Below are positions 1 to 64,000 of a DNA stretch of 64,000 nucleotides, piece after piece. Position numbers and translations under genes: made by a program. Below the pieces are notes generated by a model, which made no database searches, had not been told where the DNA came from, and saw nothing but the letters and a program-made list of their open reading frames with translations. Where the stretch lies: positions 14-64,013 of the forward strand of contig CAYMAV010000002.1 of the NCBI GenBank assembly GCA_964388545.1, given 5' to 3'. This DNA is from an uncultured Clostridium sp. (GTDB lineage Bacteria; Bacillota_I; Bacilli_A; RF39; UBA660). Positions within the stretch are counted from its first letter, which is position 1. Every line of letters starts with the position of its first letter.

Positions 1-203
1 GCCAATAAGACATTAGGTCTGGTTGGCAATTACTTATTATTTAAAAAGTGATTTAAAATTTATTAACTGAACTTATTAGCAATTATCACACACCCATTTA
101 ATAATATTCTCCATTGAGACAAACCCCTTGAAGTAATGGGTCTATAATACTACAAATCTTTAAAAAAATCAACTTTACCCATTGTTTTGCCGTTATTTTT
201 AGC

Positions 204-431
204 CTATTTTTCGTATTCAACTCTTTTAATAATTTTAAATTTTATAATATCAATATCTTTTTTATCATCTTTTGGCTCTAAAACTTCTATTAAATGGCCA
301 ATAACCTTTACCATCTCTTTTTCAATATTCTTAGGATAACTAGCGTAAAAATTTTGATATAAAGCATTTAAAGTATGATAAGTTGTTAAAACCGCTTCAT
401 TTATTTCATATTCCTTTATTGCATCATTCAT
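204..431 (-). CDS. hypothetical small protein (75 aa)
   Basis: The 204..476 ORF was trimmed to Met16 ('MNDAIKEYEINEAV'). That ATG at 431 is preceded by 'AAGGAG' at good spacing. No recognisable motif. Confidence 0.35.
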   Translation of the reverse strand: MNDAIKEYEINEAVLTTYHTLNALYQNFYASYPKNIEKEMVKVIGHLIEVLEPKDDKKDIDIIKFKIIKRVEYEK

Positions 432-621
432 TATTATACTCCTTAATCTTAGGCAATTCATCTTTTTTAGTAACATCTTTATTGATTAAAACAATATTTA
501 TTATAAAGTACCAGATAATTTTATTAGTATCTTTAGGTTTGCTATATTTTTTTGGTATATATTCATCTATTAAGTCAATAATTCTAGTGGCTTCTTTATT
601 TTCTACTCCTTATTTATTTTT

Positions 622-1437
622 TTATTGATCTTTATTTATTATTTCAAGTGGTTGTTTTATATTAGCTCTTTGTAAATCTTCAATTATAGCTTGACGAATT
701 CTTCTACCTTCAGCATAATGCGCCTCTGGTTTTGTTGTAAAATGAATACGCACAATATATGAATTCTTATCATTATTAGAGATTCCTAAACAAATAGGTT
801 TATCAATAACATCTTCACTACATTTATAATTTTTTAAAGTTTTTTCTACCATTGATATTACCTTATCCGGATTTTCTGTAAGCGAAATATAAAATTCAAG
901 TGGAGCAACCGTATCATTTTTAGAATAGTTAACTACTTTATTAATATCTCTATTATTTATTATTAATACCTCACCAGTAAACCTTTTAATTTTAACCGAT
1001 TTAATTCCTATAGAACTAACTTCTCCTTTAAAATCACCATATTGAACAACATCTCCTATAATAAAATAATCATCTAAAATAATCGAAATACCAGAAATAA
1101 TATCCTTAAATAGATCTTGCAAAGCTAGTCCAATTACTAAAGAGGCAACTCCTAACCCTGCAACAAGCTTTGATACATTAACACCTATTTTTGCTAAAAC
1201 CGCTAACGATAACAATATCATTATTATAATTTTTCCCATACTCAAAAACATTTGTAATACTGTATGATACTGTGCCTTATGGCTCTCTTCTATTTTTCTA
1301 TTATAAGCCCTTTTTATTATCCTTTTAAACAATTTAAAAACTACTATAGCAATTATAATATAAATTATTATTACGATAATATTATTTATAAATTTATTAT
1401 TATAAATATCTGTTATTTTTTCTATTATCTCTTTCAT
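622..1437 (-). CDS. MscS-family mechanosensitive ion channel
   Basis: The ORF was trimmed to Met15 (ATG at 1437, just after the upstream TAG). It has N-terminal TM helices followed by an MscS beta-domain-like 'IIGDVVQYGDFKGEVSSIGIKSVKIKRFTGEVLIINNRDI'. Confidence 0.75.
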   Translation of the reverse strand: MKEIIEKITDIYNNKFINNIIVIIIYIIIAIVVFKLFKRIIKRAYNRKIEESHKAQYHTVLQMFLSMGKIIIMILLSLAVLAKIGVNVSKLVAGLGVASLVIGLALQDLFKDIISGISIILDDYFIIGDVVQYGDFKGEVSSIGIKSVKIKRFTGEVLIINNRDINKVVNYSKNDTVAPLEFYISLTENPDKVISMVEKTLKNYKCSEDVIDKPICLGISNNDKNSYIVRIHFTTKPEAHYAEGRRIRQAIIEDLQRANIKQPLEIINKDQ

Positions 1438-1438
1438 A

Positions 1439-3197
<1,759 letters not shown>

Positions 3198-3689
3198 TTA
3201 TTCCTCCCTATTATTTTCTAAAAGTTTTTTTATATACTTTTCAATTTTTTGAGGCTTTACTCTAGGTGAAAATCTCTTAACAACCATACCTTTTTGATCT
3301 ATTAAAAATTTCGTAAAATTCCATTTAATTCTTTTATTAAAAAAACCTCTTTGATGCTTTTTTAAATAGGTATATAAAATAGATTCCTCAGATCCATTAA
3401 CATTTATCTTATCAAATCTCGGAAAAGTCGTATCATATTTTTCAGTACAAAACTCATCTATTTCTTCAATATTTTCAGGTGCGTCATTACCAAACTGGTT
3501 ACAAGGAAAATCTAGTATTTCAAAACCCTTATTATTAAATTTTTCATAAAGATTTTGAAGAGCATCATATTGAGGAGTAAAAAAACATTTGGTAGCAGTA
3601 TTAACTATTAAAAGAACTTTTCCCTTATATTTTTCTAAAGATACAACCTTTTTATTAATGTCTTCAACTCTTATTTTATATAATTCCAT
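3198..3689 (-). CDS. glutathione peroxidase (Cys-type)
   Basis: Motifs 'NTATKCFFTPQY' (peroxidatic Cys), 'FPCNQFG' and 'WNFTKFLID'. 163 aa. Confidence 0.85.
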   Translation of the reverse strand: MELYKIRVEDINKKVVSLEKYKGKVLLIVNTATKCFFTPQYDALQNLYEKFNNKGFEILDFPCNQFGNDAPENIEEIDEFCTEKYDTTFPRFDKINVNGSEESILYTYLKKHQRGFFNKRIKWNFTKFLIDQKGMVVKRFSPRVKPQKIEKYIKKLLENNREE

Positions 3690-3704
3690 AATTTCTCCTT
3701 ATTA

Positions 3705-4241
3705 TTAATTCTTATCGTTCCATTCCTCGTTAATATGCTCAGTAAGTGCCATTATAAAAGCACCTCTTGTTATGTCCCTTCTAGTTATTACATCATGAGT
3801 TAAAAAACTTAAACCACCTTTTTTTCTTGCCAAATCTTCATCTTTAAATAATTTATCCATAACTACTCCAAGCGTGAATTCACGAATATCATTAACATAT
3901 TTTTTAGGTATTGGATATCCTGGACTAGTACCAAAGCTCTCATATCCATTTTTATCTCTTACGATTGCCATGTTAATATTAATCCACTCACCAAATAAAT
4001 TAGTTATTCCAGCTTCAATTGCTAAAAAATAGTCAGCTTCTACATTATTATTTTTAGCATATTTAGCTAAATTGTTAATTCTATTTTTTACTCCTTCATA
4101 TATTTCTTCGTTTACCGGACCATCACTAACATCTGAAGGTACACTAATTCCCTCGATTTCTACATCTTGAAAATAATGAAGAAAAGCTTCTTTAGCCCCT
4201 TCAATTTTAACTGGATTCTTACTTGCTATTAATATTTTCAT
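3705..4241 (-). CDS. inosine/xanthosine triphosphatase (YjjX-type non-canonical NTPase)
   Basis: Aligns by eye with E. coli YjjX: 'SKNPVKIEGAKEAF', 'AIEAG', C-terminal 'TRRDITRGAFIMAL'. 178 aa. Confidence 0.75.
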   Translation of the reverse strand: MKILIASKNPVKIEGAKEAFLHYFQDVEIEGISVPSDVSDGPVNEEIYEGVKNRINNLAKYAKNNNVEADYFLAIEAGITNLFGEWININMAIVRDKNGYESFGTSPGYPIPKKYVNDIREFTLGVVMDKLFKDEDLARKKGGLSFLTHDVITRRDITRGAFIMALTEHINEEWNDKN

Positions 4242-4741
4242 TTTTTACATCTCCTTCAATATTATCTTTTTCCTTAATATAATCGATTATCTTCTTTTGA
4301 TTTTTGATAATTTCAATAATTTCCTCGTGTAAAACCTCCAATATCAATTCAGACTTTACATCAATCATTCATTCCTCTTAAAGTATCTTTTTTAGCCGCT
4401 CTATTCTGACTCATTAAGATAATTGGAGCCTGAAGAGCTGCTACTAGTGATAAAAATAAATTTAGTAAAGTAAATGGATATGGGTCAAACGCATCACCAT
4501 CCGCTAAAATCTTAACATTTATAAATATCCATAAAAATAAAACAAAAATAAAAGATATAATAAAGGTCCAAGAACCAGCTACTGCTGTTATCTTATCTGC
4601 TAGTTTCTCATGCCATTTTTCGGTTTCCGCCGCCATTTTATCAACATCAACCGCAACTGTTTCATCAAACAATAATTCTATTAATTGTTGTTCATCTTCT
4701 TCTTCTAATTTCCTACTATTTTTTATTAGATTTCTCACCAT
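4219..4741 (-). pseudogene. DUF1003-family membrane protein, split by a frameshift near 4361-4368
   Basis: The 126-aa ORF carries the DUF1003 core ('DPYPFTLLNLFLSLVAALQAPIILMSQNRAAKKD') and stops at 'RGMND*'. The expected C-terminal helix ('IDVKSELILEVLHEEIIEIIKNQ...') continues in another frame from 4368 to a TAA at 4219. Confidence 0.55.
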
Positions 4742-4814
4742 CTCTTTTTTTGTTCTTTTTGGTATTTTATTTTCTACTTATAATTCATCTTTAACTTCTT
4801 CCTTAATTTCTTCA

Positions 4815-5684
4815 TTAGTATTCATTTCTAATCCCATCCTCCATATTTATTCTAGTTGGTATTATATATTTAGCATCCACTTTTTTAGCAACCGTATTAG
4901 TTATCATCTTCATTGCACGAGACCCATCAAACCACAAAGGATTATCACTCCTTTTTCTAATAGCGTCCATTGGGGTAACCATCGCATCTTTATCATATTT
5001 ATCATTAAGCTCTCTAGTGATCATATATTCTTGTTTATCTGATGAATATAAAGTGTTTTTAAGAAGCTTATAATTAGCATTGTTATACCAATATAGATGA
5101 TCCCCTCCAGCTAGAATAAGCAAATCTGCTTTTATATTTAAGTCATCCATTAAATTAGATATGTATTGCGTAACCTCTTCATAGGAACAAGTTGGAACAT
5201 CATCTTTTAGACCTTCAAATTCTTTAGTGATATCAACTACACCAAAATTATAAAATTTCTTATCTATAACTTCTTTGTTTTTAACGAATATTAATTCTAT
5301 TGATCCACCTCCACCAATAAAAACACAGATATTCTTATCATAATCTATATCCTTATAGCATCCTAATGCTGTATATAATGCTTCATCTTCTTGTGATACA
5401 ACCTTAATATAAGTCTTAAATTTTTTATTGATTTTATCGTTTATTTTTTTTAATTCTTCATGACTAATTTTTCTAAAAATACTACATCCAAATATATGAA
5501 TATTATCGGTATATTCTTTAGCCTTTTTTATAACCTCAAATAATTTTTCTAAATCGGTATCTGCTATTTTATTAGTATAATTTTTCTTAAATTCAATAGT
5601 AACGTTATTATCAAAGACTAACTTATCACCTTTATAAATATGTGTCTTGGTATTATTACTACCTATTTCTATAATTGCTTTCAT
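4815..5684 (-). CDS. Ppx/GppA-like ASKHA-fold phosphatase family protein
   Basis: Motifs 'IEIGSNNTK', 'SQEDEALYTALG' and 'FIGGGGSIEL' match the Ppx/GppA N-terminal phosphate-binding signatures. 289 aa. Confidence 0.55.
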   Translation of the reverse strand: MKAIIEIGSNNTKTHIYKGDKLVFDNNVTIEFKKNYTNKIADTDLEKLFEVIKKAKEYTDNIHIFGCSIFRKISHEELKKINDKINKKFKTYIKVVSQEDEALYTALGCYKDIDYDKNICVFIGGGGSIELIFVKNKEVIDKKFYNFGVVDITKEFEGLKDDVPTCSYEEVTQYISNLMDDLNIKADLLILAGGDHLYWYNNANYKLLKNTLYSSDKQEYMITRELNDKYDKDAMVTPMDAIRKRSDNPLWFDGSRAMKMITNTVAKKVDAKYIIPTRINMEDGIRNEY

Positions 5685-5735
5685 TAACCCTCCTACTTTT
5701 AACTATATATAGTTTATCATAATTTTGCCAATATA

Positions 5736-5766
5736 TAAAAAAAAAGAGAATTTTTATTCTTCTCTT
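5736..5766 (-). terminator. intrinsic terminator after pheT
   Basis: Stem AAGAGAA/TTCTCTT (5744-5750 with 5760-5766) overlaps the pheT stop and is followed on the minus strand by a U-run (plus-strand A-run 5738-5745). Confidence 0.55.
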
Positions 5767-8177
5767 AATTTTGCTCCACATTTTTTATTTAATGTGTTTA
5801 AAATATTATCCATTTTCTCATTTATTTCAAGAGAATTCATAGTAGATTCTTCATTAATCATTCTAATAGTTAAAGTGATAGATTTTTTCCCCTTAGGTAT
5901 TTGATTTCCTCGATATTCTTCAACAAATTCTACTTCTTTTACCTTGTTTTGAATAGCAGTATAAATCATATCCCAACTTACTTCCTCATCAACGATAATA
6001 GCTAAATCTTTTTCTACTAAAGGTAATTCCGGTAATCTTTCATATTTATTAGTTCTTGACTTATATGGAATAAATTTATCAAAATTAACCTCAAAAATTG
6101 CAACATTTGTCCTTTTTATTTTAGCCTCATTCATCACACGCATAGATAATAATCCAAGATTTCCTATTATCTCATCATTAAATACTATATTGATATTAGC
6201 ATTTACATCAGCCCACTCAATTATTTCTCTTTGTTCTAACTTTAGTTCCTCCATATGACAATATCTTGCCATATTTTCAATTACCCCTTTAGCTTCATAA
6301 AAAATCTTTTTAGCATCTTTTCCAACAATACATCCTGCTAAATGATTATTTTGAATAGGTAAAATTTCTTCTTTGATTGATGGTCTATAATCTCCTTTTT
6401 TATACACCTCAGCTACTTCAAACAACCTAAACTCATCGTAATATCTTAGATTTTTAGATACAGCTTCAATCATACCAGGAATAAGAGAATTTCTAAGATA
6501 AGATAGTTCTGGTGATGGTGGAGTTGCTAATCTTAATGATTTTTCTTTATTAACCCCAACGATATCAATATATTTTTCATCGATCCAAGGATAAGTAAAT
6601 ATTTCATAGAAATTACATCTTTGTGATAAATATTCCTTAACTCTTTTTTCTAATAGCACTTCATTTTGATTAGTAGATTTATCAAAAGAAACAGTAATTG
6701 ACTTTGTATCAAAGCTATCGAAGGTTAAAATTCTAGCAAGGTCCCCCATTACATCATCCTTAATAGTTACATCTCCAGTTGATCTCCATGTAGGTACAAC
6801 TACTTCATATTCTTTATTAGAATATTTAACCTCATAACCAAGATGAGTTAATATTTCCTCAATTTTTTCTCTTGGAATAACTTTCCCTAATCTTCTATTT
6901 AAAAATTCTTCGCTTACCTTTATTATATTATTTTTTGTTTTGTTTGGATAAACACAAGAATATTTAACTATTTTACTTTCGGGATATAATTCTTTAATTA
7001 AAGATAATGATAGATCTAGTCCTTCATCTACTCGTTGAGAATCAATTCCCTTATCATATCTAATAGAAGAATCCGTCTTTGTTGAAAATCTTTTTTCTGT
7101 ATTTCTAATCGCATCAGCATTAAAGCTTGCTACCTCTAATAAAACACCCTTAGTATCTGGTAATATTGAGTCCTTTTTCCCACCTCTAATACCTGCTAGG
7201 GCAAGGGGCTCTTTCTCATCACAAATTACTAAATCATCTGTTGTAAGTTTAATTGAACTATTTCCAAGTAAAAGTAGTTCTTCATTTTCTTTAGCATTTC
7301 TAACAATTATCTTTTCTCCACCTACGTGAGTCTTATCAAAAGCGTGTAGAGGTTGTCCTACGGTAATCATTACATAATTAGTGATATCAACAATCGCATT
7401 TATCGGTCTTAGACCCACTTTTATCAGTATTGATTTTAACCACATTGGTGATTCTTTTGTTTCTACCCCATCTATTTCTACAGCTACATATCTATTACAT
7501 TTAGATGGTTCTTTTATCTCCACATTATATTTTGGTAAATTAGAATCTACATCATATTTTTCTAATTTCTTTAAAGGTACTTTATAAATAGTTGATAACT
7601 CTCTAGCAATACCATAATGTCCCCATAAATCTGGTCTATTAGATAAAGATTTATTATCGATTTCTAATACTGTATCATTCATATCAATAATATCGGCAAT
7701 ATTATCTCCAGGTTTGCAATCAATTTCAGTTAAATCAACAATTTCCGTTTCTTCTTTAGGTGGAAAAAAGTCTGCTAAATAAACCTCTGTTGCACCACAA
7801 ATCATTCCATGAGATACTACACCCCTCATCTTTGTCTTTTCAATTTTAACTGGTTCTCCTTCACCGTGCCAAACAACGTAAGAACCAGGCTTTGCAACTA
7901 CAACAAGCTCACCATTATATAGATTTGATCCACCACAAACAATTTGTACTGGACTATCCTCACCAATATCCGTTAAGCAAATTCTCAATTTATCAGCATC
8001 TGGGTGTTTACTAACTTCAATGATTTTTCCAACCACAATATTATTATATTTTTCTTTTGTATTTTCTACACTATCAACCTCAACTGTACTAAGAGTTAAA
8101 ACATGTGCTATCTCATGATCAGTTACATCTTTTGGTAGATCTACATATTTTCTTAATAAATTTAACGATACTCTCAT
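5754..8177 (-). CDS. pheT: phenylalanine--tRNA ligase beta subunit
   Basis: 807 aa. N-terminal tRNA-binding OB domain ('VVGKIIEVSKHPDADKLRICLTDIG') followed by B3/4 and B5 regions. Immediately downstream of pheS. Confidence 0.95.
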   Translation of the reverse strand: MRVSLNLLRKYVDLPKDVTDHEIAHVLTLSTVEVDSVENTKEKYNNIVVGKIIEVSKHPDADKLRICLTDIGEDSPVQIVCGGSNLYNGELVVVAKPGSYVVWHGEGEPVKIEKTKMRGVVSHGMICGATEVYLADFFPPKEETEIVDLTEIDCKPGDNIADIIDMNDTVLEIDNKSLSNRPDLWGHYGIARELSTIYKVPLKKLEKYDVDSNLPKYNVEIKEPSKCNRYVAVEIDGVETKESPMWLKSILIKVGLRPINAIVDITNYVMITVGQPLHAFDKTHVGGEKIIVRNAKENEELLLLGNSSIKLTTDDLVICDEKEPLALAGIRGGKKDSILPDTKGVLLEVASFNADAIRNTEKRFSTKTDSSIRYDKGIDSQRVDEGLDLSLSLIKELYPESKIVKYSCVYPNKTKNNIIKVSEEFLNRRLGKVIPREKIEEILTHLGYEVKYSNKEYEVVVPTWRSTGDVTIKDDVMGDLARILTFDSFDTKSITVSFDKSTNQNEVLLEKRVKEYLSQRCNFYEIFTYPWIDEKYIDIVGVNKEKSLRLATPPSPELSYLRNSLIPGMIEAVSKNLRYYDEFRLFEVAEVYKKGDYRPSIKEEILPIQNNHLAGCIVGKDAKKIFYEAKGVIENMARYCHMEELKLEQREIIEWADVNANINIVFNDEIIGNLGLLSMRVMNEAKIKRTNVAIFEVNFDKFIPYKSRTNKYERLPELPLVEKDLAIIVDEEVSWDMIYTAIQNKVKEVEFVEEYRGNQIPKGKKSITLTIRMINEESTMNSLEINEKMDNILNTLNKKCGAKLREE

Positions 8178-8190
8178 ATTTACCTCCTTA

Positions 8191-9231
8191 TTATTTAAAC
8201 TGTTTCAAAAATCTTAAATCTGAACTATGGAAAAGTCTTACATCATCTACCCCATACCTCATCATTACTAATCTATCTAATCCGATATTAATATAAAAAC
8301 CTGTCCACTCTTCAGGGTCTAATCCAGCTGATTTTAAAACATTTGGATGAATTTCTCCACCAGGCATAACCTCGATCCATCCATTATGATTGCATACCTT
8401 ACAACCTTTTCCATCACAAACTAAACATTCCATATCGATTTCATAACCAGGTTCCGTAAATGGGAAGAATCCCTCTCTCATTCGAACAGTTATCTTCTTA
8501 CCAAAAACCTTTTCTAATATAGCTTGAATCATTACCTTACCAGATGAAAATGAAATATCTTTATCAACTATCAAAGCTTCATATTGAAAGAAAGCTCTTT
8601 CGTGTCTGGCATCCGTTGTTTCATTTCTAAATACCTTACCAGGATAAACAAATCTAGCTGGTGCTCCATGTTTTTGCAAGTAACGAACTGATCCACCTGT
8701 TAAATGAGGCCTTAAGCATAATCTTTCCGTACCTTCTTTTTCTTCAGTTCCCTCAATCCAGTAAGTATCCATCGATTGACGAGCTGGATGATTCTTAGCA
8801 AAGTTAAGACTATCAAAAGCATATTTTTCACTGCTGATATCATCTTCGCTATAAACCTCAAACCCCAATGATAAAAAAGCCTCATTTAAATCATATTTCA
8901 TCTGTGTTATTGGGTGAAGTGCTCCACCATCAACCTTATAACCAGGAATAGTTAAATCTATCGGAGATGATAAAACACTTTTAGAAGAAATGATATCCTC
9001 TTCTTTTTTTTCTATCATACTTGTAAATTCATTTTTTATCTCAGTTGCAAGCATTCCTACTTCTTTTTTCTCTTCGTGAGAAGAAAGTGATCCCATCGCT
9101 TTTAAAACCTCAGATAATTCACTTTTCTTACCTAGTAATTCTTTTTTTAATTCTTCAAGGGTATCTAACTCTTTAGCATCTTCAATTTGTTTTAACCCCT
9201 TATTTTTAATACTTTCTAATTTCTCTTTCAT
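8191..9231 (-). CDS. pheS: phenylalanine--tRNA ligase alpha subunit
   Basis: 346 aa. Class II motifs 'HPARQSMDTYW', 'VFRNETTDARHERAFFQYEALIV' and 'GFFPFTEPGYEID'. Confidence 0.95.
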   Translation of the reverse strand: MKEKLESIKNKGLKQIEDAKELDTLEELKKELLGKKSELSEVLKAMGSLSSHEEKKEVGMLATEIKNEFTSMIEKKEEDIISSKSVLSSPIDLTIPGYKVDGGALHPITQMKYDLNEAFLSLGFEVYSEDDISSEKYAFDSLNFAKNHPARQSMDTYWIEGTEEKEGTERLCLRPHLTGGSVRYLQKHGAPARFVYPGKVFRNETTDARHERAFFQYEALIVDKDISFSSGKVMIQAILEKVFGKKITVRMREGFFPFTEPGYEIDMECLVCDGKGCKVCNHNGWIEVMPGGEIHPNVLKSAGLDPEEWTGFYINIGLDRLVMMRYGVDDVRLFHSSDLRFLKQFK

Positions 9232-9249
9232 AATTTTATCCTTTCTTCT

Positions 9250-9466
9250 ATAAAAAAACGAGTAAACATCCCCGACAAAGGACGATTTACTCGTGGTACC
9301 ACCTTATTTTATAGTATTAAACTACCTTATTACAGATTAACGCTCTTAAACGATTAACTCCATTACTGAAATTCATCAATTTGTTTATCTACTATGGCTC
9401 TCAGCTATACCATAATTTTCTGTATAGAACTCAAATTAACTACTTGACATAACTTCTTCATCAATA
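9250..9466 (-). promoter_or_regulatory. T-box leader (Phe specifier) controlling pheST
   Basis: On the minus strand, the T-box core 'AAGGTGGTACCACG' (9292-9305) is followed by the terminator 'ACGAGTAAATCGTCC...GGGGATGTTTACTCGTTTTTTT'. The specifier region 'GAATTTCAG' contains UUC followed by A. Confidence 0.85.
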
Positions 9467-9472
9467 GATAGT

Positions 9473-9501
9473 ATTTTATATCCAATTAGCTATTTTGTCA
9501 A
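9473..9501 (-). promoter_or_regulatory. sigma-A-type promoter for the pheS T-box leader
   Basis: TTGACA (9501-9496), a 17-nt spacer, then TAAAAT (9478-9473). Confidence 0.55.
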
Positions 9502-9506
9502 TTTTA

Positions 9507-9971
9507 TTAGCTAAGGAATGCTATTGAGTCTGGAAAAACTTCTAATCTTTCACCTGATAAAACATTTCCATTATAACTAATTGATAGCTTACCACCTATT
9601 TTAAAATTTTCTTTATCAAATTTAGATATGTCTATATAAATATTTTTACCTTTTTCAACTTGCGGTGTATCTTCTAAAACCTCAACGATAATAGAAGTAT
9701 CATACATCTTAGTTATCCTTCCATTAAAACAATATTTATCACCATCAAATACCGTATTTACATATTCAACATTATCATATACTTTAATTCCCAAGATAAT
9801 GATTTCCCAACCTTTTTCATAGCCGCTATCTTTAACTCTATTTATTTTAGTTATTTTATAAAGAAGTGACTTATACTCGGTTTATCCACCATCCCAAAAC
9901 TCGCTTTTTCTTGGTATAAGCATTAATATTAATGCAACAATTATTCCGATAATTATATATTCTTTTTTCAT
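9507..9971 (-). pseudogene. membrane-anchored small protein interrupted by an in-frame TAA (9882-9884)
   Basis: The ATG at 9971 has a 'GGAG' RBS and encodes a signal/anchor 'MKKEYIIIGIIVALILMLIPRKSEFWDGG'. A TAA follows, and the same frame then continues without further stops through the 95-aa ORF 9507..9794. Confidence 0.5.
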
Positions 9972-9982
9972 ATACACTCCAT

Positions 9983-10825
9983 TTATTTATCTCTAAGATA
10001 TTTTATTATTGCAACTCCTGCATGTGCTCCATCGCTTACTGCTTTAGCTATTTGTAAAAGACCACCAGTAGAATCCCCTATCGCATAAACACCTTCTATG
10101 TTAGTCGCACCATTCTTATCAACAACAAAATTATTTTTACTTGTTAATAATCCAAGTTGATTAGCAAAGTCATTTACCCCAGCACTTCCTAGTGCTATAA
10201 AAAGACCATCTAATTTTACCTTTTCGCCATCTTCTAATATAACTTCTTCTAGACTATCATTACCTATTACTTCAGCTACTTTAGAGGTATATGTCTTAAA
10301 TTTAGAATTTAGCTCTTCTCCATTAGTAAATAATATTACATCTGCAATGTTACTTAGATATTCAGCTTCATGAAGTGCAAAGTCACCTGATCCAAGAACT
10401 CCAACTCTTTTACCTTTAAAAAAGAAGCCATCACAAATTGCACAAAAACTAACGCCTGAACCTTCAAACTTTTCAATATTTTTTACCCTTGGTCTTATCT
10501 TCTTTTGACCAATTGCTAAAACAATTGATTTAGCCTCCATATTATTATTTAAGGAATTAACAACAAAACCATCTTTATTAGATTTAATTGATAAAACCTC
10601 ATCTTCTATTATTTCTACTCCTAATTTTATAGCGCCTTCTAAACCTCTTTTATATAACTCATCTCCACTATTAGAATCTGAAAAACCATAATAATTTTCT
10701 ATCTTAGCACCAATTAAAGATGATTTACCATGAGTAAAAATTGTTGTTTTTAAATTAGCTCTTGCTGTATAGAGTGCGGTTGATACTCCAGCTGGTCCTC
10801 CACCTATTATAATTACATCTTTCAT
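9983..10825 (-). CDS. thioredoxin-disulfide reductase-like FAD/NAD(P) oxidoreductase
   Basis: FAD motif 'IIIGGGPAGVSTALY', redox-active 'CAICDG', NAD(P) motif 'VLGSGDFALHEA', C-terminal 'YAIGD'. 280 aa, which is short for TrxB. Confidence 0.75.
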   Translation of the reverse strand: MKDVIIIGGGPAGVSTALYTARANLKTTIFTHGKSSLIGAKIENYYGFSDSNSGDELYKRGLEGAIKLGVEIIEDEVLSIKSNKDGFVVNSLNNNMEAKSIVLAIGQKKIRPRVKNIEKFEGSGVSFCAICDGFFFKGKRVGVLGSGDFALHEAEYLSNIADVILFTNGEELNSKFKTYTSKVAEVIGNDSLEEVILEDGEKVKLDGLFIALGSAGVNDFANQLGLLTSKNNFVVDKNGATNIEGVYAIGDSTGGLLQIAKAVSDGAHAGVAIIKYLRDK

Positions 10826-10910
10826 ATTACTCTCCTATATCTCAAATTTATAAAAATATTCTACTAATTTTAAATTGGTTATCTTATTATTTTTTAAATA
10901 TTCCCTAGTA

Positions 10911-11264
10911 TCATCTCTTAGATGATTTGCTACTACTTCTAATTAATATTTTCTCTTTTCTAAGATTTCTTCCAAGTTTAATACCTGATTCAATTTCGTC
11001 TTTTGCAAATGGACATCTAAGTCTTTCCGCAAGTATTAAATAATTTTCACTCATTCCTAGTAATTTGTATCTTAAAATATTTATATATTCATCAAGGCTA
11101 ACTTTAATCTTTTTTCTTGCCGCTACCAACTTTAATTTATTACTAATGGATTCTTCTGTTATTTTTTCTTTTTCAAAATTAGCTGGAAGCATAAAATCTC
11201 CACCATCTAAATATAAATTAGCTATTCCTTCACCATTTTCACCATCATACATCTTTATTAACAT
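10911..11264 (-). CDS. hypothetical protein (117 aa)
   Basis: ORF only. No motif recognised. Confidence 0.3.
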   Translation of the reverse strand: MLIKMYDGENGEGIANLYLDGGDFMLPANFEKEKITEESISNKLKLVAARKKIKVSLDEYINILRYKLLGMSENYLILAERLRCPFAKDEIESGIKLGRNLRKEKILIRSSSKSSKR

Positions 11265-11284
11265 TGCTATTGCACAAGTATTAA

Positions 11285-11770
11285 TTATTTTTTATCATCT
11301 TTATTAAACAAAGAAAAATGATATTCAGGTTCAGGAATCCATACACCCCAACCGCCCTCATCTACTCCTAAACATCGGGCTTGATATTCATAAGGAGTTA
11401 CATACATTTCTCTTCTACTATTATTAAAACAATATAAAGGATTAATAACATTATTAGGATTACCACTATGTAAATTCTCCAAATTTAAGAATTCTTCCTT
11501 ACCATGACCAAATCTTGTAGCTAGCTGATTAACTATCAAGGTATATAATGGTTTATCATCAATAGATAAAACATATACTAATTGAGTCATTCCATAATTG
11601 ATAAATTTAAAACTCTTTTGTCCTTTTAATTCAGGTATTGTAGCCTTACTAATTTCATCTTTGATAAATCTATGAATGTCTATTATTTCATCAACAAAAT
11701 TTTGTTCTGGTAAGACTTGAATATATACAGGATTAAAATTTGGAATACCTAAATTTTCATTTTTTGACAC
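11285..11770 (-). CDS. hypothetical protein (about 161 aa)
   Basis: The ORF was trimmed to the GTG at 11770, which lies 6 nt after 'GAGGTGG'. No confident family assignment. Confidence 0.35.
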   Translation of the reverse strand: MSKNENLGIPNFNPVYIQVLPEQNFVDEIIDIHRFIKDEISKATIPELKGQKSFKFINYGMTQLVYVLSIDDKPLYTLIVNQLATRFGHGKEEFLNLENLHSGNPNNVINPLYCFNNSRREMYVTPYEYQARCLGVDEGGWGVWIPEPEYHFSLFNKDDKK

Positions 11771-11798
11771 CAAACCCACCTCAAAATAATTATAACAC

Positions 11799-11823
11799 AA
11801 AAAAAGGCATAAATTATGCCTTT
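11799..11823 (-). terminator. intrinsic terminator after the ankyrin-like pseudogene
   Basis: Palindrome 'AAAGGCATAA(A)TTATGCCTTT' followed on the minus strand by U7. It lies 10 nt after the stop at 11833. Confidence 0.65.
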
Positions 11824-11832
11824 AAAAAATTT

Positions 11833-13718
11833 TTATTCTTTTGGCTTTTTAGGTTTCATATTCTTACTTTTACCACTAGGTTCAATTTGCAATATTGCCA
11901 TTAATTCTGCTTCTTCTTTATTTATACCACCTAATTCTTTAAAAACATCTCTATGCTCTTTTTTTATTCCTGTAGTAGGAATAGTTTCTCCATCTTCATT
12001 ATACCAGTAAATTGAATATCCTCTTTCAATTAATTCTCTACATAAATCAAACTCTCTTTTGTCCATCGCATCTCTTAATATTGCATTTCTAAAAATAGTA
12101 TAACTATCAAGCATTGGATATCTTTCAATTAATTCTAAAATAAATTTATAATCTATATTACCTATAAATCTAGATATTTCTCTTATTAATCTATCTTGAG
12201 AAACCTGAAGTGATGTCCACTCACCATAATCAGATCCTATTTTATCCATATATGATGCTACAATCGCTTTTGGAGCAGGTAATTGGTCTTCTGATGTAAT
12301 AAAGTTTCTATCTATATGTTCAACAATTAAACCAAATAAATTTTCTTTTTTAATATATTCTTCTCCATATTTTTTTAAATCATCAGCTCTTGGAAACATA
12401 GTATCATTTCCTGGTAATCTATTTGGAATAATACGATAGACATCTTTTAAATATGACCATAAATCGGCTACTGAGCTATTTGTAAATTCATCTTCATCAA
12501 CAAAATCTACTAATTTTTTATAATGTTTATAATCAGTTGTCAAACCTTTTTGTTTTAAACTTTCCAATTCGTTTTTATAAAACATCAATGCAAAAGGATC
12601 AATAAACTTTTTCTGAACTGCTCTTATAACCGATTCGTCTTTTACCATATCTTCGCTTGAAAGTTCGATCAGTTTATTTAACAATCTCTTTTCTCTTATA
12701 AAATGTTTATCAGGATGCTCATATAATTTACAAGTTTCATCATTATAATTATCTAAATAATAGCCAAAATCAGCTTTTGGCATCAAAATAATAAGCATCC
12801 ATATTAATAGAGGTAGCTCCTGTTTTAATCGCATACTCTAAAGCGGTACCATTCCATAATGGTAAATATTGATCTAAATAATTATCATAATCCGCTTGTG
12901 GTCTTCCATACCCAGCATGTAATCTAATTCTTTCTTCTAATTCTTTAGCTTCTTCTCCTTCTACTACAAAATCTAATTTAGCACCATTTTGATGTAAAAA
13001 CCTTAACATTTCTAAATCGTTATTTTTAACACTTATTTTAAAAACTGATAATATATCTGTATTATGATAATAATTAGGAAAACCTAATTGTTGACAATTA
13101 ATCTCTGCACCTTGATTTAAAAACTATTTAACCATCTCAATATTTCCAGTATCAACAGCAAATCTTAACAATGGGTTTATATCCTTAACCGTTGGCAAAA
13201 ACAATTCAACTAATTTTAAATCATTTGTATTACATATATCTTTCATTGGGCTACTAAAAGATATATTTCCATAAGCCATTTCAGAACGTAAATCACATAT
13301 ATTTTGTGATTTAAATTCTTTTACTATTGTCTCACGATATCTATATCTTTCTTCCGGATCTTGAATGTTCTCGATAATATTACTTATTGTTTCATCAGAA
13401 ATAGAAAAGCCTAATTGTAATAAAGCTTCAAATCCTGTAAAAACTACTAGCTTTTACACATTGCTCTACTAAATCAATGGGTTTTCCTGCTCTTTCAATA
13501 TATTCATATAATTGAAATAATTTCATCTTCTCTTCAGTTGACCAAACATTACTTAATAATATTGTACTAACATTTGATCTTGCTTTTTTATCTTCTTCAC
13601 TGCTCATATTATAAAGTGCTTCAAACTTAACAATATCGTGGGAATGTTTTTCAACTAAATAAGCTAAAACACTTTTTTGACTATCTATATTATAATTTCT
13701 TTCTTTAGTTTCAGACAT
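11833..13718 (-). pseudogene. ankyrin-repeat-containing protein gene, degraded (two frameshifts plus one in-frame TAG)
   Basis: Three track ORFs (13428..13718, 12770..13009, 11833..12834) and an unlisted stretch join into one reading frame of about 628 codons. The breaks are a T5-run frameshift at about 13439-13443, a TAG at 13124-13126 inside the ANK-like 'NPLLRFAVDTGNIEMVK*FLNQGAEIN', and a frameshift at about 12770-12781. A second ANK-like unit reads 'ISVKNNDLEMLRFLHQNGAKLD'. Confidence 0.6.
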
Positions 13719-13730
13719 AAAAATATTGTC

Positions 13731-13753
13731 AATAAAAAAGAGGCATGGCCTCT
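13731..13753 (-). terminator. intrinsic terminator after hydA
   Basis: Stem AGAGGC/GCCTCT (13739-13753) overlaps the hydA TAG and is followed on the minus strand by a U-rich run. Confidence 0.6.
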
Positions 13754-15482
13754 ATCTATTGTACTTATCCTTTTTTTCATAATGAGTATGTAAAATCTTA
13801 TGAGCAATTTCACTTCCTGGTTTTTCTAAATAATCCTTATAAACATTAATTATATCGGGATTTTTATGAGCCTTTCTAATTTCTAAATTTTTATCTTCCT
13901 CATATAATGATTTAGCCCTTAATTTCCTTAAATCATGATAATTTCTAACATTAGAGCTTACTATTGGCTGACCTCCACCATTTATACATCCACCAGGACA
14001 TCCCATTATCTCAATAAAATGATACTCCACTTCTTTATTTCTTGCTCTTCTTAATAACTCTTTAGCATTCTTAATACCTGATGCGACTGCTACTTTTATC
14101 TCTTTTCCATTTAATATATAAGATGCTTCTTTTATTCCCTGCATTCCTCTTACTTCATTAAAATCTAAATTAACTAATTCTTTGTTATCCAAAATCTCAG
14201 ATACCGTCCTTAAAGCGGCTTCCATAACACCTCCGGATGCTCCGAAGACAACGGATGCTCCACTTCCAAGCGGATTATCAAAAAGAGAATCTTCTAGATT
14301 ACAAAAATCAATATTGTATTTTTTTAATAACTTAATATATTCCCTAGCCGTTAATACAACATCAACATCTTGATAACTAGTAGCATTATCATCCTTTAAT
14401 ATTTCAACCTTCTTAGCAATACAAGGCATTATCGTAACTACAAAAATCTTAGATGGGTCAATGTTGTTAGCTTTTGCATAATAAGTCTTCATTAAAGCTC
14501 CAAACATCTTTTGTGGTGATTTACAACTAGATAGATGTGGTATCATCTCTGGATAATATCTTATTAAATAATTAACCCATCCAGGACTACAAGAAGTAAT
14601 CATCGGTAAGACTCCATTATTAGTTAATCTTTCGATAAACTCCGTTCCTTCTTCCATAATTGTTAGGTCTGCTCCATAGTTAATATCAAAAACCTTATCA
14701 AAACCTAATAGCTTAGCAGAGGTTACCAATTTACCTTTTACATTTGTTCCTATTGGCATACCAAAACCTTCGCCAATCGTAAATCTAACAGATGGAGCTG
14801 GTGCAATTACAGTAAAAATATCATTATTGTTAAGAGCCGTAATTACCTCATCAATTCGTTCTTTATCCGATAGTGCTCCAGTTGGACAAACATTAACACA
14901 CTGTCCACAACCTACACACGGAGTATCTTTTAAATTAAGTTCAAAGGCACACCCTAATGTTGTTTTATTTCCTCTTTTATTTTTACCAATTACAGCAACC
15001 TCTTGCATCTTATCACAAATAGAAGCACATCTATTACAAAGTATACATTTATTATTATCCCTTACTAAATAAACGGTTGAGGCATCTATTTCATGCTTTT
15101 TATTGGTAGATTTATATTTACTTTCTTTAATATTATATTTTTCTAATAAATCTAAAAATTCGCAAGTATCTAATCGATCGCAAGTATCACAATCTTTATT
15201 ATGTTCACTTAATAGTAAATTTAAAGTATTCTTTCTTGATTTAATAACTTTTTCACTTTCAGTTAAGACTTCTAATCCTTCATTTACCTTCGTTGAACAA
15301 GCAGTTATCAATTTTCCCGTTTTAACATCTTCAACAACACAAATTCTACAAGATGCGATTTCATTAATTCCCCTTAAATAACAAAGAGTAGGTATTTCAA
15401 ATCCAATTGATTTCGCCGCATCCAATATTGTCATATTATCTCCTACTGAGGTAGCAATATTATTTATTTTAATGTTTACCAT
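13752..15482 (-). CDS. hydA: [FeFe] hydrogenase catalytic subunit (HydA/HndD type)
   Basis: H-cluster motifs 'TSCSPGW', 'MPCIAKKVE' and 'EIMGCPGGCINGGGQP'. The N-terminus carries 2Fe-2S and multiple 4Fe-4S Cys clusters. Confidence 0.92.
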   Translation of the reverse strand: MVNIKINNIATSVGDNMTILDAAKSIGFEIPTLCYLRGINEIASCRICVVEDVKTGKLITACSTKVNEGLEVLTESEKVIKSRKNTLNLLLSEHNKDCDTCDRLDTCEFLDLLEKYNIKESKYKSTNKKHEIDASTVYLVRDNNKCILCNRCASICDKMQEVAVIGKNKRGNKTTLGCAFELNLKDTPCVGCGQCVNVCPTGALSDKERIDEVITALNNNDIFTVIAPAPSVRFTIGEGFGMPIGTNVKGKLVTSAKLLGFDKVFDINYGADLTIMEEGTEFIERLTNNGVLPMITSCSPGWVNYLIRYYPEMIPHLSSCKSPQKMFGALMKTYYAKANNIDPSKIFVVTIMPCIAKKVEILKDDNATSYQDVDVVLTAREYIKLLKKYNIDFCNLEDSLFDNPLGSGASVVFGASGGVMEAALRTVSEILDNKELVNLDFNEVRGMQGIKEASYILNGKEIKVAVASGIKNAKELLRRARNKEVEYHFIEIMGCPGGCINGGGQPIVSSNVRNYHDLRKLRAKSLYEEDKNLEIRKAHKNPDIINVYKDYLEKPGSEIAHKILHTHYEKKDKYNR

Positions 15483-15484
15483 AA

Positions 15485-17236
15485 TTAATCCCTTTCAATT
15501 GCATTAAATTTACAATTTTTCATACACAAACCGCATTTAATACATTTTTCTTGATCTATAATATGTGGTGTTTTTACTTCTCCACTAATTGCATTAACTG
15601 GACAATTTCTTTTGCAGATTGTACATCCTACACATTTATCTTCTATTATCTTATAAGAAAGTAAATTTCTACATATCTTAGCTCGACATTTTTTTTCATT
15701 AATATGTTCTAGATATTCATCTTTAAAATAACGAATTGTACTAAGAACTGGATTAGGAGCTGATTGACCAAGACCACATAGGGATGACTCTTTTATATGT
15801 TTAGATAACTCTTCTAATAATTCTAAGTCCTCTATCTCTCCCTTACCACCTGTAATCTTATTAAGAAGCTCTTCTAATCTCTTAGTCCCAACTCGACAAG
15901 GAACGCATTTACCACAGGATTCATCTACGGTAAAGTTTAAAAAATATTCAGCAATATTTACCATACAGTTATCTTCATCCATTACTATTAGCCCACCAGA
16001 ACCCATCATCGAACCAATATCTCCTAAAGTTTCATAATCCATCTTAACATCTAAATGTTCTTTAGGTATGCAACCTCCAGATGGTCCACCAGTTTGAGCG
16101 GCTTTAAATTCCTTATTATTAGGAATACCTCCACTGATATCAAATAATATTTCCCTTAAAGTGGTTCCTATTGGTATTTCTACCAAACCAGTAGTCTTTA
16201 TCTTTCCACCTAAAGCAAAAACCTTGGTACCTTTTGATTTTTCGCTACCTATTGAAATAAACTTATCAAATCCACCATTCAAGATAAAAGGAATATTAGC
16301 ATAAGTTTCAACATTATTAATTAAAGTGGGTTTACCAAATAATCCACTTGATGCTGGAAATGGAGGCTTTAAATTAGGCTCTCCCCTTTTTCCTTCTATC
16401 GAATTTATAAGAGCAGTCTCTTCTCCACAGACAAAAGCTCCACTACCAAGTCTTAATTCTAGATTAAAACTAAAATCAGTACCTAAAATATTATCTCCTA
16501 GCAAATTATGTTCTAACGCCTGTTTTATGGCAACATTTAACCTTTTAACTGCTACTGGGTATTCTGCTCTTACATAGATATAACCAGTGTTAGATCCAAC
16601 AACAAAACCAGCGATAACCATCGCTTCAATTATCGAATGAGGATCTCCTTCAAGTAACGAACGATCCATAAAAGCTCCAGGATCTCCCTCATCAGCATTA
16701 CAACAAACATATTTAATATCAGCCTCAGCATTTTTGGTAAATTCCCATTTTAGGCCAGTACTAAATCCTGCTCCTCCACGGCCTCTTAACTTAGATTCTT
16801 TTAAGATATTTATAATCTCATCTTTATCCATTAAAAGAGCTTTTCTTAACGATTCATATCCTCCGACCTTAATATAATCATTTACATCTTCAGGATTGAT
16901 ATTACCACAATTTCTAAGCGCAATTCTCGTTTGTTTTTTGATAAATGGATATTCTAAAATATTAGGAGTGTTTTCATCAATTAAATATTCTTTTACAATA
17001 ACATTATTATTTATATGACTTTCGATTATTTTATCTAGTTTTTCGGCATTTACATTAACATAGGTTGTTCTTACCCCGTCAATATATACTTCAACAATCG
17101 GTTCATATTTACAAACCCCAATACATCCAACTGAAACAATCTCCATATTAGTAACTTTTTCTTTTAAAATTTTATATATTTTATCTGCTCCACTAGATAT
17201 TCCACAAGTACCTAGTCCAACTACTATTCTATTCAT
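15485..17236 (-). CDS. hydB: hydrogenase NADH-binding flavoprotein subunit (HydB/HndC, NuoF-like)
   Basis: 'GRGGAGFSTGLKW' FMN site, 'ESCGKCVPCR' 4Fe-4S motif, and two C-terminal ferredoxin-type CxxCxxCxxxCP motifs. Confidence 0.9.
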   Translation of the reverse strand: MNRIVVGLGTCGISSGADKIYKILKEKVTNMEIVSVGCIGVCKYEPIVEVYIDGVRTTYVNVNAEKLDKIIESHINNNVIVKEYLIDENTPNILEYPFIKKQTRIALRNCGNINPEDVNDYIKVGGYESLRKALLMDKDEIINILKESKLRGRGGAGFSTGLKWEFTKNAEADIKYVCCNADEGDPGAFMDRSLLEGDPHSIIEAMVIAGFVVGSNTGYIYVRAEYPVAVKRLNVAIKQALEHNLLGDNILGTDFSFNLELRLGSGAFVCGEETALINSIEGKRGEPNLKPPFPASSGLFGKPTLINNVETYANIPFILNGGFDKFISIGSEKSKGTKVFALGGKIKTTGLVEIPIGTTLREILFDISGGIPNNKEFKAAQTGGPSGGCIPKEHLDVKMDYETLGDIGSMMGSGGLIVMDEDNCMVNIAEYFLNFTVDESCGKCVPCRVGTKRLEELLNKITGGKGEIEDLELLEELSKHIKESSLCGLGQSAPNPVLSTIRYFKDEYLEHINEKKCRAKICRNLLSYKIIEDKCVGCTICKRNCPVNAISGEVKTPHIIDQEKCIKCGLCMKNCKFNAIERD

Positions 17237-17690
17237 TTTGCCCCCTATAAGAATCTAAGATCCCCTTTACTTCCGATTTTTTAACCTCATTATATACCTT
17301 ATCATCAATCATCATTACAGGCGCTAGACTACAACAACCAAGACATCTGGTATTTTCAATTGAAAATAAACCATCCGGAGTTGTTTCTCCAACCTTAATC
17401 TTTAATATATCTTTAACTTCTTCCAAGATATCATTTGACCCCTTAACATAACAGGCAGTCCCTAGACATACACTAATCTTATGTTTAGCACTAGGATTAA
17501 ATTTAAACTGACTATAAAAAGTTGCTACTCCATATATTTTTTCTAGTGAAACATCTAATTTTTCCGATACATATAATAAATTATCATACGAAAGATAACC
17601 AAATTCTTCTTGAATATTTTGAAGTATTGGCATTAAATTACCATCAATATCTTTATACTTTTCAACGATTTCAACTACTTTTTCATTCAT
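17229..17690 (-). CDS. hydC: hydrogenase 2Fe-2S subunit (HydC/HndA, NuoE-like)
   Basis: NuoE-type Cys pattern 'CLGTACYVKG...CLGCCSLAPV'. Overlaps hydB by 8 nt. Confidence 0.85.
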   Translation of the reverse strand: MNEKVVEIVEKYKDIDGNLMPILQNIQEEFGYLSYDNLLYVSEKLDVSLEKIYGVATFYSQFKFNPSAKHKISVCLGTACYVKGSNDILEEVKDILKIKVGETTPDGLFSIENTRCLGCCSLAPVMMIDDKVYNEVKKSEVKGILDSYRGQNE

Positions 17691-17715
17691 AAATACTCCT
17701 TATCTTAATATCTTA

Positions 17716-17725
17716 ATTATACACA
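17716..17725 (-). promoter_or_regulatory. extended -10 promoter element for hydCBA
   Basis: The minus strand reads 'TGTGTATAAT' (TGnTATAAT) about 26 nt upstream of the hydC ATG, directly after an upstream terminator. Confidence 0.5.
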
Positions 17726-17748
17726 AAAAAAGCAGATTATTCATCTAC

Positions 17749-18178
17749 TTATTTTAGAGTTAAAAAAAGATCTTCTAAGTAATAATTATCATAGTAATTT
17801 ACTTTTTCTAACTTTTTATTCCATTTATCTACTAATCTTTTAATCTCACTATCACCTTTTCGATAAATAATTCTAAGTAACATAGCCGCCTTACTTAAAA
17901 AGTCAAAAAGATAATCATCATCATTAATTTTATTACTATCATAATAAGCTTCAATAATACTTTTAATAATTTTAAAAACCTCTAGAAATTCATCACCCTT
18001 TAGATATTGCTTAGTTCTTTCAACATAATCATTAATTCTAGACTCATAACCATTATTTATTACTAAATCATTATATAAATTGTTATAGTAAAACTCATAA
18101 GTTTGTTTTGGTAAATAAACTCTAAATTTTTCAGTAAAAGAATTTGCATTAAATGCTAATTTTTAGAAATTTTTTCAT
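17749..18178 (-). pseudogene. hypothetical protein gene with a +1 frameshift in an A5 run
   Basis: The ATG at 18178 has a strong 'AGGAGG' RBS and an upstream 'TGATATAAT'. The frame closes after 9 codons (TAA at 18149-18151). Removing one A from the A5 run (18160-18164) restores a roughly 142-aa ORF ending at the TAA at 17749-17751. Confidence 0.55.
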
Positions 18179-18241
18179 AATATTTTCCTCCTAATCTAAT
18201 TAAATTATATCATATTCATCAGAAAAATTAGATTTTTCATA

Positions 18242-18790
18242 TTACTTCCCTTTATATATTTTAATTATTTCTAACATTTCTTTTGCTATTCCTTTTTTAT
18301 CACTATATTTATTAACATTATCAATTAACTCATCTTCGATTTTATCTAAACTAATATATCTTAGCTCAAAATTACCTTTCTTTTCATTGTCAGTATAATT
18401 TGTTTTAGATAAATCTGGTTTTATATCAGTAATTATCTCATAGTAATAAATCTCGTTTTTGCGATTTTCACCTTTATTTGGCCAATCTTTATAAAATCCT
18501 TCTAACTTAACAAAAGGACTAGATAAGAAATTAATATCTATACCTACTTCTTCTTTTATTTCTCTTTTAACCGCTTCTATTAACTCCTCATTATCTTCAA
18601 CATGACCACCAGGAAAATGGTAGTTATTATTAGAATAAGCAAGTAATATTTCCTGGTTAGAATTGATTAATAATATTTTAACCCTTTTTACAACTTCTGT
18701 TACATCTTCTTCTTTTAAATTATCTTTATTTACTAAAATATTTTGCATAATTTTACCATCTTTCTTATATGTTTTTAAAAACTTCTTCAT
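18242..18790 (-). CDS. NUDIX hydrolase
   Basis: Nudix box 'GGHVEDNEELIEAVKREIKEEVGI' (GX5EX7REUXEEXGU). Confidence 0.85.
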   Translation of the reverse strand: MKKFLKTYKKDGKIMQNILVNKDNLKEEDVTEVVKRVKILLINSNQEILLAYSNNNYHFPGGHVEDNEELIEAVKREIKEEVGIDINFLSSPFVKLEGFYKDWPNKGENRKNEIYYYEIITDIKPDLSKTNYTDNEKKGNFELRYISLDKIEDELIDNVNKYSDKKGIAKEMLEIIKIYKGK

Positions 18791-18815
18791 AAATATTATA
18801 TCAAAGAAAAAAACC

Positions 18816-19382
18816 TTAGTCTATTTTCTCATATATATAAGATAAAGGTCTTTCCATTAAATAATTATTATAACTTTCATTCATTAATATCTCATAATAT
18901 CTTTTACCAGCAATTATTTCAGAATATATAAGAAGAGGAACTACATTATCATTATATTTAAGTAATAATTTACCTCTGGTCCACTTAATATAATCATAAT
19001 TAGTAGTACCATCATTTTTTAATTCTAATCTTTTAAAATTAGTATCAAGCAAACTTTTTACCCTTTTTGGATTAAACATATATTTCATTGAAGGAAGAAT
19101 ATCTCTTATTTCATAGATTCCTATTAAATCTTCATCTAATTCAAATTTTATTTCTTTTTTATTAAAGTTATATATATATCTAATAAGATCATTATTTTTT
19201 TCATTTAAATCATAGGCTTCTACATATATTGTTATTTTCTCATTGTCATAAACTTCAGTAAACCATCCTCTTATTTGATAATTATTAGTTTTAGCATATT
19301 TAATCATCTCTTTGTATAACTCTATTAAATCATTTTCTTTAGAACTTCCTATTAAAAAATTATCGTTTTTACCAGTTAACAT
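18816..19382 (-). CDS. hypothetical protein (188 aa), N-terminus uncertain
   Basis: ORF only. The same frame stays open upstream to 19475 and is preceded by 'ATG GAA TAA' (19484-19476), so the true start is ambiguous. Confidence 0.4.
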   Translation of the reverse strand: MLTGKNDNFLIGSSKENDLIELYKEMIKYAKTNNYQIRGWFTEVYDNEKITIYVEAYDLNEKNNDLIRYIYNFNKKEIKFELDEDLIGIYEIRDILPSMKYMFNPKRVKSLLDTNFKRLELKNDGTTNYDYIKWTRGKLLLKYNDNVVPLLIYSEIIAGKRYYEILMNESYNNYLMERPLSYIYEKID

Positions 19383-19499
19383 TACCTCTAAACTTGTATC
19401 TTTAACTTTATTATAAATTCCTTTTAGCCTTAATTTTTCAATTTCACTACTAGCTAGTTCATAATCAATTATATATTATTCCATTAAAAAAGAGAAGCT

Positions 19500-20288
19500 T
19501 TAATTAACTCCTCCTAATACATTATTCGTCTCTGGAATAGAAGCTCCTCCATCTATTACAATACCTTGACCTGTAATATATGATGCCTCATCACTTGCTA
19601 AAAATGCCGCTAGTTCACCAACTTCTTTTGGATTACCAACTCTATTGTTAAGTGGTACTCCCGTTCCCATCGCTTTCATAGCTTCTTCTACATCACCATC
19701 TGATAGTCTTTCTAATAGAGGTGTTCTAATAACTCCAGGCATAATAGCATTTACTCTAATATTCTTTCCAGCTAGTTCTACTGCTAAAGACTTAGTAAAC
19801 CCATAAATAGCAGCTTTTGATGCCGCATAAGCAGAAGATCCACCATCTGCTACTAATACTCCCGTAACTGAAGATAAATTAACAATTGAACCATATCCTT
19901 GTTTAAGCATTTGTTTTGCTACTACTTGAGCTACATTCCATACTCCTTTTAGATTAACATCTAAATTAAAATCTCTTTCTTCATCTGTCATTTCAGTAAA
20001 TGGTTTATATACTGCTACTCCAGCATTATTAACTAAAATATCTACTACACCATAAGTAGCTACTACTTGATCTACAATACTATTAATTGTAGCTTTATCT
20101 CTTACATCAACCTTATATCCAGTAACATTTGGATATCTTCCCTTTAACTCTTCTATTACTTCTGGTAATTTATCTGAATAATCAAGAATTACAACCTTCG
20201 CACCATATTTTAAAAAGGTTTCAGTAATCCCATAACCAATACCCATACTACCACCAGTTATAATTGCAACTTTATTTTCTAATTTCAT
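19500..20288 (-). CDS. SDR-family oxidoreductase
   Basis: Cofactor motif 'ITGGSMGIGYG', 'NNAG', and catalytic 'YAASKAA'. 262 aa. Confidence 0.88.
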   Translation of the reverse strand: MKLENKVAIITGGSMGIGYGITETFLKYGAKVVILDYSDKLPEVIEELKGRYPNVTGYKVDVRDKATINSIVDQVVATYGVVDILVNNAGVAVYKPFTEMTDEERDFNLDVNLKGVWNVAQVVAKQMLKQGYGSIVNLSSVTGVLVADGGSSAYAASKAAIYGFTKSLAVELAGKNIRVNAIMPGVIRTPLLERLSDGDVEEAMKAMGTGVPLNNRVGNPKEVGELAAFLASDEASYITGQGIVIDGGASIPETNNVLGGVN

Positions 20289-20367
20289 AAATCCTCCTAC
20301 CTTTAAATAATAACATAGATAACAATAGATTTAAAATTTACTCTTTGTTTTATAATTTAGCTTTACA

Positions 20368-20391
20368 GTAAAAAGAGAAGTCTCCTTCTCT
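20368..20391 (-). terminator. intrinsic terminator after the ABC permease gene
   Basis: Stem AGAGAAG/CTTCTCT (20374-20391) with a 4-nt loop, followed by a short U-run on the minus strand. Confidence 0.45.
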
Positions 20392-23315
20392 TATTCAACT
20401 GATTTTAAAGATTCAATCATATCGATTTTCTTTAATGTCTTATTGATAAACAACTGAACCATATAAGAAAATGCCACTGTTATAACAACTGCTAGTACAA
20501 AACTTAGATTTTCAATTATAACCACAAATCTTAAATTATCCATTTGAGCAAAGCTTATTATAAAGCGATGTAGAAATCTACCGATAAATAATCCAACCAT
20601 TATACCGATTAAGGTTAATATAAATGTTTCTCTATATACTATATCCGATACCTCTTTATCACTAAACCCTAGAACTTTAAAAGTTGCTATTTCTCTTTTT
20701 CTTTCACTAATATTGATAATAGTTAAGTTATAAAGAACCGATAAAGCAAGGAATCCTGCTAGAACAATTATTAAGATTATTATCATGTTAAGACCGTTAA
20801 TTAATTCGTCAAAGGTATTTATAATATCCTTTGTATTATTTTGAATAAGAATATTGTAATCCGCTAACTTTATATCACTTGAGATACTTCCATTAGCAAT
20901 AATTGTATTATATTCTAGTTTTTTATTAAAAGTTTTTTCATAGTATTCTGGACTTATATAAATATAATTAGCAACATAATTATCTATGATATTACCTACT
21001 TTAATGAAATATAAATGATTATCTTTATCTCTTATCTCGATTAAATCACCAACATTAACCTTCATAAACTCTGCCATTTGCTTAGTTATAAGAGCAGAAT
21101 CTCCATTGATATATAGTTTTTTATCATTATCCATTAAGCTAACATAATTATTAAAAGATATTATATCCTTAGGTACCATTAAATACGAATTAGCACTCTT
21201 ATCATCATATTTCCATTTAAATGTTTCTTGATAGATTAATAAAGGATTAACTACTTGATTTTCCTTAAATAAATCTAATGTATTTTGATCAATTTCAGAT
21301 ACTGAATCTTTTAGAATATACATCGAATCATATTTTATAATTTTACCATATTGTAAAGTAGTAATCTTATTAATACTATCATTTAAGCCAAATCCAGTAA
21401 GAAGTAGTGCTGTACACCCACCTATTCCCAAAACTGTCATAAAAACTCTTTTTGGAAATCTAAATAAATTTCTAATAGTCATCTTCCAACTAAAGCTAAT
21501 TTTTTTCCATATAGAAAATCCCTCTAAGAAAATCTTTTTACCTTTCTTAGGTGGTTTTGGTCTTAATAAATTAGCCGGTTCTTCCTTAAGATCTTTATTT
21601 AAAGAAATAACAACTACTCCTAACATTAGTAGAAAAGTTATAAATATTACAAAACTAAATGGAAGTGGTGATATTACCGTTATTAACTCTGGCATATAAT
21701 ATCTAGCCAAAAAGATATTATAAATAATTCTTGGAATAAGACTATAACCAACTGTAAATCCAAAGAATAAGCCTATTATTCCTGCGATAGATATGTATAA
21801 TAAATAACTTAATATTATACTTGAAGGACTAAAGCCATTAGATCTTAAAATACCTAATTCTCCTCGTTCTTCTTCGATCATTCTCGATAAAGAGTTAATT
21901 GCCATAAGCATTGCGATTATTACAAAGAATATTGGCAAAAATCTAGAAATCGCATCTATTCTTAATACCTCATCTTTAAAATTATAATAACCAATATTTT
22001 CTGTACGATCTAGTAAATACCAAAGTGGTTTTTCTAATGAGTTAATCTCTTCTCTAGCATCATTAATCTTAGCTTCGGCTTTAGCCTTCTCATCTTGAAA
22101 CTTAGTATAATTTAAATTATATTCCCTATAACCATCGTTTAATTTCTTTTCTTCAACTGATATAGTTACTAATCCTTTATCAATTTCACTTAAACCATTT
22201 TTTATTTTTACAATACCAGCTTTTACTTCTTGTAATTTTGCAATATTGCCTTTTAAAGCATTTATTTGACCTAACAACTCTTGATATTCAACACTTGTCT
22301 CATCTAAAAGCTTTAATTGTTCTTCTAAAGCCTTTACTTGAATATTTAAATTATTTATAAAAGAATCTAATCCATTAATAGAGGTTCCAAAACTCTTTAA
22401 CTCATTATTAATAGAGGTTAGTTGATTATTAAGATTATTTTTAGTATTTATTAAATTATTCTTTTCATTATTAAGTTTATTTTTTCCATCATCTAATTTC
22501 TTTTTAGCATCGCTTAATTTTTTAGAATTTACCTTTACTTCATCATCTAACTCTTTTTGATATTTAGCAATTTCCTTATTAGCCTCTTTTAATATTTCTT
22601 CGTATCTAATCGTTTCCCTAATTGGTTTTATTTCTTTTAATTCAGCTTCTAACGGCTCTATTTCTTTTGTATAATCTTCATAATACGATCTTTTCTCTTT
22701 AGTGTTTTTACCAATTATATAGATTTCGGTATAGTAATCAGCCTCATTAAAAGCATCACCATTAAGATAAAGATATCCTGATAATTTTCCATTTCCTACA
22801 TTAGCAAGACCTTTATCTTCCGTAATATAAATTGGAGATTTTACCCTTCCAACAACTGAACATGCCTTAACGTTTAATAAATCATCATCCGTAGTAAAAT
22901 GGATCAACTCACCAACCTTATATTTTTTATGATCAGCTAAACACTCATCTTTATTTTTAATTTCTCTTCCTTCTACTAAACTTAAGTTGTTTACATCACT
23001 TTCTAACCTATGAACTCTTATCGCATCACCCTCATCTAAAACATCCACTGAATAAGATGGTATTACTTTTTCAACATTTTTAAGCATTTTTAATGCCTCA
23101 ACATCTCCCTTAGTAAGACCTTTAGTACTTATTATTTTAAAATCCATTAAATTATGCTCGTCGTAATACTGATCTACGGTATGAAGTATCCCAGGAGTAG
23201 ATTCTCTTAGTCCAATGAAAAAACTTACACCTAGTGCAATTATTACAATTATCGATAGGAAACGTCCAAAGGATTTCCTAATTTTTTTAAGAGTATTTTT
23301 AAATAATAATTTCAT
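20391..23315 (-). CDS. large ABC transporter permease with two FtsX modules and a coiled-coil ectodomain
   Basis: About 974 aa. It has two 4-TM FtsX-like blocks (around aa 460-560 and 850-970). A long heptad-like insert of about 200 aa reads 'KELDDEVKVNSKKLSDAKKKLDDGKNKLNNEKNNL...'. The ATG overlaps the ATPase TAA by 1 nt (TAATG). Confidence 0.8.
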   Translation of the reverse strand: MKLLFKNTLKKIRKSFGRFLSIIVIIALGVSFFIGLRESTPGILHTVDQYYDEHNLMDFKIISTKGLTKGDVEALKMLKNVEKVIPSYSVDVLDEGDAIRVHRLESDVNNLSLVEGREIKNKDECLADHKKYKVGELIHFTTDDDLLNVKACSVVGRVKSPIYITEDKGLANVGNGKLSGYLYLNGDAFNEADYYTEIYIIGKNTKEKRSYYEDYTKEIEPLEAELKEIKPIRETIRYEEILKEANKEIAKYQKELDDEVKVNSKKLSDAKKKLDDGKNKLNNEKNNLINTKNNLNNQLTSINNELKSFGTSINGLDSFINNLNIQVKALEEQLKLLDETSVEYQELLGQINALKGNIAKLQEVKAGIVKIKNGLSEIDKGLVTISVEEKKLNDGYREYNLNYTKFQDEKAKAEAKINDAREEINSLEKPLWYLLDRTENIGYYNFKDEVLRIDAISRFLPIFFVIIAMLMAINSLSRMIEEERGELGILRSNGFSPSSIILSYLLYISIAGIIGLFFGFTVGYSLIPRIIYNIFLARYYMPELITVISPLPFSFVIFITFLLMLGVVVISLNKDLKEEPANLLRPKPPKKGKKIFLEGFSIWKKISFSWKMTIRNLFRFPKRVFMTVLGIGGCTALLLTGFGLNDSINKITTLQYGKIIKYDSMYILKDSVSEIDQNTLDLFKENQVVNPLLIYQETFKWKYDDKSANSYLMVPKDIISFNNYVSLMDNDKKLYINGDSALITKQMAEFMKVNVGDLIEIRDKDNHLYFIKVGNIIDNYVANYIYISPEYYEKTFNKKLEYNTIIANGSISSDIKLADYNILIQNNTKDIINTFDELINGLNMIIILIIVLAGFLALSVLYNLTIINISERKREIATFKVLGFSDKEVSDIVYRETFILTLIGIMVGLFIGRFLHRFIISFAQMDNLRFVVIIENLSFVLAVVITVAFSYMVQLFINKTLKKIDMIESLKSVE

Positions 23316-24013
23316 TACCAATCAATCTCCGAAACTTTTTTAGGATGCTTATTTTCCTCTATTTTATCAATTTCACCATTTTTCATATGAATTACTCGAT
23401 CAGCCATTTCTGCTATTATCGAGTTATGAGTAATTATTACTACCGTCATTTCAAATTTTCGACAAGTATCCTGCAATACATCTAAAATCATTCTTCCGGT
23501 ATTAGAATCAAGTGCTCCAGTAGGTTCATCGCATAATAGTAATTTAGGATTCTTAGCTAATGCTCTTGCTATTGCTACTCTTTGCTGTTCTCCTCCTGAT
23601 AACTGAGCTGGGAAATTATGCATTCTTTTTTCTAGTCCAACACTTACTAAAACCTGATCTGATGGGAGGGCATCTTTACAAATTTGGGCTGCTAATTCTA
23701 CATTTTCAAGAGCAGTTAAATTCTGTACTAAATTATAAAATTGAAAGACAAAACCGATATCATCTCTTCGATAATTCATTAGTTCTTTATCAGTTGCTTT
23801 TCCTATATCTTTACCATCGATAATAACATTTCCCGAGTCCGCCTTATCCATACCACCAAGGATATTTAAAACCGTTGTTTTACCAGCTCCACTTGGTCCT
23901 AATACTACTGCTAATTCTCCTTCTTTTATTCCAAAAGATACATTCTTTACGGCATCTATTTTAAACTCTCCTATTTGATAGCTCTTATTAACATTTTTTA
24001 ATTCTATATACAT
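23315..24013 (-). CDS. ABC transporter ATP-binding protein
   Basis: Walker A 'GPSGAGKTT', signature 'LSGGEQQR', Walker B 'LLLCDEPT', 'ITHN'. Confidence 0.9.
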   Translation of the reverse strand: MYIELKNVNKSYQIGEFKIDAVKNVSFGIKEGELAVVLGPSGAGKTTVLNILGGMDKADSGNVIIDGKDIGKATDKELMNYRRDDIGFVFQFYNLVQNLTALENVELAAQICKDALPSDQVLVSVGLEKRMHNFPAQLSGGEQQRVAIARALAKNPKLLLCDEPTGALDSNTGRMILDVLQDTCRKFEMTVVIITHNSIIAEMADRVIHMKNGEIDKIEENKHPKKVSEIDW

Positions 24014-24090
24014 AACATCACCTATTCTAACTTTATTATATCACAATTATATTTTAAAAAATAAAAAAGAAGATGTTTTCTTCTTCTTAA

Positions 24091-24696
24091 TTATTTACAT
24101 TCATTTGCACCAATAAATTTAAGATGTTTTATATTTTTATTACCAATGTTTGATATATAATTTATAAGTTCTTCACTACCCCATCCCGTAGGACAAGCTC
24201 CTCCTTCTGTACCTACACAGAAATCTCTTTCAGCTCCATATATAAATTCTAGTTCTATTGGAGGAACAACCTTATCTTTTAAATATTTTAAAGCATCTGT
24301 ATTTAAATTATCATAACCAATAAGATCAAATCCCTTTCCTTTATCATCTTTACCTGTGAAATAATAAGTATATTTTTCCCCATTATAAACTACTCCGACA
24401 TAAGCATAGGTCCATTTAACACCTGGAGTAGCCTCACTATTACAAGAATTAGCTAAATCATTGCCAACTGGTACTAAATATAAAGTATCCGTTTTAAATG
24501 CTGAAATTTTTTGAGTATTAACTAAAATCATAACCTCCGTAACATATGAACTTATAACTGTAGAATAAATTTGATTATTAGCATTATCCTTTATACTATA
24601 CTTTTTTTCTTCTTTTGAATCTTCCTTCTTATCACAAGCAGTTAGGGTAAACACTGCAACTAGACATAGCATTAATACTAATATTTTCTTTTTCAT
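24091..24696 (-). CDS. lipoprotein, function unknown
   Basis: The ORF was trimmed to Met23, giving 'MKKKILVLMLCLVAVFTLTAC' with lipobox L-T-A-C. A terminator-like hairpin lies downstream. Confidence 0.65.
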   Translation of the reverse strand: MKKKILVLMLCLVAVFTLTACDKKEDSKEEKKYSIKDNANNQIYSTVISSYVTEVMILVNTQKISAFKTDTLYLVPVGNDLANSCNSEATPGVKWTYAYVGVVYNGEKYTYYFTGKDDKGKGFDLIGYDNLNTDALKYLKDKVVPPIELEFIYGAERDFCVGTEGGACPTGWGSEELINYISNIGNKNIKHLKFIGANECK

Positions 24697-24758
24697 AATC
24701 TCATCCTTTCTAATATAAATTATACTATAATTATAAAAGTTGTAAATATTCGTTATAT

Positions 24759-25271
24759 TCATAATTCGATATAGTCTATAATCTCTTTTTTAAAATTATA
24801 TAATGTAAATTTATGATTTTCATATATTCCGTAACTATATATTTTATCTTCTTTTGGCAAAGAAACAGACCCTACACAAATATTGATATTATTATTTTCC
24901 CTTTTAATAAATGGTATATGATAGTGTCCATAAATAATTATTGAATTTGTATATTGATTACCTTCTTCATGCCCATGAAGAAATATAAATTTATGATTAT
25001 CGATTTCTTTTTCAATCGGACCTTCTAAATAGTTAAATTCTTTATCAAAATCTCTATTACCTTTAATAATTATTAAGCGGTTAGTTAATTTACTTAAAAA
25101 TTCTTTTATCTTATCTGGATTATAGTTAGGATCCGTTATTAGACCATAACCAGGTTCTAAAACATCTCCTAAAACTACAATTAAATCAAAATTTTCTTCC
25201 TTATCTAAATTCTTAAAATAATCAATATTTGTATCAAAACCATGAATATCTGAAAAAATTAAAACCTTCAT
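24759..25271 (-). CDS. metallophosphoesterase (YfcE-like)
   Basis: Motifs 'FSDIHG', 'VLGDV', 'GNRD', 'LHGH' and 'GHYH'. 170 aa. Confidence 0.85.
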   Translation of the reverse strand: MKVLIFSDIHGFDTNIDYFKNLDKEENFDLIVVLGDVLEPGYGLITDPNYNPDKIKEFLSKLTNRLIIIKGNRDFDKEFNYLEGPIEKEIDNHKFIFLHGHEEGNQYTNSIIIYGHYHIPFIKRENNNINICVGSVSLPKEDKIYSYGIYENHKFTLYNFKKEIIDYIEL

Positions 25272-25282
25272 ATTATCTCCTA

Positions 25283-25624
25283 TTAGTTAACGTCTAAATT
25301 TTCTAAATTAGACTCTATATTGGAATCTATTTGTTTTTCTAAATTAAGATAATTTGTATGAGTGATAGTTAAAAATTTAATATAAAGAGATAAAGATTCA
25401 ATAATACTATTATTACATTAATAGACCTCAATATATTTTTCTTTGGTTACTTCTTGAGCTTTTCCTACCCAATTATCGTATAAAGTAGTTTTTTCGGATA
25501 CTTTTTTTTCTATATCAAACAAATACATTATTCTAGTTAAAGACTCCTGAAGTTTTTCAATACTAGATGAAAAATTACTAAAATTATTTATTACTATTTT
25601 ACTCTGATTCGCGTTTTGGTTCAT
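25283..25624 (-). pseudogene. WXG100-like small helical protein interrupted by an in-frame TAA (25418-25420)
   Basis: The start 'MNQNANQ' at 25624 has 'AGGAG' upstream. A central 'NWVGKAQE' W-x-G motif is followed by TAA, and the same frame runs on for 44 codons ('CNNSIIESLSLYIKFLTITHTNYLNLEKQI...') to a TAA at 25283-25285, just before the next gene's RBS. The restored length of about 112 aa places WxG mid-protein. Confidence 0.5.
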
Positions 25625-25922
25625 AAATATCATTCTCCTTTTTCATCTCCTGGTAAAATTCATCATCCTTTTCATTATATTTTTCATTAGCTAATCCAAT
25701 AAAATCTCCAAGTTCTTTTTTAACTCCATATAAAACTAAAAGCTGTTCTAAATATAGATCTATTTTCTTATAAAAAATTTCAGCGTCAATTCCACTCCAA
25801 TTAGTCTTTAGATTTTCAATTTCTTCCTGCCAAATCTTTATTTCATCATAGAAGCTATTGGTGTTATTTCCTAGTTTTTTAGAAATATCCTTTAACTCAT
25901 CACTATTACTTTTAATAATCAT
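25599..25922 (-). CDS. WXG100-like (ESAT-6-like) small helical protein
   Basis: 107 aa and predicted all-helical by eye. The W-x-G motif 'NWSGIDAEIF' sits at residues 41-43. The N-terminal 'IIKSNSDELKDISKKL' resembles small T7SS substrate families. Confidence 0.5.
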   Translation of the reverse strand: MIIKSNSDELKDISKKLGNNTNSFYDEIKIWQEEIENLKTNWSGIDAEIFYKKIDLYLEQLLVLYGVKKELGDFIGLANEKYNEKDDEFYQEMKKENDIYEPKRESE

Positions 25923-26277
25923 CGTCCATCACCCCATAAAAGTCATCATAATACTCATCTAATGATACTCTTTTATTTCCTCTTTCTAAATCAAAAACAA
26001 ATTTTTTAATTAATTTATCACTATATTTATTTATGTTTTGTAAACCATATCTAACCTTGGCTTTTTCAAAATTTTTTAAAGCCATTTTATAATAATTAAA
26101 ATTATCAACAATTAATTTTGTATTAGAAAAATTTGTTTTAAATTGTCCTATAGAAGTTTTTAGGGTATCAATATAGCAACTGATAGCCTTTTCATCAATT
26201 AAAGCAAAATAATACTCTTCATATTCTTCCCTGAAGTAATCTATATTACCATATTCATATATATCTTGATCATACAT
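25912..26277 (-). CDS. hypothetical small acidic/aromatic-rich protein (121 aa)
   Basis: ORF overlapping the next gene by 11 nt. No WxG motif and only a weak RBS. It is the first gene behind a candidate promoter. Confidence 0.35.
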   Translation of the reverse strand: MYDQDIYEYGNIDYFREEYEEYYFALIDEKAISCYIDTLKTSIGQFKTNFSNTKLIVDNFNYYKMALKNFEKAKVRYGLQNINKYSDKLIKKFVFDLERGNKRVSLDEYYDDFYGVMDDDY

Positions 26278-26302
26278 AATATCAGTAAATTTTCCATACT
26301 TT

Positions 26303-26331
26303 TATATAATAAAACACTATCTTATTATCAA
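26303..26331 (-). promoter_or_regulatory. candidate promoter for the small-protein trio
   Basis: TTGATA (26331-26326), a 17-nt spacer, then TATATA (26308-26303). It lies immediately after an alr terminator hairpin (CAAGG/CCTTG at 26340-26355). Confidence 0.45.
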
Positions 26332-26369
26332 AATAAAACCAAGGAACTTGCCTTGATTTTTACTTTACT

Positions 26370-27491
26370 TTACTTTATATATACCCTTTCTAATCTTTTA
26401 CCTAATCTTGCCACTAATTCACTGGTAACAGTATCTAACTTACTAGCAAGCTCTTCTGCTTTAATATTTTCATCTTCTCCTATTAAAGTTACTATATCGC
26501 CTACTTTAACAGATATATTTGTAATATCAATCATAAAGTAATCCATACAAATAATTCCAACAACATCAGCATAACTATTATTTACTAAAACCTTTGCATT
26601 CTTTAGAGATAGACTTCTTGGATAACCATCAGCATGTCCAATTGAGACTACGGCAATTTTTTTATCTTCTAAGGCCTCGTATTTTCTTCCATAACCAACA
26701 AATGATCCTTTTTTAATATCTTTGATAGAAATAATCCTAGCTTTTAAAAATAGTACTCTTTTTAAATTAATCTTACACTTAGTATTAATATATTTTTCAG
26801 TATAAAGACCATATAAAATTATACCAGGTCTTACAAAACTATGATTTAATTCTGGATAATTTAGGATTCCATTACTACCTTGAATATGGGTATTTCCAAC
26901 ATTAATATTTTTATTTTTTAATGAAGATATAAGATTATCAAATAGATCTATCTGTTTTTTAGTAAATTCCTTTGATGATGAGGATTCGTTATAAGAATCC
27001 GATAAATGGGAAAAAATCCCAAGAACTTCAATATTATTACTTTTATATATTTGTTCAATTAAATTTAAATTCTTATTATCAATACCCATTCTATTCATGC
27101 CAGTATTTATCTTAATATGACCCTTTAGTTTTTCTTTAAAATTCATCTTAATTATTATATTTGCATAATCCTCATCAATAATTGTTTGAATAAAATCATA
27201 TTTAATAACCTCTTTTAAACATTCTATCGGAGTATATCCTAATATTAAAATGTTTCCCTTTATTTTAGCCCTTCTAAGTTCAATTGCCTCTTCTAGTGTT
27301 GCAACTGCAAAATCGGTTATTCCGATACTTTCTAATTCTCTGCTAACACCAACTGCTCCATGCCCATAAGCATTAGCTTTAACAACTGCCATAATCTTTG
27401 TATTTGTTGGTATTATCTTTTTAATCTCATTTATATTATTTTCAAGATTACTTAAATTAATTTCTATCCACGCTCTTCGATATTTTTTCAT
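26370..27491 (-). CDS. alr: alanine racemase
   Basis: PLP-lysine motif 'AVVKANAYGHG'. 373 aa. 3-nt gap from asnS. Confidence 0.9.
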   Translation of the reverse strand: MKKYRRAWIEINLSNLENNINEIKKIIPTNTKIMAVVKANAYGHGAVGVSRELESIGITDFAVATLEEAIELRRAKIKGNILILGYTPIECLKEVIKYDFIQTIIDEDYANIIIKMNFKEKLKGHIKINTGMNRMGIDNKNLNLIEQIYKSNNIEVLGIFSHLSDSYNESSSSKEFTKKQIDLFDNLISSLKNKNINVGNTHIQGSNGILNYPELNHSFVRPGIILYGLYTEKYINTKCKINLKRVLFLKARIISIKDIKKGSFVGYGRKYEALEDKKIAVVSIGHADGYPRSLSLKNAKVLVNNSYADVVGIICMDYFMIDITNISVKVGDIVTLIGEDENIKAEELASKLDTVTSELVARLGKRLERVYIK

Positions 27492-27494
27492 ATA

Positions 27495-28871
27495 TTAATA
27501 ATCACAGTTCCCTGGTGTTCTTGGATATGGAATCGCATCTCTAATATTTTCAATTCCAGTTATATACATAATAAGTCTTTCAAATCCCATTCCAAATCCT
27601 GAATGAGGACATCCACCATATCTTCTTAGATTTAGATACCACTCTATTTCACTAGGATCCATTTCTAATTCTTTCATTCTTTGAACTAGAGTTTCATAGT
27701 CATCTTCCCTTTGAGAACCACCTATTAACTCTCCCGCACCTGGAACCTGAAGATCAACTGCTGCAACGGTTTTTCCATCTTCGTTTAACTTCATATAATA
27801 AGCCTTTATATCCTTAGGCCAATTCTTAACAAAAACCGGTCCATTAAAATGTTCAGCTAACCATCTTTCATGTTCCTTAGCAATATCTCCTTCATAAGTT
27901 GGAGTAAACTCCCATTGTTCTTTAGAATTTAATAATAAATCAATCGCTTCTTTATGATCAATTCTAGCAAAATTACTATTTATTACCTTAGTTAATTTTT
28001 CTTTTAATCCTTTTTCAACAAAGGAATCTAAAAATTCTATTTCTTCAGGGCATTTATCTAAAACATATTTAATAATATATTTTAAAAAGTCTTCTTCCAT
28101 ATCCATTAAACCTTCTAAATCACAGAATGCTACTTCTGGTTCGATCATCCAAAACTCATTAGCATGAGTCTTTGTATTTGAATTTTCTGTTCTAAAAGTT
28201 GGTCCAAAGGTATAGATTTTTTTATAAGCCATCGCAAAAGTCTCACCATGAAGTTGACCTGATCCGGTAATCATTGTTTTCTTGCCGAATAATTCTTTTG
28301 AATAATCAACCTTACCATCTTTTTTAGGTATATTATTAAAGTCAAAAGTTGAAACCTTAAACATCTGATCAGACCCTTCACAATCAGCCGTTGTTAGAAG
28401 CGGAGTATGAACATAAACATAGTTATTACTTTGAAAATACTCATGTATTGCCATCGCTGCTACACTTCTTACTTTAAATACTGCTTGAAATAGATTTGCT
28501 CTTGGACGAAGATAGGCAATGCTTCTTAGAAATTCCATCGAATGTCTTTTAGGTTGTAGTGGATAATCTTCGCTACAGTCTCCAATTAATTCTACTTCTT
28601 TAATATCTACTTCAAATTCTTGACCACTACCAATTGATTCAATTACCTTACCAACTATTTTAATAGCCGAACCAATATGTAATTTAACTATTTTATCAAA
28701 TTCAAATATTTCGGCATTATAAACCAATTGGACTCTCTTAAAACTAGTACCATCTGTAAAATCAATAAAGCCAAAATCCTTTTGTTTACGATGATTTCTA
28801 ATCCATCCTTCAAGTACAACTTCTTTTCCAATATACTTCTTATAATCTTTAATTAATTCTTTTGTATCCAT
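27495..28871 (-). CDS. asnS: asparagine--tRNA ligase
   Basis: 'FRTENSNTKTHANEFWMIEPEVAF' and C-terminal 'GFGMGFERLIMYITGIENIRDAIPYPRTPGNCDY'. The start was moved to 'MDTKEL' (ATG at 28871, RBS 'GGGAGG') because the track's 30-codon extension runs into the T-box terminator. Confidence 0.92.
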   Translation of the reverse strand: MDTKELIKDYKKYIGKEVVLEGWIRNHRKQKDFGFIDFTDGTSFKRVQLVYNAEIFEFDKIVKLHIGSAIKIVGKVIESIGSGQEFEVDIKEVELIGDCSEDYPLQPKRHSMEFLRSIAYLRPRANLFQAVFKVRSVAAMAIHEYFQSNNYVYVHTPLLTTADCEGSDQMFKVSTFDFNNIPKKDGKVDYSKELFGKKTMITGSGQLHGETFAMAYKKIYTFGPTFRTENSNTKTHANEFWMIEPEVAFCDLEGLMDMEEDFLKYIIKYVLDKCPEEIEFLDSFVEKGLKEKLTKVINSNFARIDHKEAIDLLLNSKEQWEFTPTYEGDIAKEHERWLAEHFNGPVFVKNWPKDIKAYYMKLNEDGKTVAAVDLQVPGAGELIGGSQREDDYETLVQRMKELEMDPSEIEWYLNLRRYGGCPHSGFGMGFERLIMYITGIENIRDAIPYPRTPGNCDY

Positions 28872-28883
28872 AAATACCTCCCA

Positions 28884-29107
28884 ATAAAAAACTAGTCTCA
28901 TCCCATAGGGACGAAAACTAGTATTCCGCGGTACCACCCAATTTATTACCAAAGTAATCACTTATATCATAACGGAGACATCCGGCTTATTCTACTTATT
29001 TTCTTTAAGCTCTCACAAATGTTATTCATAACTTTTCTCTATTGATTTACACCTACCATCAACTCTCTATAAAAGATTAAAATTACTACTTCTTTTGCTC
29101 ATCGATT
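28884..29107 (-). promoter_or_regulatory. T-box leader (Asn specifier) controlling asnS-alr
   Basis: On the minus strand, the core 'GGGTGGTACCGCG' (28927-28939) is followed by the terminator 'ACTAGTTTTCGTCCCTATGGGATGAGACTAGTTTTTT'. The stem I element is 'AGAGAGTTGATGG', and the specifier 'GAATAACAT' contains AAC followed by A. Confidence 0.88.
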
Positions 29108-29113
29108 TATTAG

Positions 29114-29142
29114 ATTATATAAATTTTAATTATTTTTGTCAA
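29114..29142 (-). promoter_or_regulatory. sigma-A-type promoter for the asnS leader
   Basis: TTGACA (29142-29137), a 17-nt spacer, then TATAAT (29119-29114). Confidence 0.7.
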
Positions 29143-29154
29143 ACAAAAGAGAAG

Positions 29155-30135
29155 TTACTTAACTTCTCTTACTGTATATCCTTTTATTTGCAATTGGTCA
29201 ACTATTCCATTTTCACCAACTACATGAGCTGATCCAACAATATAAAGCATTTTATAATTAAGATTGAAATATTCAATTAATTTATTAGTCATATGAATAT
29301 CTCTATCCGCTAACATCTTTTTATTATATTCTTCTATTAATTTTCTATCTTCTTCGCTATATTTTAAATTACTTATTTTTGTTTCTTCTATTTCTTTTCT
29401 TAAATCTTCTTTTATAGTTCCTTTTTTCCATGATTCATATAGTTTTTTTAAACTATCTGGATTTTTTTCATACGAATCAATTAAATCATTAATCATAATC
29501 TCAAAAAGCCTATCTGGATTATTAGCAAGAACATTCATTTGATCTTCTGCTTTTTCTACAGCAAATAATTTCTTATTATCTTTTTCGCCCTTATCTTTAA
29601 AAAACTGATCAACTCCAATTGTATTTAACAATCCTGACTTTTGATAACCTACCGCTTGAATAACTATGTAATAATAAAATGGATTCATTTTCTCATTATA
29701 ACTATTCATCATATTATTCTTATTTAAATAATTCTTAATTTTGTCGATAGTTTCTTTAGAAAAATGATTATTAATAGTATCATTTTCATTTTTGAACATA
29801 AACATACTAGGATCTTCTTTTGTTTCTGCATCTAAAATTTCAAATGCTAAATATTCGCTATAATTATATGCATCATTTAAATATTGTGGTAATTCTAGCT
29901 CATTAATATTTCCTAGATGAATGCTTCCTAATAAATATATTTTATTATTGCTTCCTTCTTTTGTTATTTCATATAATAACGGAGTAACCTTTTCTTTTTG
30001 TTCTTCTTTATCTTCTTTATCTACTTTATTACTTTCCTTTTTTTCACCATTAAAATATAAATAGGCTCCTGCTCCTATTAATACAAATGATAAAACTAAT
30101 AATAAATAAACTAATATCTTTTTATTCTTTTTCAT
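29155..30135 (-). CDS. TraB/GumN-family protein with N-terminal membrane anchor
   Basis: N-terminal 'LLGSIHLG' and C-terminal 'VGSAHVVGENGIVDQL' are the paired family motifs. There is a TM helix at aa 8-28. Confidence 0.7.
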   Translation of the reverse strand: MKKNKKILVYLLLVLSFVLIGAGAYLYFNGEKKESNKVDKEDKEEQKEKVTPLLYEITKEGSNNKIYLLGSIHLGNINELELPQYLNDAYNYSEYLAFEILDAETKEDPSMFMFKNENDTINNHFSKETIDKIKNYLNKNNMMNSYNEKMNPFYYYIVIQAVGYQKSGLLNTIGVDQFFKDKGEKDNKKLFAVEKAEDQMNVLANNPDRLFEIMINDLIDSYEKNPDSLKKLYESWKKGTIKEDLRKEIEETKISNLKYSEEDRKLIEEYNKKMLADRDIHMTNKLIEYFNLNYKMLYIVGSAHVVGENGIVDQLQIKGYTVREVK

Positions 30136-30231
30136 CTCACACCTCTATTATAATTAAAACATAATTTTAAACTAATAAATAGGAATTTATCTTTTTTTAT
30201 TTAAGTTTACATAAAAAAATAGAGACTAGCT

Positions 30232-31623
30232 CTATTTACAGTTTTTTACAATATCTCTTGCCGCAACAATTCCTGTTGCTGCTGCTGCGACTATATTACC
30301 AGCTTTCCCGGCACCATCGCCAACAAAATAGATATTTTCATTTTTTATTTTCATATTATCATCAGTTGTTATCTCGTGAGAGAAAAACTTAATTTCTGGA
30401 CCATATAATAAAGTTTCATCGTTATTAACTCCTGGGATTATCTTATCAAGAGTTTCTAATCCTTCTACTATATTAGTAATGATTCGATGTGGAAGAACAA
30501 GTGCTAGATCTCCTGCTACACAGTCTTTTAGAGTTGGTTCAATAAAACTTTTATTAAGTCTATGCCACTCGCTTCTTCTACCTGATTTTAAATCCTTAAG
30601 CGACTGAATTATCGGTTTTCCAGCTCCTAGAACATTAGCAATTCTGGCAATTGATTCTCCATATAATCTTGTATCAGTTATAGGATGAGTAAGAGTTACT
30701 TTAGAAATAAAGGCAAAATTACTATTTTGGGACTTCTTATCCTTTTCTGAATATCCATTAACACAAATATATCCTTCGTAATTTTCTTTAGCAACAAATC
30801 CTCCTGGATTAGTACAAAATGTTCTTATTTCATCACCATAAGTTTTTGTTTTAATAAAAATTGTTGGATCATAGATAATCGAAGTTATCTCTTCTAATAT
30901 ATCTTTTCTTACCTCTACTCGAACTCCTATCTCAATGCTTTGAGATACATAGTCTATCTTGTATTTATCAGCTAGTTTTTGAACCCATTCAGCGCCTGAT
31001 CTACCTGGAGCAACAACTACGTACTTAGAAGATACACTTTCTTCCTTTTTACCATTTCTATAAGTTACCTTATAACCTTTTTCTTCTTTTAGAATGTCTA
31101 TTACATCGCATTTTTCAAATAGTTCTACTCCATTTTTTTTAAAATAGTTTTCCATTCCTTCGATATGCTTTGGTAGATAATCACTTCCAATATGTTTTTG
31201 TTTAATAATTAATAGTCTAGCACCGATCTTCGTAATCTTTTCCCTTATCTTTATTGCTTCATCCATATTAGTAGGATATACCTTACTATCCATGTTAAAT
31301 TTATTAAATACTTCCTCTGTATAATCGATTAATCTATAAGCATCACTCTCAGGCATATACTTAAAAAGATCAGTTTTACCAAGTTTAGGAATAAAGTTTA
31401 GCTTTCCATCAGAAAAAGTACCAGCACCCCCATAACCTGATAAAATACCACAAGGCTTACAATTAACACAAGCGATTTTTTGCTCATTCATCGGACATCT
31501 TCTATTTTTTGTTTTAGAACCTTTATCTAAAATCGCAATTTTTAAATTTTTATTGGAGTTCAATAGCTCATAAGCGGAAAATAATCCCGCTGGTCCTGCT
31601 CCAATTATTACAACATCAAACAT
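30232..31623 (-). CDS. FAD-dependent oxidoreductase (COG2509-like)
   Basis: Dinucleotide motif 'VVIIGAGPAGLFSAYEL', a Cys cluster 'CPMNEQKIACVNCKPCG', and C-terminal 'FVGDGAG'. 463 aa. Confidence 0.6.
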   Translation of the reverse strand: MFDVVIIGAGPAGLFSAYELLNSNKNLKIAILDKGSKTKNRRCPMNEQKIACVNCKPCGILSGYGGAGTFSDGKLNFIPKLGKTDLFKYMPESDAYRLIDYTEEVFNKFNMDSKVYPTNMDEAIKIREKITKIGARLLIIKQKHIGSDYLPKHIEGMENYFKKNGVELFEKCDVIDILKEEKGYKVTYRNGKKEESVSSKYVVVAPGRSGAEWVQKLADKYKIDYVSQSIEIGVRVEVRKDILEEITSIIYDPTIFIKTKTYGDEIRTFCTNPGGFVAKENYEGYICVNGYSEKDKKSQNSNFAFISKVTLTHPITDTRLYGESIARIANVLGAGKPIIQSLKDLKSGRRSEWHRLNKSFIEPTLKDCVAGDLALVLPHRIITNIVEGLETLDKIIPGVNNDETLLYGPEIKFFSHEITTDDNMKIKNENIYFVGDGAGKAGNIVAAAATGIVAARDIVKNCK

Positions 31624-31631
31624 AATCCTCC

Positions 31632-34031
31632 TTATTTAACAACTATATTTACTATTCTTCCTTGAATAACTATAATCTTAACGATTTCTTTTCCTTCAAG
31701 ATGTCTTTTAACATTTTCTTCAACTTGTGCTTTTTCTTTAATAATATCCTCACTATCATCAATACTAATGGTAATAGTTCCTCTTAATTTGCCATTAACC
31801 TGTACCCCTATCGTTTTTTCTTCATCAACTATTTTATTCTCATCATATTTAGGCCACTCACCATTATATAATGGAGAATTATCAATAGCTTCATTTAGCT
31901 CTTCCGTCATATGAGGAGCACATGGATATAATAGCTTTAAGAATGTTTCATAATCTTTTTTAGTAATAGATTCTTTTTCATAAAATGTATTAATTAACTT
32001 CATTAATTCTGCAATTGCAGTATTATACTTCATCGCTTCATAATCATCGCTAACCTTTTTAATTGTTTTATGAATCATTACCTCTAAATCTTTTGAATAA
32101 CCTTCTTCCTTATTAAGGCGATCTTTTAAATTATATGTTCTTTCTAAGAATCTTGATACCCCTTTAATCGAAGCCTCGCTCCAAGGACATTCTACTCCGT
32201 ATTCTCCCATAAATAAAATATATGTTCTTAAAGTATCTGCTCCATAATCCTTAATAGTTTCATCAAAATTAACAACATTTCCTCTTGATTTACTCATCTT
32301 TTCGCCATCGGGTCCTAGAATTAATCCTTGAGCAGTTCTCTTAGCATAAGGTTCTTTTGTTGGTACTACTCCAATATCATATAAGAACATATGCCAAAAT
32401 CTCGAATAGATAACGTGCCTTGTTACATGCTCCATGCCACCATTATACCAATCGACATTCATCCAGTATTTTAACTTATCAAAATCAGCTAAAGCTTTAT
32501 CGTTAGTTGGATCAATATATCTTAAGAAATACCATGATGAACCAGCCCATTGAGGCATTGTATCCGTTTCTCTTTTAGCATCTGCTCCACACTTAGGACA
32601 TTTGCAATTAACGAAAGATTCGATCTTAGATAACGGACTTTCACCATCCTCACCGACTACTAATTTATCAATTTTAGGTAATTTTAAAGGCAATTCATCA
32701 TAAGGAACCCCTACTGTACCACATTTAGGACAATGAATTATTGGAATCGGTTCGCCCCAATATCTTTGCCTATTAAAAGCCCAGTCTTGCATCTTATATT
32801 CGATTCTTTTAGCACCTAATTTCTTATCTTCTAAAAATTTAATCGCTTTATTAATTCCTTCTTCTTTAGTTTTAATCCCTTCTAAAATTGGTGAATTTAC
32901 ATATTCTCCATCCATTGTATAAGCTTCTTTAAAGATATCTCCACCTTTAATTACCTCGATTATATCGATACCAAATTTCTTAGCAAAAGCATAATCTCTT
33001 TCATCATGAGCAGGAACTGCCATTATCGCACCAGTTCCATAATTCATCATTACATAATCAGATACAAATATCGGAATTTTTTTATCATTAATTGGATTAA
33101 TTGCCTCTAATCCTTCAATTTTAACCCCTGTTTTATCTTTATTTAATTCAACTCTTTCAAATGCGGTTTTCTTTAAAGCCTCTTTTTGATACTTGTTAAT
33201 CTCTTCAATATTCTTAATTCTATCTTTGTATTTTGAAAGTAATGGATGCTCTGGTGAAATAACCATAAAAGTTACTCCATATAAGGTATCAGGTCTAGTT
33301 GTAAATACCTTTAGAATATCCTTAAGACCATCTATCTTAAAATCGATATTAGCACCAACTGATCTACCAATCCAATTTTCTTGTTGTAATTTTATATTTG
33401 GTAGATAATTAACATCATTTAATCCTTCTAATAATCGATCAGCATATTTAGTAATTCTTAAATACCAAACATCTTTTTCTTTTTGGACTATCTCGCTCTT
33501 ACAAATATCGCATTTACCACCTTGGCTATCCTCATTAGATAATACGACCTTACAACTAGGACAATAATTTACCATTGTCTTATCACGAAAAACTAAATCA
33601 TTATCAAACATCTTTAAGAATATCCACTGGGTCCATTTATAATAATTTTCATCCGTTGTATCAATCATTCGATCGTAATCAAAAGAAAACCCTACCGCCT
33701 GCAACTGCTCAGTAAATGTCTTAATATTCTTATCGGTTACTTCCCTTGGTGAAATACCGGTTTTCATCGCATAGTTTTCTGTCGGAAGTCCAAAAGCATC
33801 AAATCCAATAGGAAATAACACATTATAGCCTTCCATTCTTCTTTTTCTAGCAATTACCTCTAATCCGATATAGGCTTTAACATGTCCAATATGCATAAAA
33901 GATCCACTTGGATATGGAAATTCTACCAATAAGTAACTTTTTTCCTTTTTACTATTATCTTCAGCTTTATAGGCCTTTTCTTTTAGCCATATCTCTTGCC
34001 ATTTTTTTTCTATTTTCTTAAAATTATACAT
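31632..34031 (-). CDS. leuS: leucine--tRNA ligase
   Basis: HIGH motif 'MHIGHVKAY', KMSKS motif 'EKMSKSRGN', and Zn-finger Cys pairs 'CPSCKV...CDICKS'. 799 aa. Confidence 0.95.
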   Translation of the reverse strand: MYNFKKIEKKWQEIWLKEKAYKAEDNSKKEKSYLLVEFPYPSGSFMHIGHVKAYIGLEVIARKRRMEGYNVLFPIGFDAFGLPTENYAMKTGISPREVTDKNIKTFTEQLQAVGFSFDYDRMIDTTDENYYKWTQWIFLKMFDNDLVFRDKTMVNYCPSCKVVLSNEDSQGGKCDICKSEIVQKEKDVWYLRITKYADRLLEGLNDVNYLPNIKLQQENWIGRSVGANIDFKIDGLKDILKVFTTRPDTLYGVTFMVISPEHPLLSKYKDRIKNIEEINKYQKEALKKTAFERVELNKDKTGVKIEGLEAINPINDKKIPIFVSDYVMMNYGTGAIMAVPAHDERDYAFAKKFGIDIIEVIKGGDIFKEAYTMDGEYVNSPILEGIKTKEEGINKAIKFLEDKKLGAKRIEYKMQDWAFNRQRYWGEPIPIIHCPKCGTVGVPYDELPLKLPKIDKLVVGEDGESPLSKIESFVNCKCPKCGADAKRETDTMPQWAGSSWYFLRYIDPTNDKALADFDKLKYWMNVDWYNGGMEHVTRHVIYSRFWHMFLYDIGVVPTKEPYAKRTAQGLILGPDGEKMSKSRGNVVNFDETIKDYGADTLRTYILFMGEYGVECPWSEASIKGVSRFLERTYNLKDRLNKEEGYSKDLEVMIHKTIKKVSDDYEAMKYNTAIAELMKLINTFYEKESITKKDYETFLKLLYPCAPHMTEELNEAIDNSPLYNGEWPKYDENKIVDEEKTIGVQVNGKLRGTITISIDDSEDIIKEKAQVEENVKRHLEGKEIVKIIVIQGRIVNIVVK

Positions 34032-34410
34032 TTTTTAACCATCCCTTCTTTTTAAAATACATAGCTATTAACTTTAAACTTATTAAATATATTGGAAACA
34101 ACAACAATGTAGATAATAATATTTGAAGTCCAATAGTCTTCTTAACAAAAATTGATACTATCAGCATTACCACTACTATTTCAAGTGCTAAGAGAAGTCC
34201 AATCAACTTTAAAACTGCTCTTAAATTAACCTTATTTAAATCAACTTTATATTTGATTACAAAAAATTTAACCTCGCTAGGAAGAGCATCATAATCCTTA
34301 ATATTTTTCTTTTTCTTATTTTTATAATGTCCATCTTTATCAAACCTTCTAATAGTAACTGTAAAATATATAAGATAAACAATTAATATATATATTGTTA
34401 AGCTAATCAT
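34024..34410 (-). CDS. small polytopic membrane protein (128 aa), first gene of the leuS transcript
   Basis: The ATG at 34410 is preceded by 'AGGAGGAA'. It has 3-4 hydrophobic helices and overlaps the leuS ATG by 8 nt. Confidence 0.55.
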   Translation of the reverse strand: MISLTIYILIVYLIYFTVTIRRFDKDGHYKNKKKKNIKDYDALPSEVKFFVIKYKVDLNKVNLRAVLKLIGLLLALEIVVVMLIVSIFVKKTIGLQILLSTLLLFPIYLISLKLIAMYFKKKGWLKNV

Positions 34411-34420
34411 AATTCCTCCT

Positions 34421-34620
34421 AAAAATAAAAAATATCCATCCAGCTAAGGACGAATATTTCGCGGTACCACCTTAATTCACATAAATGTGCTCTTTAAACT
34501 TTATATCGCAAGTAACGGTTTTGTTTTTTTAAGATAAGTTCATAAATCTCATACTATTGATTTTCACCATCCATCAACTCTCTTTAAATAATTCATTTAT
34601 TACTACTTCTTAACAAATAC
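34421..34620 (-). promoter_or_regulatory. T-box leader (Leu specifier)
   Basis: On the minus strand, the core 'AAGGTGGTACCGCG' (34460-34473) is followed by the terminator 'ATATTCGTCCTTAGCTGGATGGATATTTTTT'. The stem I element is 'AGAGAGTTGATGG', and the specifier 'GAACTTATC' contains CUU followed by A. Confidence 0.88.
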
Positions 34621-34626
34621 AAATCT

Positions 34627-34655
34627 ATTATAAATTAATCTAAATCTAAATTCAA
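34627..34655 (-). promoter_or_regulatory. sigma-A-type promoter for the leuS leader
   Basis: TTGAAT (34655-34650), a 17-nt spacer, then TATAAT (34632-34627). Confidence 0.6.
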
Positions 34656-36278
34656 CTATTTAATTATATATGTATAAATTCGATTTCTAACATTAATATC
34701 TAAATAGATTTTTTCAGCTTCTTTTAATCTAGTTCTAACCTCTAGAAAGGCATAATTAAGAGTTGGAAGTGGAGTTATATCCTTTAGATTAATCTTATGT
34801 TGATACTCCTTACCTTTAATAACAAATCTTATACTTCCATGATCTTCAAAAAACTTATTATTTTTATACCTATTACCTAGATATTTTCTATCAAAGGATA
34901 AATCATAATCTATTCTCATTACCGATAAATCATAGGTCGAATTAAAATTTGGAACAATACTGTCATATCTTGTTATACAATCATTATTTACGCAGTATTT
35001 AGCCTTATACAAAAAGTTTTGTTCTATTCTTATATTCCTTATATTTAATTTAGTATTTCCTAACAGGCTATCCTTAAAAATTATCTCCTCACCTAATTTT
35101 TTTTCTTCGATAACTTTTGGATTATTAAACTCACTAGGTTTTAATTTAACTGTACGATATTTAAAATCCATTTCACTATCTTTATATTCAATATCGTATA
35201 AATATCTTAAGTAAATACTCCTACTATCATAATATTTTTTATCAATTTCATATACTAAAGTAAATATTCTTTTCTCACCATTTTTTATGCTCTGATTATA
35301 GTAATTCTCTCCGAATTCCGGGAAATCATCATTAAGAAGTTTATTAGGAGTAACCATATAAAACTCATCAAGCTTTACTTTAGCATTTTCCATATTAATG
35401 CTTTCAATATCAAAACCTGAGATATTTTCATAATTTAACTTAATTATCAAATAAAACTTATCGCTTTTTAACTTATCATTTAAATTTTTAGTATAAGTTT
35501 TATAACTATTTAAAACCTCTATTTTATAAGCACTTGTTTTAAAACTTGTCCCTTCTTTATATATTTTTTCTCTTACAAGTATAAAATCTAAAATAATTGA
35601 TAGAAAAACAATTCCCACTACTGCAAAGAATATAAAAAACAGTAACTTATTTTCTTTATAATTATATTTTAATATCCTTAATCTTTTTCTAATTTTTGCT
35701 TTTATATCTTCGGTATCAATATTTAATTGAAACTCAAACTCTTCACGGTCTTCACTAGATAATTCAAAATCCATTAAATCTTTTTGAAAATCAAATTTCT
35801 TAATATCAAAACCAGTCATTCTTACAAATGATAAGATTAAACTACCAATTTGGACAAATACTAAAGTAAAATAAATATCTCTAAGTATTTTTGTAAATCT
35901 TAAATCTGGTACATCAAACTGAAGATCGTATAAGAAATTAGATGCATAGAAAAATAACAAAAGAACTATAATATAAACAATTAAGTTAAAGACATAAAAG
36001 ATAATCGGTTTATTCTTATGCTTCATTAAATATAAGACCACTGCTGAAATAAGTATTATTACAATAAGTACTAAAATAACCGAAGTAGAAGTATATGCTC
36101 CAGAATAATCCTCATATAAAGGAACTCCTTGATAATTAGTAATATAATTACCAAAAAAAATCGATAAATTTATACTCTTAAACAAAACATATAAAATACC
36201 AGCAAAAAGTATCATATGTATTAATTTAAAATATTTAATTAAAAATGCATACGGTTTCCTTAATATCATCACTATCAC
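34656..36278 (-). CDS. polytopic membrane protein with large C-terminal extracytoplasmic domain, unknown function
   Basis: 540 aa. About five TM helices lie in the first roughly 240 aa, with an acidic cytoplasmic loop 'DFELSSEDREEFEFQ'. A beta-rich domain of about 300 aa follows. Last gene of the holA-containing operon. Confidence 0.5.
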   Translation of the reverse strand: MIVMILRKPYAFLIKYFKLIHMILFAGILYVLFKSINLSIFFGNYITNYQGVPLYEDYSGAYTSTSVILVLIVIILISAVVLYLMKHKNKPIIFYVFNLIVYIIVLLLFFYASNFLYDLQFDVPDLRFTKILRDIYFTLVFVQIGSLILSFVRMTGFDIKKFDFQKDLMDFELSSEDREEFEFQLNIDTEDIKAKIRKRLRILKYNYKENKLLFFIFFAVVGIVFLSIILDFILVREKIYKEGTSFKTSAYKIEVLNSYKTYTKNLNDKLKSDKFYLIIKLNYENISGFDIESINMENAKVKLDEFYMVTPNKLLNDDFPEFGENYYNQSIKNGEKRIFTLVYEIDKKYYDSRSIYLRYLYDIEYKDSEMDFKYRTVKLKPSEFNNPKVIEEKKLGEEIIFKDSLLGNTKLNIRNIRIEQNFLYKAKYCVNNDCITRYDSIVPNFNSTYDLSVMRIDYDLSFDRKYLGNRYKNNKFFEDHGSIRFVIKGKEYQHKINLKDITPLPTLNYAFLEVRTRLKEAEKIYLDINVRNRIYTYIIK

Positions 36279-36303
36279 CCTTTATTATCTTTATTATAAA
36301 CTA

Positions 36304-37533
36304 TTATTCTATATATACATCAAATATATTTTCACTGTTATATTTAAATTCATTCCTTGTAACTAATGGAAAGATTCCATAACGATTATTTTTATAAATA
36401 ACAGTATCTTTTAAGTAGAAAACATCTTCCTTTTCCACTTTAAAATTAGTAACGGATGAATCATTTAATATAAGTATCGGATTATCTAAATACTCTTTAT
36501 ATATTTTATAATATTTATTATCTTTTTTAATAACTATAAACTTTCCTCTTGGGTTATCGTATATTTCATCATAATTTAACCCACGATAATCTTCAAATTC
36601 AAAAGTAAAAATAACATCCTTTTTAAGTTCATAAACACTTATATCCTTCTTTTTTCCATGTACAATATTAATACCCTCTTTTTCGGTATTAGCAATCTCC
36701 AATACCTCCATTTTAATTGGATCGATTGAATATTGTTTTAAATTACTTCTGTCAAAAATATATAATTTATTTTCATACTCTCCATTAATATAGTAATTTT
36801 TTGATATTGAATTACCAAAATCGATATCTTTTTGCACTCCATTTTCAATATTGTACACAATAAATTCATCAAGAACTGGAGAAGATGATAATTTAGGAAC
36901 AATATAGAATTTACCCAATTGATAACCATAATTATTCTTATATACATCATAATTTGCAAAAACAAAATAATCTCTTCTATTCTTGTTTAATAAAACTATT
37001 TTTTTATAAGAGTATACTAAAATGTTTTCTTCATTTAAATAGCCTAAATTTAAAGAAATATCGTCATAGGGAATTGTATCCTTATCTAATTTTTTATAAT
37101 CCTCATAGGTTGATTTTTTTAGTTTTTTCATAAAAGCACTAAAATCATATTTTTTCTCTACCATACTAAAAGATACTAAATTATCATCTTCATAACATAA
37201 AGGATAACTACTTTCACTATCGTTTTTATAATCAAGTGCTAAACATAAAAGATTATTTTCTTCATAAACATTAACTGATTCGACAATTTCTATTTGTTTA
37301 TTAAAATTATTATCTGTATCAAAAAGAAAATCTTTTTCCTTGTAATTAACTTTCAATAAATAATAATCATTATCTTTGTTTTTTATATATTTTTCATTTA
37401 TTTTAAAAACCATATTATTATTCTTATAAAAATAATCGATATTATGAGATTTTTTAAAGTAATTAGCACCGATTTGATAGAAGATTAACAATATAATAAT
37501 TATTAATATAAATGAAATACTTTTTTTTATCAT
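36304..37533 (-). CDS. N-terminally anchored beta-rich protein, unknown function
   Basis: 409 aa. A single N-terminal TM ('ISFILIIIILLIFYQIG') is followed by an Asn/Tyr/Lys-rich, repetitive beta-strand-like sequence. Confidence 0.5.
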   Translation of the reverse strand: MIKKSISFILIIIILLIFYQIGANYFKKSHNIDYFYKNNNMVFKINEKYIKNKDNDYYLLKVNYKEKDFLFDTDNNFNKQIEIVESVNVYEENNLLCLALDYKNDSESSYPLCYEDDNLVSFSMVEKKYDFSAFMKKLKKSTYEDYKKLDKDTIPYDDISLNLGYLNEENILVYSYKKIVLLNKNRRDYFVFANYDVYKNNYGYQLGKFYIVPKLSSSPVLDEFIVYNIENGVQKDIDFGNSISKNYYINGEYENKLYIFDRSNLKQYSIDPIKMEVLEIANTEKEGINIVHGKKKDISVYELKKDVIFTFEFEDYRGLNYDEIYDNPRGKFIVIKKDNKYYKIYKEYLDNPILILNDSSVTNFKVEKEDVFYLKDTVIYKNNRYGIFPLVTRNEFKYNSENIFDVYIE

Positions 37534-37541
37534 ACAACCAC

Positions 37542-38459
37542 CTATAATCCTAAAATAAAGAGTTCAAATAATAAATCGATATCTTTATATTCACTCTTGC
37601 TTATAATATCAATATCACTTAAAGCATCAAGCATATCGATAAGTTCTGTTTCTGTATAATTCTCGGAATTATTAATCGCCAATTTAACTGGATATAGTTT
37701 TTGATTAGTAAAGTCTGCTATTTCCTCTGGAGTCATTTTACTAGATAAAATCTTAGCAATATATAAATTTCTAATCTGATGAGAAATAGTTGCTAAAAGC
37801 TTTACTGAATCCTTTTCCTTGCTAGATAGCCTATGAAAAATCTCGATCGCTTTAAATTTATCCTTTTTGCTAATCGCATTAGGTAAAATAAATGGATCAT
37901 CTTCATAATCTCTAACTACATTAAAAATGATATCTTCTTTAGTAATTATTTTTTCATCGTCATTTATTTTTAAAATTTTTAATTTATTTAATTCGTTTAA
38001 TATCTTTTCATTATTATTTAAGCAATGAATAGCAAAATATTTTATCGTATCATTATCCATTTTATAATGTTCCAAATTCTTTTTTATTAAATCTTCAGAA
38101 TTTATATATTTCTCTATTATTTCTAGATATTTATCTATCTTTGATAAAATGTTCTTCTTTATAGAATTTGCAACCAATATTAAATAATTATCACTAGGTT
38201 TTTCTAAATACTTTATCAATACCGATAAATCTTTTTCATCAACTAATTCAAAATTTTCTAAAATAACTACTTTTTTATTTGTAAAAAGATTAAAAGTATC
38301 CAGTTCCTCAGTTAACTTAGCAAAAGAGGTATCAGGATATAAATATTTAATTAAGTCATAATCCTCTTTTATCGATTTAAGAATAATATCTAAATTAAAT
38401 TGGGCGTTAAATTTATCCAAAGAAATAATAAGATAATTATTTTTCATTAGGCTTTCCAT
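37542..38459 (-). CDS. holA: DNA polymerase III delta subunit
   Basis: 305 aa. The HolA-like layout has 'KKVVILENFE...LIKYLEKPSDNYLILVA', 'LNELNKLKIL', 'PFILPNAISKKDKFKAIEIFHRL' and C-terminal 'LSDIDIISKS...LFELFILGL'. Confidence 0.7.
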   Translation of the reverse strand: MESLMKNNYLIISLDKFNAQFNLDIILKSIKEDYDLIKYLYPDTSFAKLTEELDTFNLFTNKKVVILENFELVDEKDLSVLIKYLEKPSDNYLILVANSIKKNILSKIDKYLEIIEKYINSEDLIKKNLEHYKMDNDTIKYFAIHCLNNNEKILNELNKLKILKINDDEKIITKEDIIFNVVRDYEDDPFILPNAISKKDKFKAIEIFHRLSSKEKDSVKLLATISHQIRNLYIAKILSSKMTPEEIADFTNQKLYPVKLAINNSENYTETELIDMLDALSDIDIISKSEYKDIDLLFELFILGL

Positions 38460-38874
38460 ATTTTTTCTTTAATCTGATCATATTCTTACTAATATTTGTC
38501 TCAATCTCTGGAAGTGCTGCTTTATCAATATTTGTTAGTACAACTTCTTCTTTAATTGTATCAATTTTTATTTTCCCCCAAATTAATCCTGCTCTTATAT
38601 TAAGGTCATTATACATATAGGGCATAATTGAATCAAAGTAATAACCAAAGACAAATCTTTTCCTTCCAATAATTAGTCTCTCATTTGTAAGGGCGATTAT
38701 AGCTGTTGAAAATACATCATAGAAATGTTCATTTTTTTGTGCAACAAATAAATACAAAATCTCTTCTCCAGGATTTAAATGCTTTTCGATTATTAAAGAA
38801 TTTTTTCTTAATCTCCATGCAATTGTTAAAGGATATTTTGATCTAAAACTTTTGGCCATTTCATAAACTGTCAT
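38437..38874 (-). CDS. bacterial PH-domain protein (YokE-like)
   Basis: 145 aa. The pattern 'LNPGEEILYLFVAQKN...STAIIALTNERLIIGRKR...IKIDT' matches the bPH/YokE-like layout. Overlaps holA by 23 nt. Confidence 0.5.
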   Translation of the reverse strand: MTVYEMAKSFRSKYPLTIAWRLRKNSLIIEKHLNPGEEILYLFVAQKNEHFYDVFSTAIIALTNERLIIGRKRFVFGYYFDSIMPYMYNDLNIRAGLIWGKIKIDTIKEEVVLTNIDKAALPEIETNISKNMIRLKKKYGKPNEK

Positions 38875-38883
38875 AATAACCTC

Positions 38884-39468
38884 CTAAAATATATCTTTAA
38901 TTAACTTATCGATAAAATCTATTAACTTATTAAATAAGCCTACTATAAAATCTAGTATTTTTTGAAAGATATTTTTCTCTTCTTTTACCTCTTCTTTTGG
39001 TTTTTCTTCTTCAATTTTCTCCCAAATACCAATCTCTTTTTCTTTAGCTAATGCTTCTGCTTCTGATAATTTTTTAAAATAGATATATTTTTCTTCTAGA
39101 AAAACTGGTTTAATATAACCGTTTTTAACAAGATTTTCCTGTAATAGTACTCCATCTATTAAAACCCAAGCTTGAATTCTACCATATTGATCTTCTTTTA
39201 AGCTAGGTTCATACTCTAAATTAATCTTCTTAGCCTTTTTTAAAAGAGAACAGGTATAATCGCTAACTGAGAAAACCTTATTATCAAAAGTAATTTCATC
39301 AGTAGTATCAACCCCGATAAACTTTACCTTAATTTCTTTTAAACCGTACATAAAACGTGCAGAATTTGCATCAACACAAGCACTTAATGTTACAGTATCA
39401 ACTTTATTTGCCGCGAATACATTAAGCGGTAAAAGAATCATAAATAATATAGCTATAAACTTTTTCAT
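38884..39468 (-). CDS. secreted thermonuclease (SNase)-family protein
   Basis: The ORF was trimmed to Met17. The signal peptide is 'MKKFIAILFMILLPLNVFA|AN'. SNase-like motifs are 'VKFIGVDTTD' and 'DQYGRIQAWVLIDGVLLQENLVKNGY'. RBS 'AGGAG'. Confidence 0.75.
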   Translation of the reverse strand: MKKFIAILFMILLPLNVFAANKVDTVTLSACVDANSARFMYGLKEIKVKFIGVDTTDEITFDNKVFSVSDYTCSLLKKAKKINLEYEPSLKEDQYGRIQAWVLIDGVLLQENLVKNGYIKPVFLEEKYIYFKKLSEAEALAKEKEIGIWEKIEEEKPKEEVKEEKNIFQKILDFIVGLFNKLIDFIDKLIKDIF

Positions 39469-39475
39469 ATTGCTC

Positions 39476-41725
39476 CTAATCATCAAAGAAATCATCAAAA
39501 AACTTTTCATCCTCACTAATATCTTCTAGTTTTATAGTTGCTACTGGCTTTGGAGGTTCGATTGCAATTTCTTTTTCTATTTTTAACTCGCTTGGATTAT
39601 CGTATATTTTGACATTATTTTCAACAGTTATCTTAGGTTTTTCTTCATATGTTTTTTCTAAATGTTCAATATTTTTATTAACATCTGCCTCTATTCGATT
39701 ACAAATCTCTTCAGTTACTTTTATATTTTGCTTTTCTAATCTAGCTTTTTCTTTTCTTTCTTTTTCTTTTCTTTCTTCTTCTTCAATCTCATTTAACTTA
39801 GCATCTATTTTAGCAACTAAATCGCTAACCGATAAATCTGGCTTTGAATTTCTTTTTTCTGTCGGTTTATTGTTTTCACCATTAAAACCAAAAGGACTAT
39901 AACCAAAATCCATATCAGGACTATAACCAAAATCCATATCAGGACTTGCTTTTTTTGCATCATCATCTTTTTTATCTTTATTGATAGATGCCATCATCTC
40001 ATTTAACTTTTCATTTTTCTTAGCTTTAACAAATTCTCTTATATCAAAAACTTCAATCTTTCTTTTTTCTCTTTCGTTATATTTAGCTTTCGGATATTTT
40101 TTTCCACCCCAGTCAATTTTAAAATCTGGAACAAAAGAGTGTTTAAATGGATTTTTTCTAAGTCTTAAAAGTATTTGATCAAATTGCTTCATCCTTTGCA
40201 AATCGCTTACTGTAACAAGTGGTGTTGAAGCTGTTTTATCATCCTTTTTAGATTTTTTTTCTCCACATAACTTACTAATCTCCTCCAAAGCTGCTAATTC
40301 CGTAGAAATAAGATAAATAATATTACCGCAGTTACCTTTAATAGTTTCTGCCTCATCTTTTCCATAAACCTGATTTAACTGAGCAAAATTTTGAATAATC
40401 AAAGTAAAACGAATAAGTTTTGACCTTGCTGCCGTAATCATTGTTGTAACATCTTTTAAAGGGGGCATGTTTGCAAACTCATCAAGAATAAAGTTAGTTC
40501 TAATTGGCAATTTACCACCATTATGTTGAGCAACATCGATTAAAGTTTCATATGCTTGTTTAATAAAAATTGTTGCTAATGAGTGATATGTCTTCTTTTC
40601 GTCTTGAATAATTATAAATACTGCTGTTTTTTCTTTACCAATCGTTGAAATATCAAAGTCACTATAACTTAACATTTCTGTTAAATTTTCACGAGTTGCA
40701 AAAAGTTTAACCTTTTGTTTAAAAACCGAAATAATACTTCCCTTTGTATCACTAGGAGCCGCTACCGTTCCTATCGCATTTACATAAGCAGCACTTGTTG
40801 GTTCCTTATAGTTAAAATACTCTTTTATATAAGTTGAACCACCAAATTTATCGTCTCCAACCGAAGAAGTTAAATTAATACTATTAATATTTATCTGATT
40901 TTCTGGAGCATCTTCAAAAAGTGCTAAAGAAATACCCGTAAAGTAATCTGCTGCCGTATTTTGCCAGAATGGATCGTCGTTTTGCGACTTTTCATCATAC
41001 AATATATTTAATGCTAAGTCATCTATTAACTCAATTCCCTTATCAAAATTTCCAGCTTTGTATAATCTATAAGGTAGATCCAGTGGATTCCAACAATTTC
41101 CTCTTTGTGGAGAACGAAAGTTTAATAATATTACATTATAACCATTAGCTCTTAACATTTCTCCGGTATCTTCATATAACTCCCCCTTAGGGTCAGTAAC
41201 TATTATTGATTCTCCTGCTTTAATTAAAGTTCTTAATTGAGGTAAAACAATACACTGAGTTTTACCAGAACCAGTAGATCCTATTACTAAAGTATGAAAC
41301 TCTCCGTTATCCACCCATAATTCAGTACCATTAGAAATAAGCGGTGTTCCAGCATGTTTAATTTTATCATCAGATGCTAACACCCTTACTACATCTTTAT
41401 CGTTTTTAATTTCTTTAACATTAGCCCAATCACTATATCCGCCTGAATTAACTTTACCAACGCGAAAACCAAAACCTTTTTCAAATTCAAAGAAATAAGA
41501 TTTAACGCTTAATAAAAGTCCAACCATTGAAACTAAATAAAGAATTAAAGTATATGCTATATTATCTGGAAAAAACGCTGGTATTGGATTTAACCCATAA
41601 AAAGTTCCATCGGCTGATAAAGTCTGTATATTTAATACTGAAATAGCAATTAAATACAATAAAAATACAGCAAATATAGCAAAAATTGTCAGATCTTTTT
41701 CTGTTGCTACAAATTTGAATTTCAT
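39476..41725 (-). CDS. VirD4/TraG-type type IV coupling protein-like membrane ATPase
   Basis: 749 aa. N-terminal TM helices, Walker A 'GSTGSGKT', 'VTDPKGE', 'DPFWQNTAADYF', Walker B region 'FILDEFANMPPL', and 'LIIQNFAQLNQVYG'. The C-terminal tail is low-complexity and K/E-rich. Confidence 0.8.
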   Translation of the reverse strand: MKFKFVATEKDLTIFAIFAVFLLYLIAISVLNIQTLSADGTFYGLNPIPAFFPDNIAYTLILYLVSMVGLLLSVKSYFFEFEKGFGFRVGKVNSGGYSDWANVKEIKNDKDVVRVLASDDKIKHAGTPLISNGTELWVDNGEFHTLVIGSTGSGKTQCIVLPQLRTLIKAGESIIVTDPKGELYEDTGEMLRANGYNVILLNFRSPQRGNCWNPLDLPYRLYKAGNFDKGIELIDDLALNILYDEKSQNDDPFWQNTAADYFTGISLALFEDAPENQININSINLTSSVGDDKFGGSTYIKEYFNYKEPTSAAYVNAIGTVAAPSDTKGSIISVFKQKVKLFATRENLTEMLSYSDFDISTIGKEKTAVFIIIQDEKKTYHSLATIFIKQAYETLIDVAQHNGGKLPIRTNFILDEFANMPPLKDVTTMITAARSKLIRFTLIIQNFAQLNQVYGKDEAETIKGNCGNIIYLISTELAALEEISKLCGEKKSKKDDKTASTPLVTVSDLQRMKQFDQILLRLRKNPFKHSFVPDFKIDWGGKKYPKAKYNEREKRKIEVFDIREFVKAKKNEKLNEMMASINKDKKDDDAKKASPDMDFGYSPDMDFGYSPFGFNGENNKPTEKRNSKPDLSVSDLVAKIDAKLNEIEEEERKEKERKEKARLEKQNIKVTEEICNRIEADVNKNIEHLEKTYEEKPKITVENNVKIYDNPSELKIEKEIAIEPPKPVATIKLEDISEDEKFFDDFFDD
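39893..39946 (-). repeat. 24-nt tandem direct repeat (2.25 copies) inside the coupling-protein tail
   Basis: The plus-strand unit 'AGGACTATAACCAAAATCCATATC' occurs at 39893-39916 and 39917-39940, with a partial third copy. It encodes 'SPDMDFGY' twice. Confidence 0.9.
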
Positions 41726-41754
41726 ACACTACACATCCTTAAATTTCTTATTAA

Positions 41755-41763
41755 ATAATACCA
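41755..41763 (-). promoter_or_regulatory. extended -10 promoter candidate for the coupling-ATPase operon
   Basis: The minus strand reads 'TGGTATTAT' (TGnTAnnAT) about 30 nt upstream of the ATG at 41725. Confidence 0.4.
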
Positions 41764-41798
41764 TATATTAAAGATTTATACAATTTATAAACCTATAA

Positions 41799-42224
41799 TT
41801 AAGATTTTATTTTTGAAAAATCTCCATTTAAAACAATTGGAGAAAAACCATGAATTTCATCATATAACAATCCTTCCGGAATATCGTTATATAAATAAAT
41901 TTTTTTATTATATCTAAAAGCCTCATACATCTCTAAAAAGGTTGAACCACCAATATAATTTTTATAAACTTTTCCATCTTCTTCTTTATCTAAATTAAGA
42001 GCTATGATTTCATCGACATCTTTTACTATTTTTTCACTTCTTTTTATCATTTCTCTTTTAAATTTTTTTTGCTCTTCTTCCGTCATCTTTTTTTCTTTAT
42101 TTTCTATATCATCTTCACCATAACAATTAGGAAAATGAACATTTATATTCATCCTCTCAAGTTTATCTTTAATATTATCAATATACTTATAAAATCTCTT
42201 ACTATAAACTATTAATATATCCAT
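41799..42224 (-). CDS. nucleoside 2-deoxyribosyltransferase-like superfamily protein (tentative)
   Basis: 141 aa. 'VDEIIALNLDK...NYIGGSTFLEMYEAFRYNKKIYLY' resembles the D..G(T/S)..E.g.A...K motif of that fold. Judged by eye only. Confidence 0.35.
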   Translation of the reverse strand: MDILIVYSKRFYKYIDNIKDKLERMNINVHFPNCYGEDDIENKEKKMTEEEQKKFKREMIKRSEKIVKDVDEIIALNLDKEEDGKVYKNYIGGSTFLEMYEAFRYNKKIYLYNDIPEGLLYDEIHGFSPIVLNGDFSKIKS

Positions 42225-42280
42225 AAGTCCTCCTAATTAATTAGTTACTTATATTATACATTAAAAACATAAAAAAAGAA

Positions 42281-42529
42281 TTAAAAACTATCTATTTCAA
42301 TTCTTACTCTTTTATTTTCTTTTAAGCTACTACTAGCTTGAACTAAAGTTCTTATCGCCTTAATATTTTTACCTTCTCTTCCGATTATTCTTCCAATATC
42401 ATTAGAAGAAACCATCGCCTGGATCATAATAGTATTTTCTTCTTCAGTTTCAAATTCCTTAACCGAAACACTATCCTTATCCTTAGCAAGAGACATCAAA
42501 ATTTCCTTTGTTAATTCAACTAATTCCAT
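42281..42529 (-). CDS. KH-domain RNA-binding protein (YlqC-like)
   Basis: 82 aa. 'IGRIIGREGKNIKAIRTLV' contains the GxxG KH motif. It sits in the conserved position directly after rpsP. Confidence 0.85.
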   Translation of the reverse strand: MELVELTKEILMSLAKDKDSVSVKEFETEEENTIMIQAMVSSNDIGRIIGREGKNIKAIRTLVQASSSLKENKRVRIEIDSF

Positions 42530-42531
42530 AA

Positions 42532-42801
42532 TTATTTACTTCCTTTTTTATCTTCTCTAAATTTAGCCATAACGCCTTTTTTGCTTAATAGACTTCTAAC
42601 TGTATCTGTAGGAAGTGCTCCATCATTTAACCATTTAAGTGCTACTTCATCATTAATAACAACCTCATCATTAGCTGGATTATATGTACCAATTTGTTCA
42701 ATATATTGTCCATCTCTTGATTTTCTTGAATCACTAGCAACAATTCTATAAACTGGTTTGTTTTTAGCCCCTAATCTAGTTAATCTAATTCTAACTGCCA
42801 T
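42532..42801 (-). CDS. rpsP: 30S ribosomal protein S16
   Basis: '[42 protein letters not shown]'. Confidence 0.97.
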
Positions 42802-42860
42802 TTTATTCCCTCCATTTCATCTATATGCATTATATATTAATTAAAAAGAGGTGTCAACCA

Positions 42861-45362
42861 TTAATTATTAACACTCTTTTTCTTTTCAATATATAGATTA
42901 ATTATAAAGGCAAATATTCCAATAAGCGAAATAATGATCGCTTCTTTTTGCAGGGGTGGATTATATTCTAGCATTACTTTATGAACTCCCTTTGTTAAAG
43001 ATATTCCTATAAATGAATAATCTAACTTTTCTATTTCAACTTCTTTTCCATCTACATAAGCAGTAAATCCTTTATCATAGCCTATTGTATAAATAAGGTA
43101 ACCATCTTCTTTTGCTTCTATATTACCTTCAATAGTATTTGCTGTTTTATTATTTATATTTAAAGGTACAATATTATCCCTTATATCTTTAATATCATCT
43201 ACATCTAAAGAATACACTTCTAAATCTTTAATAATATATTTTCCCTTGGTAAACATTATTTTTAACTCTTCTTCATCTTTAATTGACAAAGTATAGTTAA
43301 AATCGTTATTTCCATTAAAATATTTCCAATTTTTATTGGTTAAAACATTTTCCATTCCATTAATCTTTATTCTTAAATCACGCTTTTGCTCTTTTAAGTT
43401 AAATTTAATAAATAAAATTTTATCTTTATATTTACCACCTATTTTATAATTAAGCAAAAATCCATGTTCAGCATTTATCTCAATTGATGAATCATCATTT
43501 TTTATTAATCCATCATAATTAAATAATTCTTCTAGTTTAATATCTTCTTTAACAACTGAATTTTTATAATTGTTTTTTGATATCTTATCGTTAACAATAA
43601 GCTTTAAGAACCCTACTTGTTGTTCGTATTTGTTCATCTTTTCAAAATCATTATAAGTTATAAGATTAGAATTAAAGTAGGCAATTGGCAATACATTTTT
43701 ATTCTCATAGAGATAGAAATTTTTAAATTTAACCTCATTGTATAAAAGAGGAGCTTTTTCTCTACTTATAAAATATTTATTACCTAAAAGCATATTAGAA
43801 AGAAGATTATTACTACTTACAACCAGCATTCTATTTCGATAAGGCATCTCGTTAGTTAGATAATCATAATAAAACCTATTATAATATCGATTATCAATAG
43901 AAGAATAGCTAGTAGCATTATAATAATTAATATTATTAAAAAGCTTATTTGGATTTTTAGCCGTTCTATAATTAATGTTTATACGATAAAAATCATTACT
44001 GTTCTTTTCAAGGAAATCGATATATTTTAAATGCGTTTTTATATCGTTATTTTCATGCCTAAACTGAACCTTGTTTTCTAAGTAATCAACATGATTGCCT
44101 ACATAACTTTTAACAAAAGAAAGCACGATTATCATTATAATAAGTATAATCTTTTTTGAATATTTTAAATATGCTAAAAAACTTATTAAAAGAAGTGTAA
44201 ATTCTAATAATAGCAAATATTTTATTTCAGATCCAAAAATAAGAATCCAAGTTAAAAATAAAGTAATTAGAATCAATAATCTCCTATATTGAACCTTCTT
44301 TTTAAAAATATCTTCAATAAAAATGGCAGTTACATAGATAAATAAAGGTAAAAATGGCATCAAACTTTTAGCATTTACATAGATAAATCCATTTAATATA
44401 AAATTAAAGATATTTAAAAAGGTTATTAAAATAAGCAAAATACCTAATCTAAAGTGTTTTTTATCTTTATTAAACAAGTTTAATATCGCAATAAAGGAAA
44501 GGAAACTAAGTCCTATTCCATAAGAGTTATAAAGGATATTATCGATATTATCAGCACTTGGTAAAAAAAGAGTATTGAACGCTATTAAGGTATTAGAGGC
44601 ATTTCGATTAATAACCAAGGTATAAAATGTTGGAATTATTAATACTGCGGATGCTAAAACCGATATTAAAAGAGGTATGCTAATGCTTATTAAATGATTA
44701 AATATCTTTTTAAAATTAATATTTTTTAGTTTAAGTGGATAAAAATAATAAATTACTAAAACTAATATTCCACTTATACTAAAATAATAACTAGTCATAA
44801 TCATTAAAAATGCTGAAATTATCAATAACGAGTTTTTATTTTTTTCTATTTTCTTATCAATTCCAAAAAACCCTAATATTAAAAATAACATATAATTTGC
44901 AAACATCAAATGTCGATGCGAATGAAAAGTTAACGAATCTGCAAGAATAAAAAGAATTGAGGATAAAAAGGAAGTTTCCTCGCTAAACTTTTTCTTTCTA
45001 AGAAAAATGTATAAGAAAACAGTGCTTAAGATATTTAATATAACGCTTGATAATATTAAAAAATCAACCATTTCTATAAAAGGAAATAAATAGGATATTA
45101 AAATAATTGGGCTAAATAATCCATAATAACTAAAATTGTAGATATTTTGTCCTCCTCCAATATTCATCGCAAACTTTGGTATTATTTCTTTTGATTCATA
45201 AAAAAGTGTTCTAAAATATTCTGGAATTGAAATATGTTGTGAATACCAATCAAGAGTTGAACCATAGTAAAAGGTTAAACTATTAAGAGTAAAAAATATT
45301 ATTAAAAACAATAATATAGTAATCACTAAATATTTATAATCCTTTTTATTTAAGTTTTTCAT
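42861..45362 (-). CDS. YfhO-family-like polytopic membrane glycosyltransferase
   Basis: About 833 aa from Met13 (RBS 'GGAG'). More than 12 TM helices across the N-terminal roughly 430 aa, a large extracytoplasmic domain, and one final C-terminal TM. The call rests on architecture and size only. Confidence 0.5.
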   Translation of the reverse strand: MKNLNKKDYKYLVITILLFLIIFFTLNSLTFYYGSTLDWYSQHISIPEYFRTLFYESKEIIPKFAMNIGGGQNIYNFSYYGLFSPIILISYLFPFIEMVDFLILSSVILNILSTVFLYIFLRKKKFSEETSFLSSILFILADSLTFHSHRHLMFANYMLFLILGFFGIDKKIEKNKNSLLIISAFLMIMTSYYFSISGILVLVIYYFYPLKLKNINFKKIFNHLISISIPLLISVLASAVLIIPTFYTLVINRNASNTLIAFNTLFLPSADNIDNILYNSYGIGLSFLSFIAILNLFNKDKKHFRLGILLILITFLNIFNFILNGFIYVNAKSLMPFLPLFIYVTAIFIEDIFKKKVQYRRLLILITLFLTWILIFGSEIKYLLLLEFTLLLISFLAYLKYSKKIILIIMIIVLSFVKSYVGNHVDYLENKVQFRHENNDIKTHLKYIDFLEKNSNDFYRININYRTAKNPNKLFNNINYYNATSYSSIDNRYYNRFYYDYLTNEMPYRNRMLVVSSNNLLSNMLLGNKYFISREKAPLLYNEVKFKNFYLYENKNVLPIAYFNSNLITYNDFEKMNKYEQQVGFLKLIVNDKISKNNYKNSVVKEDIKLEELFNYDGLIKNDDSSIEINAEHGFLLNYKIGGKYKDKILFIKFNLKEQKRDLRIKINGMENVLTNKNWKYFNGNNDFNYTLSIKDEEELKIMFTKGKYIIKDLEVYSLDVDDIKDIRDNIVPLNINNKTANTIEGNIEAKEDGYLIYTIGYDKGFTAYVDGKEVEIEKLDYSFIGISLTKGVHKVMLEYNPPLQKEAIIISLIGIFAFIINLYIEKKKSVNN

Positions 45363-46050
45363 CTTTACTCCATTCATCATATCTAATCCAATTTTCAAAA
45401 GGTATCATATGTTGATATCTAAATTGATAAAAACTTTGCGATTGATATATTCCTAACATTTCTTCTTTTTCTTTTAAAATATTTCCTTCCAAAGGTATTA
45501 ATTCATCTATTATATTTTTAATATCTCTTTTTTTATAGAAATTTCCAAAATAATATAATTTATTTTTATCATCTACCTCACTGGTAACCATCTTACTGGT
45601 CATTTTATGATGGATATGACCATATTCACCATCTGGATTATGAGTTACAATTAATTTCCAATTTTTTAGATTAATAATTGTTTTAAGATCTTCTTCAATA
45701 TTTTTATATTGTCTCTTCCATTTTGATCTCATACTTTTTTTCTCTTTATCAGGATAACCAAGTAAAATATATTTATCATTTGTTTTATTCATAACATTAA
45801 TAAATTCATAATTTCTAACTATATTATTACCACAAGTTATACAAACAACAAGATAATCATCCTTGATAAGAGATCCTCCGCCCCATAACATCTCATCATC
45901 CGGATGAGCTACTATCATTAATTTATCAATTCCTTCTATATTAATATCAAAATTTCTTTTTTTAACAAAAATATACTTTATCGAAAAGAGAAATAATACA
46001 AAAGAAAAAAACACCAGTATATAAATTATCTTTTTTTTATCTTTTTTCAT
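45346..46050 (-). CDS. PIG-L/LmbE-family deacetylase with N-terminal anchor
   Basis: 'MIVAHPDDEMLWGG' and 'HNPDGEYGHIHH' metal-binding motifs. Has an N-terminal TM. Confidence 0.8.
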   Translation of the reverse strand: MKKDKKKIIYILVFFSFVLFLFSIKYIFVKKRNFDINIEGIDKLMIVAHPDDEMLWGGGSLIKDDYLVVCITCGNNIVRNYEFINVMNKTNDKYILLGYPDKEKKSMRSKWKRQYKNIEEDLKTIINLKNWKLIVTHNPDGEYGHIHHKMTSKMVTSEVDDKNKLYYFGNFYKKRDIKNIIDELIPLEGNILKEKEEMLGIYQSQSFYQFRYQHMIPFENWIRYDEWSKDEKLK

Positions 46051-46101
46051 ATTTTACCTTCTTTTAATACCTAAAAAGTATATCATAAAAAAAAGTTTTT
46101 A

Positions 46102-46986
46102 TTAAGTATTGTTTTGCTTCTTAACCAAAACTTTTTCAACAGTTGATAAATCTTCGATTTTTATATCTAAATTTGACATTAAACGATTAGAATCAATTCT
46201 TCCTGATAGATGTTGTTCAATTGCTAAATCAACTGCTCTTTTATCTTGTAATCTTCTTTCTATAATACCTAAGGCAGCATTATAAGAATATAAATACTTA
46301 ATAAAATCATTTATATAATTTCTAAAGTCTGAATATTTGTTTTTTAGTTCTAAAATTTCTTTTAGGCTTAAATTAAATAATGATTTAACTCCAGAGACTG
46401 GATCAAACGTTGCTTTTGATCTATTATTTATAAACTCTTTAAAACCATTTGGAGAAGTAACTTTATACATCAAATACTCAAAATAAATTGGTATTATTTC
46501 CGAATGTAAAGGAGTACTTAAGACATCAAATCCCCTATTATCACAGTAGGCCTGATAATAGTGCCCAAATTCATGAGCTAAAATGGCAAATCCCTTATTT
46601 GTAGAAAAATCATCAACCTTTATTGTCGCAAAAACATCATTATATCTATAATCATAGTTTATATTTGGAGAAGGAAGTTTACCAAAAGCCTGATAAATGC
46701 TTGAATTATTTTGAGCATAACTAAAATAATAATCCAATAATGGTGTTGAAAAATCATCTGCGATTTTTCTTAAATACTCCTCAAAAGATTTAAAAGTCGT
46801 CCTTTCTATATATGATCTTGTCACAATAACTTTATCTAATAACATTTTTGCTCTAGTAATAGCATCGATATATTCCATCTCAAAAGCTCTATTTTCTGGC
46901 TTTATATTTTTATTTAGAAATAAAGAAGCTTTATCAGATAAAGCATCAGCATAATATAACTTAATATTTTTAACCATAGGCATCAC
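46102..46986 (-). CDS. putative zinc metallopeptidase (HExxH)
   Basis: The only motif recognised is 'AILAHEFGHYYQ'. 294 aa. Confidence 0.4.
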   Translation of the reverse strand: MMPMVKNIKLYYADALSDKASLFLNKNIKPENRAFEMEYIDAITRAKMLLDKVIVTRSYIERTTFKSFEEYLRKIADDFSTPLLDYYFSYAQNNSSIYQAFGKLPSPNINYDYRYNDVFATIKVDDFSTNKGFAILAHEFGHYYQAYCDNRGFDVLSTPLHSEIIPIYFEYLMYKVTSPNGFKEFINNRSKATFDPVSGVKSLFNLSLKEILELKNKYSDFRNYINDFIKYLYSYNAALGIIERRLQDKRAVDLAIEQHLSGRIDSNRLMSNLDIKIEDLSTVEKVLVKKQNNT

Positions 46987-47009
46987 CTGTTCGGTGATTA
47001 TACCACATT

Positions 47010-47687
47010 TTACATTTTTAGTAAATCTTTTATTACATAACTAGCAATATATAATCCCGCTGCATTCGGAACAAAGGAAGATGATCCTACTACTTCACCT
47101 TTATAGATAGGTATTTCTTTTGAATATAAAACCATTATTTTCTCTTTTATATTTTCCTCTTTAGCCCACTTTCGAATAATCTTTGCTAAAGGACAAATAT
47201 CCGTCTTTTTTATATCAGCAATTTCTAATTTTGAAGGATCTAATTTATTTCCCGTTCCCATCGATGATATAAAGGAAATATTATAATCAATAGCTTTTCT
47301 TATTATCGCTTTTTTGGTTTTAATCGTATCGCAACAATCGATAATATAATCTGGTTTTTCATTACTCATAACCTCATCAATATTTTCTTCTGTTAAGAAT
47401 AAATCGTATTTAGAAACCTTAATATTAGGATTAATATCCTTGATAATATTAGATAAAACATTCACTTTTTTTTTACCAAGTGTTGAATGATAGGCTATTA
47501 CTTGTCGATTAATATTAGATAATTCTACTACATCATGATCAATTATTACTATATTTTCTATGCCACTTCTAATAAGAGAAATAACACATTCTCCACCTAC
47601 TCCGCCTACTCCAATAATCATTATTTTTTTATTTTTAATAATATTTAAGGAATCTTCACCAATTAATAATTTCCATCTATCAAACAT
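47010..47687 (-). CDS. tcdA: tRNA threonylcarbamoyladenosine dehydratase (ThiF-family)
   Basis: 'IMIIGVGGVGGECVISLIRSGIENIVIIDHDVVELSNINRQV'. 225 aa. RBS 'GGAGG'. Confidence 0.8.
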   Translation of the reverse strand: MFDRWKLLIGEDSLNIIKNKKIMIIGVGGVGGECVISLIRSGIENIVIIDHDVVELSNINRQVIAYHSTLGKKKVNVLSNIIKDINPNIKVSKYDLFLTEENIDEVMSNEKPDYIIDCCDTIKTKKAIIRKAIDYNISFISSMGTGNKLDPSKLEIADIKKTDICPLAKIIRKWAKEENIKEKIMVLYSKEIPIYKGEVVGSSSFVPNAAGLYIASYVIKDLLKM

Positions 47688-47708
47688 ATAGCCTCCAAAT
47701 TTTTACAC

Positions 47709-47876
47709 AAAAAAATGTCTAAAAGAATGGGTACGATAAAACCCGCTCCCCGCAGGTGGGTGTCCTTACATAACCTTTAGGATTCTTATTTAAAATAAGC
47801 CTTCACACCAGTTATCGATCAAAACTCCCTTATCGTTCAATTAGTCGGTTTTACAACTCCGATTCTTTAGACAATC
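47709..47876 (-). ncRNA. candidate structured RNA (about 168 nt), class undetermined
   Basis: A GC-rich island in an AT-rich spacer. An extended -10 'TGGTATATT' lies at 47879-47887. The 5' 'UUGUCUAAAGAAU' pairs with the 3' 'AUUCUUUUAGACA', followed by U7. Internal helices are UCGG/CCGA, ACGAUAA/UUAUCGU, GGUGU/ACACC and CUUAUU/AAUAAG. Confidence 0.5.
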
Positions 47877-47935
47877 TAAATATACCACATTATTAATATT
47901 TTTTAAATAGTTTTAACATATTTTGACATAAGTTG

Positions 47936-47960
47936 ACAAAAAAAAGGAGTTACCTCCTTT
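47936..47960 (-). terminator. intrinsic terminator after the P/V/E-rich protein gene
   Basis: Stem AAAGGAG/CTCCTTT (47943-47960) with a 4-nt loop, followed by a U-run on the minus strand. Confidence 0.65.
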
Positions 47961-48691
47961 TAAAATTCTAACTTTTCAATTTCCTCTTCTTGTGGTTTTG
48001 CTAAAGTCTCAACCTTTGGTGCTTCTGCTGGTACAACAGGTGTTGTTGCTACCTCTGGCTTTACTTCTGGAGTCATTAATGTTTCAGTTACTGTTGGTTT
48101 TTCTACTCCTAGAGTTCCTTGATATGCTTCCTTTACCGATTTTGATGGAATTGGGGCAGTATTTTCTAATGGACTTGCTCCTCCATATATTTCTCTTGGT
48201 TTTTCTTCTAAACTAACATTTACTGTTGACTCAGGTGTTGCTCCGCCATAAACAGTTGGTGTCTCTTTTGTTACAACTGGTTCCGCATTAAGGTTTTCAA
48301 CCGGAGCAGATGCTGTTGGTAACTCTTCTATTACTGGTTTTTCTAAAACTGGAGCTGTTGCCATATCTATAGCAGGTGGTTCTGTAAAGTTTACTACCTC
48401 TGGTTCTACTGCAACTGGTACTTCCTTAACTCCATCTCCTTCAGATGCTACTACTACTGGTCCAGTAACCTCTGGTGTTACTTCTGGTGTTGCAACTGGT
48501 TCTTGTTCTTTTGCCTCAGTCGACTCTTCCACAGCTGGTCCTACTTCATTATTTTTAGCATTCTTTTTCTTATCTAAAACTAAGAAAACAACTGCTACTA
48601 ATAATAAAGCAATCCCTACTATTATCATTATCCCTGGCGCTGATGTTATAAATGCTCCAAAATCAAAACTCAATATTTCAAATATATTCAT
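47960..48691 (-). CDS. membrane-anchored Pro/Val/Glu/Thr-rich low-complexity protein
   Basis: 243 aa. An N-terminal TM ('GIMIIVGIALLLVAVVFLVL') is followed by a disordered-looking tail with repeated 'PEVT' and two 'YGGA(T/S)P' motifs. It is visibly GC-richer than its neighbours. Confidence 0.55.
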   Translation of the reverse strand: MNIFEILSFDFGAFITSAPGIMIIVGIALLLVAVVFLVLDKKKNAKNNEVGPAVEESTEAKEQEPVATPEVTPEVTGPVVVASEGDGVKEVPVAVEPEVVNFTEPPAIDMATAPVLEKPVIEELPTASAPVENLNAEPVVTKETPTVYGGATPESTVNVSLEEKPREIYGGASPLENTAPIPSKSVKEAYQGTLGVEKPTVTETLMTPEVKPEVATTPVVPAEAPKVETLAKPQEEEIEKLEF

Positions 48692-48767
48692 ATCCCATTT
48701 CCTCTTCCCTATATTTATTCTAATAATAGAATAACAAAAATAAAATGTAAAATCAAGAAAGAAAAAT

Positions 48768-50270
48768 TTATTTAGATAACTTTTCTAAAAATTCTTTATA
48801 TTTTTCTTTTTCTTCTTTAATATATTTGTTTTCTAAAATTAATTTTTTGCCAATATTTCTACCGATATATTCCATATATTTTAAGACCGTTACCTCGTTA
48901 GATTTAATAACTTTAAAATAATCATTTAAGTAATGTACAGCATAATAAACTAAATATTCTGATCTTTCTTTATTACCTTCTTTTAATGCATAACTTAATG
49001 ATTTTACATATTCCTCTATTAAATTTACATTATTTCCAACATATGAGGTTGATAACGTTCCAAAAGTACCTCTTTTTCTTTTATCCCAAATATAATAAGC
49101 ATCACCTACTAATATAAAATTATTTGCAAAAGAATATAACTGCGAAGTATAAGCATAATCCTCATAAAAATTACTTATTGGAAATTTAGCCTTCCTAGTT
49201 AGCTCTTTTTTTACAATTTTATTACATACCGATACAAAATAAGCGTTTTCATAAGTATTTTTCCTACAATCATCAAACATTTTATCATAATCATATTTTA
49301 TATATTCATTATCTTTACAATCGACATTTAAAACATATTTTATATCACTATCATCTTCATAGATAATTGTCTTAGAAATAGCAATATCAGCATCTTCTTT
49401 TAAAGCGTTTTTAACCAATAACTCATACATATATGGGTGTACTAAATCATCGCTATCAATAACACCTATATATTCACCACTTGCAACCTCTATCCCAACA
49501 TTCCTAGTCATAGAAGGCCCTGACCATTTTTTATCTATACCTTTAATAAAAGGATATTTATCTTCATACCATTTAAATACTTCTAAAGTCTTATCCTTTG
49601 AACCATCATTTACTAAAATAACATCAAAGTCTTGAAAACGAGAAAGCAATACAGAGTCCAGTGTTCTTGGTAAAAAGAATTCTCCATTAAATACAGGAAT
49701 AACCACTGTCAAAGAGTTTTTCCTTTTTTTATTAAACTTTTCAAAGGTTATCTTAAAATCCTTAGATCTATTAGCCAAAACAAACTTATCTTCCTCTTTT
49801 TTATAGGCTAAAACCATATAAGTTTTATCCTTTTTAACACTATTAGTAGTTACTTGAAAAAGTTCGGTTTCCAGGATCATTTTATAACCGGTTTTCGTTT
49901 TTTCATAAAGCGAATATTTATTATAAATTTCCTTAGTTTGAAAAGATAGGCTTATTCCTTTATAGGATTCGATTATTCTAATTTCTATTTCCTCATTTGA
50001 ATAAGAATTAGCAGCTCTTTTTTTAACATCATTAGTAAAATAAATAACCTCTTCCTTATCGATAGACTTCTTAGTATATACAACTCTAAAGCGGTCATAA
50101 TTTGGATAATCTTCTTTGCTAATAATTATTTTATTATCCACCTTTTTGATAATTTCATAATTAAACAAAATATCTCGTCCTTGTAAATATTTATCTAAGC
50201 CTTCTATATCCTCGCAAGATAAATGTAATTCTTCCCTATCTTCGTATACTGTTAATAATTCCTTCATCAA
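48768..50270 (-). CDS. family 2 glycosyltransferase with unknown N-terminal domain of about 190 aa
   Basis: The GT2 core 'LTVVIPVFNGEFFLPRTLDSVLLSRFQDFDVILVNDGSKDKT' and 'VIDSDD' begin at about aa 198. Confidence 0.8.
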   Translation of the reverse strand: MMKELLTVYEDREELHLSCEDIEGLDKYLQGRDILFNYEIIKKVDNKIIISKEDYPNYDRFRVVYTKKSIDKEEVIYFTNDVKKRAANSYSNEEIEIRIIESYKGISLSFQTKEIYNKYSLYEKTKTGYKMILETELFQVTTNSVKKDKTYMVLAYKKEEDKFVLANRSKDFKITFEKFNKKRKNSLTVVIPVFNGEFFLPRTLDSVLLSRFQDFDVILVNDGSKDKTLEVFKWYEDKYPFIKGIDKKWSGPSMTRNVGIEVASGEYIGVIDSDDLVHPYMYELLVKNALKEDADIAISKTIIYEDDSDIKYVLNVDCKDNEYIKYDYDKMFDDCRKNTYENAYFVSVCNKIVKKELTRKAKFPISNFYEDYAYTSQLYSFANNFILVGDAYYIWDKRKRGTFGTLSTSYVGNNVNLIEEYVKSLSYALKEGNKERSEYLVYYAVHYLNDYFKVIKSNEVTVLKYMEYIGRNIGKKLILENKYIKEEKEKYKEFLEKLSK

Positions 50271-50910
50271 TTAATCCCCCTACTATATTATTTTTTGGTA
50301 TATAACTAAATTTCATAATTTCCTTCGTGGTTGGATGAGTAAATTCTAAATAATAGGAATAAAGCTCAAGAGCTAATTCCTTACTATTGAAATATCGTTG
50401 TTCTCCAACTATCGGATATCCATGATGAGTAAATTGAACCCTTATTTGATGATGTCTTCCCGTTATAAGTTCGATATCTACTAGTGTTCTATTACCGATA
50501 CTTTTTATAACGCGATACTTTAATTTTGCAAGTTTTCCTTTATTATCAACAATGGTATTACCATTATCAAGCTTTAAAAGCCTATCTTCAAACTCTCCAT
50601 CACTTTTTATATTTCCTTCTACTAAAGCTAGATATCTTTTAGTTATAAGATCATCTTGAAACATTTTAGAAAGTCTAGCTGCCGCTTTCGAGGTTCTAGC
50701 CAAAACCATAATCCCTTCAACAACACGATCAAGTCTATGAACAAGTCCTAAATAAACATTACCAGGTTTACTATATTTTTCTTTAATATATTCTTTAACT
50801 AAAGTTAGGATATCTTCATCATTAGTAATATCTTTTTGACTTAAAATATTAGAAGGCTTAACTACCACAATTAGATGATTATCCTCGTATAAAATATCAA
50901 ATTTATTCAT
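50236..50910 (-). CDS. RluA-family pseudouridine synthase
   Basis: Catalytic 'VHRLDRVVEGIMVLA' and 'TGRHHQIRVQF'. 224 aa. Confidence 0.88.
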   Translation of the reverse strand: MNKFDILYEDNHLIVVVKPSNILSQKDITNDEDILTLVKEYIKEKYSKPGNVYLGLVHRLDRVVEGIMVLARTSKAAARLSKMFQDDLITKRYLALVEGNIKSDGEFEDRLLKLDNGNTIVDNKGKLAKLKYRVIKSIGNRTLVDIELITGRHHQIRVQFTHHGYPIVGEQRYFNSKELALELYSYYLEFTHPTTKEIMKFSYIPKNNIVGGLIDEGIINSIRR

Positions 50911-50968
50911 AATTATTTTCCTTATACATCGATTATAACAAGATTAATAAAATAAAAAAAGACTATTA

Positions 50969-51676
50969 CTAGTCCATTTTTAAAAATTCATTATATAGTT
51001 CTTTGTTTTTTTCAACATCCATATCCATTTTATCTTCATATGGATAAACTATTCCAAGCGCCTGATATTTTTCAATACCCAATCGGTGATACGGAAGAAA
51101 ATCAACTCTTGTTACATTATTAATATTTCTTATGTAATCCTTTAATTTTTTAATATATTCTAACGAATCGGTAACTCCAGGGATAATTACCTGTCTAATC
51201 CAAACCTCTTTACCACTATTATTTAAAACTTCTAAGAATCTATTAAATTCATCCATCGATAATCCGGTTATCTCTTTATAACCTGTTTCTTCAACATGTT
51301 TAATATCAAAAATAACCAAATCAACTAAATTAAGTATCTCTTCATATCTTCCAACCCCTACACCAGAGGTATCAATAGCAATATGAATTTTATTCTCGCG
51401 TAATAACTTCATCGTTTCTATTAAAAAATCAACTTGAAGTAAAGGTTCTCCGCCTGAGAAGGTAATTCCACCTTTATTTGAAAAATAATTTTTATATCTT
51501 AAGGTCTTATTTACAATCTCTTCAGGTGTTCTATTTAAATTCCCAATATTAAACATTTCCGGATTATGACAAAACTTACATCTTAGCCTGCAACCATTTA
51601 AAAATATTACTAATCTAATCCCTGGGCCATCAACAAGTCCAAAGGTTTCAACCGAATTAACACTACCTTTTATCAT
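50969..51676 (-). CDS. pflA: pyruvate formate-lyase activating enzyme
   Basis: Radical-SAM '[12 protein letters not shown]' and 'FSGGEPLLQ'. 4-nt overlap with pflB. Confidence 0.93.
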
Positions 51677-53901
51677 ATTTTATTATGAAAACTCCTACTA
51701 ATAACTTCTTCTTGTTGTGCTCTAGTAAGCCTATTAAAATGAACGGCATATCCAGAAACTCTTATTGTTAAAAGCGGATAGTCTTCTGGATTATTCATCG
51801 CATCAATTAAAGTCTCTCTATTTAAAACATTTACATTTAAATGGTGTGCTCCTTGTTGAAAATAACCATTAAGAAGTGCTACTAAATTATTAATCTGTTC
51901 TTCTTTATTCATTCCTAAACTATTTGGAACAATTGAGAAAGTATTTGAAATCCCATCTCGGCAGCAACAATAATCTAGTTTTGCTACCGAATTAAGACTT
52001 GCTAAGGCACCCGAAGAATCTCTTTGATGCATTGGGTTAGCACCAGGCGCAAACGCTTCACACCTTTTTCTACCATCAGGAGTCGAGCCAGTCTTTAGCC
52101 CATAAACAACATTTGAGGTAATAGTTAACACCGATAAAGTAACCTCCGCATTACGATAAGTTTTATGTTTATGTAATTCATCATTAAATTTTTCTAATAA
52201 ATCCTTAGCAATTAAATCAACTCGATCATCATCATTTCCATATTTAGGAAAATCTCCATCTATCTCAAAATCAACTACGATATTATTTTCATTTCTTATC
52301 GTCTTAACTTTCGCATATTTAATAGCCGATAAAGAGTCTGCTACTACGGATAATCCTGCTACTCCATAAGCCATTAGACGATGAACATCGGTATCGTGAA
52401 GAGCCATCTGACCCTTTTCATAGGCATATTTATCGTGCATATAGTGAATTATATTCATCGTATTAGAATAAAGTTTAGCAATATGCTCTAGCATTTTATA
52501 AAAAGCTTTTTTCACTTTTTCATAATCTAAAATTTCATCATTTATAAGATCAAAACCTTCTACAACCTTCGCACCACTCATTTCATCAATTCCGCCATTA
52601 ATCGAGTATAAAAGTGCTTTAGCTAGGTTACAACGTGCTCCAAAAAACTGCATATCCTTACCTACTCTCATGGCTGAAACACAACAAGAAATAGCATAAT
52701 CATCTCCAAAATGAGGTCTCATAACATCATCATTTTCATACTGAATTGAATCTGTTTTAATGCTGATATGAGCTGCAAATTTTTTGAAACTCTCTGGTAA
52801 GTCATTACTCCATAAAACCGTTAAATTAGGCTCTGGTGAAGGATTAAGATTAATCAAAGTATGAAGAAGACGATAACTAGTCTTAGTTACCATATTTTTT
52901 CCGTTTTCATTCATTCCCGCTATTGAGCAAGTAACCCAGGTTGGATCTCCAGTAAATAATTCATCGTATTCAGGAGTTCTTAAATGTCTAACTAATCTTA
53001 GTTTAATTACAAATTGATCAATGATCTCTTGGATTTCTTCTTCAGTAATAGTTCCTTCTTTTAAATCTCTTTCAAAATAGATATCAAAGAAAGCATCAAC
53101 TCTTCCAAGACTCATAGCTGCTCCATTATTTTCCTTAACTGCTGCTAGAAATCCAAAATAAGTCCACTGAACTGCCTCAATCGAGTTTTTTGCTGGTTTA
53201 GAAATATCAAAACCATACTTTAAAGCCATCTCTTTCATTTCTTCTAGGGCTTTATATTGCATAGATAATTCTTCTCTTAACCTTATTAGCTCATCATTCA
53301 TAGTGCCGATGAAAACTTCGTTAAATTCGCGAGCCTTTTGTTCTTGTAAATAATCGATTCCATAAAGAGCTATCCTACGATAATCTCCTATAATTCTACC
53401 TCTTCCATAAGCATCAGGAAGTCCAGTTAAAAGACCAGCTTTTCTTGCGATTCTAATTTCTTTTGTATACGCATCAAAAACACCATCATTATGTGTCTTT
53501 CTAAACATTTTAAAATATTTTTCTACATTAGAATCTAATTTATATCCATAAGCATCAAGCTCATTATAAACCATTCTAAGACCACCAAAAGGATTAACAA
53601 TCCTCTTTAATGGAGCATCTGTTTGAAGGCCAAAAATAACCTCCAAATCCTTATCGATATATCCAGCATCATAATTATTAATACCAGAAATATTTACCGT
53701 ATCAATATCTAATACTCTTTTTTTTAATTCTTCTTTTAATAAAGATTCACATTTATTCCAAAGATTTTTTGTTCTAGTAGTTGGCGATAATAAAAAAGAA
53801 TCATCTCCATCATATCCTATATAATTACTGGAAATAAACGAACTAACATCTACATTATTTGTCCATCTTCCCTCGTTAAAACCTCTCCACTCATCTTTCA
53901 T
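51673..53901 (-). CDS. pflB: formate C-acetyltransferase (pyruvate formate-lyase)
   Basis: Glycyl-radical motif 'RVSGYAVHF' and catalytic 'SCCVSAM'. The start was set to 'MKDEWRGF' (ATG at 53901, RBS 'GGAGG'). Confidence 0.95.
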
Positions 53902-53978
53902 ATTATTACCTCCGTAAAATACATTGTAACACATCAAAAAAAAATAAAAAACATTATTGCTTTTTATTTTAAAATTAT

Positions 53979-54836
53979 TTACGACAAATTGACTTTTGCA
54001 ACATTTTTTAAATTTAGACTAGCATCATACAACTTGTTTTTACTTATCCTTTTTTCTTTAGCTATTCTACTAATCGCTTCTTTTATCGAAATATTTTCTT
54101 TAATCATATAATCAATTATTAAGGCCTCAAGAGAAATTTCATCACCATCTTCTTCTTTTTCCTCTTTTTTTTCTAAAATGACAACATACTCACCTTTTTC
54201 GATATTAGGATCGTTTTTAATTAGTCCATAAACCTCTTTGATCTCTCCATAAAAACCTCTTTCATGAAGCTTGGTTAAATCCGATCCCATAAATATTTTA
54301 GAATTAGAAAACTCCATACTTAATCTTTCAACTAATTTAACTATTCTTTTAGGAGATTCATATAAAACTATTGTATTTATATTGCATTCCTTTATTTTAT
54401 CGATATCCTTATTAAAGTTTTTATTATTTGTATTTAAAAAACCAAAGAAAGAAAATAAATTAGTATCCATCCCCGATATTGAAAGTGCGGTTGTAATAGC
54501 GGATGCTCCTGGTATTCCAACAACCTCTATTCCAACTTCTCTGCATCTCTTAACCAAAAGATAACCTGGATCAGATATTAAAGGAGTACCCGCATCAGAT
54601 ATTAAAGCAAGATCTTCTTCTTTTAATCTTTTAATTATTTCATCTAACTTTTTATCTTCATTATATTTGTGATAAGAGATCAATTTTTTCTTAATATCAT
54701 AATGGTTTAATAGTTTAATACTTACCCTCGTATCTTCACATAGGATAAAAGAAACACTCTTTAAAGTATCAAGTGCTCTAAAAGAAATATCAGATAAATT
54801 TCCAATCGGAGTAGCTACTATATATAAAGTACCCAT
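53979..54836 (-). CDS. rsmI: 16S rRNA (cytidine1402-2'-O)-methyltransferase
   Basis: '[34 protein letters not shown]'. 285 aa. Confidence 0.9.
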
Positions 54837-54839
54837 ATA

Positions 54840-54944
54840 CTACCCAAAAGCATCTATAAAATTATAGATAAATAAAATCCCTGATACAACCATTATAATT
54901 ATTGCTAACCATTCAAACCACCCAAATTCTTTTAACTTTTTCAT
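54840..54944 (-). CDS. candidate 34-aa membrane micro-protein
   Basis: Not in the ORF track. 'AAGGAGA' lies 5-6 nt before the ATG at 54944. The product is 'MKKLKEFGWFEWLAIIIMVVSGILFIYNFIDAFG*', and it exactly fills the dnaE-rsmI gap. Confidence 0.45.
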   Translation of the reverse strand: MKKLKEFGWFEWLAIIIMVVSGILFIYNFIDAFG

Positions 54945-54953
54945 ACTATCTCC

Positions 54954-57872
54954 TTATCTATTTAATATCTTTGCCATATTAACTACTATTTGTAATCTCG
55001 TCTTTACTTCTACTCTTCCTCTAATAAGCAAAATATCTCCTTTTTTAACATCTTTAACCGTATCAAATACCTTTGAAAACAAAATAAAGTCTACCGTTGT
55101 TTCCTCATCTGATCCTCTTATGAATGCCATGGTATTTTTGTTTTTATCTTCATGAAGTTTAACTCTTTCAACTAAGATTACCGTATCAACTTCTCTATTA
55201 TTATAATCCTTTAGCTTATCTAAATAAACTACTTTATACTCTTCTTTATATTTAGTTACCGGATGATAACTTAAATAAAAACCAAACAATTCTTTTTCTT
55301 TTGACATTAATATATCGCTTGATAATTCTTCATAGACTACAATTTCCGGTTTTTCAATTAAATCATCTTCTAGGCCTTTAGCAATAAACGAATAGTTAAG
55401 TAAATTATCCAAATTTTCTATCAAAGTGTTTTTATTATAACCAAAGCTATCAAAAGAGGAAGCATATATAAGACTTTCAATATTTTTCTTATTAATATTA
55501 ATCTCGGTTAATTTAGTCATCACATCAAATATATCTTTAAATCCCTTACCCCTAACTTTTACAATATCATTTGCGATTATATTACCAATTGATTTAATGT
55601 TAGATAACGGAAAAATTATTCCATCTCCTTCTTTTTCAAACTTATTGGTACTTTTATTAATATCTGGAAGATAAAAATTAATTCCAACCTTTTTAGCATC
55701 CTTTACTATCTCGGATATCTTACTATCATTTCCCATAATAGTTGATAAAAGACTAATATAAAAGGCTTTAGGGTAATTTGCTTTTAAATATCCCATTTTA
55801 TAAGCAATTAACGAATATAAAACCGCATGGGCTTTATTAAATCCATATTTAGCAAAATTTAGGATATCTTCAAAATATTCCTCGCTTAATTCCTTAGAAT
55901 AACCATTTTTAAGTGAGCCTTCAATAAACTGATCTTTATAACGGTTTAATTCCTTAGTATTGTGTTTAGTCATCGCTCTTCTTATTATATCGGCTGTTTG
56001 AAGATTAAATCCCGCCATTACACTAACAAGTCTCATAATTTGTTCTTGATAGACTAAAACCCCGTGAGTTTCATTTAGTACTTCTTTAATTTCATCATTA
56101 GGGTATTCAACCTCTATATTATTATTTCTTCGCTCTAAGAAAGTTTTAGAATCAGGTCCTGGCCTAACCAAAGAATCTGCTAATATAATATCGTTAAATT
56201 CTTTAATCTTTAAACTACTTAACAAATGCTTCATCGCATCGCTTTCAAAGTGAAAGATCCCATTAGTATCAATTCGATAAAATAAATCTAAAGTCTTCTT
56301 ATCATCTAATGGAATATTTAAAAAATCAATATCAACATTATCCATTTCTTTAACATTTTTAATTATATCCATAATGATTGCCAAATTTCTATTTCCTAAA
56401 AAATCCATCTTAAGAAGACCGATATCCTCTAGATAATCCATCTCATAAGAAGTGATATAGCCATCATCTTGTTTTATTAAAGGAATATCCTCATCCAAGT
56501 CATCCTCACTTATTACGATGCCTGAGGCGTGTACTGAGATATTACGAGGGAAACCTTCTAATAAAAGAGATAGTCTAAACAGCTCTTTTAATTCATCATC
56601 ATTATCGATAATATTTTTAAAGGCCTCGTTCGCATCATACACTTCCTTTAAAGAAATATTATTATCTAAGAATCTTTTAATTAATTCAATCTTTTTTAAA
56701 TTAATATTTAAAACCTTTGATACCTCATCAACAACTGATTTAGCTCTTAATGTTCCAATTGTTACAATACCTGCTACCTTTTTCTCACCATATTTATCCC
56801 TTGTATATTTAATAATATCTTCGCGATAAAGATCTGGAAAATCAATATCAATATCCGGCATACTTACTCTTCCTGGATTTAGAAATCTCTCAAATAAAAG
56901 GTTATAGAAAAGTGGATCCACATCGATTATCCCAAGGGAATAAGCAACTAAACTACCACCAGCACTACCTCTTGGACATACTAAGATATTATTAGACTTA
57001 GCATATCGAACATAGTCATAGACAATTAAGAAATAATCAGAAAATCCCATTTTTTTGATAATGTCTAATTCATAAACTAATCTTTCTTTATGTTTAACAC
57101 TTACTTTATCATTAAATCTTCTTGATAACCCTGTCATACTTAAAGTAGTAAGATATTCATCACTACTTACATTATGTCTATTTTTAAAATGAGGAATTAA
57201 ATTACTTTTCTTAGGAAAAACTGCCTCACAACTAGATGCGATATAATTAGTATTATCAATTCCTTTTTTACTAGATAATTCAACTAGTTCTTCATTGGTT
57301 AAAAAATAGTTATTATCCTCGATAAATTGGCTTTCATCATTAATCGTCTTCTTATTTTTTAATAAATCTAAAAACTTATAATTAGAAAGATCTTTTTTCT
57401 CAAAATATAACACTTTATTTATAAAGACGACATTAATAGATATAAGAGATACTTCCCTTTCCTCTTTTTTATTGGAAAAACCAAGGTATAGATCACTAAC
57501 ATTTTTAAATTCTTCAAATAATACTCTGCTTTCATACGGAAGAATCATTATAAGATTTGATAGATATTGCTTAATTAATTCAACACTTAACTCGGTTTTC
57601 CTAGTCTCTATTTTAATTAAATTTTGATATCCTTTATAGTTTTTTGCATAAAGAAGGATCTTAAATTCATTTAGCTTAACCTCTAGTCCGATTAGCGGCT
57701 TAATATCATTTTTTTTTGCAACATTATAAAAATACATAGTACCAATCATATTTTCATCTGTTAGTGCTACCTCTTTGATATTGTTATCCTTACAGTAATT
57801 AATTAAATCTTCAATTCTAATAAGACTCTCATAAAAACTATAATTTGATTTTACATATAATGGAGTATACAT
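54954..57872 (-). CDS. dnaE: DNA polymerase III alpha subunit, DnaE type
   Basis: 972 aa. PHP N-terminus 'YTPLYVKSNYSFYESL', 'PDIDIDFPD', 'GLLKMDFLG' and a C-terminal OB region. Confidence 0.93.
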   Translation of the reverse strand: MYTPLYVKSNYSFYESLIRIEDLINYCKDNNIKEVALTDENMIGTMYFYNVAKKNDIKPLIGLEVKLNEFKILLYAKNYKGYQNLIKIETRKTELSVELIKQYLSNLIMILPYESRVLFEEFKNVSDLYLGFSNKKEEREVSLISINVVFINKVLYFEKKDLSNYKFLDLLKNKKTINDESQFIEDNNYFLTNEELVELSSKKGIDNTNYIASSCEAVFPKKSNLIPHFKNRHNVSSDEYLTTLSMTGLSRRFNDKVSVKHKERLVYELDIIKKMGFSDYFLIVYDYVRYAKSNNILVCPRGSAGGSLVAYSLGIIDVDPLFYNLLFERFLNPGRVSMPDIDIDFPDLYREDIIKYTRDKYGEKKVAGIVTIGTLRAKSVVDEVSKVLNINLKKIELIKRFLDNNISLKEVYDANEAFKNIIDNDDELKELFRLSLLLEGFPRNISVHASGIVISEDDLDEDIPLIKQDDGYITSYEMDYLEDIGLLKMDFLGNRNLAIIMDIIKNVKEMDNVDIDFLNIPLDDKKTLDLFYRIDTNGIFHFESDAMKHLLSSLKIKEFNDIILADSLVRPGPDSKTFLERRNNNIEVEYPNDEIKEVLNETHGVLVYQEQIMRLVSVMAGFNLQTADIIRRAMTKHNTKELNRYKDQFIEGSLKNGYSKELSEEYFEDILNFAKYGFNKAHAVLYSLIAYKMGYLKANYPKAFYISLLSTIMGNDSKISEIVKDAKKVGINFYLPDINKSTNKFEKEGDGIIFPLSNIKSIGNIIANDIVKVRGKGFKDIFDVMTKLTEININKKNIESLIYASSFDSFGYNKNTLIENLDNLLNYSFIAKGLEDDLIEKPEIVVYEELSSDILMSKEKELFGFYLSYHPVTKYKEEYKVVYLDKLKDYNNREVDTVILVERVKLHEDKNKNTMAFIRGSDEETTVDFILFSKVFDTVKDVKKGDILLIRGRVEVKTRLQIVVNMAKILNR

Positions 57873-57968
57873 AATATCACCTATATTTCTATTATAACAA
57901 TCTTTAAATAATTTGACTATTACAATAATTTATGGTAAAGTTGGTTAGTATTTAAAGGAGGTCTTATT

Positions 57969-58172
57969 ATGGCTATTAACCTAACAAATAGAAAACCTAA
58001 TCAAGGAAAAAGAATTAGATCACATGCACTTAATACTACTAATAGTAAACAAAATCTAAATCTTCAAGTTGTTAGATTAGAAGATGGTACAAGAATTAGA
58101 TTGAGTGCTAAAGAAATTAAATCAGCAAGAAAAGTAAGAAATGTTAAAAATGCTAACGAAACCGAAGCATAA
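57969..58172 (+). CDS. rpmB: 50S ribosomal protein L28
   Basis: 'GKRIRSHALNTTNSKQNLNLQVVRL' aligns with the L28 core 'GNNRSHAMN...NLQKVR'. RBS 'AAAGGAGG' and an upstream promoter 'TTGACT' + 17 nt + 'TAAAGT'. It is the only plus-strand gene. Confidence 0.85.
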   Translation: MAINLTNRKPNQGKRIRSHALNTTNSKQNLNLQVVRLEDGTRIRLSAKEIKSARKVRNVKNANETEA

Positions 58173-58193
58173 TAAGATTTTAGTATTGCTAGT

Positions 58194-58220
58194 AAACTTA
58201 GTTTAAACTAAGTTTTTTTG
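58194..58220 (+). terminator. intrinsic terminator of rpmB
   Basis: Stem AAACTTAG/CTAAGTTT (58194-58215) followed by T7. Confidence 0.75.
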
Positions 58221-58221
58221 T

Positions 58222-58249
58222 GCAATAAAAAAAGAACTATTTAAGTTCT
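58222..58249 (-). terminator. intrinsic terminator after the divIVA-domain gene
   Basis: Stem AGAACT/AGTTCT (58233-58249) overlaps the TAG and is followed by a U-run on the minus strand. Confidence 0.55.
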
Positions 58250-58668
58250 ATTTCATCTATTTCTTCAATAACCGCTAATTGTTGTTCAACAACTAGTTTT
58301 AGCTTTCTTTTAAATATTCGCATATTTCTTTCTAATACATCAGCTTTTATCTCTATTTTCTCAGCTCTTAATAAAGCATCATTTATAATTCTTGAAGCAT
58401 TCTTTCTCGCATCCTCAACAATTGAATTTCGCTCTTCATAGGCTGCTTTTCTAATATCGGTAGATGTCTGTTCAGCTTTAAATAAAGCATTCTTTAATTC
58501 ATCCTCCGTCTTTTTAAAATTAACTAACTGAGAATTTAAGTTTTCTATTTCTTGTTGTTGTTCTTTCATCTTGTTAAGCATATTTTCTGTTTGAAAAATG
58601 ACATCGTCAAGAAACTTGCTTACTTCTTCAATATTGTAACCACGCTCAACTACGGTAAACTTCTTCAC
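58237..58668 (-). CDS. divIVA: DivIVA-domain protein
   Basis: The N-terminal lipid-binding motif 'FTVVERGYNIEEVSKFLDDV' is followed by coiled coil. 143 aa. Confidence 0.75.
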   Translation of the reverse strand: MKKFTVVERGYNIEEVSKFLDDVIFQTENMLNKMKEQQQEIENLNSQLVNFKKTEDELKNALFKAEQTSTDIRKAAYEERNSIVEDARKNASRIINDALLRAEKIEIKADVLERNMRIFKRKLKLVVEQQLAVIEEIDEIELK

Positions 58669-58700
58669 GACCTCACCTTCCTTTAACTTATTAATTTATC

Positions 58701-59111
58701 TTAGAAATCAAATTCATCATCTTCTGATGAGGCCTTTGTATCCTTCTTTTTTAATCCATCATCAGAAATTTTACCTTCAACTGCTACTGAACTAGGACAG
58801 CATAGGAATATTCCTCCACCTAATTTTTGTAAATCTCCGTTCATTGCATAAACCGCTCCACTTAAAAAATCAACTATCCTTTTAGCTTGATCAGGTGTTA
58901 CTCTTCTTAAATTTACAATAACCGACGATTTCTTTTTAAGATAATCTGCTATTTGCTTTGATTCTGAATAAGCTCTCGGTTCTAACAAGATCATTGTCGA
59001 ATCCTTCTTTACATTAGCGATTACCTCACCATCTACTTCATAATATTCTTCTTCCATATCTTCATTATCAGAATTTCCAAAAAGTTTATTTTTTAATTTA
59101 CTAAATGCCAT
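58701..59111 (-). CDS. sepF: cell division protein SepF
   Basis: 'ILLEPRAYSESKQIADYLKKKSSVIVNLRRVTPDQAKRIVDFLSGAVYAMNGDLQKLGGGIFLCCP'. Confidence 0.85.
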   Translation of the reverse strand: MAFSKLKNKLFGNSDNEDMEEEYYEVDGEVIANVKKDSTMILLEPRAYSESKQIADYLKKKSSVIVNLRRVTPDQAKRIVDFLSGAVYAMNGDLQKLGGGIFLCCPSSVAVEGKISDDGLKKKDTKASSEDDEFDF

Positions 59112-59198
59112 TTTCTATATCCTCCATATTTTATATTTATATATTATCATAAGTATTTCGCTTTTTAAAGATTTTACAATCTATTTTACTTTAGTTTA

Positions 59199-60971
59199 CT
59201 ATAATCCATACCATATTTTTTCAATATCGCTATTCATACTATGTGGTTCTGGATTAGGTTTTTCAAACCTTATAGCCATTGGAACCCTAAAAGCACTTCC
59301 AAAGGCGATTGATGAACCTGGCTGTAACATTCTAAGATGGGCTAATACCTCTTCGCTTACATTAGGAATCATTTCCTTAATATACTGTAAATCCTTAGGG
59401 TGTAAAGTTCTTAATACCAAAAAGTTAGAACACTGCGAAATACTTGTCTCGCTTAACTCACTAGGCCTTTGAGTAATAAGTCCTAAGATAATCCCGTATT
59501 TTCTACCTTCTTTTGTAATTCTATCAAAAATATTATATCCCAGTAATTCAGTATCAATATCCTTTTGAACATATCTATGAGCTTCTTCTATTATTATATG
59601 AAAAGGAACAGTTCCTCTTGTATGACTATTGATACTTGTCTCAAATAAGATTCTCGAAATAATCTTCGTAATAGCTTTAGCAATAATATCATCGGTATAG
59701 TTGATATTAAAACTAACTATTTGAGCCTTATTATTATCTGGAGTAGTCAGTAAATGCCTAATATATCCTACTCTATCGATCATCGTTGGAAATTTAAAAT
59801 ATTCGTTATAATCTCCACTAGCAAGTGATTGCAATCTAACTAATAAGACATTAGCCGAGTCATAAACCTTATCGCTTTTTAAAATTCCTTCAGAAATCAA
59901 GGCAAAGTTAAGAGCCAACTCTAAATCCTTTAAATCATACATTATATTTTCATTTCTTTTTATCTCAAGATTATCAACTAAAAAAGTAGAAATAAAACTT
60001 ACAACTAATTCCATTTCCGACATCTTACCCATATTATCTACATAGATACATTGCTTTAAAGTTCTAATATATCCCGGCTGCACTATTTCGCTTTCTAGGT
60101 TTAACATTGGAGTATTATAAGTTGTTAATATTGCAATTATCTGATCCCTTGTTTTAATAGAGTCCTTACCACTATGTAGGATATCTAGGAGTGCTCTTGC
60201 AACAATATCGTTTTTTATTTTAACCGAATCTTGATTAGTGTCTTTTAAAATAGTAACTAAACTAATACTCTTTTCGATAATTGGAAGTTGGGAAGCCTCC
60301 GTTGCACCTAATAGTAATGCAATATCATCTTTATCTAAAAGCCATAAAGGTATCTGTAAAAGCTGTTGCTCAGGATCTCTTGATCTCGTATTCGTAGTAA
60401 AAGATTTATAATAAAGTTTATTATTAAACTGATGTAGAAAAGAAAAAGCATTCTTATACTCTCCATAAGCATCAAATAAAAAGATATTAGCATTTACCGG
60501 AAGGTATTTTGATTTTGTAAAGAGATTTTGAATCACTCTAGCAAAAGTACAACTTTTCCCTGATCCAGTATTACCAAGAATAGCAAAGTGATTACTAAGA
60601 AATTGGTTTATATCAACATTTATATTATAACCTCGATAGATAGAGGATTCTCCAAGCATCAAATGAAGGTCATTTTCAGAACTTTGAGTTCCAATTATAA
60701 GTTCTAGCTCTTCCTTATTAATAATTCTAATCTGTGATTTAAAAGAAGGCTTCGCCCCTATTCCTGGCAAAAAGATATTATTGATAATTTCTCCAACAAC
60801 TGATGCGATAACATAGTCAGTTGCTACTTTAGTAACTTCTCCTACTATTTTTTTATCGCCATCTAAAAATATTAGATGCACATTCATAATATTTGAATAT
60901 TCCTCAAGATTAATATCTAATTTTATTTGGATATTGGTATTATCAATATTAATTATTCTTCCTATATTCAT
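59199..60971 (-). CDS. HerA-type (HAS-barrel + FtsK/HerA-superfamily) ATPase
   Basis: 590 aa. An N-terminal barrel-like region of about 100 aa, Walker A 'LGNTGSGKS', Walker B 'FHIIIEEAHRY', and 'GRKYGIILGLITQRPSELSETSISQCSNFLVLR'. Confidence 0.75.
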   Translation of the reverse strand: MNIGRIINIDNTNIQIKLDINLEEYSNIMNVHLIFLDGDKKIVGEVTKVATDYVIASVVGEIINNIFLPGIGAKPSFKSQIRIINKEELELIIGTQSSENDLHLMLGESSIYRGYNINVDINQFLSNHFAILGNTGSGKSCTFARVIQNLFTKSKYLPVNANIFLFDAYGEYKNAFSFLHQFNNKLYYKSFTTNTRSRDPEQQLLQIPLWLLDKDDIALLLGATEASQLPIIEKSISLVTILKDTNQDSVKIKNDIVARALLDILHSGKDSIKTRDQIIAILTTYNTPMLNLESEIVQPGYIRTLKQCIYVDNMGKMSEMELVVSFISTFLVDNLEIKRNENIMYDLKDLELALNFALISEGILKSDKVYDSANVLLVRLQSLASGDYNEYFKFPTMIDRVGYIRHLLTTPDNNKAQIVSFNINYTDDIIAKAITKIISRILFETSINSHTRGTVPFHIIIEEAHRYVQKDIDTELLGYNIFDRITKEGRKYGIILGLITQRPSELSETSISQCSNFLVLRTLHPKDLQYIKEMIPNVSEEVLAHLRMLQPGSSIAFGSAFRVPMAIRFEKPNPEPHSMNSDIEKIWYGL

Positions 60972-60997
60972 AAGAGCCCTCTTTCTATTCTTAATTT

Positions 60998-61008
60998 ATT
61001 ATATCACA
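60998..61008 (-). promoter_or_regulatory. extended -10 promoter candidate for the HerA-type ATPase gene
   Basis: The minus strand reads 'TGTGATATAAT' about 27 nt upstream of the ATG at 60971 and directly after a terminator. Confidence 0.5.
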
Positions 61009-61025
61009 ACTATTTTATCTATTAA

Positions 61026-61050
61026 ACAAAAAAAGCAGTAAAACTGCTTT
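61026..61050 (-). terminator. intrinsic terminator after the zinc-ribbon gene
   Basis: Stem AAAGCAG/CTGCTTT (61032-61050), loop TAAAA, then U7 on the minus strand. Confidence 0.7.
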
Positions 61051-61288
61051 ATAAAACCATAAATATTAGTATTATCAAAATAACTGATAAAACTCCTATT
61101 AGAATATATAAATCTAAAAAAGGATTAGTTTTCTTTTTAGCTTCAATAAAGAAAGGATCTTCTCTTTTTTGTTTTTTTAAAGTCTCTTCATAATTGGCAA
61201 CAGTAATCCTACTGATGTCTGCTCCACAAACTTGACATATATTCATCCAATCTTCGTTTTGCTCTGTACATTTTGGACAGACCTTCAT
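61049..61288 (-). CDS. zinc-ribbon protein with C-terminal TM helix
   Basis: 'CPKCTEQNEDWMNICQVCGADI' (CxxC...CxxC) plus 'LYILIGVLSVILIILIFMVL'. 79 aa. Confidence 0.6.
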   Translation of the reverse strand: MKVCPKCTEQNEDWMNICQVCGADISRITVANYEETLKKQKREDPFFIEAKKKTNPFLDLYILIGVLSVILIILIFMVL

Positions 61289-61296
61289 TTTATCAC

Positions 61297-62295
61297 CTAC
61301 TTGTTTTTCCTAACAAAATTATACGAATCTCTACACATATCGTCAATAGTTAATTCTGCATACCAACCTAATTCTTTGTTCGCTTTTTTTGTTGAGGCAT
61401 AGCAAGAGGCGATATCACCTGGTCTTCTTTCAATAATTTTATAAGGTACTTTAACTTTATTTACCCTTTCATAAGATTTAATAATCTCTAACACACTATA
61501 TCCCTTACCTGTACCAAGATTATAGGCATCGATTCCACTTCTCTTAAATATTTTAGCAAGTGCTTTTAAATGTCCTTTGGCTAAATCAACAACATGGATA
61601 TAATCTCTTACTCCAGTTCCATCTATAGTATCATAATCATCGCCAAAAACCTTTAATTCATCTAATTCACCTATCGCAACTTTGGCAACAAAAGGGAGTA
61701 AATTATTTGGAATACCATTAGGATCTTCCCCAAGTAATCCGGTTGGGGATGCTCCAATCGGATTAAAATAACGAAGAATAGAAATTCCCCAACTAGAATC
61801 TGATATAAATAAATCGTTTAAAATCATCTCAATCATTAATTTAGTTGTTCCATAAGGGTTAGTTGTCTTAAGCGGAAAGTCTTCCTTTATCGGTAATTTA
61901 TCCGGACTTCCATAAACCGTTGCACTGGATGAAAATACTAATTTTTTACAATCGTATTTTTTCATAACCTCCAACAAAGATAAAGTAGAATCAAGGTTAT
62001 TACGATAGTATTCTAATGGTTTTTTAACGCTTTCGCCAACGGCTTTTAAACCAGCGAAATGAATGACCGCATCAATATTTTCCTTCTTAAAAATAAGGTC
62101 TAATTTATCCTTATTACATACATCTTCTTCATAGAATTTCACTTTTTTAGAAGTTATTTTTTCAATTTTATTAACTACTTCCTTTTTGGAATTAGATAAA
62201 TTATCGACAATTACAACCTCATATCCTTCATTTAAAAGTTCTACTGCCGTATGACTACCAATATAACCACATCCACCAGTAACTAATATCTTCAT
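61297..62295 (-). CDS. galE: UDP-glucose 4-epimerase
   Basis: 'ILVTGGCGYIGSH' and catalytic 'YGTTKLM'. 332 aa. Confidence 0.92.
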   Translation of the reverse strand: MKILVTGGCGYIGSHTAVELLNEGYEVVIVDNLSNSKKEVVNKIEKITSKKVKFYEEDVCNKDKLDLIFKKENIDAVIHFAGLKAVGESVKKPLEYYRNNLDSTLSLLEVMKKYDCKKLVFSSSATVYGSPDKLPIKEDFPLKTTNPYGTTKLMIEMILNDLFISDSSWGISILRYFNPIGASPTGLLGEDPNGIPNNLLPFVAKVAIGELDELKVFGDDYDTIDGTGVRDYIHVVDLAKGHLKALAKIFKRSGIDAYNLGTGKGYSVLEIIKSYERVNKVKVPYKIIERRPGDIASCYASTKKANKELGWYAELTIDDMCRDSYNFVRKNK

Positions 62296-62306
62296 ATTTA
62301 CTCCTT

Positions 62307-62338
62307 ATAAAAGAAACGCTGAATTAGTCAGCGATTTC
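62307..62338 (-). terminator. hairpin/terminator between the YtxH gene and galE
   Basis: Stem CGCTGA/TCAGCG, extended by GAAA/TTTC (62313-62338), spans the stop codon. A short U-run lies just before the galE RBS. Confidence 0.4.
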
Positions 62339-62695
62339 TTCTGTTTTTAATTTTAATTTCTTAGCAGCTTTTTCTACTGCAGGAAGTCCTTTTTCTTTAG
62401 CATACTCAATTAATTCTTCAACTTTTTCTCTTAATTTAGCTGCCTTTTCTTTAGCGATTGCTACTACCTTTTCTTTATCAAGTTCTTTTAATTCTTTCTT
62501 GATTTCTTCAATTTTTTTAGTAACCGCTTTCTTTACATCATCAAATTTAATTTCCTTAGCCTTTTCCCAAAGATCATTTACTAAGTTTTTTAAATCCTCT
62601 CTTGTTTCACTTCCCTTTTTAGGTGCATATAATACTCCTAATGTAGCTCCTACTACTGTTCCAGCAACAAATGCCTTTAATGCTTTCTTACTCAT
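62324..62695 (-). CDS. YtxH-domain protein
   Basis: The N-terminal anchor 'AFVAGTVVGATLGVLYAPKKGSETREDLK' is followed by a K/E-rich helix. 123 aa. Confidence 0.75.
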   Translation of the reverse strand: MSKKALKAFVAGTVVGATLGVLYAPKKGSETREDLKNLVNDLWEKAKEIKFDDVKKAVTKKIEEIKKELKELDKEKVVAIAKEKAAKLREKVEELIEYAKEKGLPAVEKAAKKLKLKTEEIAD

Positions 62696-62996
62696 CTAAA
62701 TCTTCCTCCATTTCCTTTTCTTTTTTGTTTTTTTTCTTTTTGTAGAAAACCTTTTCTACTAGTCCTACTGCCACTTTTGCTATACTTTTATTTATTTTGG
62801 AAGCGGTACTTCCTACATTTTCAATAACATTGAATAGGCCATCTAGTTGAGAACTTTTTTCTATAACATCATCTAATAATACATTAACCTTATCCATAGT
62901 AACTGTTAATTTTAATACTAAAATAATACATACTATTAATAAAATTCCCCCTAGAAAGTATAACACTATTGGCAAAAACTCACTTAAGAATTCCAT
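62688..62996 (-). CDS. DUF948-like membrane-anchored protein
   Basis: An N-terminal TM is followed by a helical 'VNVLLDDVIEKSSQLDGLFNVIENV'. It has the usual pairing with a YtxH gene. Confidence 0.6.
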   Translation of the reverse strand: MEFLSEFLPIVLYFLGGILLIVCIILVLKLTVTMDKVNVLLDDVIEKSSQLDGLFNVIENVGSTASKINKSIAKVAVGLVEKVFYKKKKNKKEKEMEEDLDE

Positions 62997-62999
62997 ATA

Positions 63000-63824
63000 C
63001 TACTCCTTTCCTTCATATATTGAATCAATAAGGTCAAATAAATGTTGGTCATCATCGCTTGAAAGATCTTTATTCTTTTCAGCACGTGATTTATATTCAA
63101 CTTTATTGATTTCCTCTTTTTTATCATCGACCTTATAATCGACATTGTATTCAAGACCTAAGTCTGTGAAATATTCTTCTGCGTCCCCTAAAGTAATTTC
63201 CTTTATAGTAGGAGATGCTTCGCTTAAATCATAAAAACCAGGTTCTTCAACAATAACTTCTCTTTTTTCTCTTTTCTTTGACTCAATTCTTTCTCTAACA
63301 CTATCAAGATCGGCTTTTTTACTAGATGTTTGAGATAATCTAACCTCCCTTTTATGGACAATTTCTTCCTTAGAATAATTCTTATCTAATATTCCAAAAA
63401 CTGGTGAAATAATTGGCGAAGGAGTAAATCTCGACTTTTTCTCTTCAGCACTAGCTTCATATAATCCCTTATATCTATTGCTTCTATCTTCTATTACCTC
63501 TTCTCCATATATCTTTATAGGTTCACTATATTCCTTATATTCTCTATACTCAGTATTTTCGACAACCATTTCTTCTCTAATCGGCTCTTCAAATTCAATA
63601 GTTTTTTCGATTTCAAAATCAGCATCACCAAAAGGAACGGAAAACTGCTCCTGTTTCGCTTCTTTTTCTTCTTTTATTTCTTCAACTTTCAAATCCTCTA
63701 ATATTTCCCTTTTTTCTGGTTCCGGATTCTTTATTTTTCTAGCTACTCTTTCTTCTTTTACATCTTCTTCATCACTATCATCTTCTTCAAAGAAAATATT
63801 TTTTACTTTATCAAAAAAACCCAT
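63000..63824 (-). CDS. acidic hypothetical protein (274 aa)
   Basis: ORF with an N-terminal 'MGFFDKVKNIFFEEDD' and Glu/Lys-rich low complexity. No motif recognised. Confidence 0.4.
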   Translation of the reverse strand: MGFFDKVKNIFFEEDDSDEEDVKEERVARKIKNPEPEKREILEDLKVEEIKEEKEAKQEQFSVPFGDADFEIEKTIEFEEPIREEMVVENTEYREYKEYSEPIKIYGEEVIEDRSNRYKGLYEASAEEKKSRFTPSPIISPVFGILDKNYSKEEIVHKREVRLSQTSSKKADLDSVRERIESKKREKREVIVEEPGFYDLSEASPTIKEITLGDAEEYFTDLGLEYNVDYKVDDKKEEINKVEYKSRAEKNKDLSSDDDQHLFDLIDSIYEGKE

Positions 63825-63844
63825 TTAAGCACCTTCCTATTTCA

Positions 63845-64000
63845 TTATTGTATAAAGTCATCATCCTTTATAACTTCTTCTTCCTCATAATTTTCATATT
63901 CTTCTATATAATCAAGGAAAGTTCCCTCTTCTCTTTTTGATTCAAAAAGATTGAAATTTTCTTCCTTATAATCAAGAATATTTTCCCCAATCATCGAACT
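63845..64000 (-). CDS. C-terminal fragment of a protein running off the window edge
   Basis: The open frame '...MIGENILDYKEENFNLFESKREEGTFLDYIEEYENYEEEEVIKDDDFIQ*' ends with a TAA at 63845-63847. Confidence 0.35.
   Translation of the reverse strand, partial: SSMIGENILDYKEENFNLFESKREEGTFLDYIEEYENYEEEEVIKDDDFIQ

Follow-up and report, generated by a model that had tools for sequence, protein, structure and literature searches.

A gene for a VirD4/TraG-type ATPase, or type IV coupling protein (T4CP), that stands among core genes raises the question of what its product drives. In the window, by which we mean the whole 64-kb stretch of DNA analysed here, such a gene is followed by five others, encoding a protein with a staphylococcal nuclease (SNase) fold, a bacterial PH-domain (bPH) protein, the DNA polymerase III delta subunit (holA) and two proteins of 409 and 540 residues (p409 and p540). 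The initial annotation interpreted the six genes as an autonomous module for DNA uptake or export across the envelope, with the T4CP as the motor, the SNase-like protein as the entry nuclease, p409 and p540 as the channel or its outer parts, and the whole set in the slot of the ComE genes. The cluster could also be the remnant of a conjugative element, or it could include a part of a type IV secretion system (T4SS) encoded elsewhere in the genome.

Organization of the cluster and its transcription signals

The six open reading frames (ORFs) were confirmed on the minus strand at 34656-41725 (ORF coordinates; Table 1). The inter-gene spacings of 7, 9, -23, 8 and 25 nt in the initial annotation were reproduced and its domain calls held, namely, T4CP, SNase fold, bPH_3, holA and two proteins without a family. 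The start of p540 was reassigned, as a probable one, from the consensus N-terminus of its homologues, MILRKPYAF. Close spacing and the lack of an internal terminator would fit a dedicated module. However, 47% of the intergenic gaps in the window are no longer than 25 nt and all its genes are on the minus strand; the tight spacing of the cluster is thus not unusual but typical of the whole window.

The extended -10 element that had been placed ahead of the T4CP gene is present in the sequence, but it is indistinguishable from chance, because promoter-like sites occur in the region at the rate of shuffled sequence (72 found versus 68.8 expected). Judging from the positions of the signals, the sigma-70-type promoter upstream of rpsP likely starts a long transcription unit that runs from rpsP through the KH-domain gene, p141 and T4CP to p540. 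No minus-strand terminator-like site was detected between this promoter and the T-box terminator, a terminator-like hairpin at 34460-34429 within the leuS T-box leader region that is the first terminator after the cluster. A promoter-like site at 34655-34627 precedes the leuS leader.

Table 1. Features of the T4CP cluster and its boundaries (coordinates within the window)
Feature	Coordinates	Strand	Remarks
Sigma-70-type promoter	42829..42857	(-)	TTGACA-17-TATAAT, 12/12 consensus match, upstream of rpsP
rpsP + KH-domain gene	42281..42801	(-)	rpsP 42532-42801, KH 42281-42529; new upstream neighbours of T4CP in this subclade
Candidate extended -10	41755..41763	(-)	TGGTATTAT, ahead of the T4CP gene
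T4CP	39476..41725	(-)	749 aa
SNase-like	38884..39468	(-)	ATG start; an upstream GTG would extend the ORF to 39516
bPH (bPH_3)	38437..38874	(-)	Overlaps the holA start by 23 nt
holA	37542..38459	(-)	DNA polymerase III delta subunit
p409	36304..37533	(-)	No family match
p540	34656..36278	(-)	Probable true start, ATG at 36269
leuS T-box leader	34443..34622	(-)	Rfam RF00230, 95.4 bits; downstream cluster boundary

Features and conservation of the coupling protein

In agreement with the initial annotation, the ATPase passed the profile check as a T4CP. The Pfam models T4SS-DNA_transf (2.5e-63, 215 bits), TrwB_AAD_bind (9e-27, 94 bits) and TraG-D_C (2e-24, 86 bits) all scored above their cut-offs of 20-22 bits, as did the NCBIfam model conju_CD1115 (304 bits; cut-off 250), and sequence matches in the PDB included DotL and TrwB. 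As read from the translation, the protein has an N-terminal anchor of two hydrophobic stretches (approximately residues 13-33 and 57-75). It further contains a P-loop ATPase core (GSTGSGKT ... FILDEFANMPPL), a low-complexity, K/E-rich linker with a perfect 24-nt tandem duplication at 39893-39940 of the DNA, and a C-terminal FFDDFFDD tail, conserved among the orthologues (77 of 78).

More than 7,500 homologues were found in the database, the top 120 with identities of 56-74%. Relatives are located on at least 500 species-representative genome contigs, the best 80 of which (56-73% identity), with 10 kb on each side of the T4CP gene, form the sample of related loci considered below. The T4CP is conserved nearly as strongly as a tRNA synthetase (64% identity at locus L019 versus 69% for the Asx-tRNA synthetase). 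Near-invariant columns were defined as those at least 97% conserved across 69 T4CP orthologues linked to VirB4; the window protein retains 263 of these 278 columns, and where it deviates, the replacement is mostly conservative.

A chromosomal setting

Descent from an integrated conjugative element (ICE) or plasmid would account for the match to an NCBIfam family named 'conjugal transfer protein, CD1115 family' and for the nearest annotated homologues, which are encoded by Enterococcus and Bacillus conjugative plasmids. The T4CPs of Gram-positive conjugative elements and type IV-C T4SSs, for example, the VirD4-like CD1115 family of C. difficile CTn elements and of Enterococcus and Bacillus plasmids, or the S. 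suis 89K island, share the domain architecture and profile membership of the window T4CP. However, the T4CPs of conjugative elements are just 29-32% identical to it, those borne on plasmids at most ~32%, and the window protein differs in its long C-terminal extension with the conserved FFDDFF tail. Nor does the setting resemble a mobile element. The Pfam scan of window ORFs revealed neither a relaxase nor an integrase, the window contains no tRNA, and no att-like flanking repeats were detected in it beyond AT-rich chance matches. The GC content of the cluster (22-31%) is the same as that of the flanks, without a compositional break, and the neighbours are core genes, as noted in the initial annotation.

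As had been proposed, the searches detected no further conjugation genes in the window. Six-frame translation searched with HMMs built from the relatives yielded no pilin, VirB6, VirB4, hydrolase or accessory genes. In the profile scan, the large ORFs encode PheT, an FtsX-type permease, PFL, DnaE, YfhO and LeuS, and 30 further ORFs, including all unannotated ones of at least 220 aa, are housekeeping genes or lack a family match. At the related loci, 0 of 30 ORFs sampled within 10 kb on each side matched relaxase or integrase families in Pfam. Furthermore, relatives occur in at least 500 species, with an operon shared among the best 80 and housekeeping flanks conserved by clade. We therefore consider it extremely improbable that the cluster is what remains of such an element; it is not an ICE.

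Coupling protein orthologues terminate a T4SS operon in related genomes

The T4CP had been described as 'stand-alone'. This description does not extend to its orthologues: in 69 of the 80 related loci, a VirB4-like gene, the partner missing from the window, is located within 10 kb upstream of T4CP in a fixed gene order, and T4CP is the terminal gene of a conserved T4SS operon. The operon begins with one or more VirB2-like pilin genes, followed by a VirB6/TrbL-like gene, genes for two small proteins and the VirB4-like ATPase, and continues with a cell-wall hydrolase (SpoIID or M23 domain), a protein of 230-260 aa and the T4CP. Profiles matched by the components of this block were TrbL_4; AAA_10, P-loop_TraG and CagE_TrbE_VirB; SpoIID; and T4SS_pilin, and the precomputed domain labels at loci L084 and L085 agree with the assignments. 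At four loci (L004, L040, L084 and L085), all core parts of a Gram-positive minimal T4SS are encoded together, including SpoIID or Peptidase_M23 and T4SS_pilin. By its profile-matched components, the operon would belong to this kind (type IV-C / MPF-FATA-like), and it has the same minimal set of VirB4, VirB6, cell-wall hydrolase and VirD4 as type IV-C T4SSs.

In the relatives, the block is flanked by housekeeping genes (AP endonuclease, histidine kinase, methionine gamma-lyase, RmuC, TrpRS/TyrRS), and a gene for a TraF-like thioredoxin adjoins bPH or p409 in 18 loci. The hosts are uncultured low-GC gut Bacilli, with metagenome-assembled genomes labelled 'Bacilli bacterium', 'Tenericutes' or Ca. 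Scybalousia. Their genomes are small, with contigs carrying T4CP orthologues reaching 1.0-1.3 Mb. In the literature, we found no published description of a T4SS in this lineage of uncultured gut Bacilli. The initial annotation would have been refuted by homologues of the ATPase that occur only in ICEs or plasmids, next to VirB4 and a relaxase. This is partly the case: at the related loci, they do lie next to VirB4, but neither an ICE or plasmid setting nor a relaxase was seen. That the orthologues are so overwhelmingly the last genes of a complete VirB4/VirB6/pilin operon argues against an autonomous module.

Rearrangement in the subclade of the window

The gene order of the window recurs in its nearest relatives, as the initial annotation would have it. 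The full six-gene order is present at 8 of the 80 species-representative loci and additionally at L082 and L086, and at L081 it is kept as far as p540, which is truncated by the contig end. Retention of this order, whether or not the T4SS block precedes it, favours an autonomous module, as does the lack of any further T4SS part near T4CP in the window. The loci form a graded series. At L004 and L085, the complete T4SS block is directly followed by SNase, bPH, holA and p409, in the order of the window; L001 and L007 retain only the hydrolase gene, x9 and T4CP; and in the window T4CP stands alone. The junction rpsP-KH-T4CP is common to the window and three independent assemblies (L081, L082 and L086), and it is found at none of the 80 species-representative loci. 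Comparison of the gene orders thus indicates that rpsP-KH marks a rearrangement junction, with T4CP and the downstream genes moved behind rpsP-KH in this subclade. On the same grounds, the window T4CP appears to be a displaced piece of a T4SS rather than an autonomous pump.

Since the window contains no T4SS gene besides T4CP, the protein could be a true orphan here, that is, the subclade could have lost the T4SS channel and kept the T4CP, for instance, as a membrane ATPase for DNA or nucleoprotein that cooperates with other partners. The absence of the T4SS block from the 64 kb around the gene and the graded series from L004 through L001 and L007 to the window fit this explanation, as do above-typical substitutions in the subclade: in its three T4CPs, residues at 11-16 of the 278 near-invariant columns are replaced, compared with a median of 1 (maximum 22) in the VirB4-linked orthologues. 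These deviations fit an outlying lineage and would equally fit some relaxation. There is also a precedent in Patescibacteria, where most T4CPs are far from virB4 (only 148 of 5,713 T4CP homologues are near it) and exaptation has been raised as a possibility (PMC12102498). Yet, functional systems often encode the T4CP at a distance from virB4 (PMC12102498), and the window T4CP keeps 95% of the near-invariant positions. The latter include the ATPase motifs and the C-terminal tail, a universal feature of T4SS-linked orthologues, and their retention argues for the same partners. Taken together, exaptation of an orphan T4CP seems rather doubtful.

A probably degenerate SNase-fold protein

The product of the gene downstream of T4CP matches PF00565 (1.1e-8, 35.9 bits; cut-off 21) and thermonuclease chains in the PDB (phmmer E ~1e-13), and was aligned to staphylococcal nuclease structures; against the NucI equivalog model it scored 52 bits (cut-off 250). 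It retains the fold, Y85 and R87 of staphylococcal nuclease and, as read from the sequence, a Sec-type signal peptide (MKKFIAILFMILLPLNVFA/AN). In contrast to staphylococcal nuclease, both Y113 and Y115 are lost, an amphipathic C-terminal helix (NIFQKILDFIVGLFNKLIDFIDKLIKDIF) is added, which is common to all 18 homologues, and three catalytic or Ca-binding positions are substituted (D21N, R35K and E43D), such that the aligned active-site residues are N21, K35, D40, T41, D43, Y85 and R87. The effects of substitutions in this active site are known from classic SNase mutagenesis. Sixteen of the 18 aligned homologues lack D21, R35 is mostly replaced, and residues 40, 41 and 43 are free to vary, which is unexpected under selection for catalysis. 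Thus, the signal peptide of the proposed 'secreted nuclease' is there, but the alignment indicates a protein that, like most of its T4CP-adjacent orthologues, is probably catalytically degenerate, and more probably a DNA binder than a nuclease. The degenerate catalytic set is also at odds with an entry nuclease of an autonomous module.

A surface nuclease that scavenges nucleotides and is functionally unrelated to the T4CP would likewise combine a signal peptide with the SNase fold, and would suit the small genomes of the relatives (contigs up to 1.0-1.3 Mb); in Mycoplasma, SNase-like membrane nucleases of the thermonuclease family scavenge nucleotides. Two homologues, at L024 and L031, do keep the full canonical catalytic set. 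However, the loss of D21 and, mostly, of R35 in the remaining 16 and the position of the gene, which directly follows T4CP at 13 of 14 species-representative loci where it is present, make this role unlikely.

The bPH gene and holA

The bPH protein (PF14470, bPH_3, 1.3e-10) has no transmembrane segment and no informative sequence match in the PDB; its gene is downstream of T4CP in 17 of the 80 loci. The holA product scores above the equivalog cut-off (TIGR01128, 2.3e-42, 145 bits versus a cut-off of 80) and also matches DNA_pol3_delta_C (8e-22). In Bacillus subtilis, holA belongs to the neighbourhood comEA-comEB-comEC-holA, and in both cases it lies downstream of envelope genes that possibly handle DNA. 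This resemblance was the basis for the ComE-slot analogy, which did not survive the comparison: holA is within the T4CP cluster in only ~10 of the 80 loci, indicating lineage-specific synteny and not a conserved replacement of ComE. No ComEC-like protein was found among the large ORFs of the window; the scan was complete from 220 aa upward, and a smaller, ComEA-sized gene outside the cluster would be possible. The cluster is not a ComE replacement, and holA is a housekeeping passenger in it.

p409 and p540

Neither p409 nor p540 matched Pfam or NCBIfam families. The structural modelling and Foldseek searches suggested in the initial annotation were carried out and predict propeller-like and DUF4352-type folds, respectively. 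p409 belongs to a small, fast-evolving family (only 31 homologues found) and is located downstream of T4CP in 24 of the 80 loci; an N-terminal membrane anchor is followed by a predicted extracellular all-beta propeller-like domain (AlphaFold2 pLDDT 91) with only generic propeller matches in Foldseek (TM <0.35), and C97 and C113 are invariant. The model of p540 (pLDDT 87) is that of a polytopic protein, in which ~5 transmembrane helices are combined with a cytoplasmic loop that is acidic and conserved, and two beta-sandwich domains of the DUF4352 type lie outside the cell. This extracellular part superposes on the DUF4352 proteins YxkC, YcdA and YjhA of B. subtilis and CD630_09570 of C. difficile (TM scores, normalised to the target, of 0.6-0.66, except for 0.29 with YcdA, which is larger); p540 differs from them in the N-terminal bundle of about five helices, the acidic loop and the pair of beta-sandwich domains. 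At least 893 p540 homologues exist, some with PF11611; the window protein is below the Pfam threshold.

A polytopic p540 and a surface-anchored p409 would be in keeping with a channel. However, neither looks like a channel or has a fold reminiscent of DNA-binding proteins, and their assignment as DNA-handling parts finds no counterpart in the predicted structures. Both are missing from the 10 kb downstream of T4CP in ~55 of the 80 species, and one p540 homologue sits away from any T4CP. In several clades, unrelated genes separate p409 and p540 from T4CP, and most clades lack the linkage altogether; it may reflect neutral synteny. Considered along with the restricted linkage of holA, these observations render an autonomous envelope module for DNA uptake or export very unlikely.

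Discussion

Our results indicate that the cluster is probably a composite that includes the displaced T4CP of a vertically inherited chromosomal T4SS and not a dedicated machine. The T4CP would then still act as the substrate receptor and ATPase of a T4SS encoded elsewhere in the genome, with its FFDDFF tail as a putative docking peptide, by analogy with the tail of the F-plasmid TraD, which binds TraM. The SNase-fold protein may be a surface nucleic-acid binder held by its amphipathic helix, the bPH protein would be a cytoplasmic protein encoded downstream of T4CP, and p409 and p540, which are found with the T4SS operon in roughly one species out of four, may be surface accessories. As the cargo, DNA or nucleoprotein, transferred between cells or exchanged with the medium, is favoured over protein or other substrates with about an even chance of being right; this reading is weakened by the lack of a relaxase among the ORFs sampled within 10 kb to either side at any locus. 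Occurrence in at least 500 species, vertical inheritance, the lack of a relaxase nearby and strong purifying selection make selfish conjugation machinery unlikely.

The closest parallel is the MPF-FATA-type T4SS of Patescibacteria/CPR (Microb Genom 2025, PMC12102498). Judging from gene content and setting, both systems are of the monoderm type, with VirB4, VirB6 and PF18895/VirB2-like pilins, both are chromosomal and lineage-conserved in uncultured hosts with small genomes, with no relaxase nearby, and in both the T4CP can be far from virB4. They differ in the host, which here is low-GC gut Bacilli, in the very strongly conserved T4CP that usually comes last in the operon (69 of 80 loci), and in the lineage-specific accessories, namely, the degenerate SNase, bPH, the TraF-like thioredoxin, p409 and p540. 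In Patescibacteria, the T4SS genes except t4cp are essential for epibiotic growth (PMC12102498). A more far-reaching proposal, which we put forward as a tentative and somewhat unlikely possibility, is that a large clade of gut Bacilli with genomes of ~1 Mb has domesticated a vertically inherited T4SS, with no relaxase nearby and with a coupling ATPase conserved to the degree of a tRNA synthetase. This T4SS would support a host- or neighbour-dependent lifestyle, by acquiring DNA or nucleotides or by exchange with other cells on contact. A catalytically dead SNase-fold protein at the surface would be the DNA receptor, and p409 and p540 would be surface adaptors; in the subclade of the window, the ATPase module would have become independent of the channel, physically and perhaps functionally.

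For genome annotation, a seemingly 'stand-alone' T4CP among core genes can be a part of a dispersed chromosomal T4SS, and an SNase match beside a T4CP should not be taken for an active nuclease. Uncultured low-GC Bacilli are abundant in the guts of humans, ruminants, rabbits and poultry. The parallel with Patescibacteria provides a concrete handle on their lifestyle, whether they depend on neighbours, exchange DNA or acquire nutrients in this way.

The cluster lies in ordinary core chromosome

The six cluster ORFs and their spacings were reproduced from the sequence (see table), and profile searches confirmed four of the gene identities proposed in the initial annotation. The 749-aa coupling ATPase (T4CP) matched T4SS-DNA_transf (2.5e-63), TrwB_AAD_bind (9e-27) and TraG-D_C (2e-24) and passed the NCBIfam equivalog 'VirD4-like conjugal transfer protein, CD1115 family' (304 bits versus a cut-off of 250). 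The three genes that follow matched the SNase (1.1e-8), bPH_3 (1.3e-10) and holA (TIGR01128, 2.3e-42) profiles, and the last two, encoding the 409-aa and 540-aa proteins p409 and p540, matched no family in the profile searches. Upstream of the cluster are a 141-aa ORF, a KH-domain gene, rpsP and a gene for a YfhO-family protein. The remaining window (GC ~27%, all genes on the minus strand) is ordinary core chromosome, with pheS/pheT, a [FeFe] hydrogenase, a T-box-controlled Asx-tRNA synthetase, alanine racemase, dnaE, pyruvate formate-lyase, glycosyltransferases and 6S RNA. No tRNA and no GC anomaly were found in the window, and the only repeats flanking the cluster were AT-rich chance matches. 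Thus, the ORFs, the profile matches and the core-chromosome setting, free of these three features, confirm the cluster as observed.

Coordinates of the features discussed, in the window and in related loci
Locus	Feature	Position	Strand	Remarks
Window	Asx-tRNA synthetase gene	27495-28961	-	
Window	Second T-box leader	28904-29111	-	Ahead of Asx-tRNA synthetase gene
Window	TraB/PrgY/GumN-family protein	29155-30135	-	N-terminal anchor; PF01963, 7.8e-45
Window	128-aa ORF	34024-34410	-	Predicted membrane protein; between leuS T-box leader and leuS
Window	T-box leader	34443-34622	-	Downstream of cluster; followed by 128-aa ORF, then leuS
Window	p540	34656-36278	-	
Window	p409	36304-37533	-	
Window	holA	37542-38459	-	
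Window	bPH	38437-38874	-	
Window	SNase-like	38884-39468	-	
Window	T4CP	39476-41725	-	
Window	24-nt tandem duplication	39893-39940	-	Perfect; encodes DMDFGYSP twice
Window	141-aa ORF	41799-42224	-	No family match; between KH gene and T4CP
Window	6S RNA gene	47712-47876	-	63.8 bits
Window	HerA-type three-gene set	58237-60971	-	HerA/DUF87-type ATPase (590 aa; PF01935, 2.6e-20), then ORFs of 136 and 143 aa
L001	1,292-aa cysteine-rich protein	1934-5812		Replaces VirB4/VirB6 part upstream of hydrolase
L019	N_methyl pilin-like gene	490-1107		Near 1,532-aa protein gene
L019	1,532-aa protein	14158-18756		Nine Listeria-Bacteroides repeats; type IV pilin-like N-terminal methylation motif
L021	HerA-type three-gene set	12171-14952		47-61% identity to window set
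L063	c11 protein	43-1053		
L083	p540 homologue and T2SSE-ATPase cluster	12476-19460		

The tight packing of the cluster is not special, given that 47% of intergenic gaps in the window are of 25 nt or less. The extended -10 proposed ahead of the T4CP gene is indistinguishable from chance and was given no weight, since the frequency of promoter-like sites in such AT-rich sequence is about that expected by chance (72 found versus 68.8 expected). The sole strong promoter match, a perfect TTGACA-17-TATAAT, lies ahead of rpsP, and no minus-strand terminator-like site was found between it and the T-box terminator; judging from these signals, the six-gene cluster may therefore be the tail end of a long rpsP transcription unit. 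Beyond the cluster, the 128-aa ORF overlaps the leuS start by 8 nt and is kept as a 127-128 aa ORF in two of the nearest relatives (L082 and L086); for a small membrane protein, T-box(Leu) control would be unusual. The TraB/PrgY/GumN-family gene could pass for a conjugation gene; the family, its name notwithstanding, is no T4SS component.

T4CP orthologues close the operon of a chromosomal T4SS

Databases contain more than 7,500 homologues of the T4CP, the top 120 at 56-74% identity; in an alignment of 15 sequences, several hundred positions and a C-terminal FFDDFF motif were invariant. In a scan of species-representative genomes, at least 500 contigs encoded a T4CP relative, and the best 80 loci, which do not include the window's own species, were analyzed. 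Most are MAGs labelled 'Bacilli bacterium', 'Tenericutes', 'Erysipelotrichaceae' or Candidatus Scybalousia, a few being labelled uncultured Clostridium sp. or Muribaculaceae, and the host guts sampled are those of humans, ruminants, rabbits, mice and chickens.

ORF clustering of these loci showed that the T4CP almost always closes a fixed, co-directional block. This consists of one or two small proteins that match T4SS_pilin (PF18895), a TrbL/VirB6-like polytopic protein (650-730 aa), a protein of ~107 aa, another of ~185 aa with a weak TraC-like match, a VirB4-like ATPase (~596 aa; AAA_10, P-loop_TraG, CagE_TrbE_VirB), a large SpoIID-domain cell-wall hydrolase (an M23 peptidase instead in L084), a 230-260 aa protein and the T4CP. 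The VirB4-like gene is found within 10 kb upstream of the T4CP in 69 of the 80 loci, the exceptions being mostly short contigs; orthologues of the T4CP initially described as stand-alone thus mostly end a VirB4/VirB6/pilin operon. The block is flanked by housekeeping genes (rhodanese, DedA/VTT, RmuC, TrpRS/TyrRS, AP endonuclease, histidine kinase, methionine gamma-lyase), none of 30 related-locus ORFs scanned against Pfam matched relaxase or integrase families, plasmid-borne T4CPs are only 29-32% identical to that of the window, and contigs with orthologues reach 1.0-1.3 Mb. Hence, the orthologues belong to a Gram-positive minimal T4SS that resides on the chromosome and is inherited vertically; no relaxase was seen in its vicinity. 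Conservation of the T4CP is nearly that of a tRNA synthetase in the same genomes: the L019 proteins are 64% (T4CP) versus 69% (Asx-tRNA synthetase) identical to those of the window. Accordingly, the window T4CP is orthologous to a coupling ATPase whose chromosomal T4SS extends across the lineage, and the six genes form a composite cluster.

The closest named sequence relatives of the T4CP are conjugative-element T4CPs of the CD1115 family, and among described systems the nearest is the relaxase-less MPF-FATA T4SS that Patescibacteria carry on the chromosome (PMC12102498). No published description of the T4SS of these gut Bacilli was found in the literature on RF39/RFN20 with type IV secretion, VirD4, competence or conjugation.

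Several further genes adjoin the system in relatives. The conserved c11 protein (~290-336 aa; L063 and 29 other loci) is usually encoded first in the T4SS operon, ahead of the pilin genes, and matched no Pfam family. A ParA/TadZ-like glycine-rich motif, GVKNVTDGAGATTF, was recognized by eye, and the protein may serve the T4SS as an ATPase for assembly or positioning. Very large secreted proteins adjoin the T4SS or T4CP in some relatives, as in L001 and L019 (see table). The HerA-type set lies ~17 kb upstream of the T4CP in the window and directly downstream of it in L021, and could be another FtsK/HerA-superfamily DNA-handling module, loosely linked to the T4SS.

The T4CP is detached from its operon in one subclade

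HMMs of every block component of the relatives found nothing in the six-frame translation of the window, in agreement with the initial view that it holds no further T4SS parts. The three closest assemblies, with T4CPs 72-74% identical to that of the window, bore out the conservation of the six-gene order: L082 and L086 share the whole succession (rpsP, KH, T4CP, SNase, bPH, holA, p409, p540, T-box, 128-aa ORF, leuS), and L081 shares it up to a contig-truncated p540. In none of the 80 best species-representative loci does rpsP lie upstream of the T4CP. Six of these loci (L002-L004, L006, L009 and L068; T4CP 64-70% identical) carry the full T4SS block directly before the same downstream genes, L085 carries the full block, the same downstream order up to p409 and an extra 227-aa ORF, and L001 and L007 retain only the hydrolase, the 230-260 aa protein and the T4CP. 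The simplest history is a stepwise fragmentation of the operon in this branch, ending with the T4CP and its downstream genes behind rpsP-KH. The 141-aa ORF is absent from the otherwise identical junction of L081, L082 and L086, where KH directly precedes the T4CP, and is, by this comparison, a recent insertion at the rearrangement junction.

A live alternative is that the T4CP of this subclade is an orphan that has been exapted, a possibility discussed for Patescibacteria, in which only 148 of 5,713 T4CP genes are near virB4 (PMC12102498). Against exaptation, of 278 columns with 97% or higher conservation among 69 VirB4-linked orthologues, the window T4CP keeps 263, with mostly conservative deviations, and it also has the C-terminal tail found in 77 of 78 orthologues. 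From this retention we infer that the protein is still functional, and it probably serves the same T4SS machinery. The tandem duplication falls in its low-complexity linker; the length of this linker is highly variable, and orthologues range from 704 to 1,057 aa.

The SNase-like partner is a putative pseudo-nuclease

Of the description of the second gene product as a secreted nuclease, the first part is upheld: its sequence begins with a typical Sec signal peptide, and the protein has the nuclease fold. The catalytic part is not supported: in an alignment with staphylococcal nuclease, N, K and D replace D21, R35 and E43, respectively, and D40, T41, Y85 and R87 are retained. Loss of activity upon substitution of D21, R35 and E43 is expected from classic SNase mutagenesis. 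Among 18 aligned homologues, 16 lack D21 and most have K35, positions 40, 41 and 43 vary freely, and the canonical catalytic set is kept only in L024 and L031; a C-terminal amphipathic helix is strongly conserved in all 18. Of the 14 species-representative loci with this gene, 13 have it directly after the T4CP. We read the protein as a putative surface-retained, nucleic-acid-binding pseudo-nuclease.

The remaining neighbours are variably linked

Linkage was counted with HMMs of the six proteins and flanks, iterated against the 80 loci and converging after two rounds. In most of these loci, the 10 kb that follow the T4CP lack SNase, bPH, holA, p409 and p540, and the iterated searches ruled out that the neighbours are merely too diverged to detect. 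The soluble PH-like bPH protein, for which no informative PDB sequence match was found, is downstream of the T4CP in 17/80 loci, p409 in 24/80 and p540 in 21/80. The holA gene is genuine by profile and joins the cluster in only ~10 of the 80 loci, so the proposed analogy with the ComE slot fails; none of the large ORFs of the window encodes a ComEC-like protein.

The predicted fold of p409 (pLDDT 91) comprises an N-terminal anchor and a beta-propeller-like ectodomain, for which fold searches returned generic beta-propellers only (TM below 0.35). Its family is small (31 matches) and fast-evolving, and two cysteines of the ectodomain are invariant. The possibility that p409 is a paralogue of a T4SS-block component was rejected, as hhalign probabilities against m402, c20 and x9 (the 230-260 aa protein) did not exceed 67%; the same ceiling held for p409 with p540, p540 with m402, and x9 with x10, x28 and x36. 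The predicted p540 fold (pLDDT 87) combines ~5 TM helices and a conserved acidic loop with a pair of DUF4352-type beta-sandwiches, the only structural matches being DUF4352 beta-sandwiches (YxkC, YcdA, YjhA, CD630_09570), a family of unknown function. The p540 family is large (at least 893 matches) and is also present away from any T4CP. In L083, a spore-forming relative with CotJB and Mn-catalase genes, a p540 homologue with no T4CP within 10 kb adjoins a T2SSE-ATPase cluster of the type IV pilus or competence pseudopilus type, with two ~1,000-aa proteins nearby.

A TraF-like thioredoxin often adjoins bPH or p409. The p409 and p540 proteins might be surface accessories of the T4SS. Unrelated genes interrupt their linkage to the T4CP in several clades, and this linkage might equally be decaying synteny.

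Possible mechanism and cargo

In the mechanism that we propose, a T4CP hexamer would recruit cargo at the membrane and feed a VirB4/VirB6 channel encoded elsewhere in the genome. Its acidic-aromatic tail may dock a partner, by analogy with F-plasmid TraD, the tail of which docks TraM, and the exported SNase-fold protein would bind extracellular nucleic acid near the apparatus. The cargo may be nucleic acid, a reading favoured by the membership of the T4CP in a DNA-binding family, by its SNase-fold partner and by the parallel with Patescibacteria; the lack of a visible relaxase counts against classical conjugation.

Of the uncharacterised autonomous DNA-handling module fused to holA that was initially envisaged, the annotations and the gene order in the nearest relatives stand, and the autonomy, the nuclease and the holA/ComE link are not supported. 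Of interest are the detached T4CP of this subclade, and whether it is still coupled to a channel, and a lineage-wide domesticated T4SS whose unusual accessories include a degenerate SNase, p409 and p540, besides the FFDDFF tail of the T4CP.
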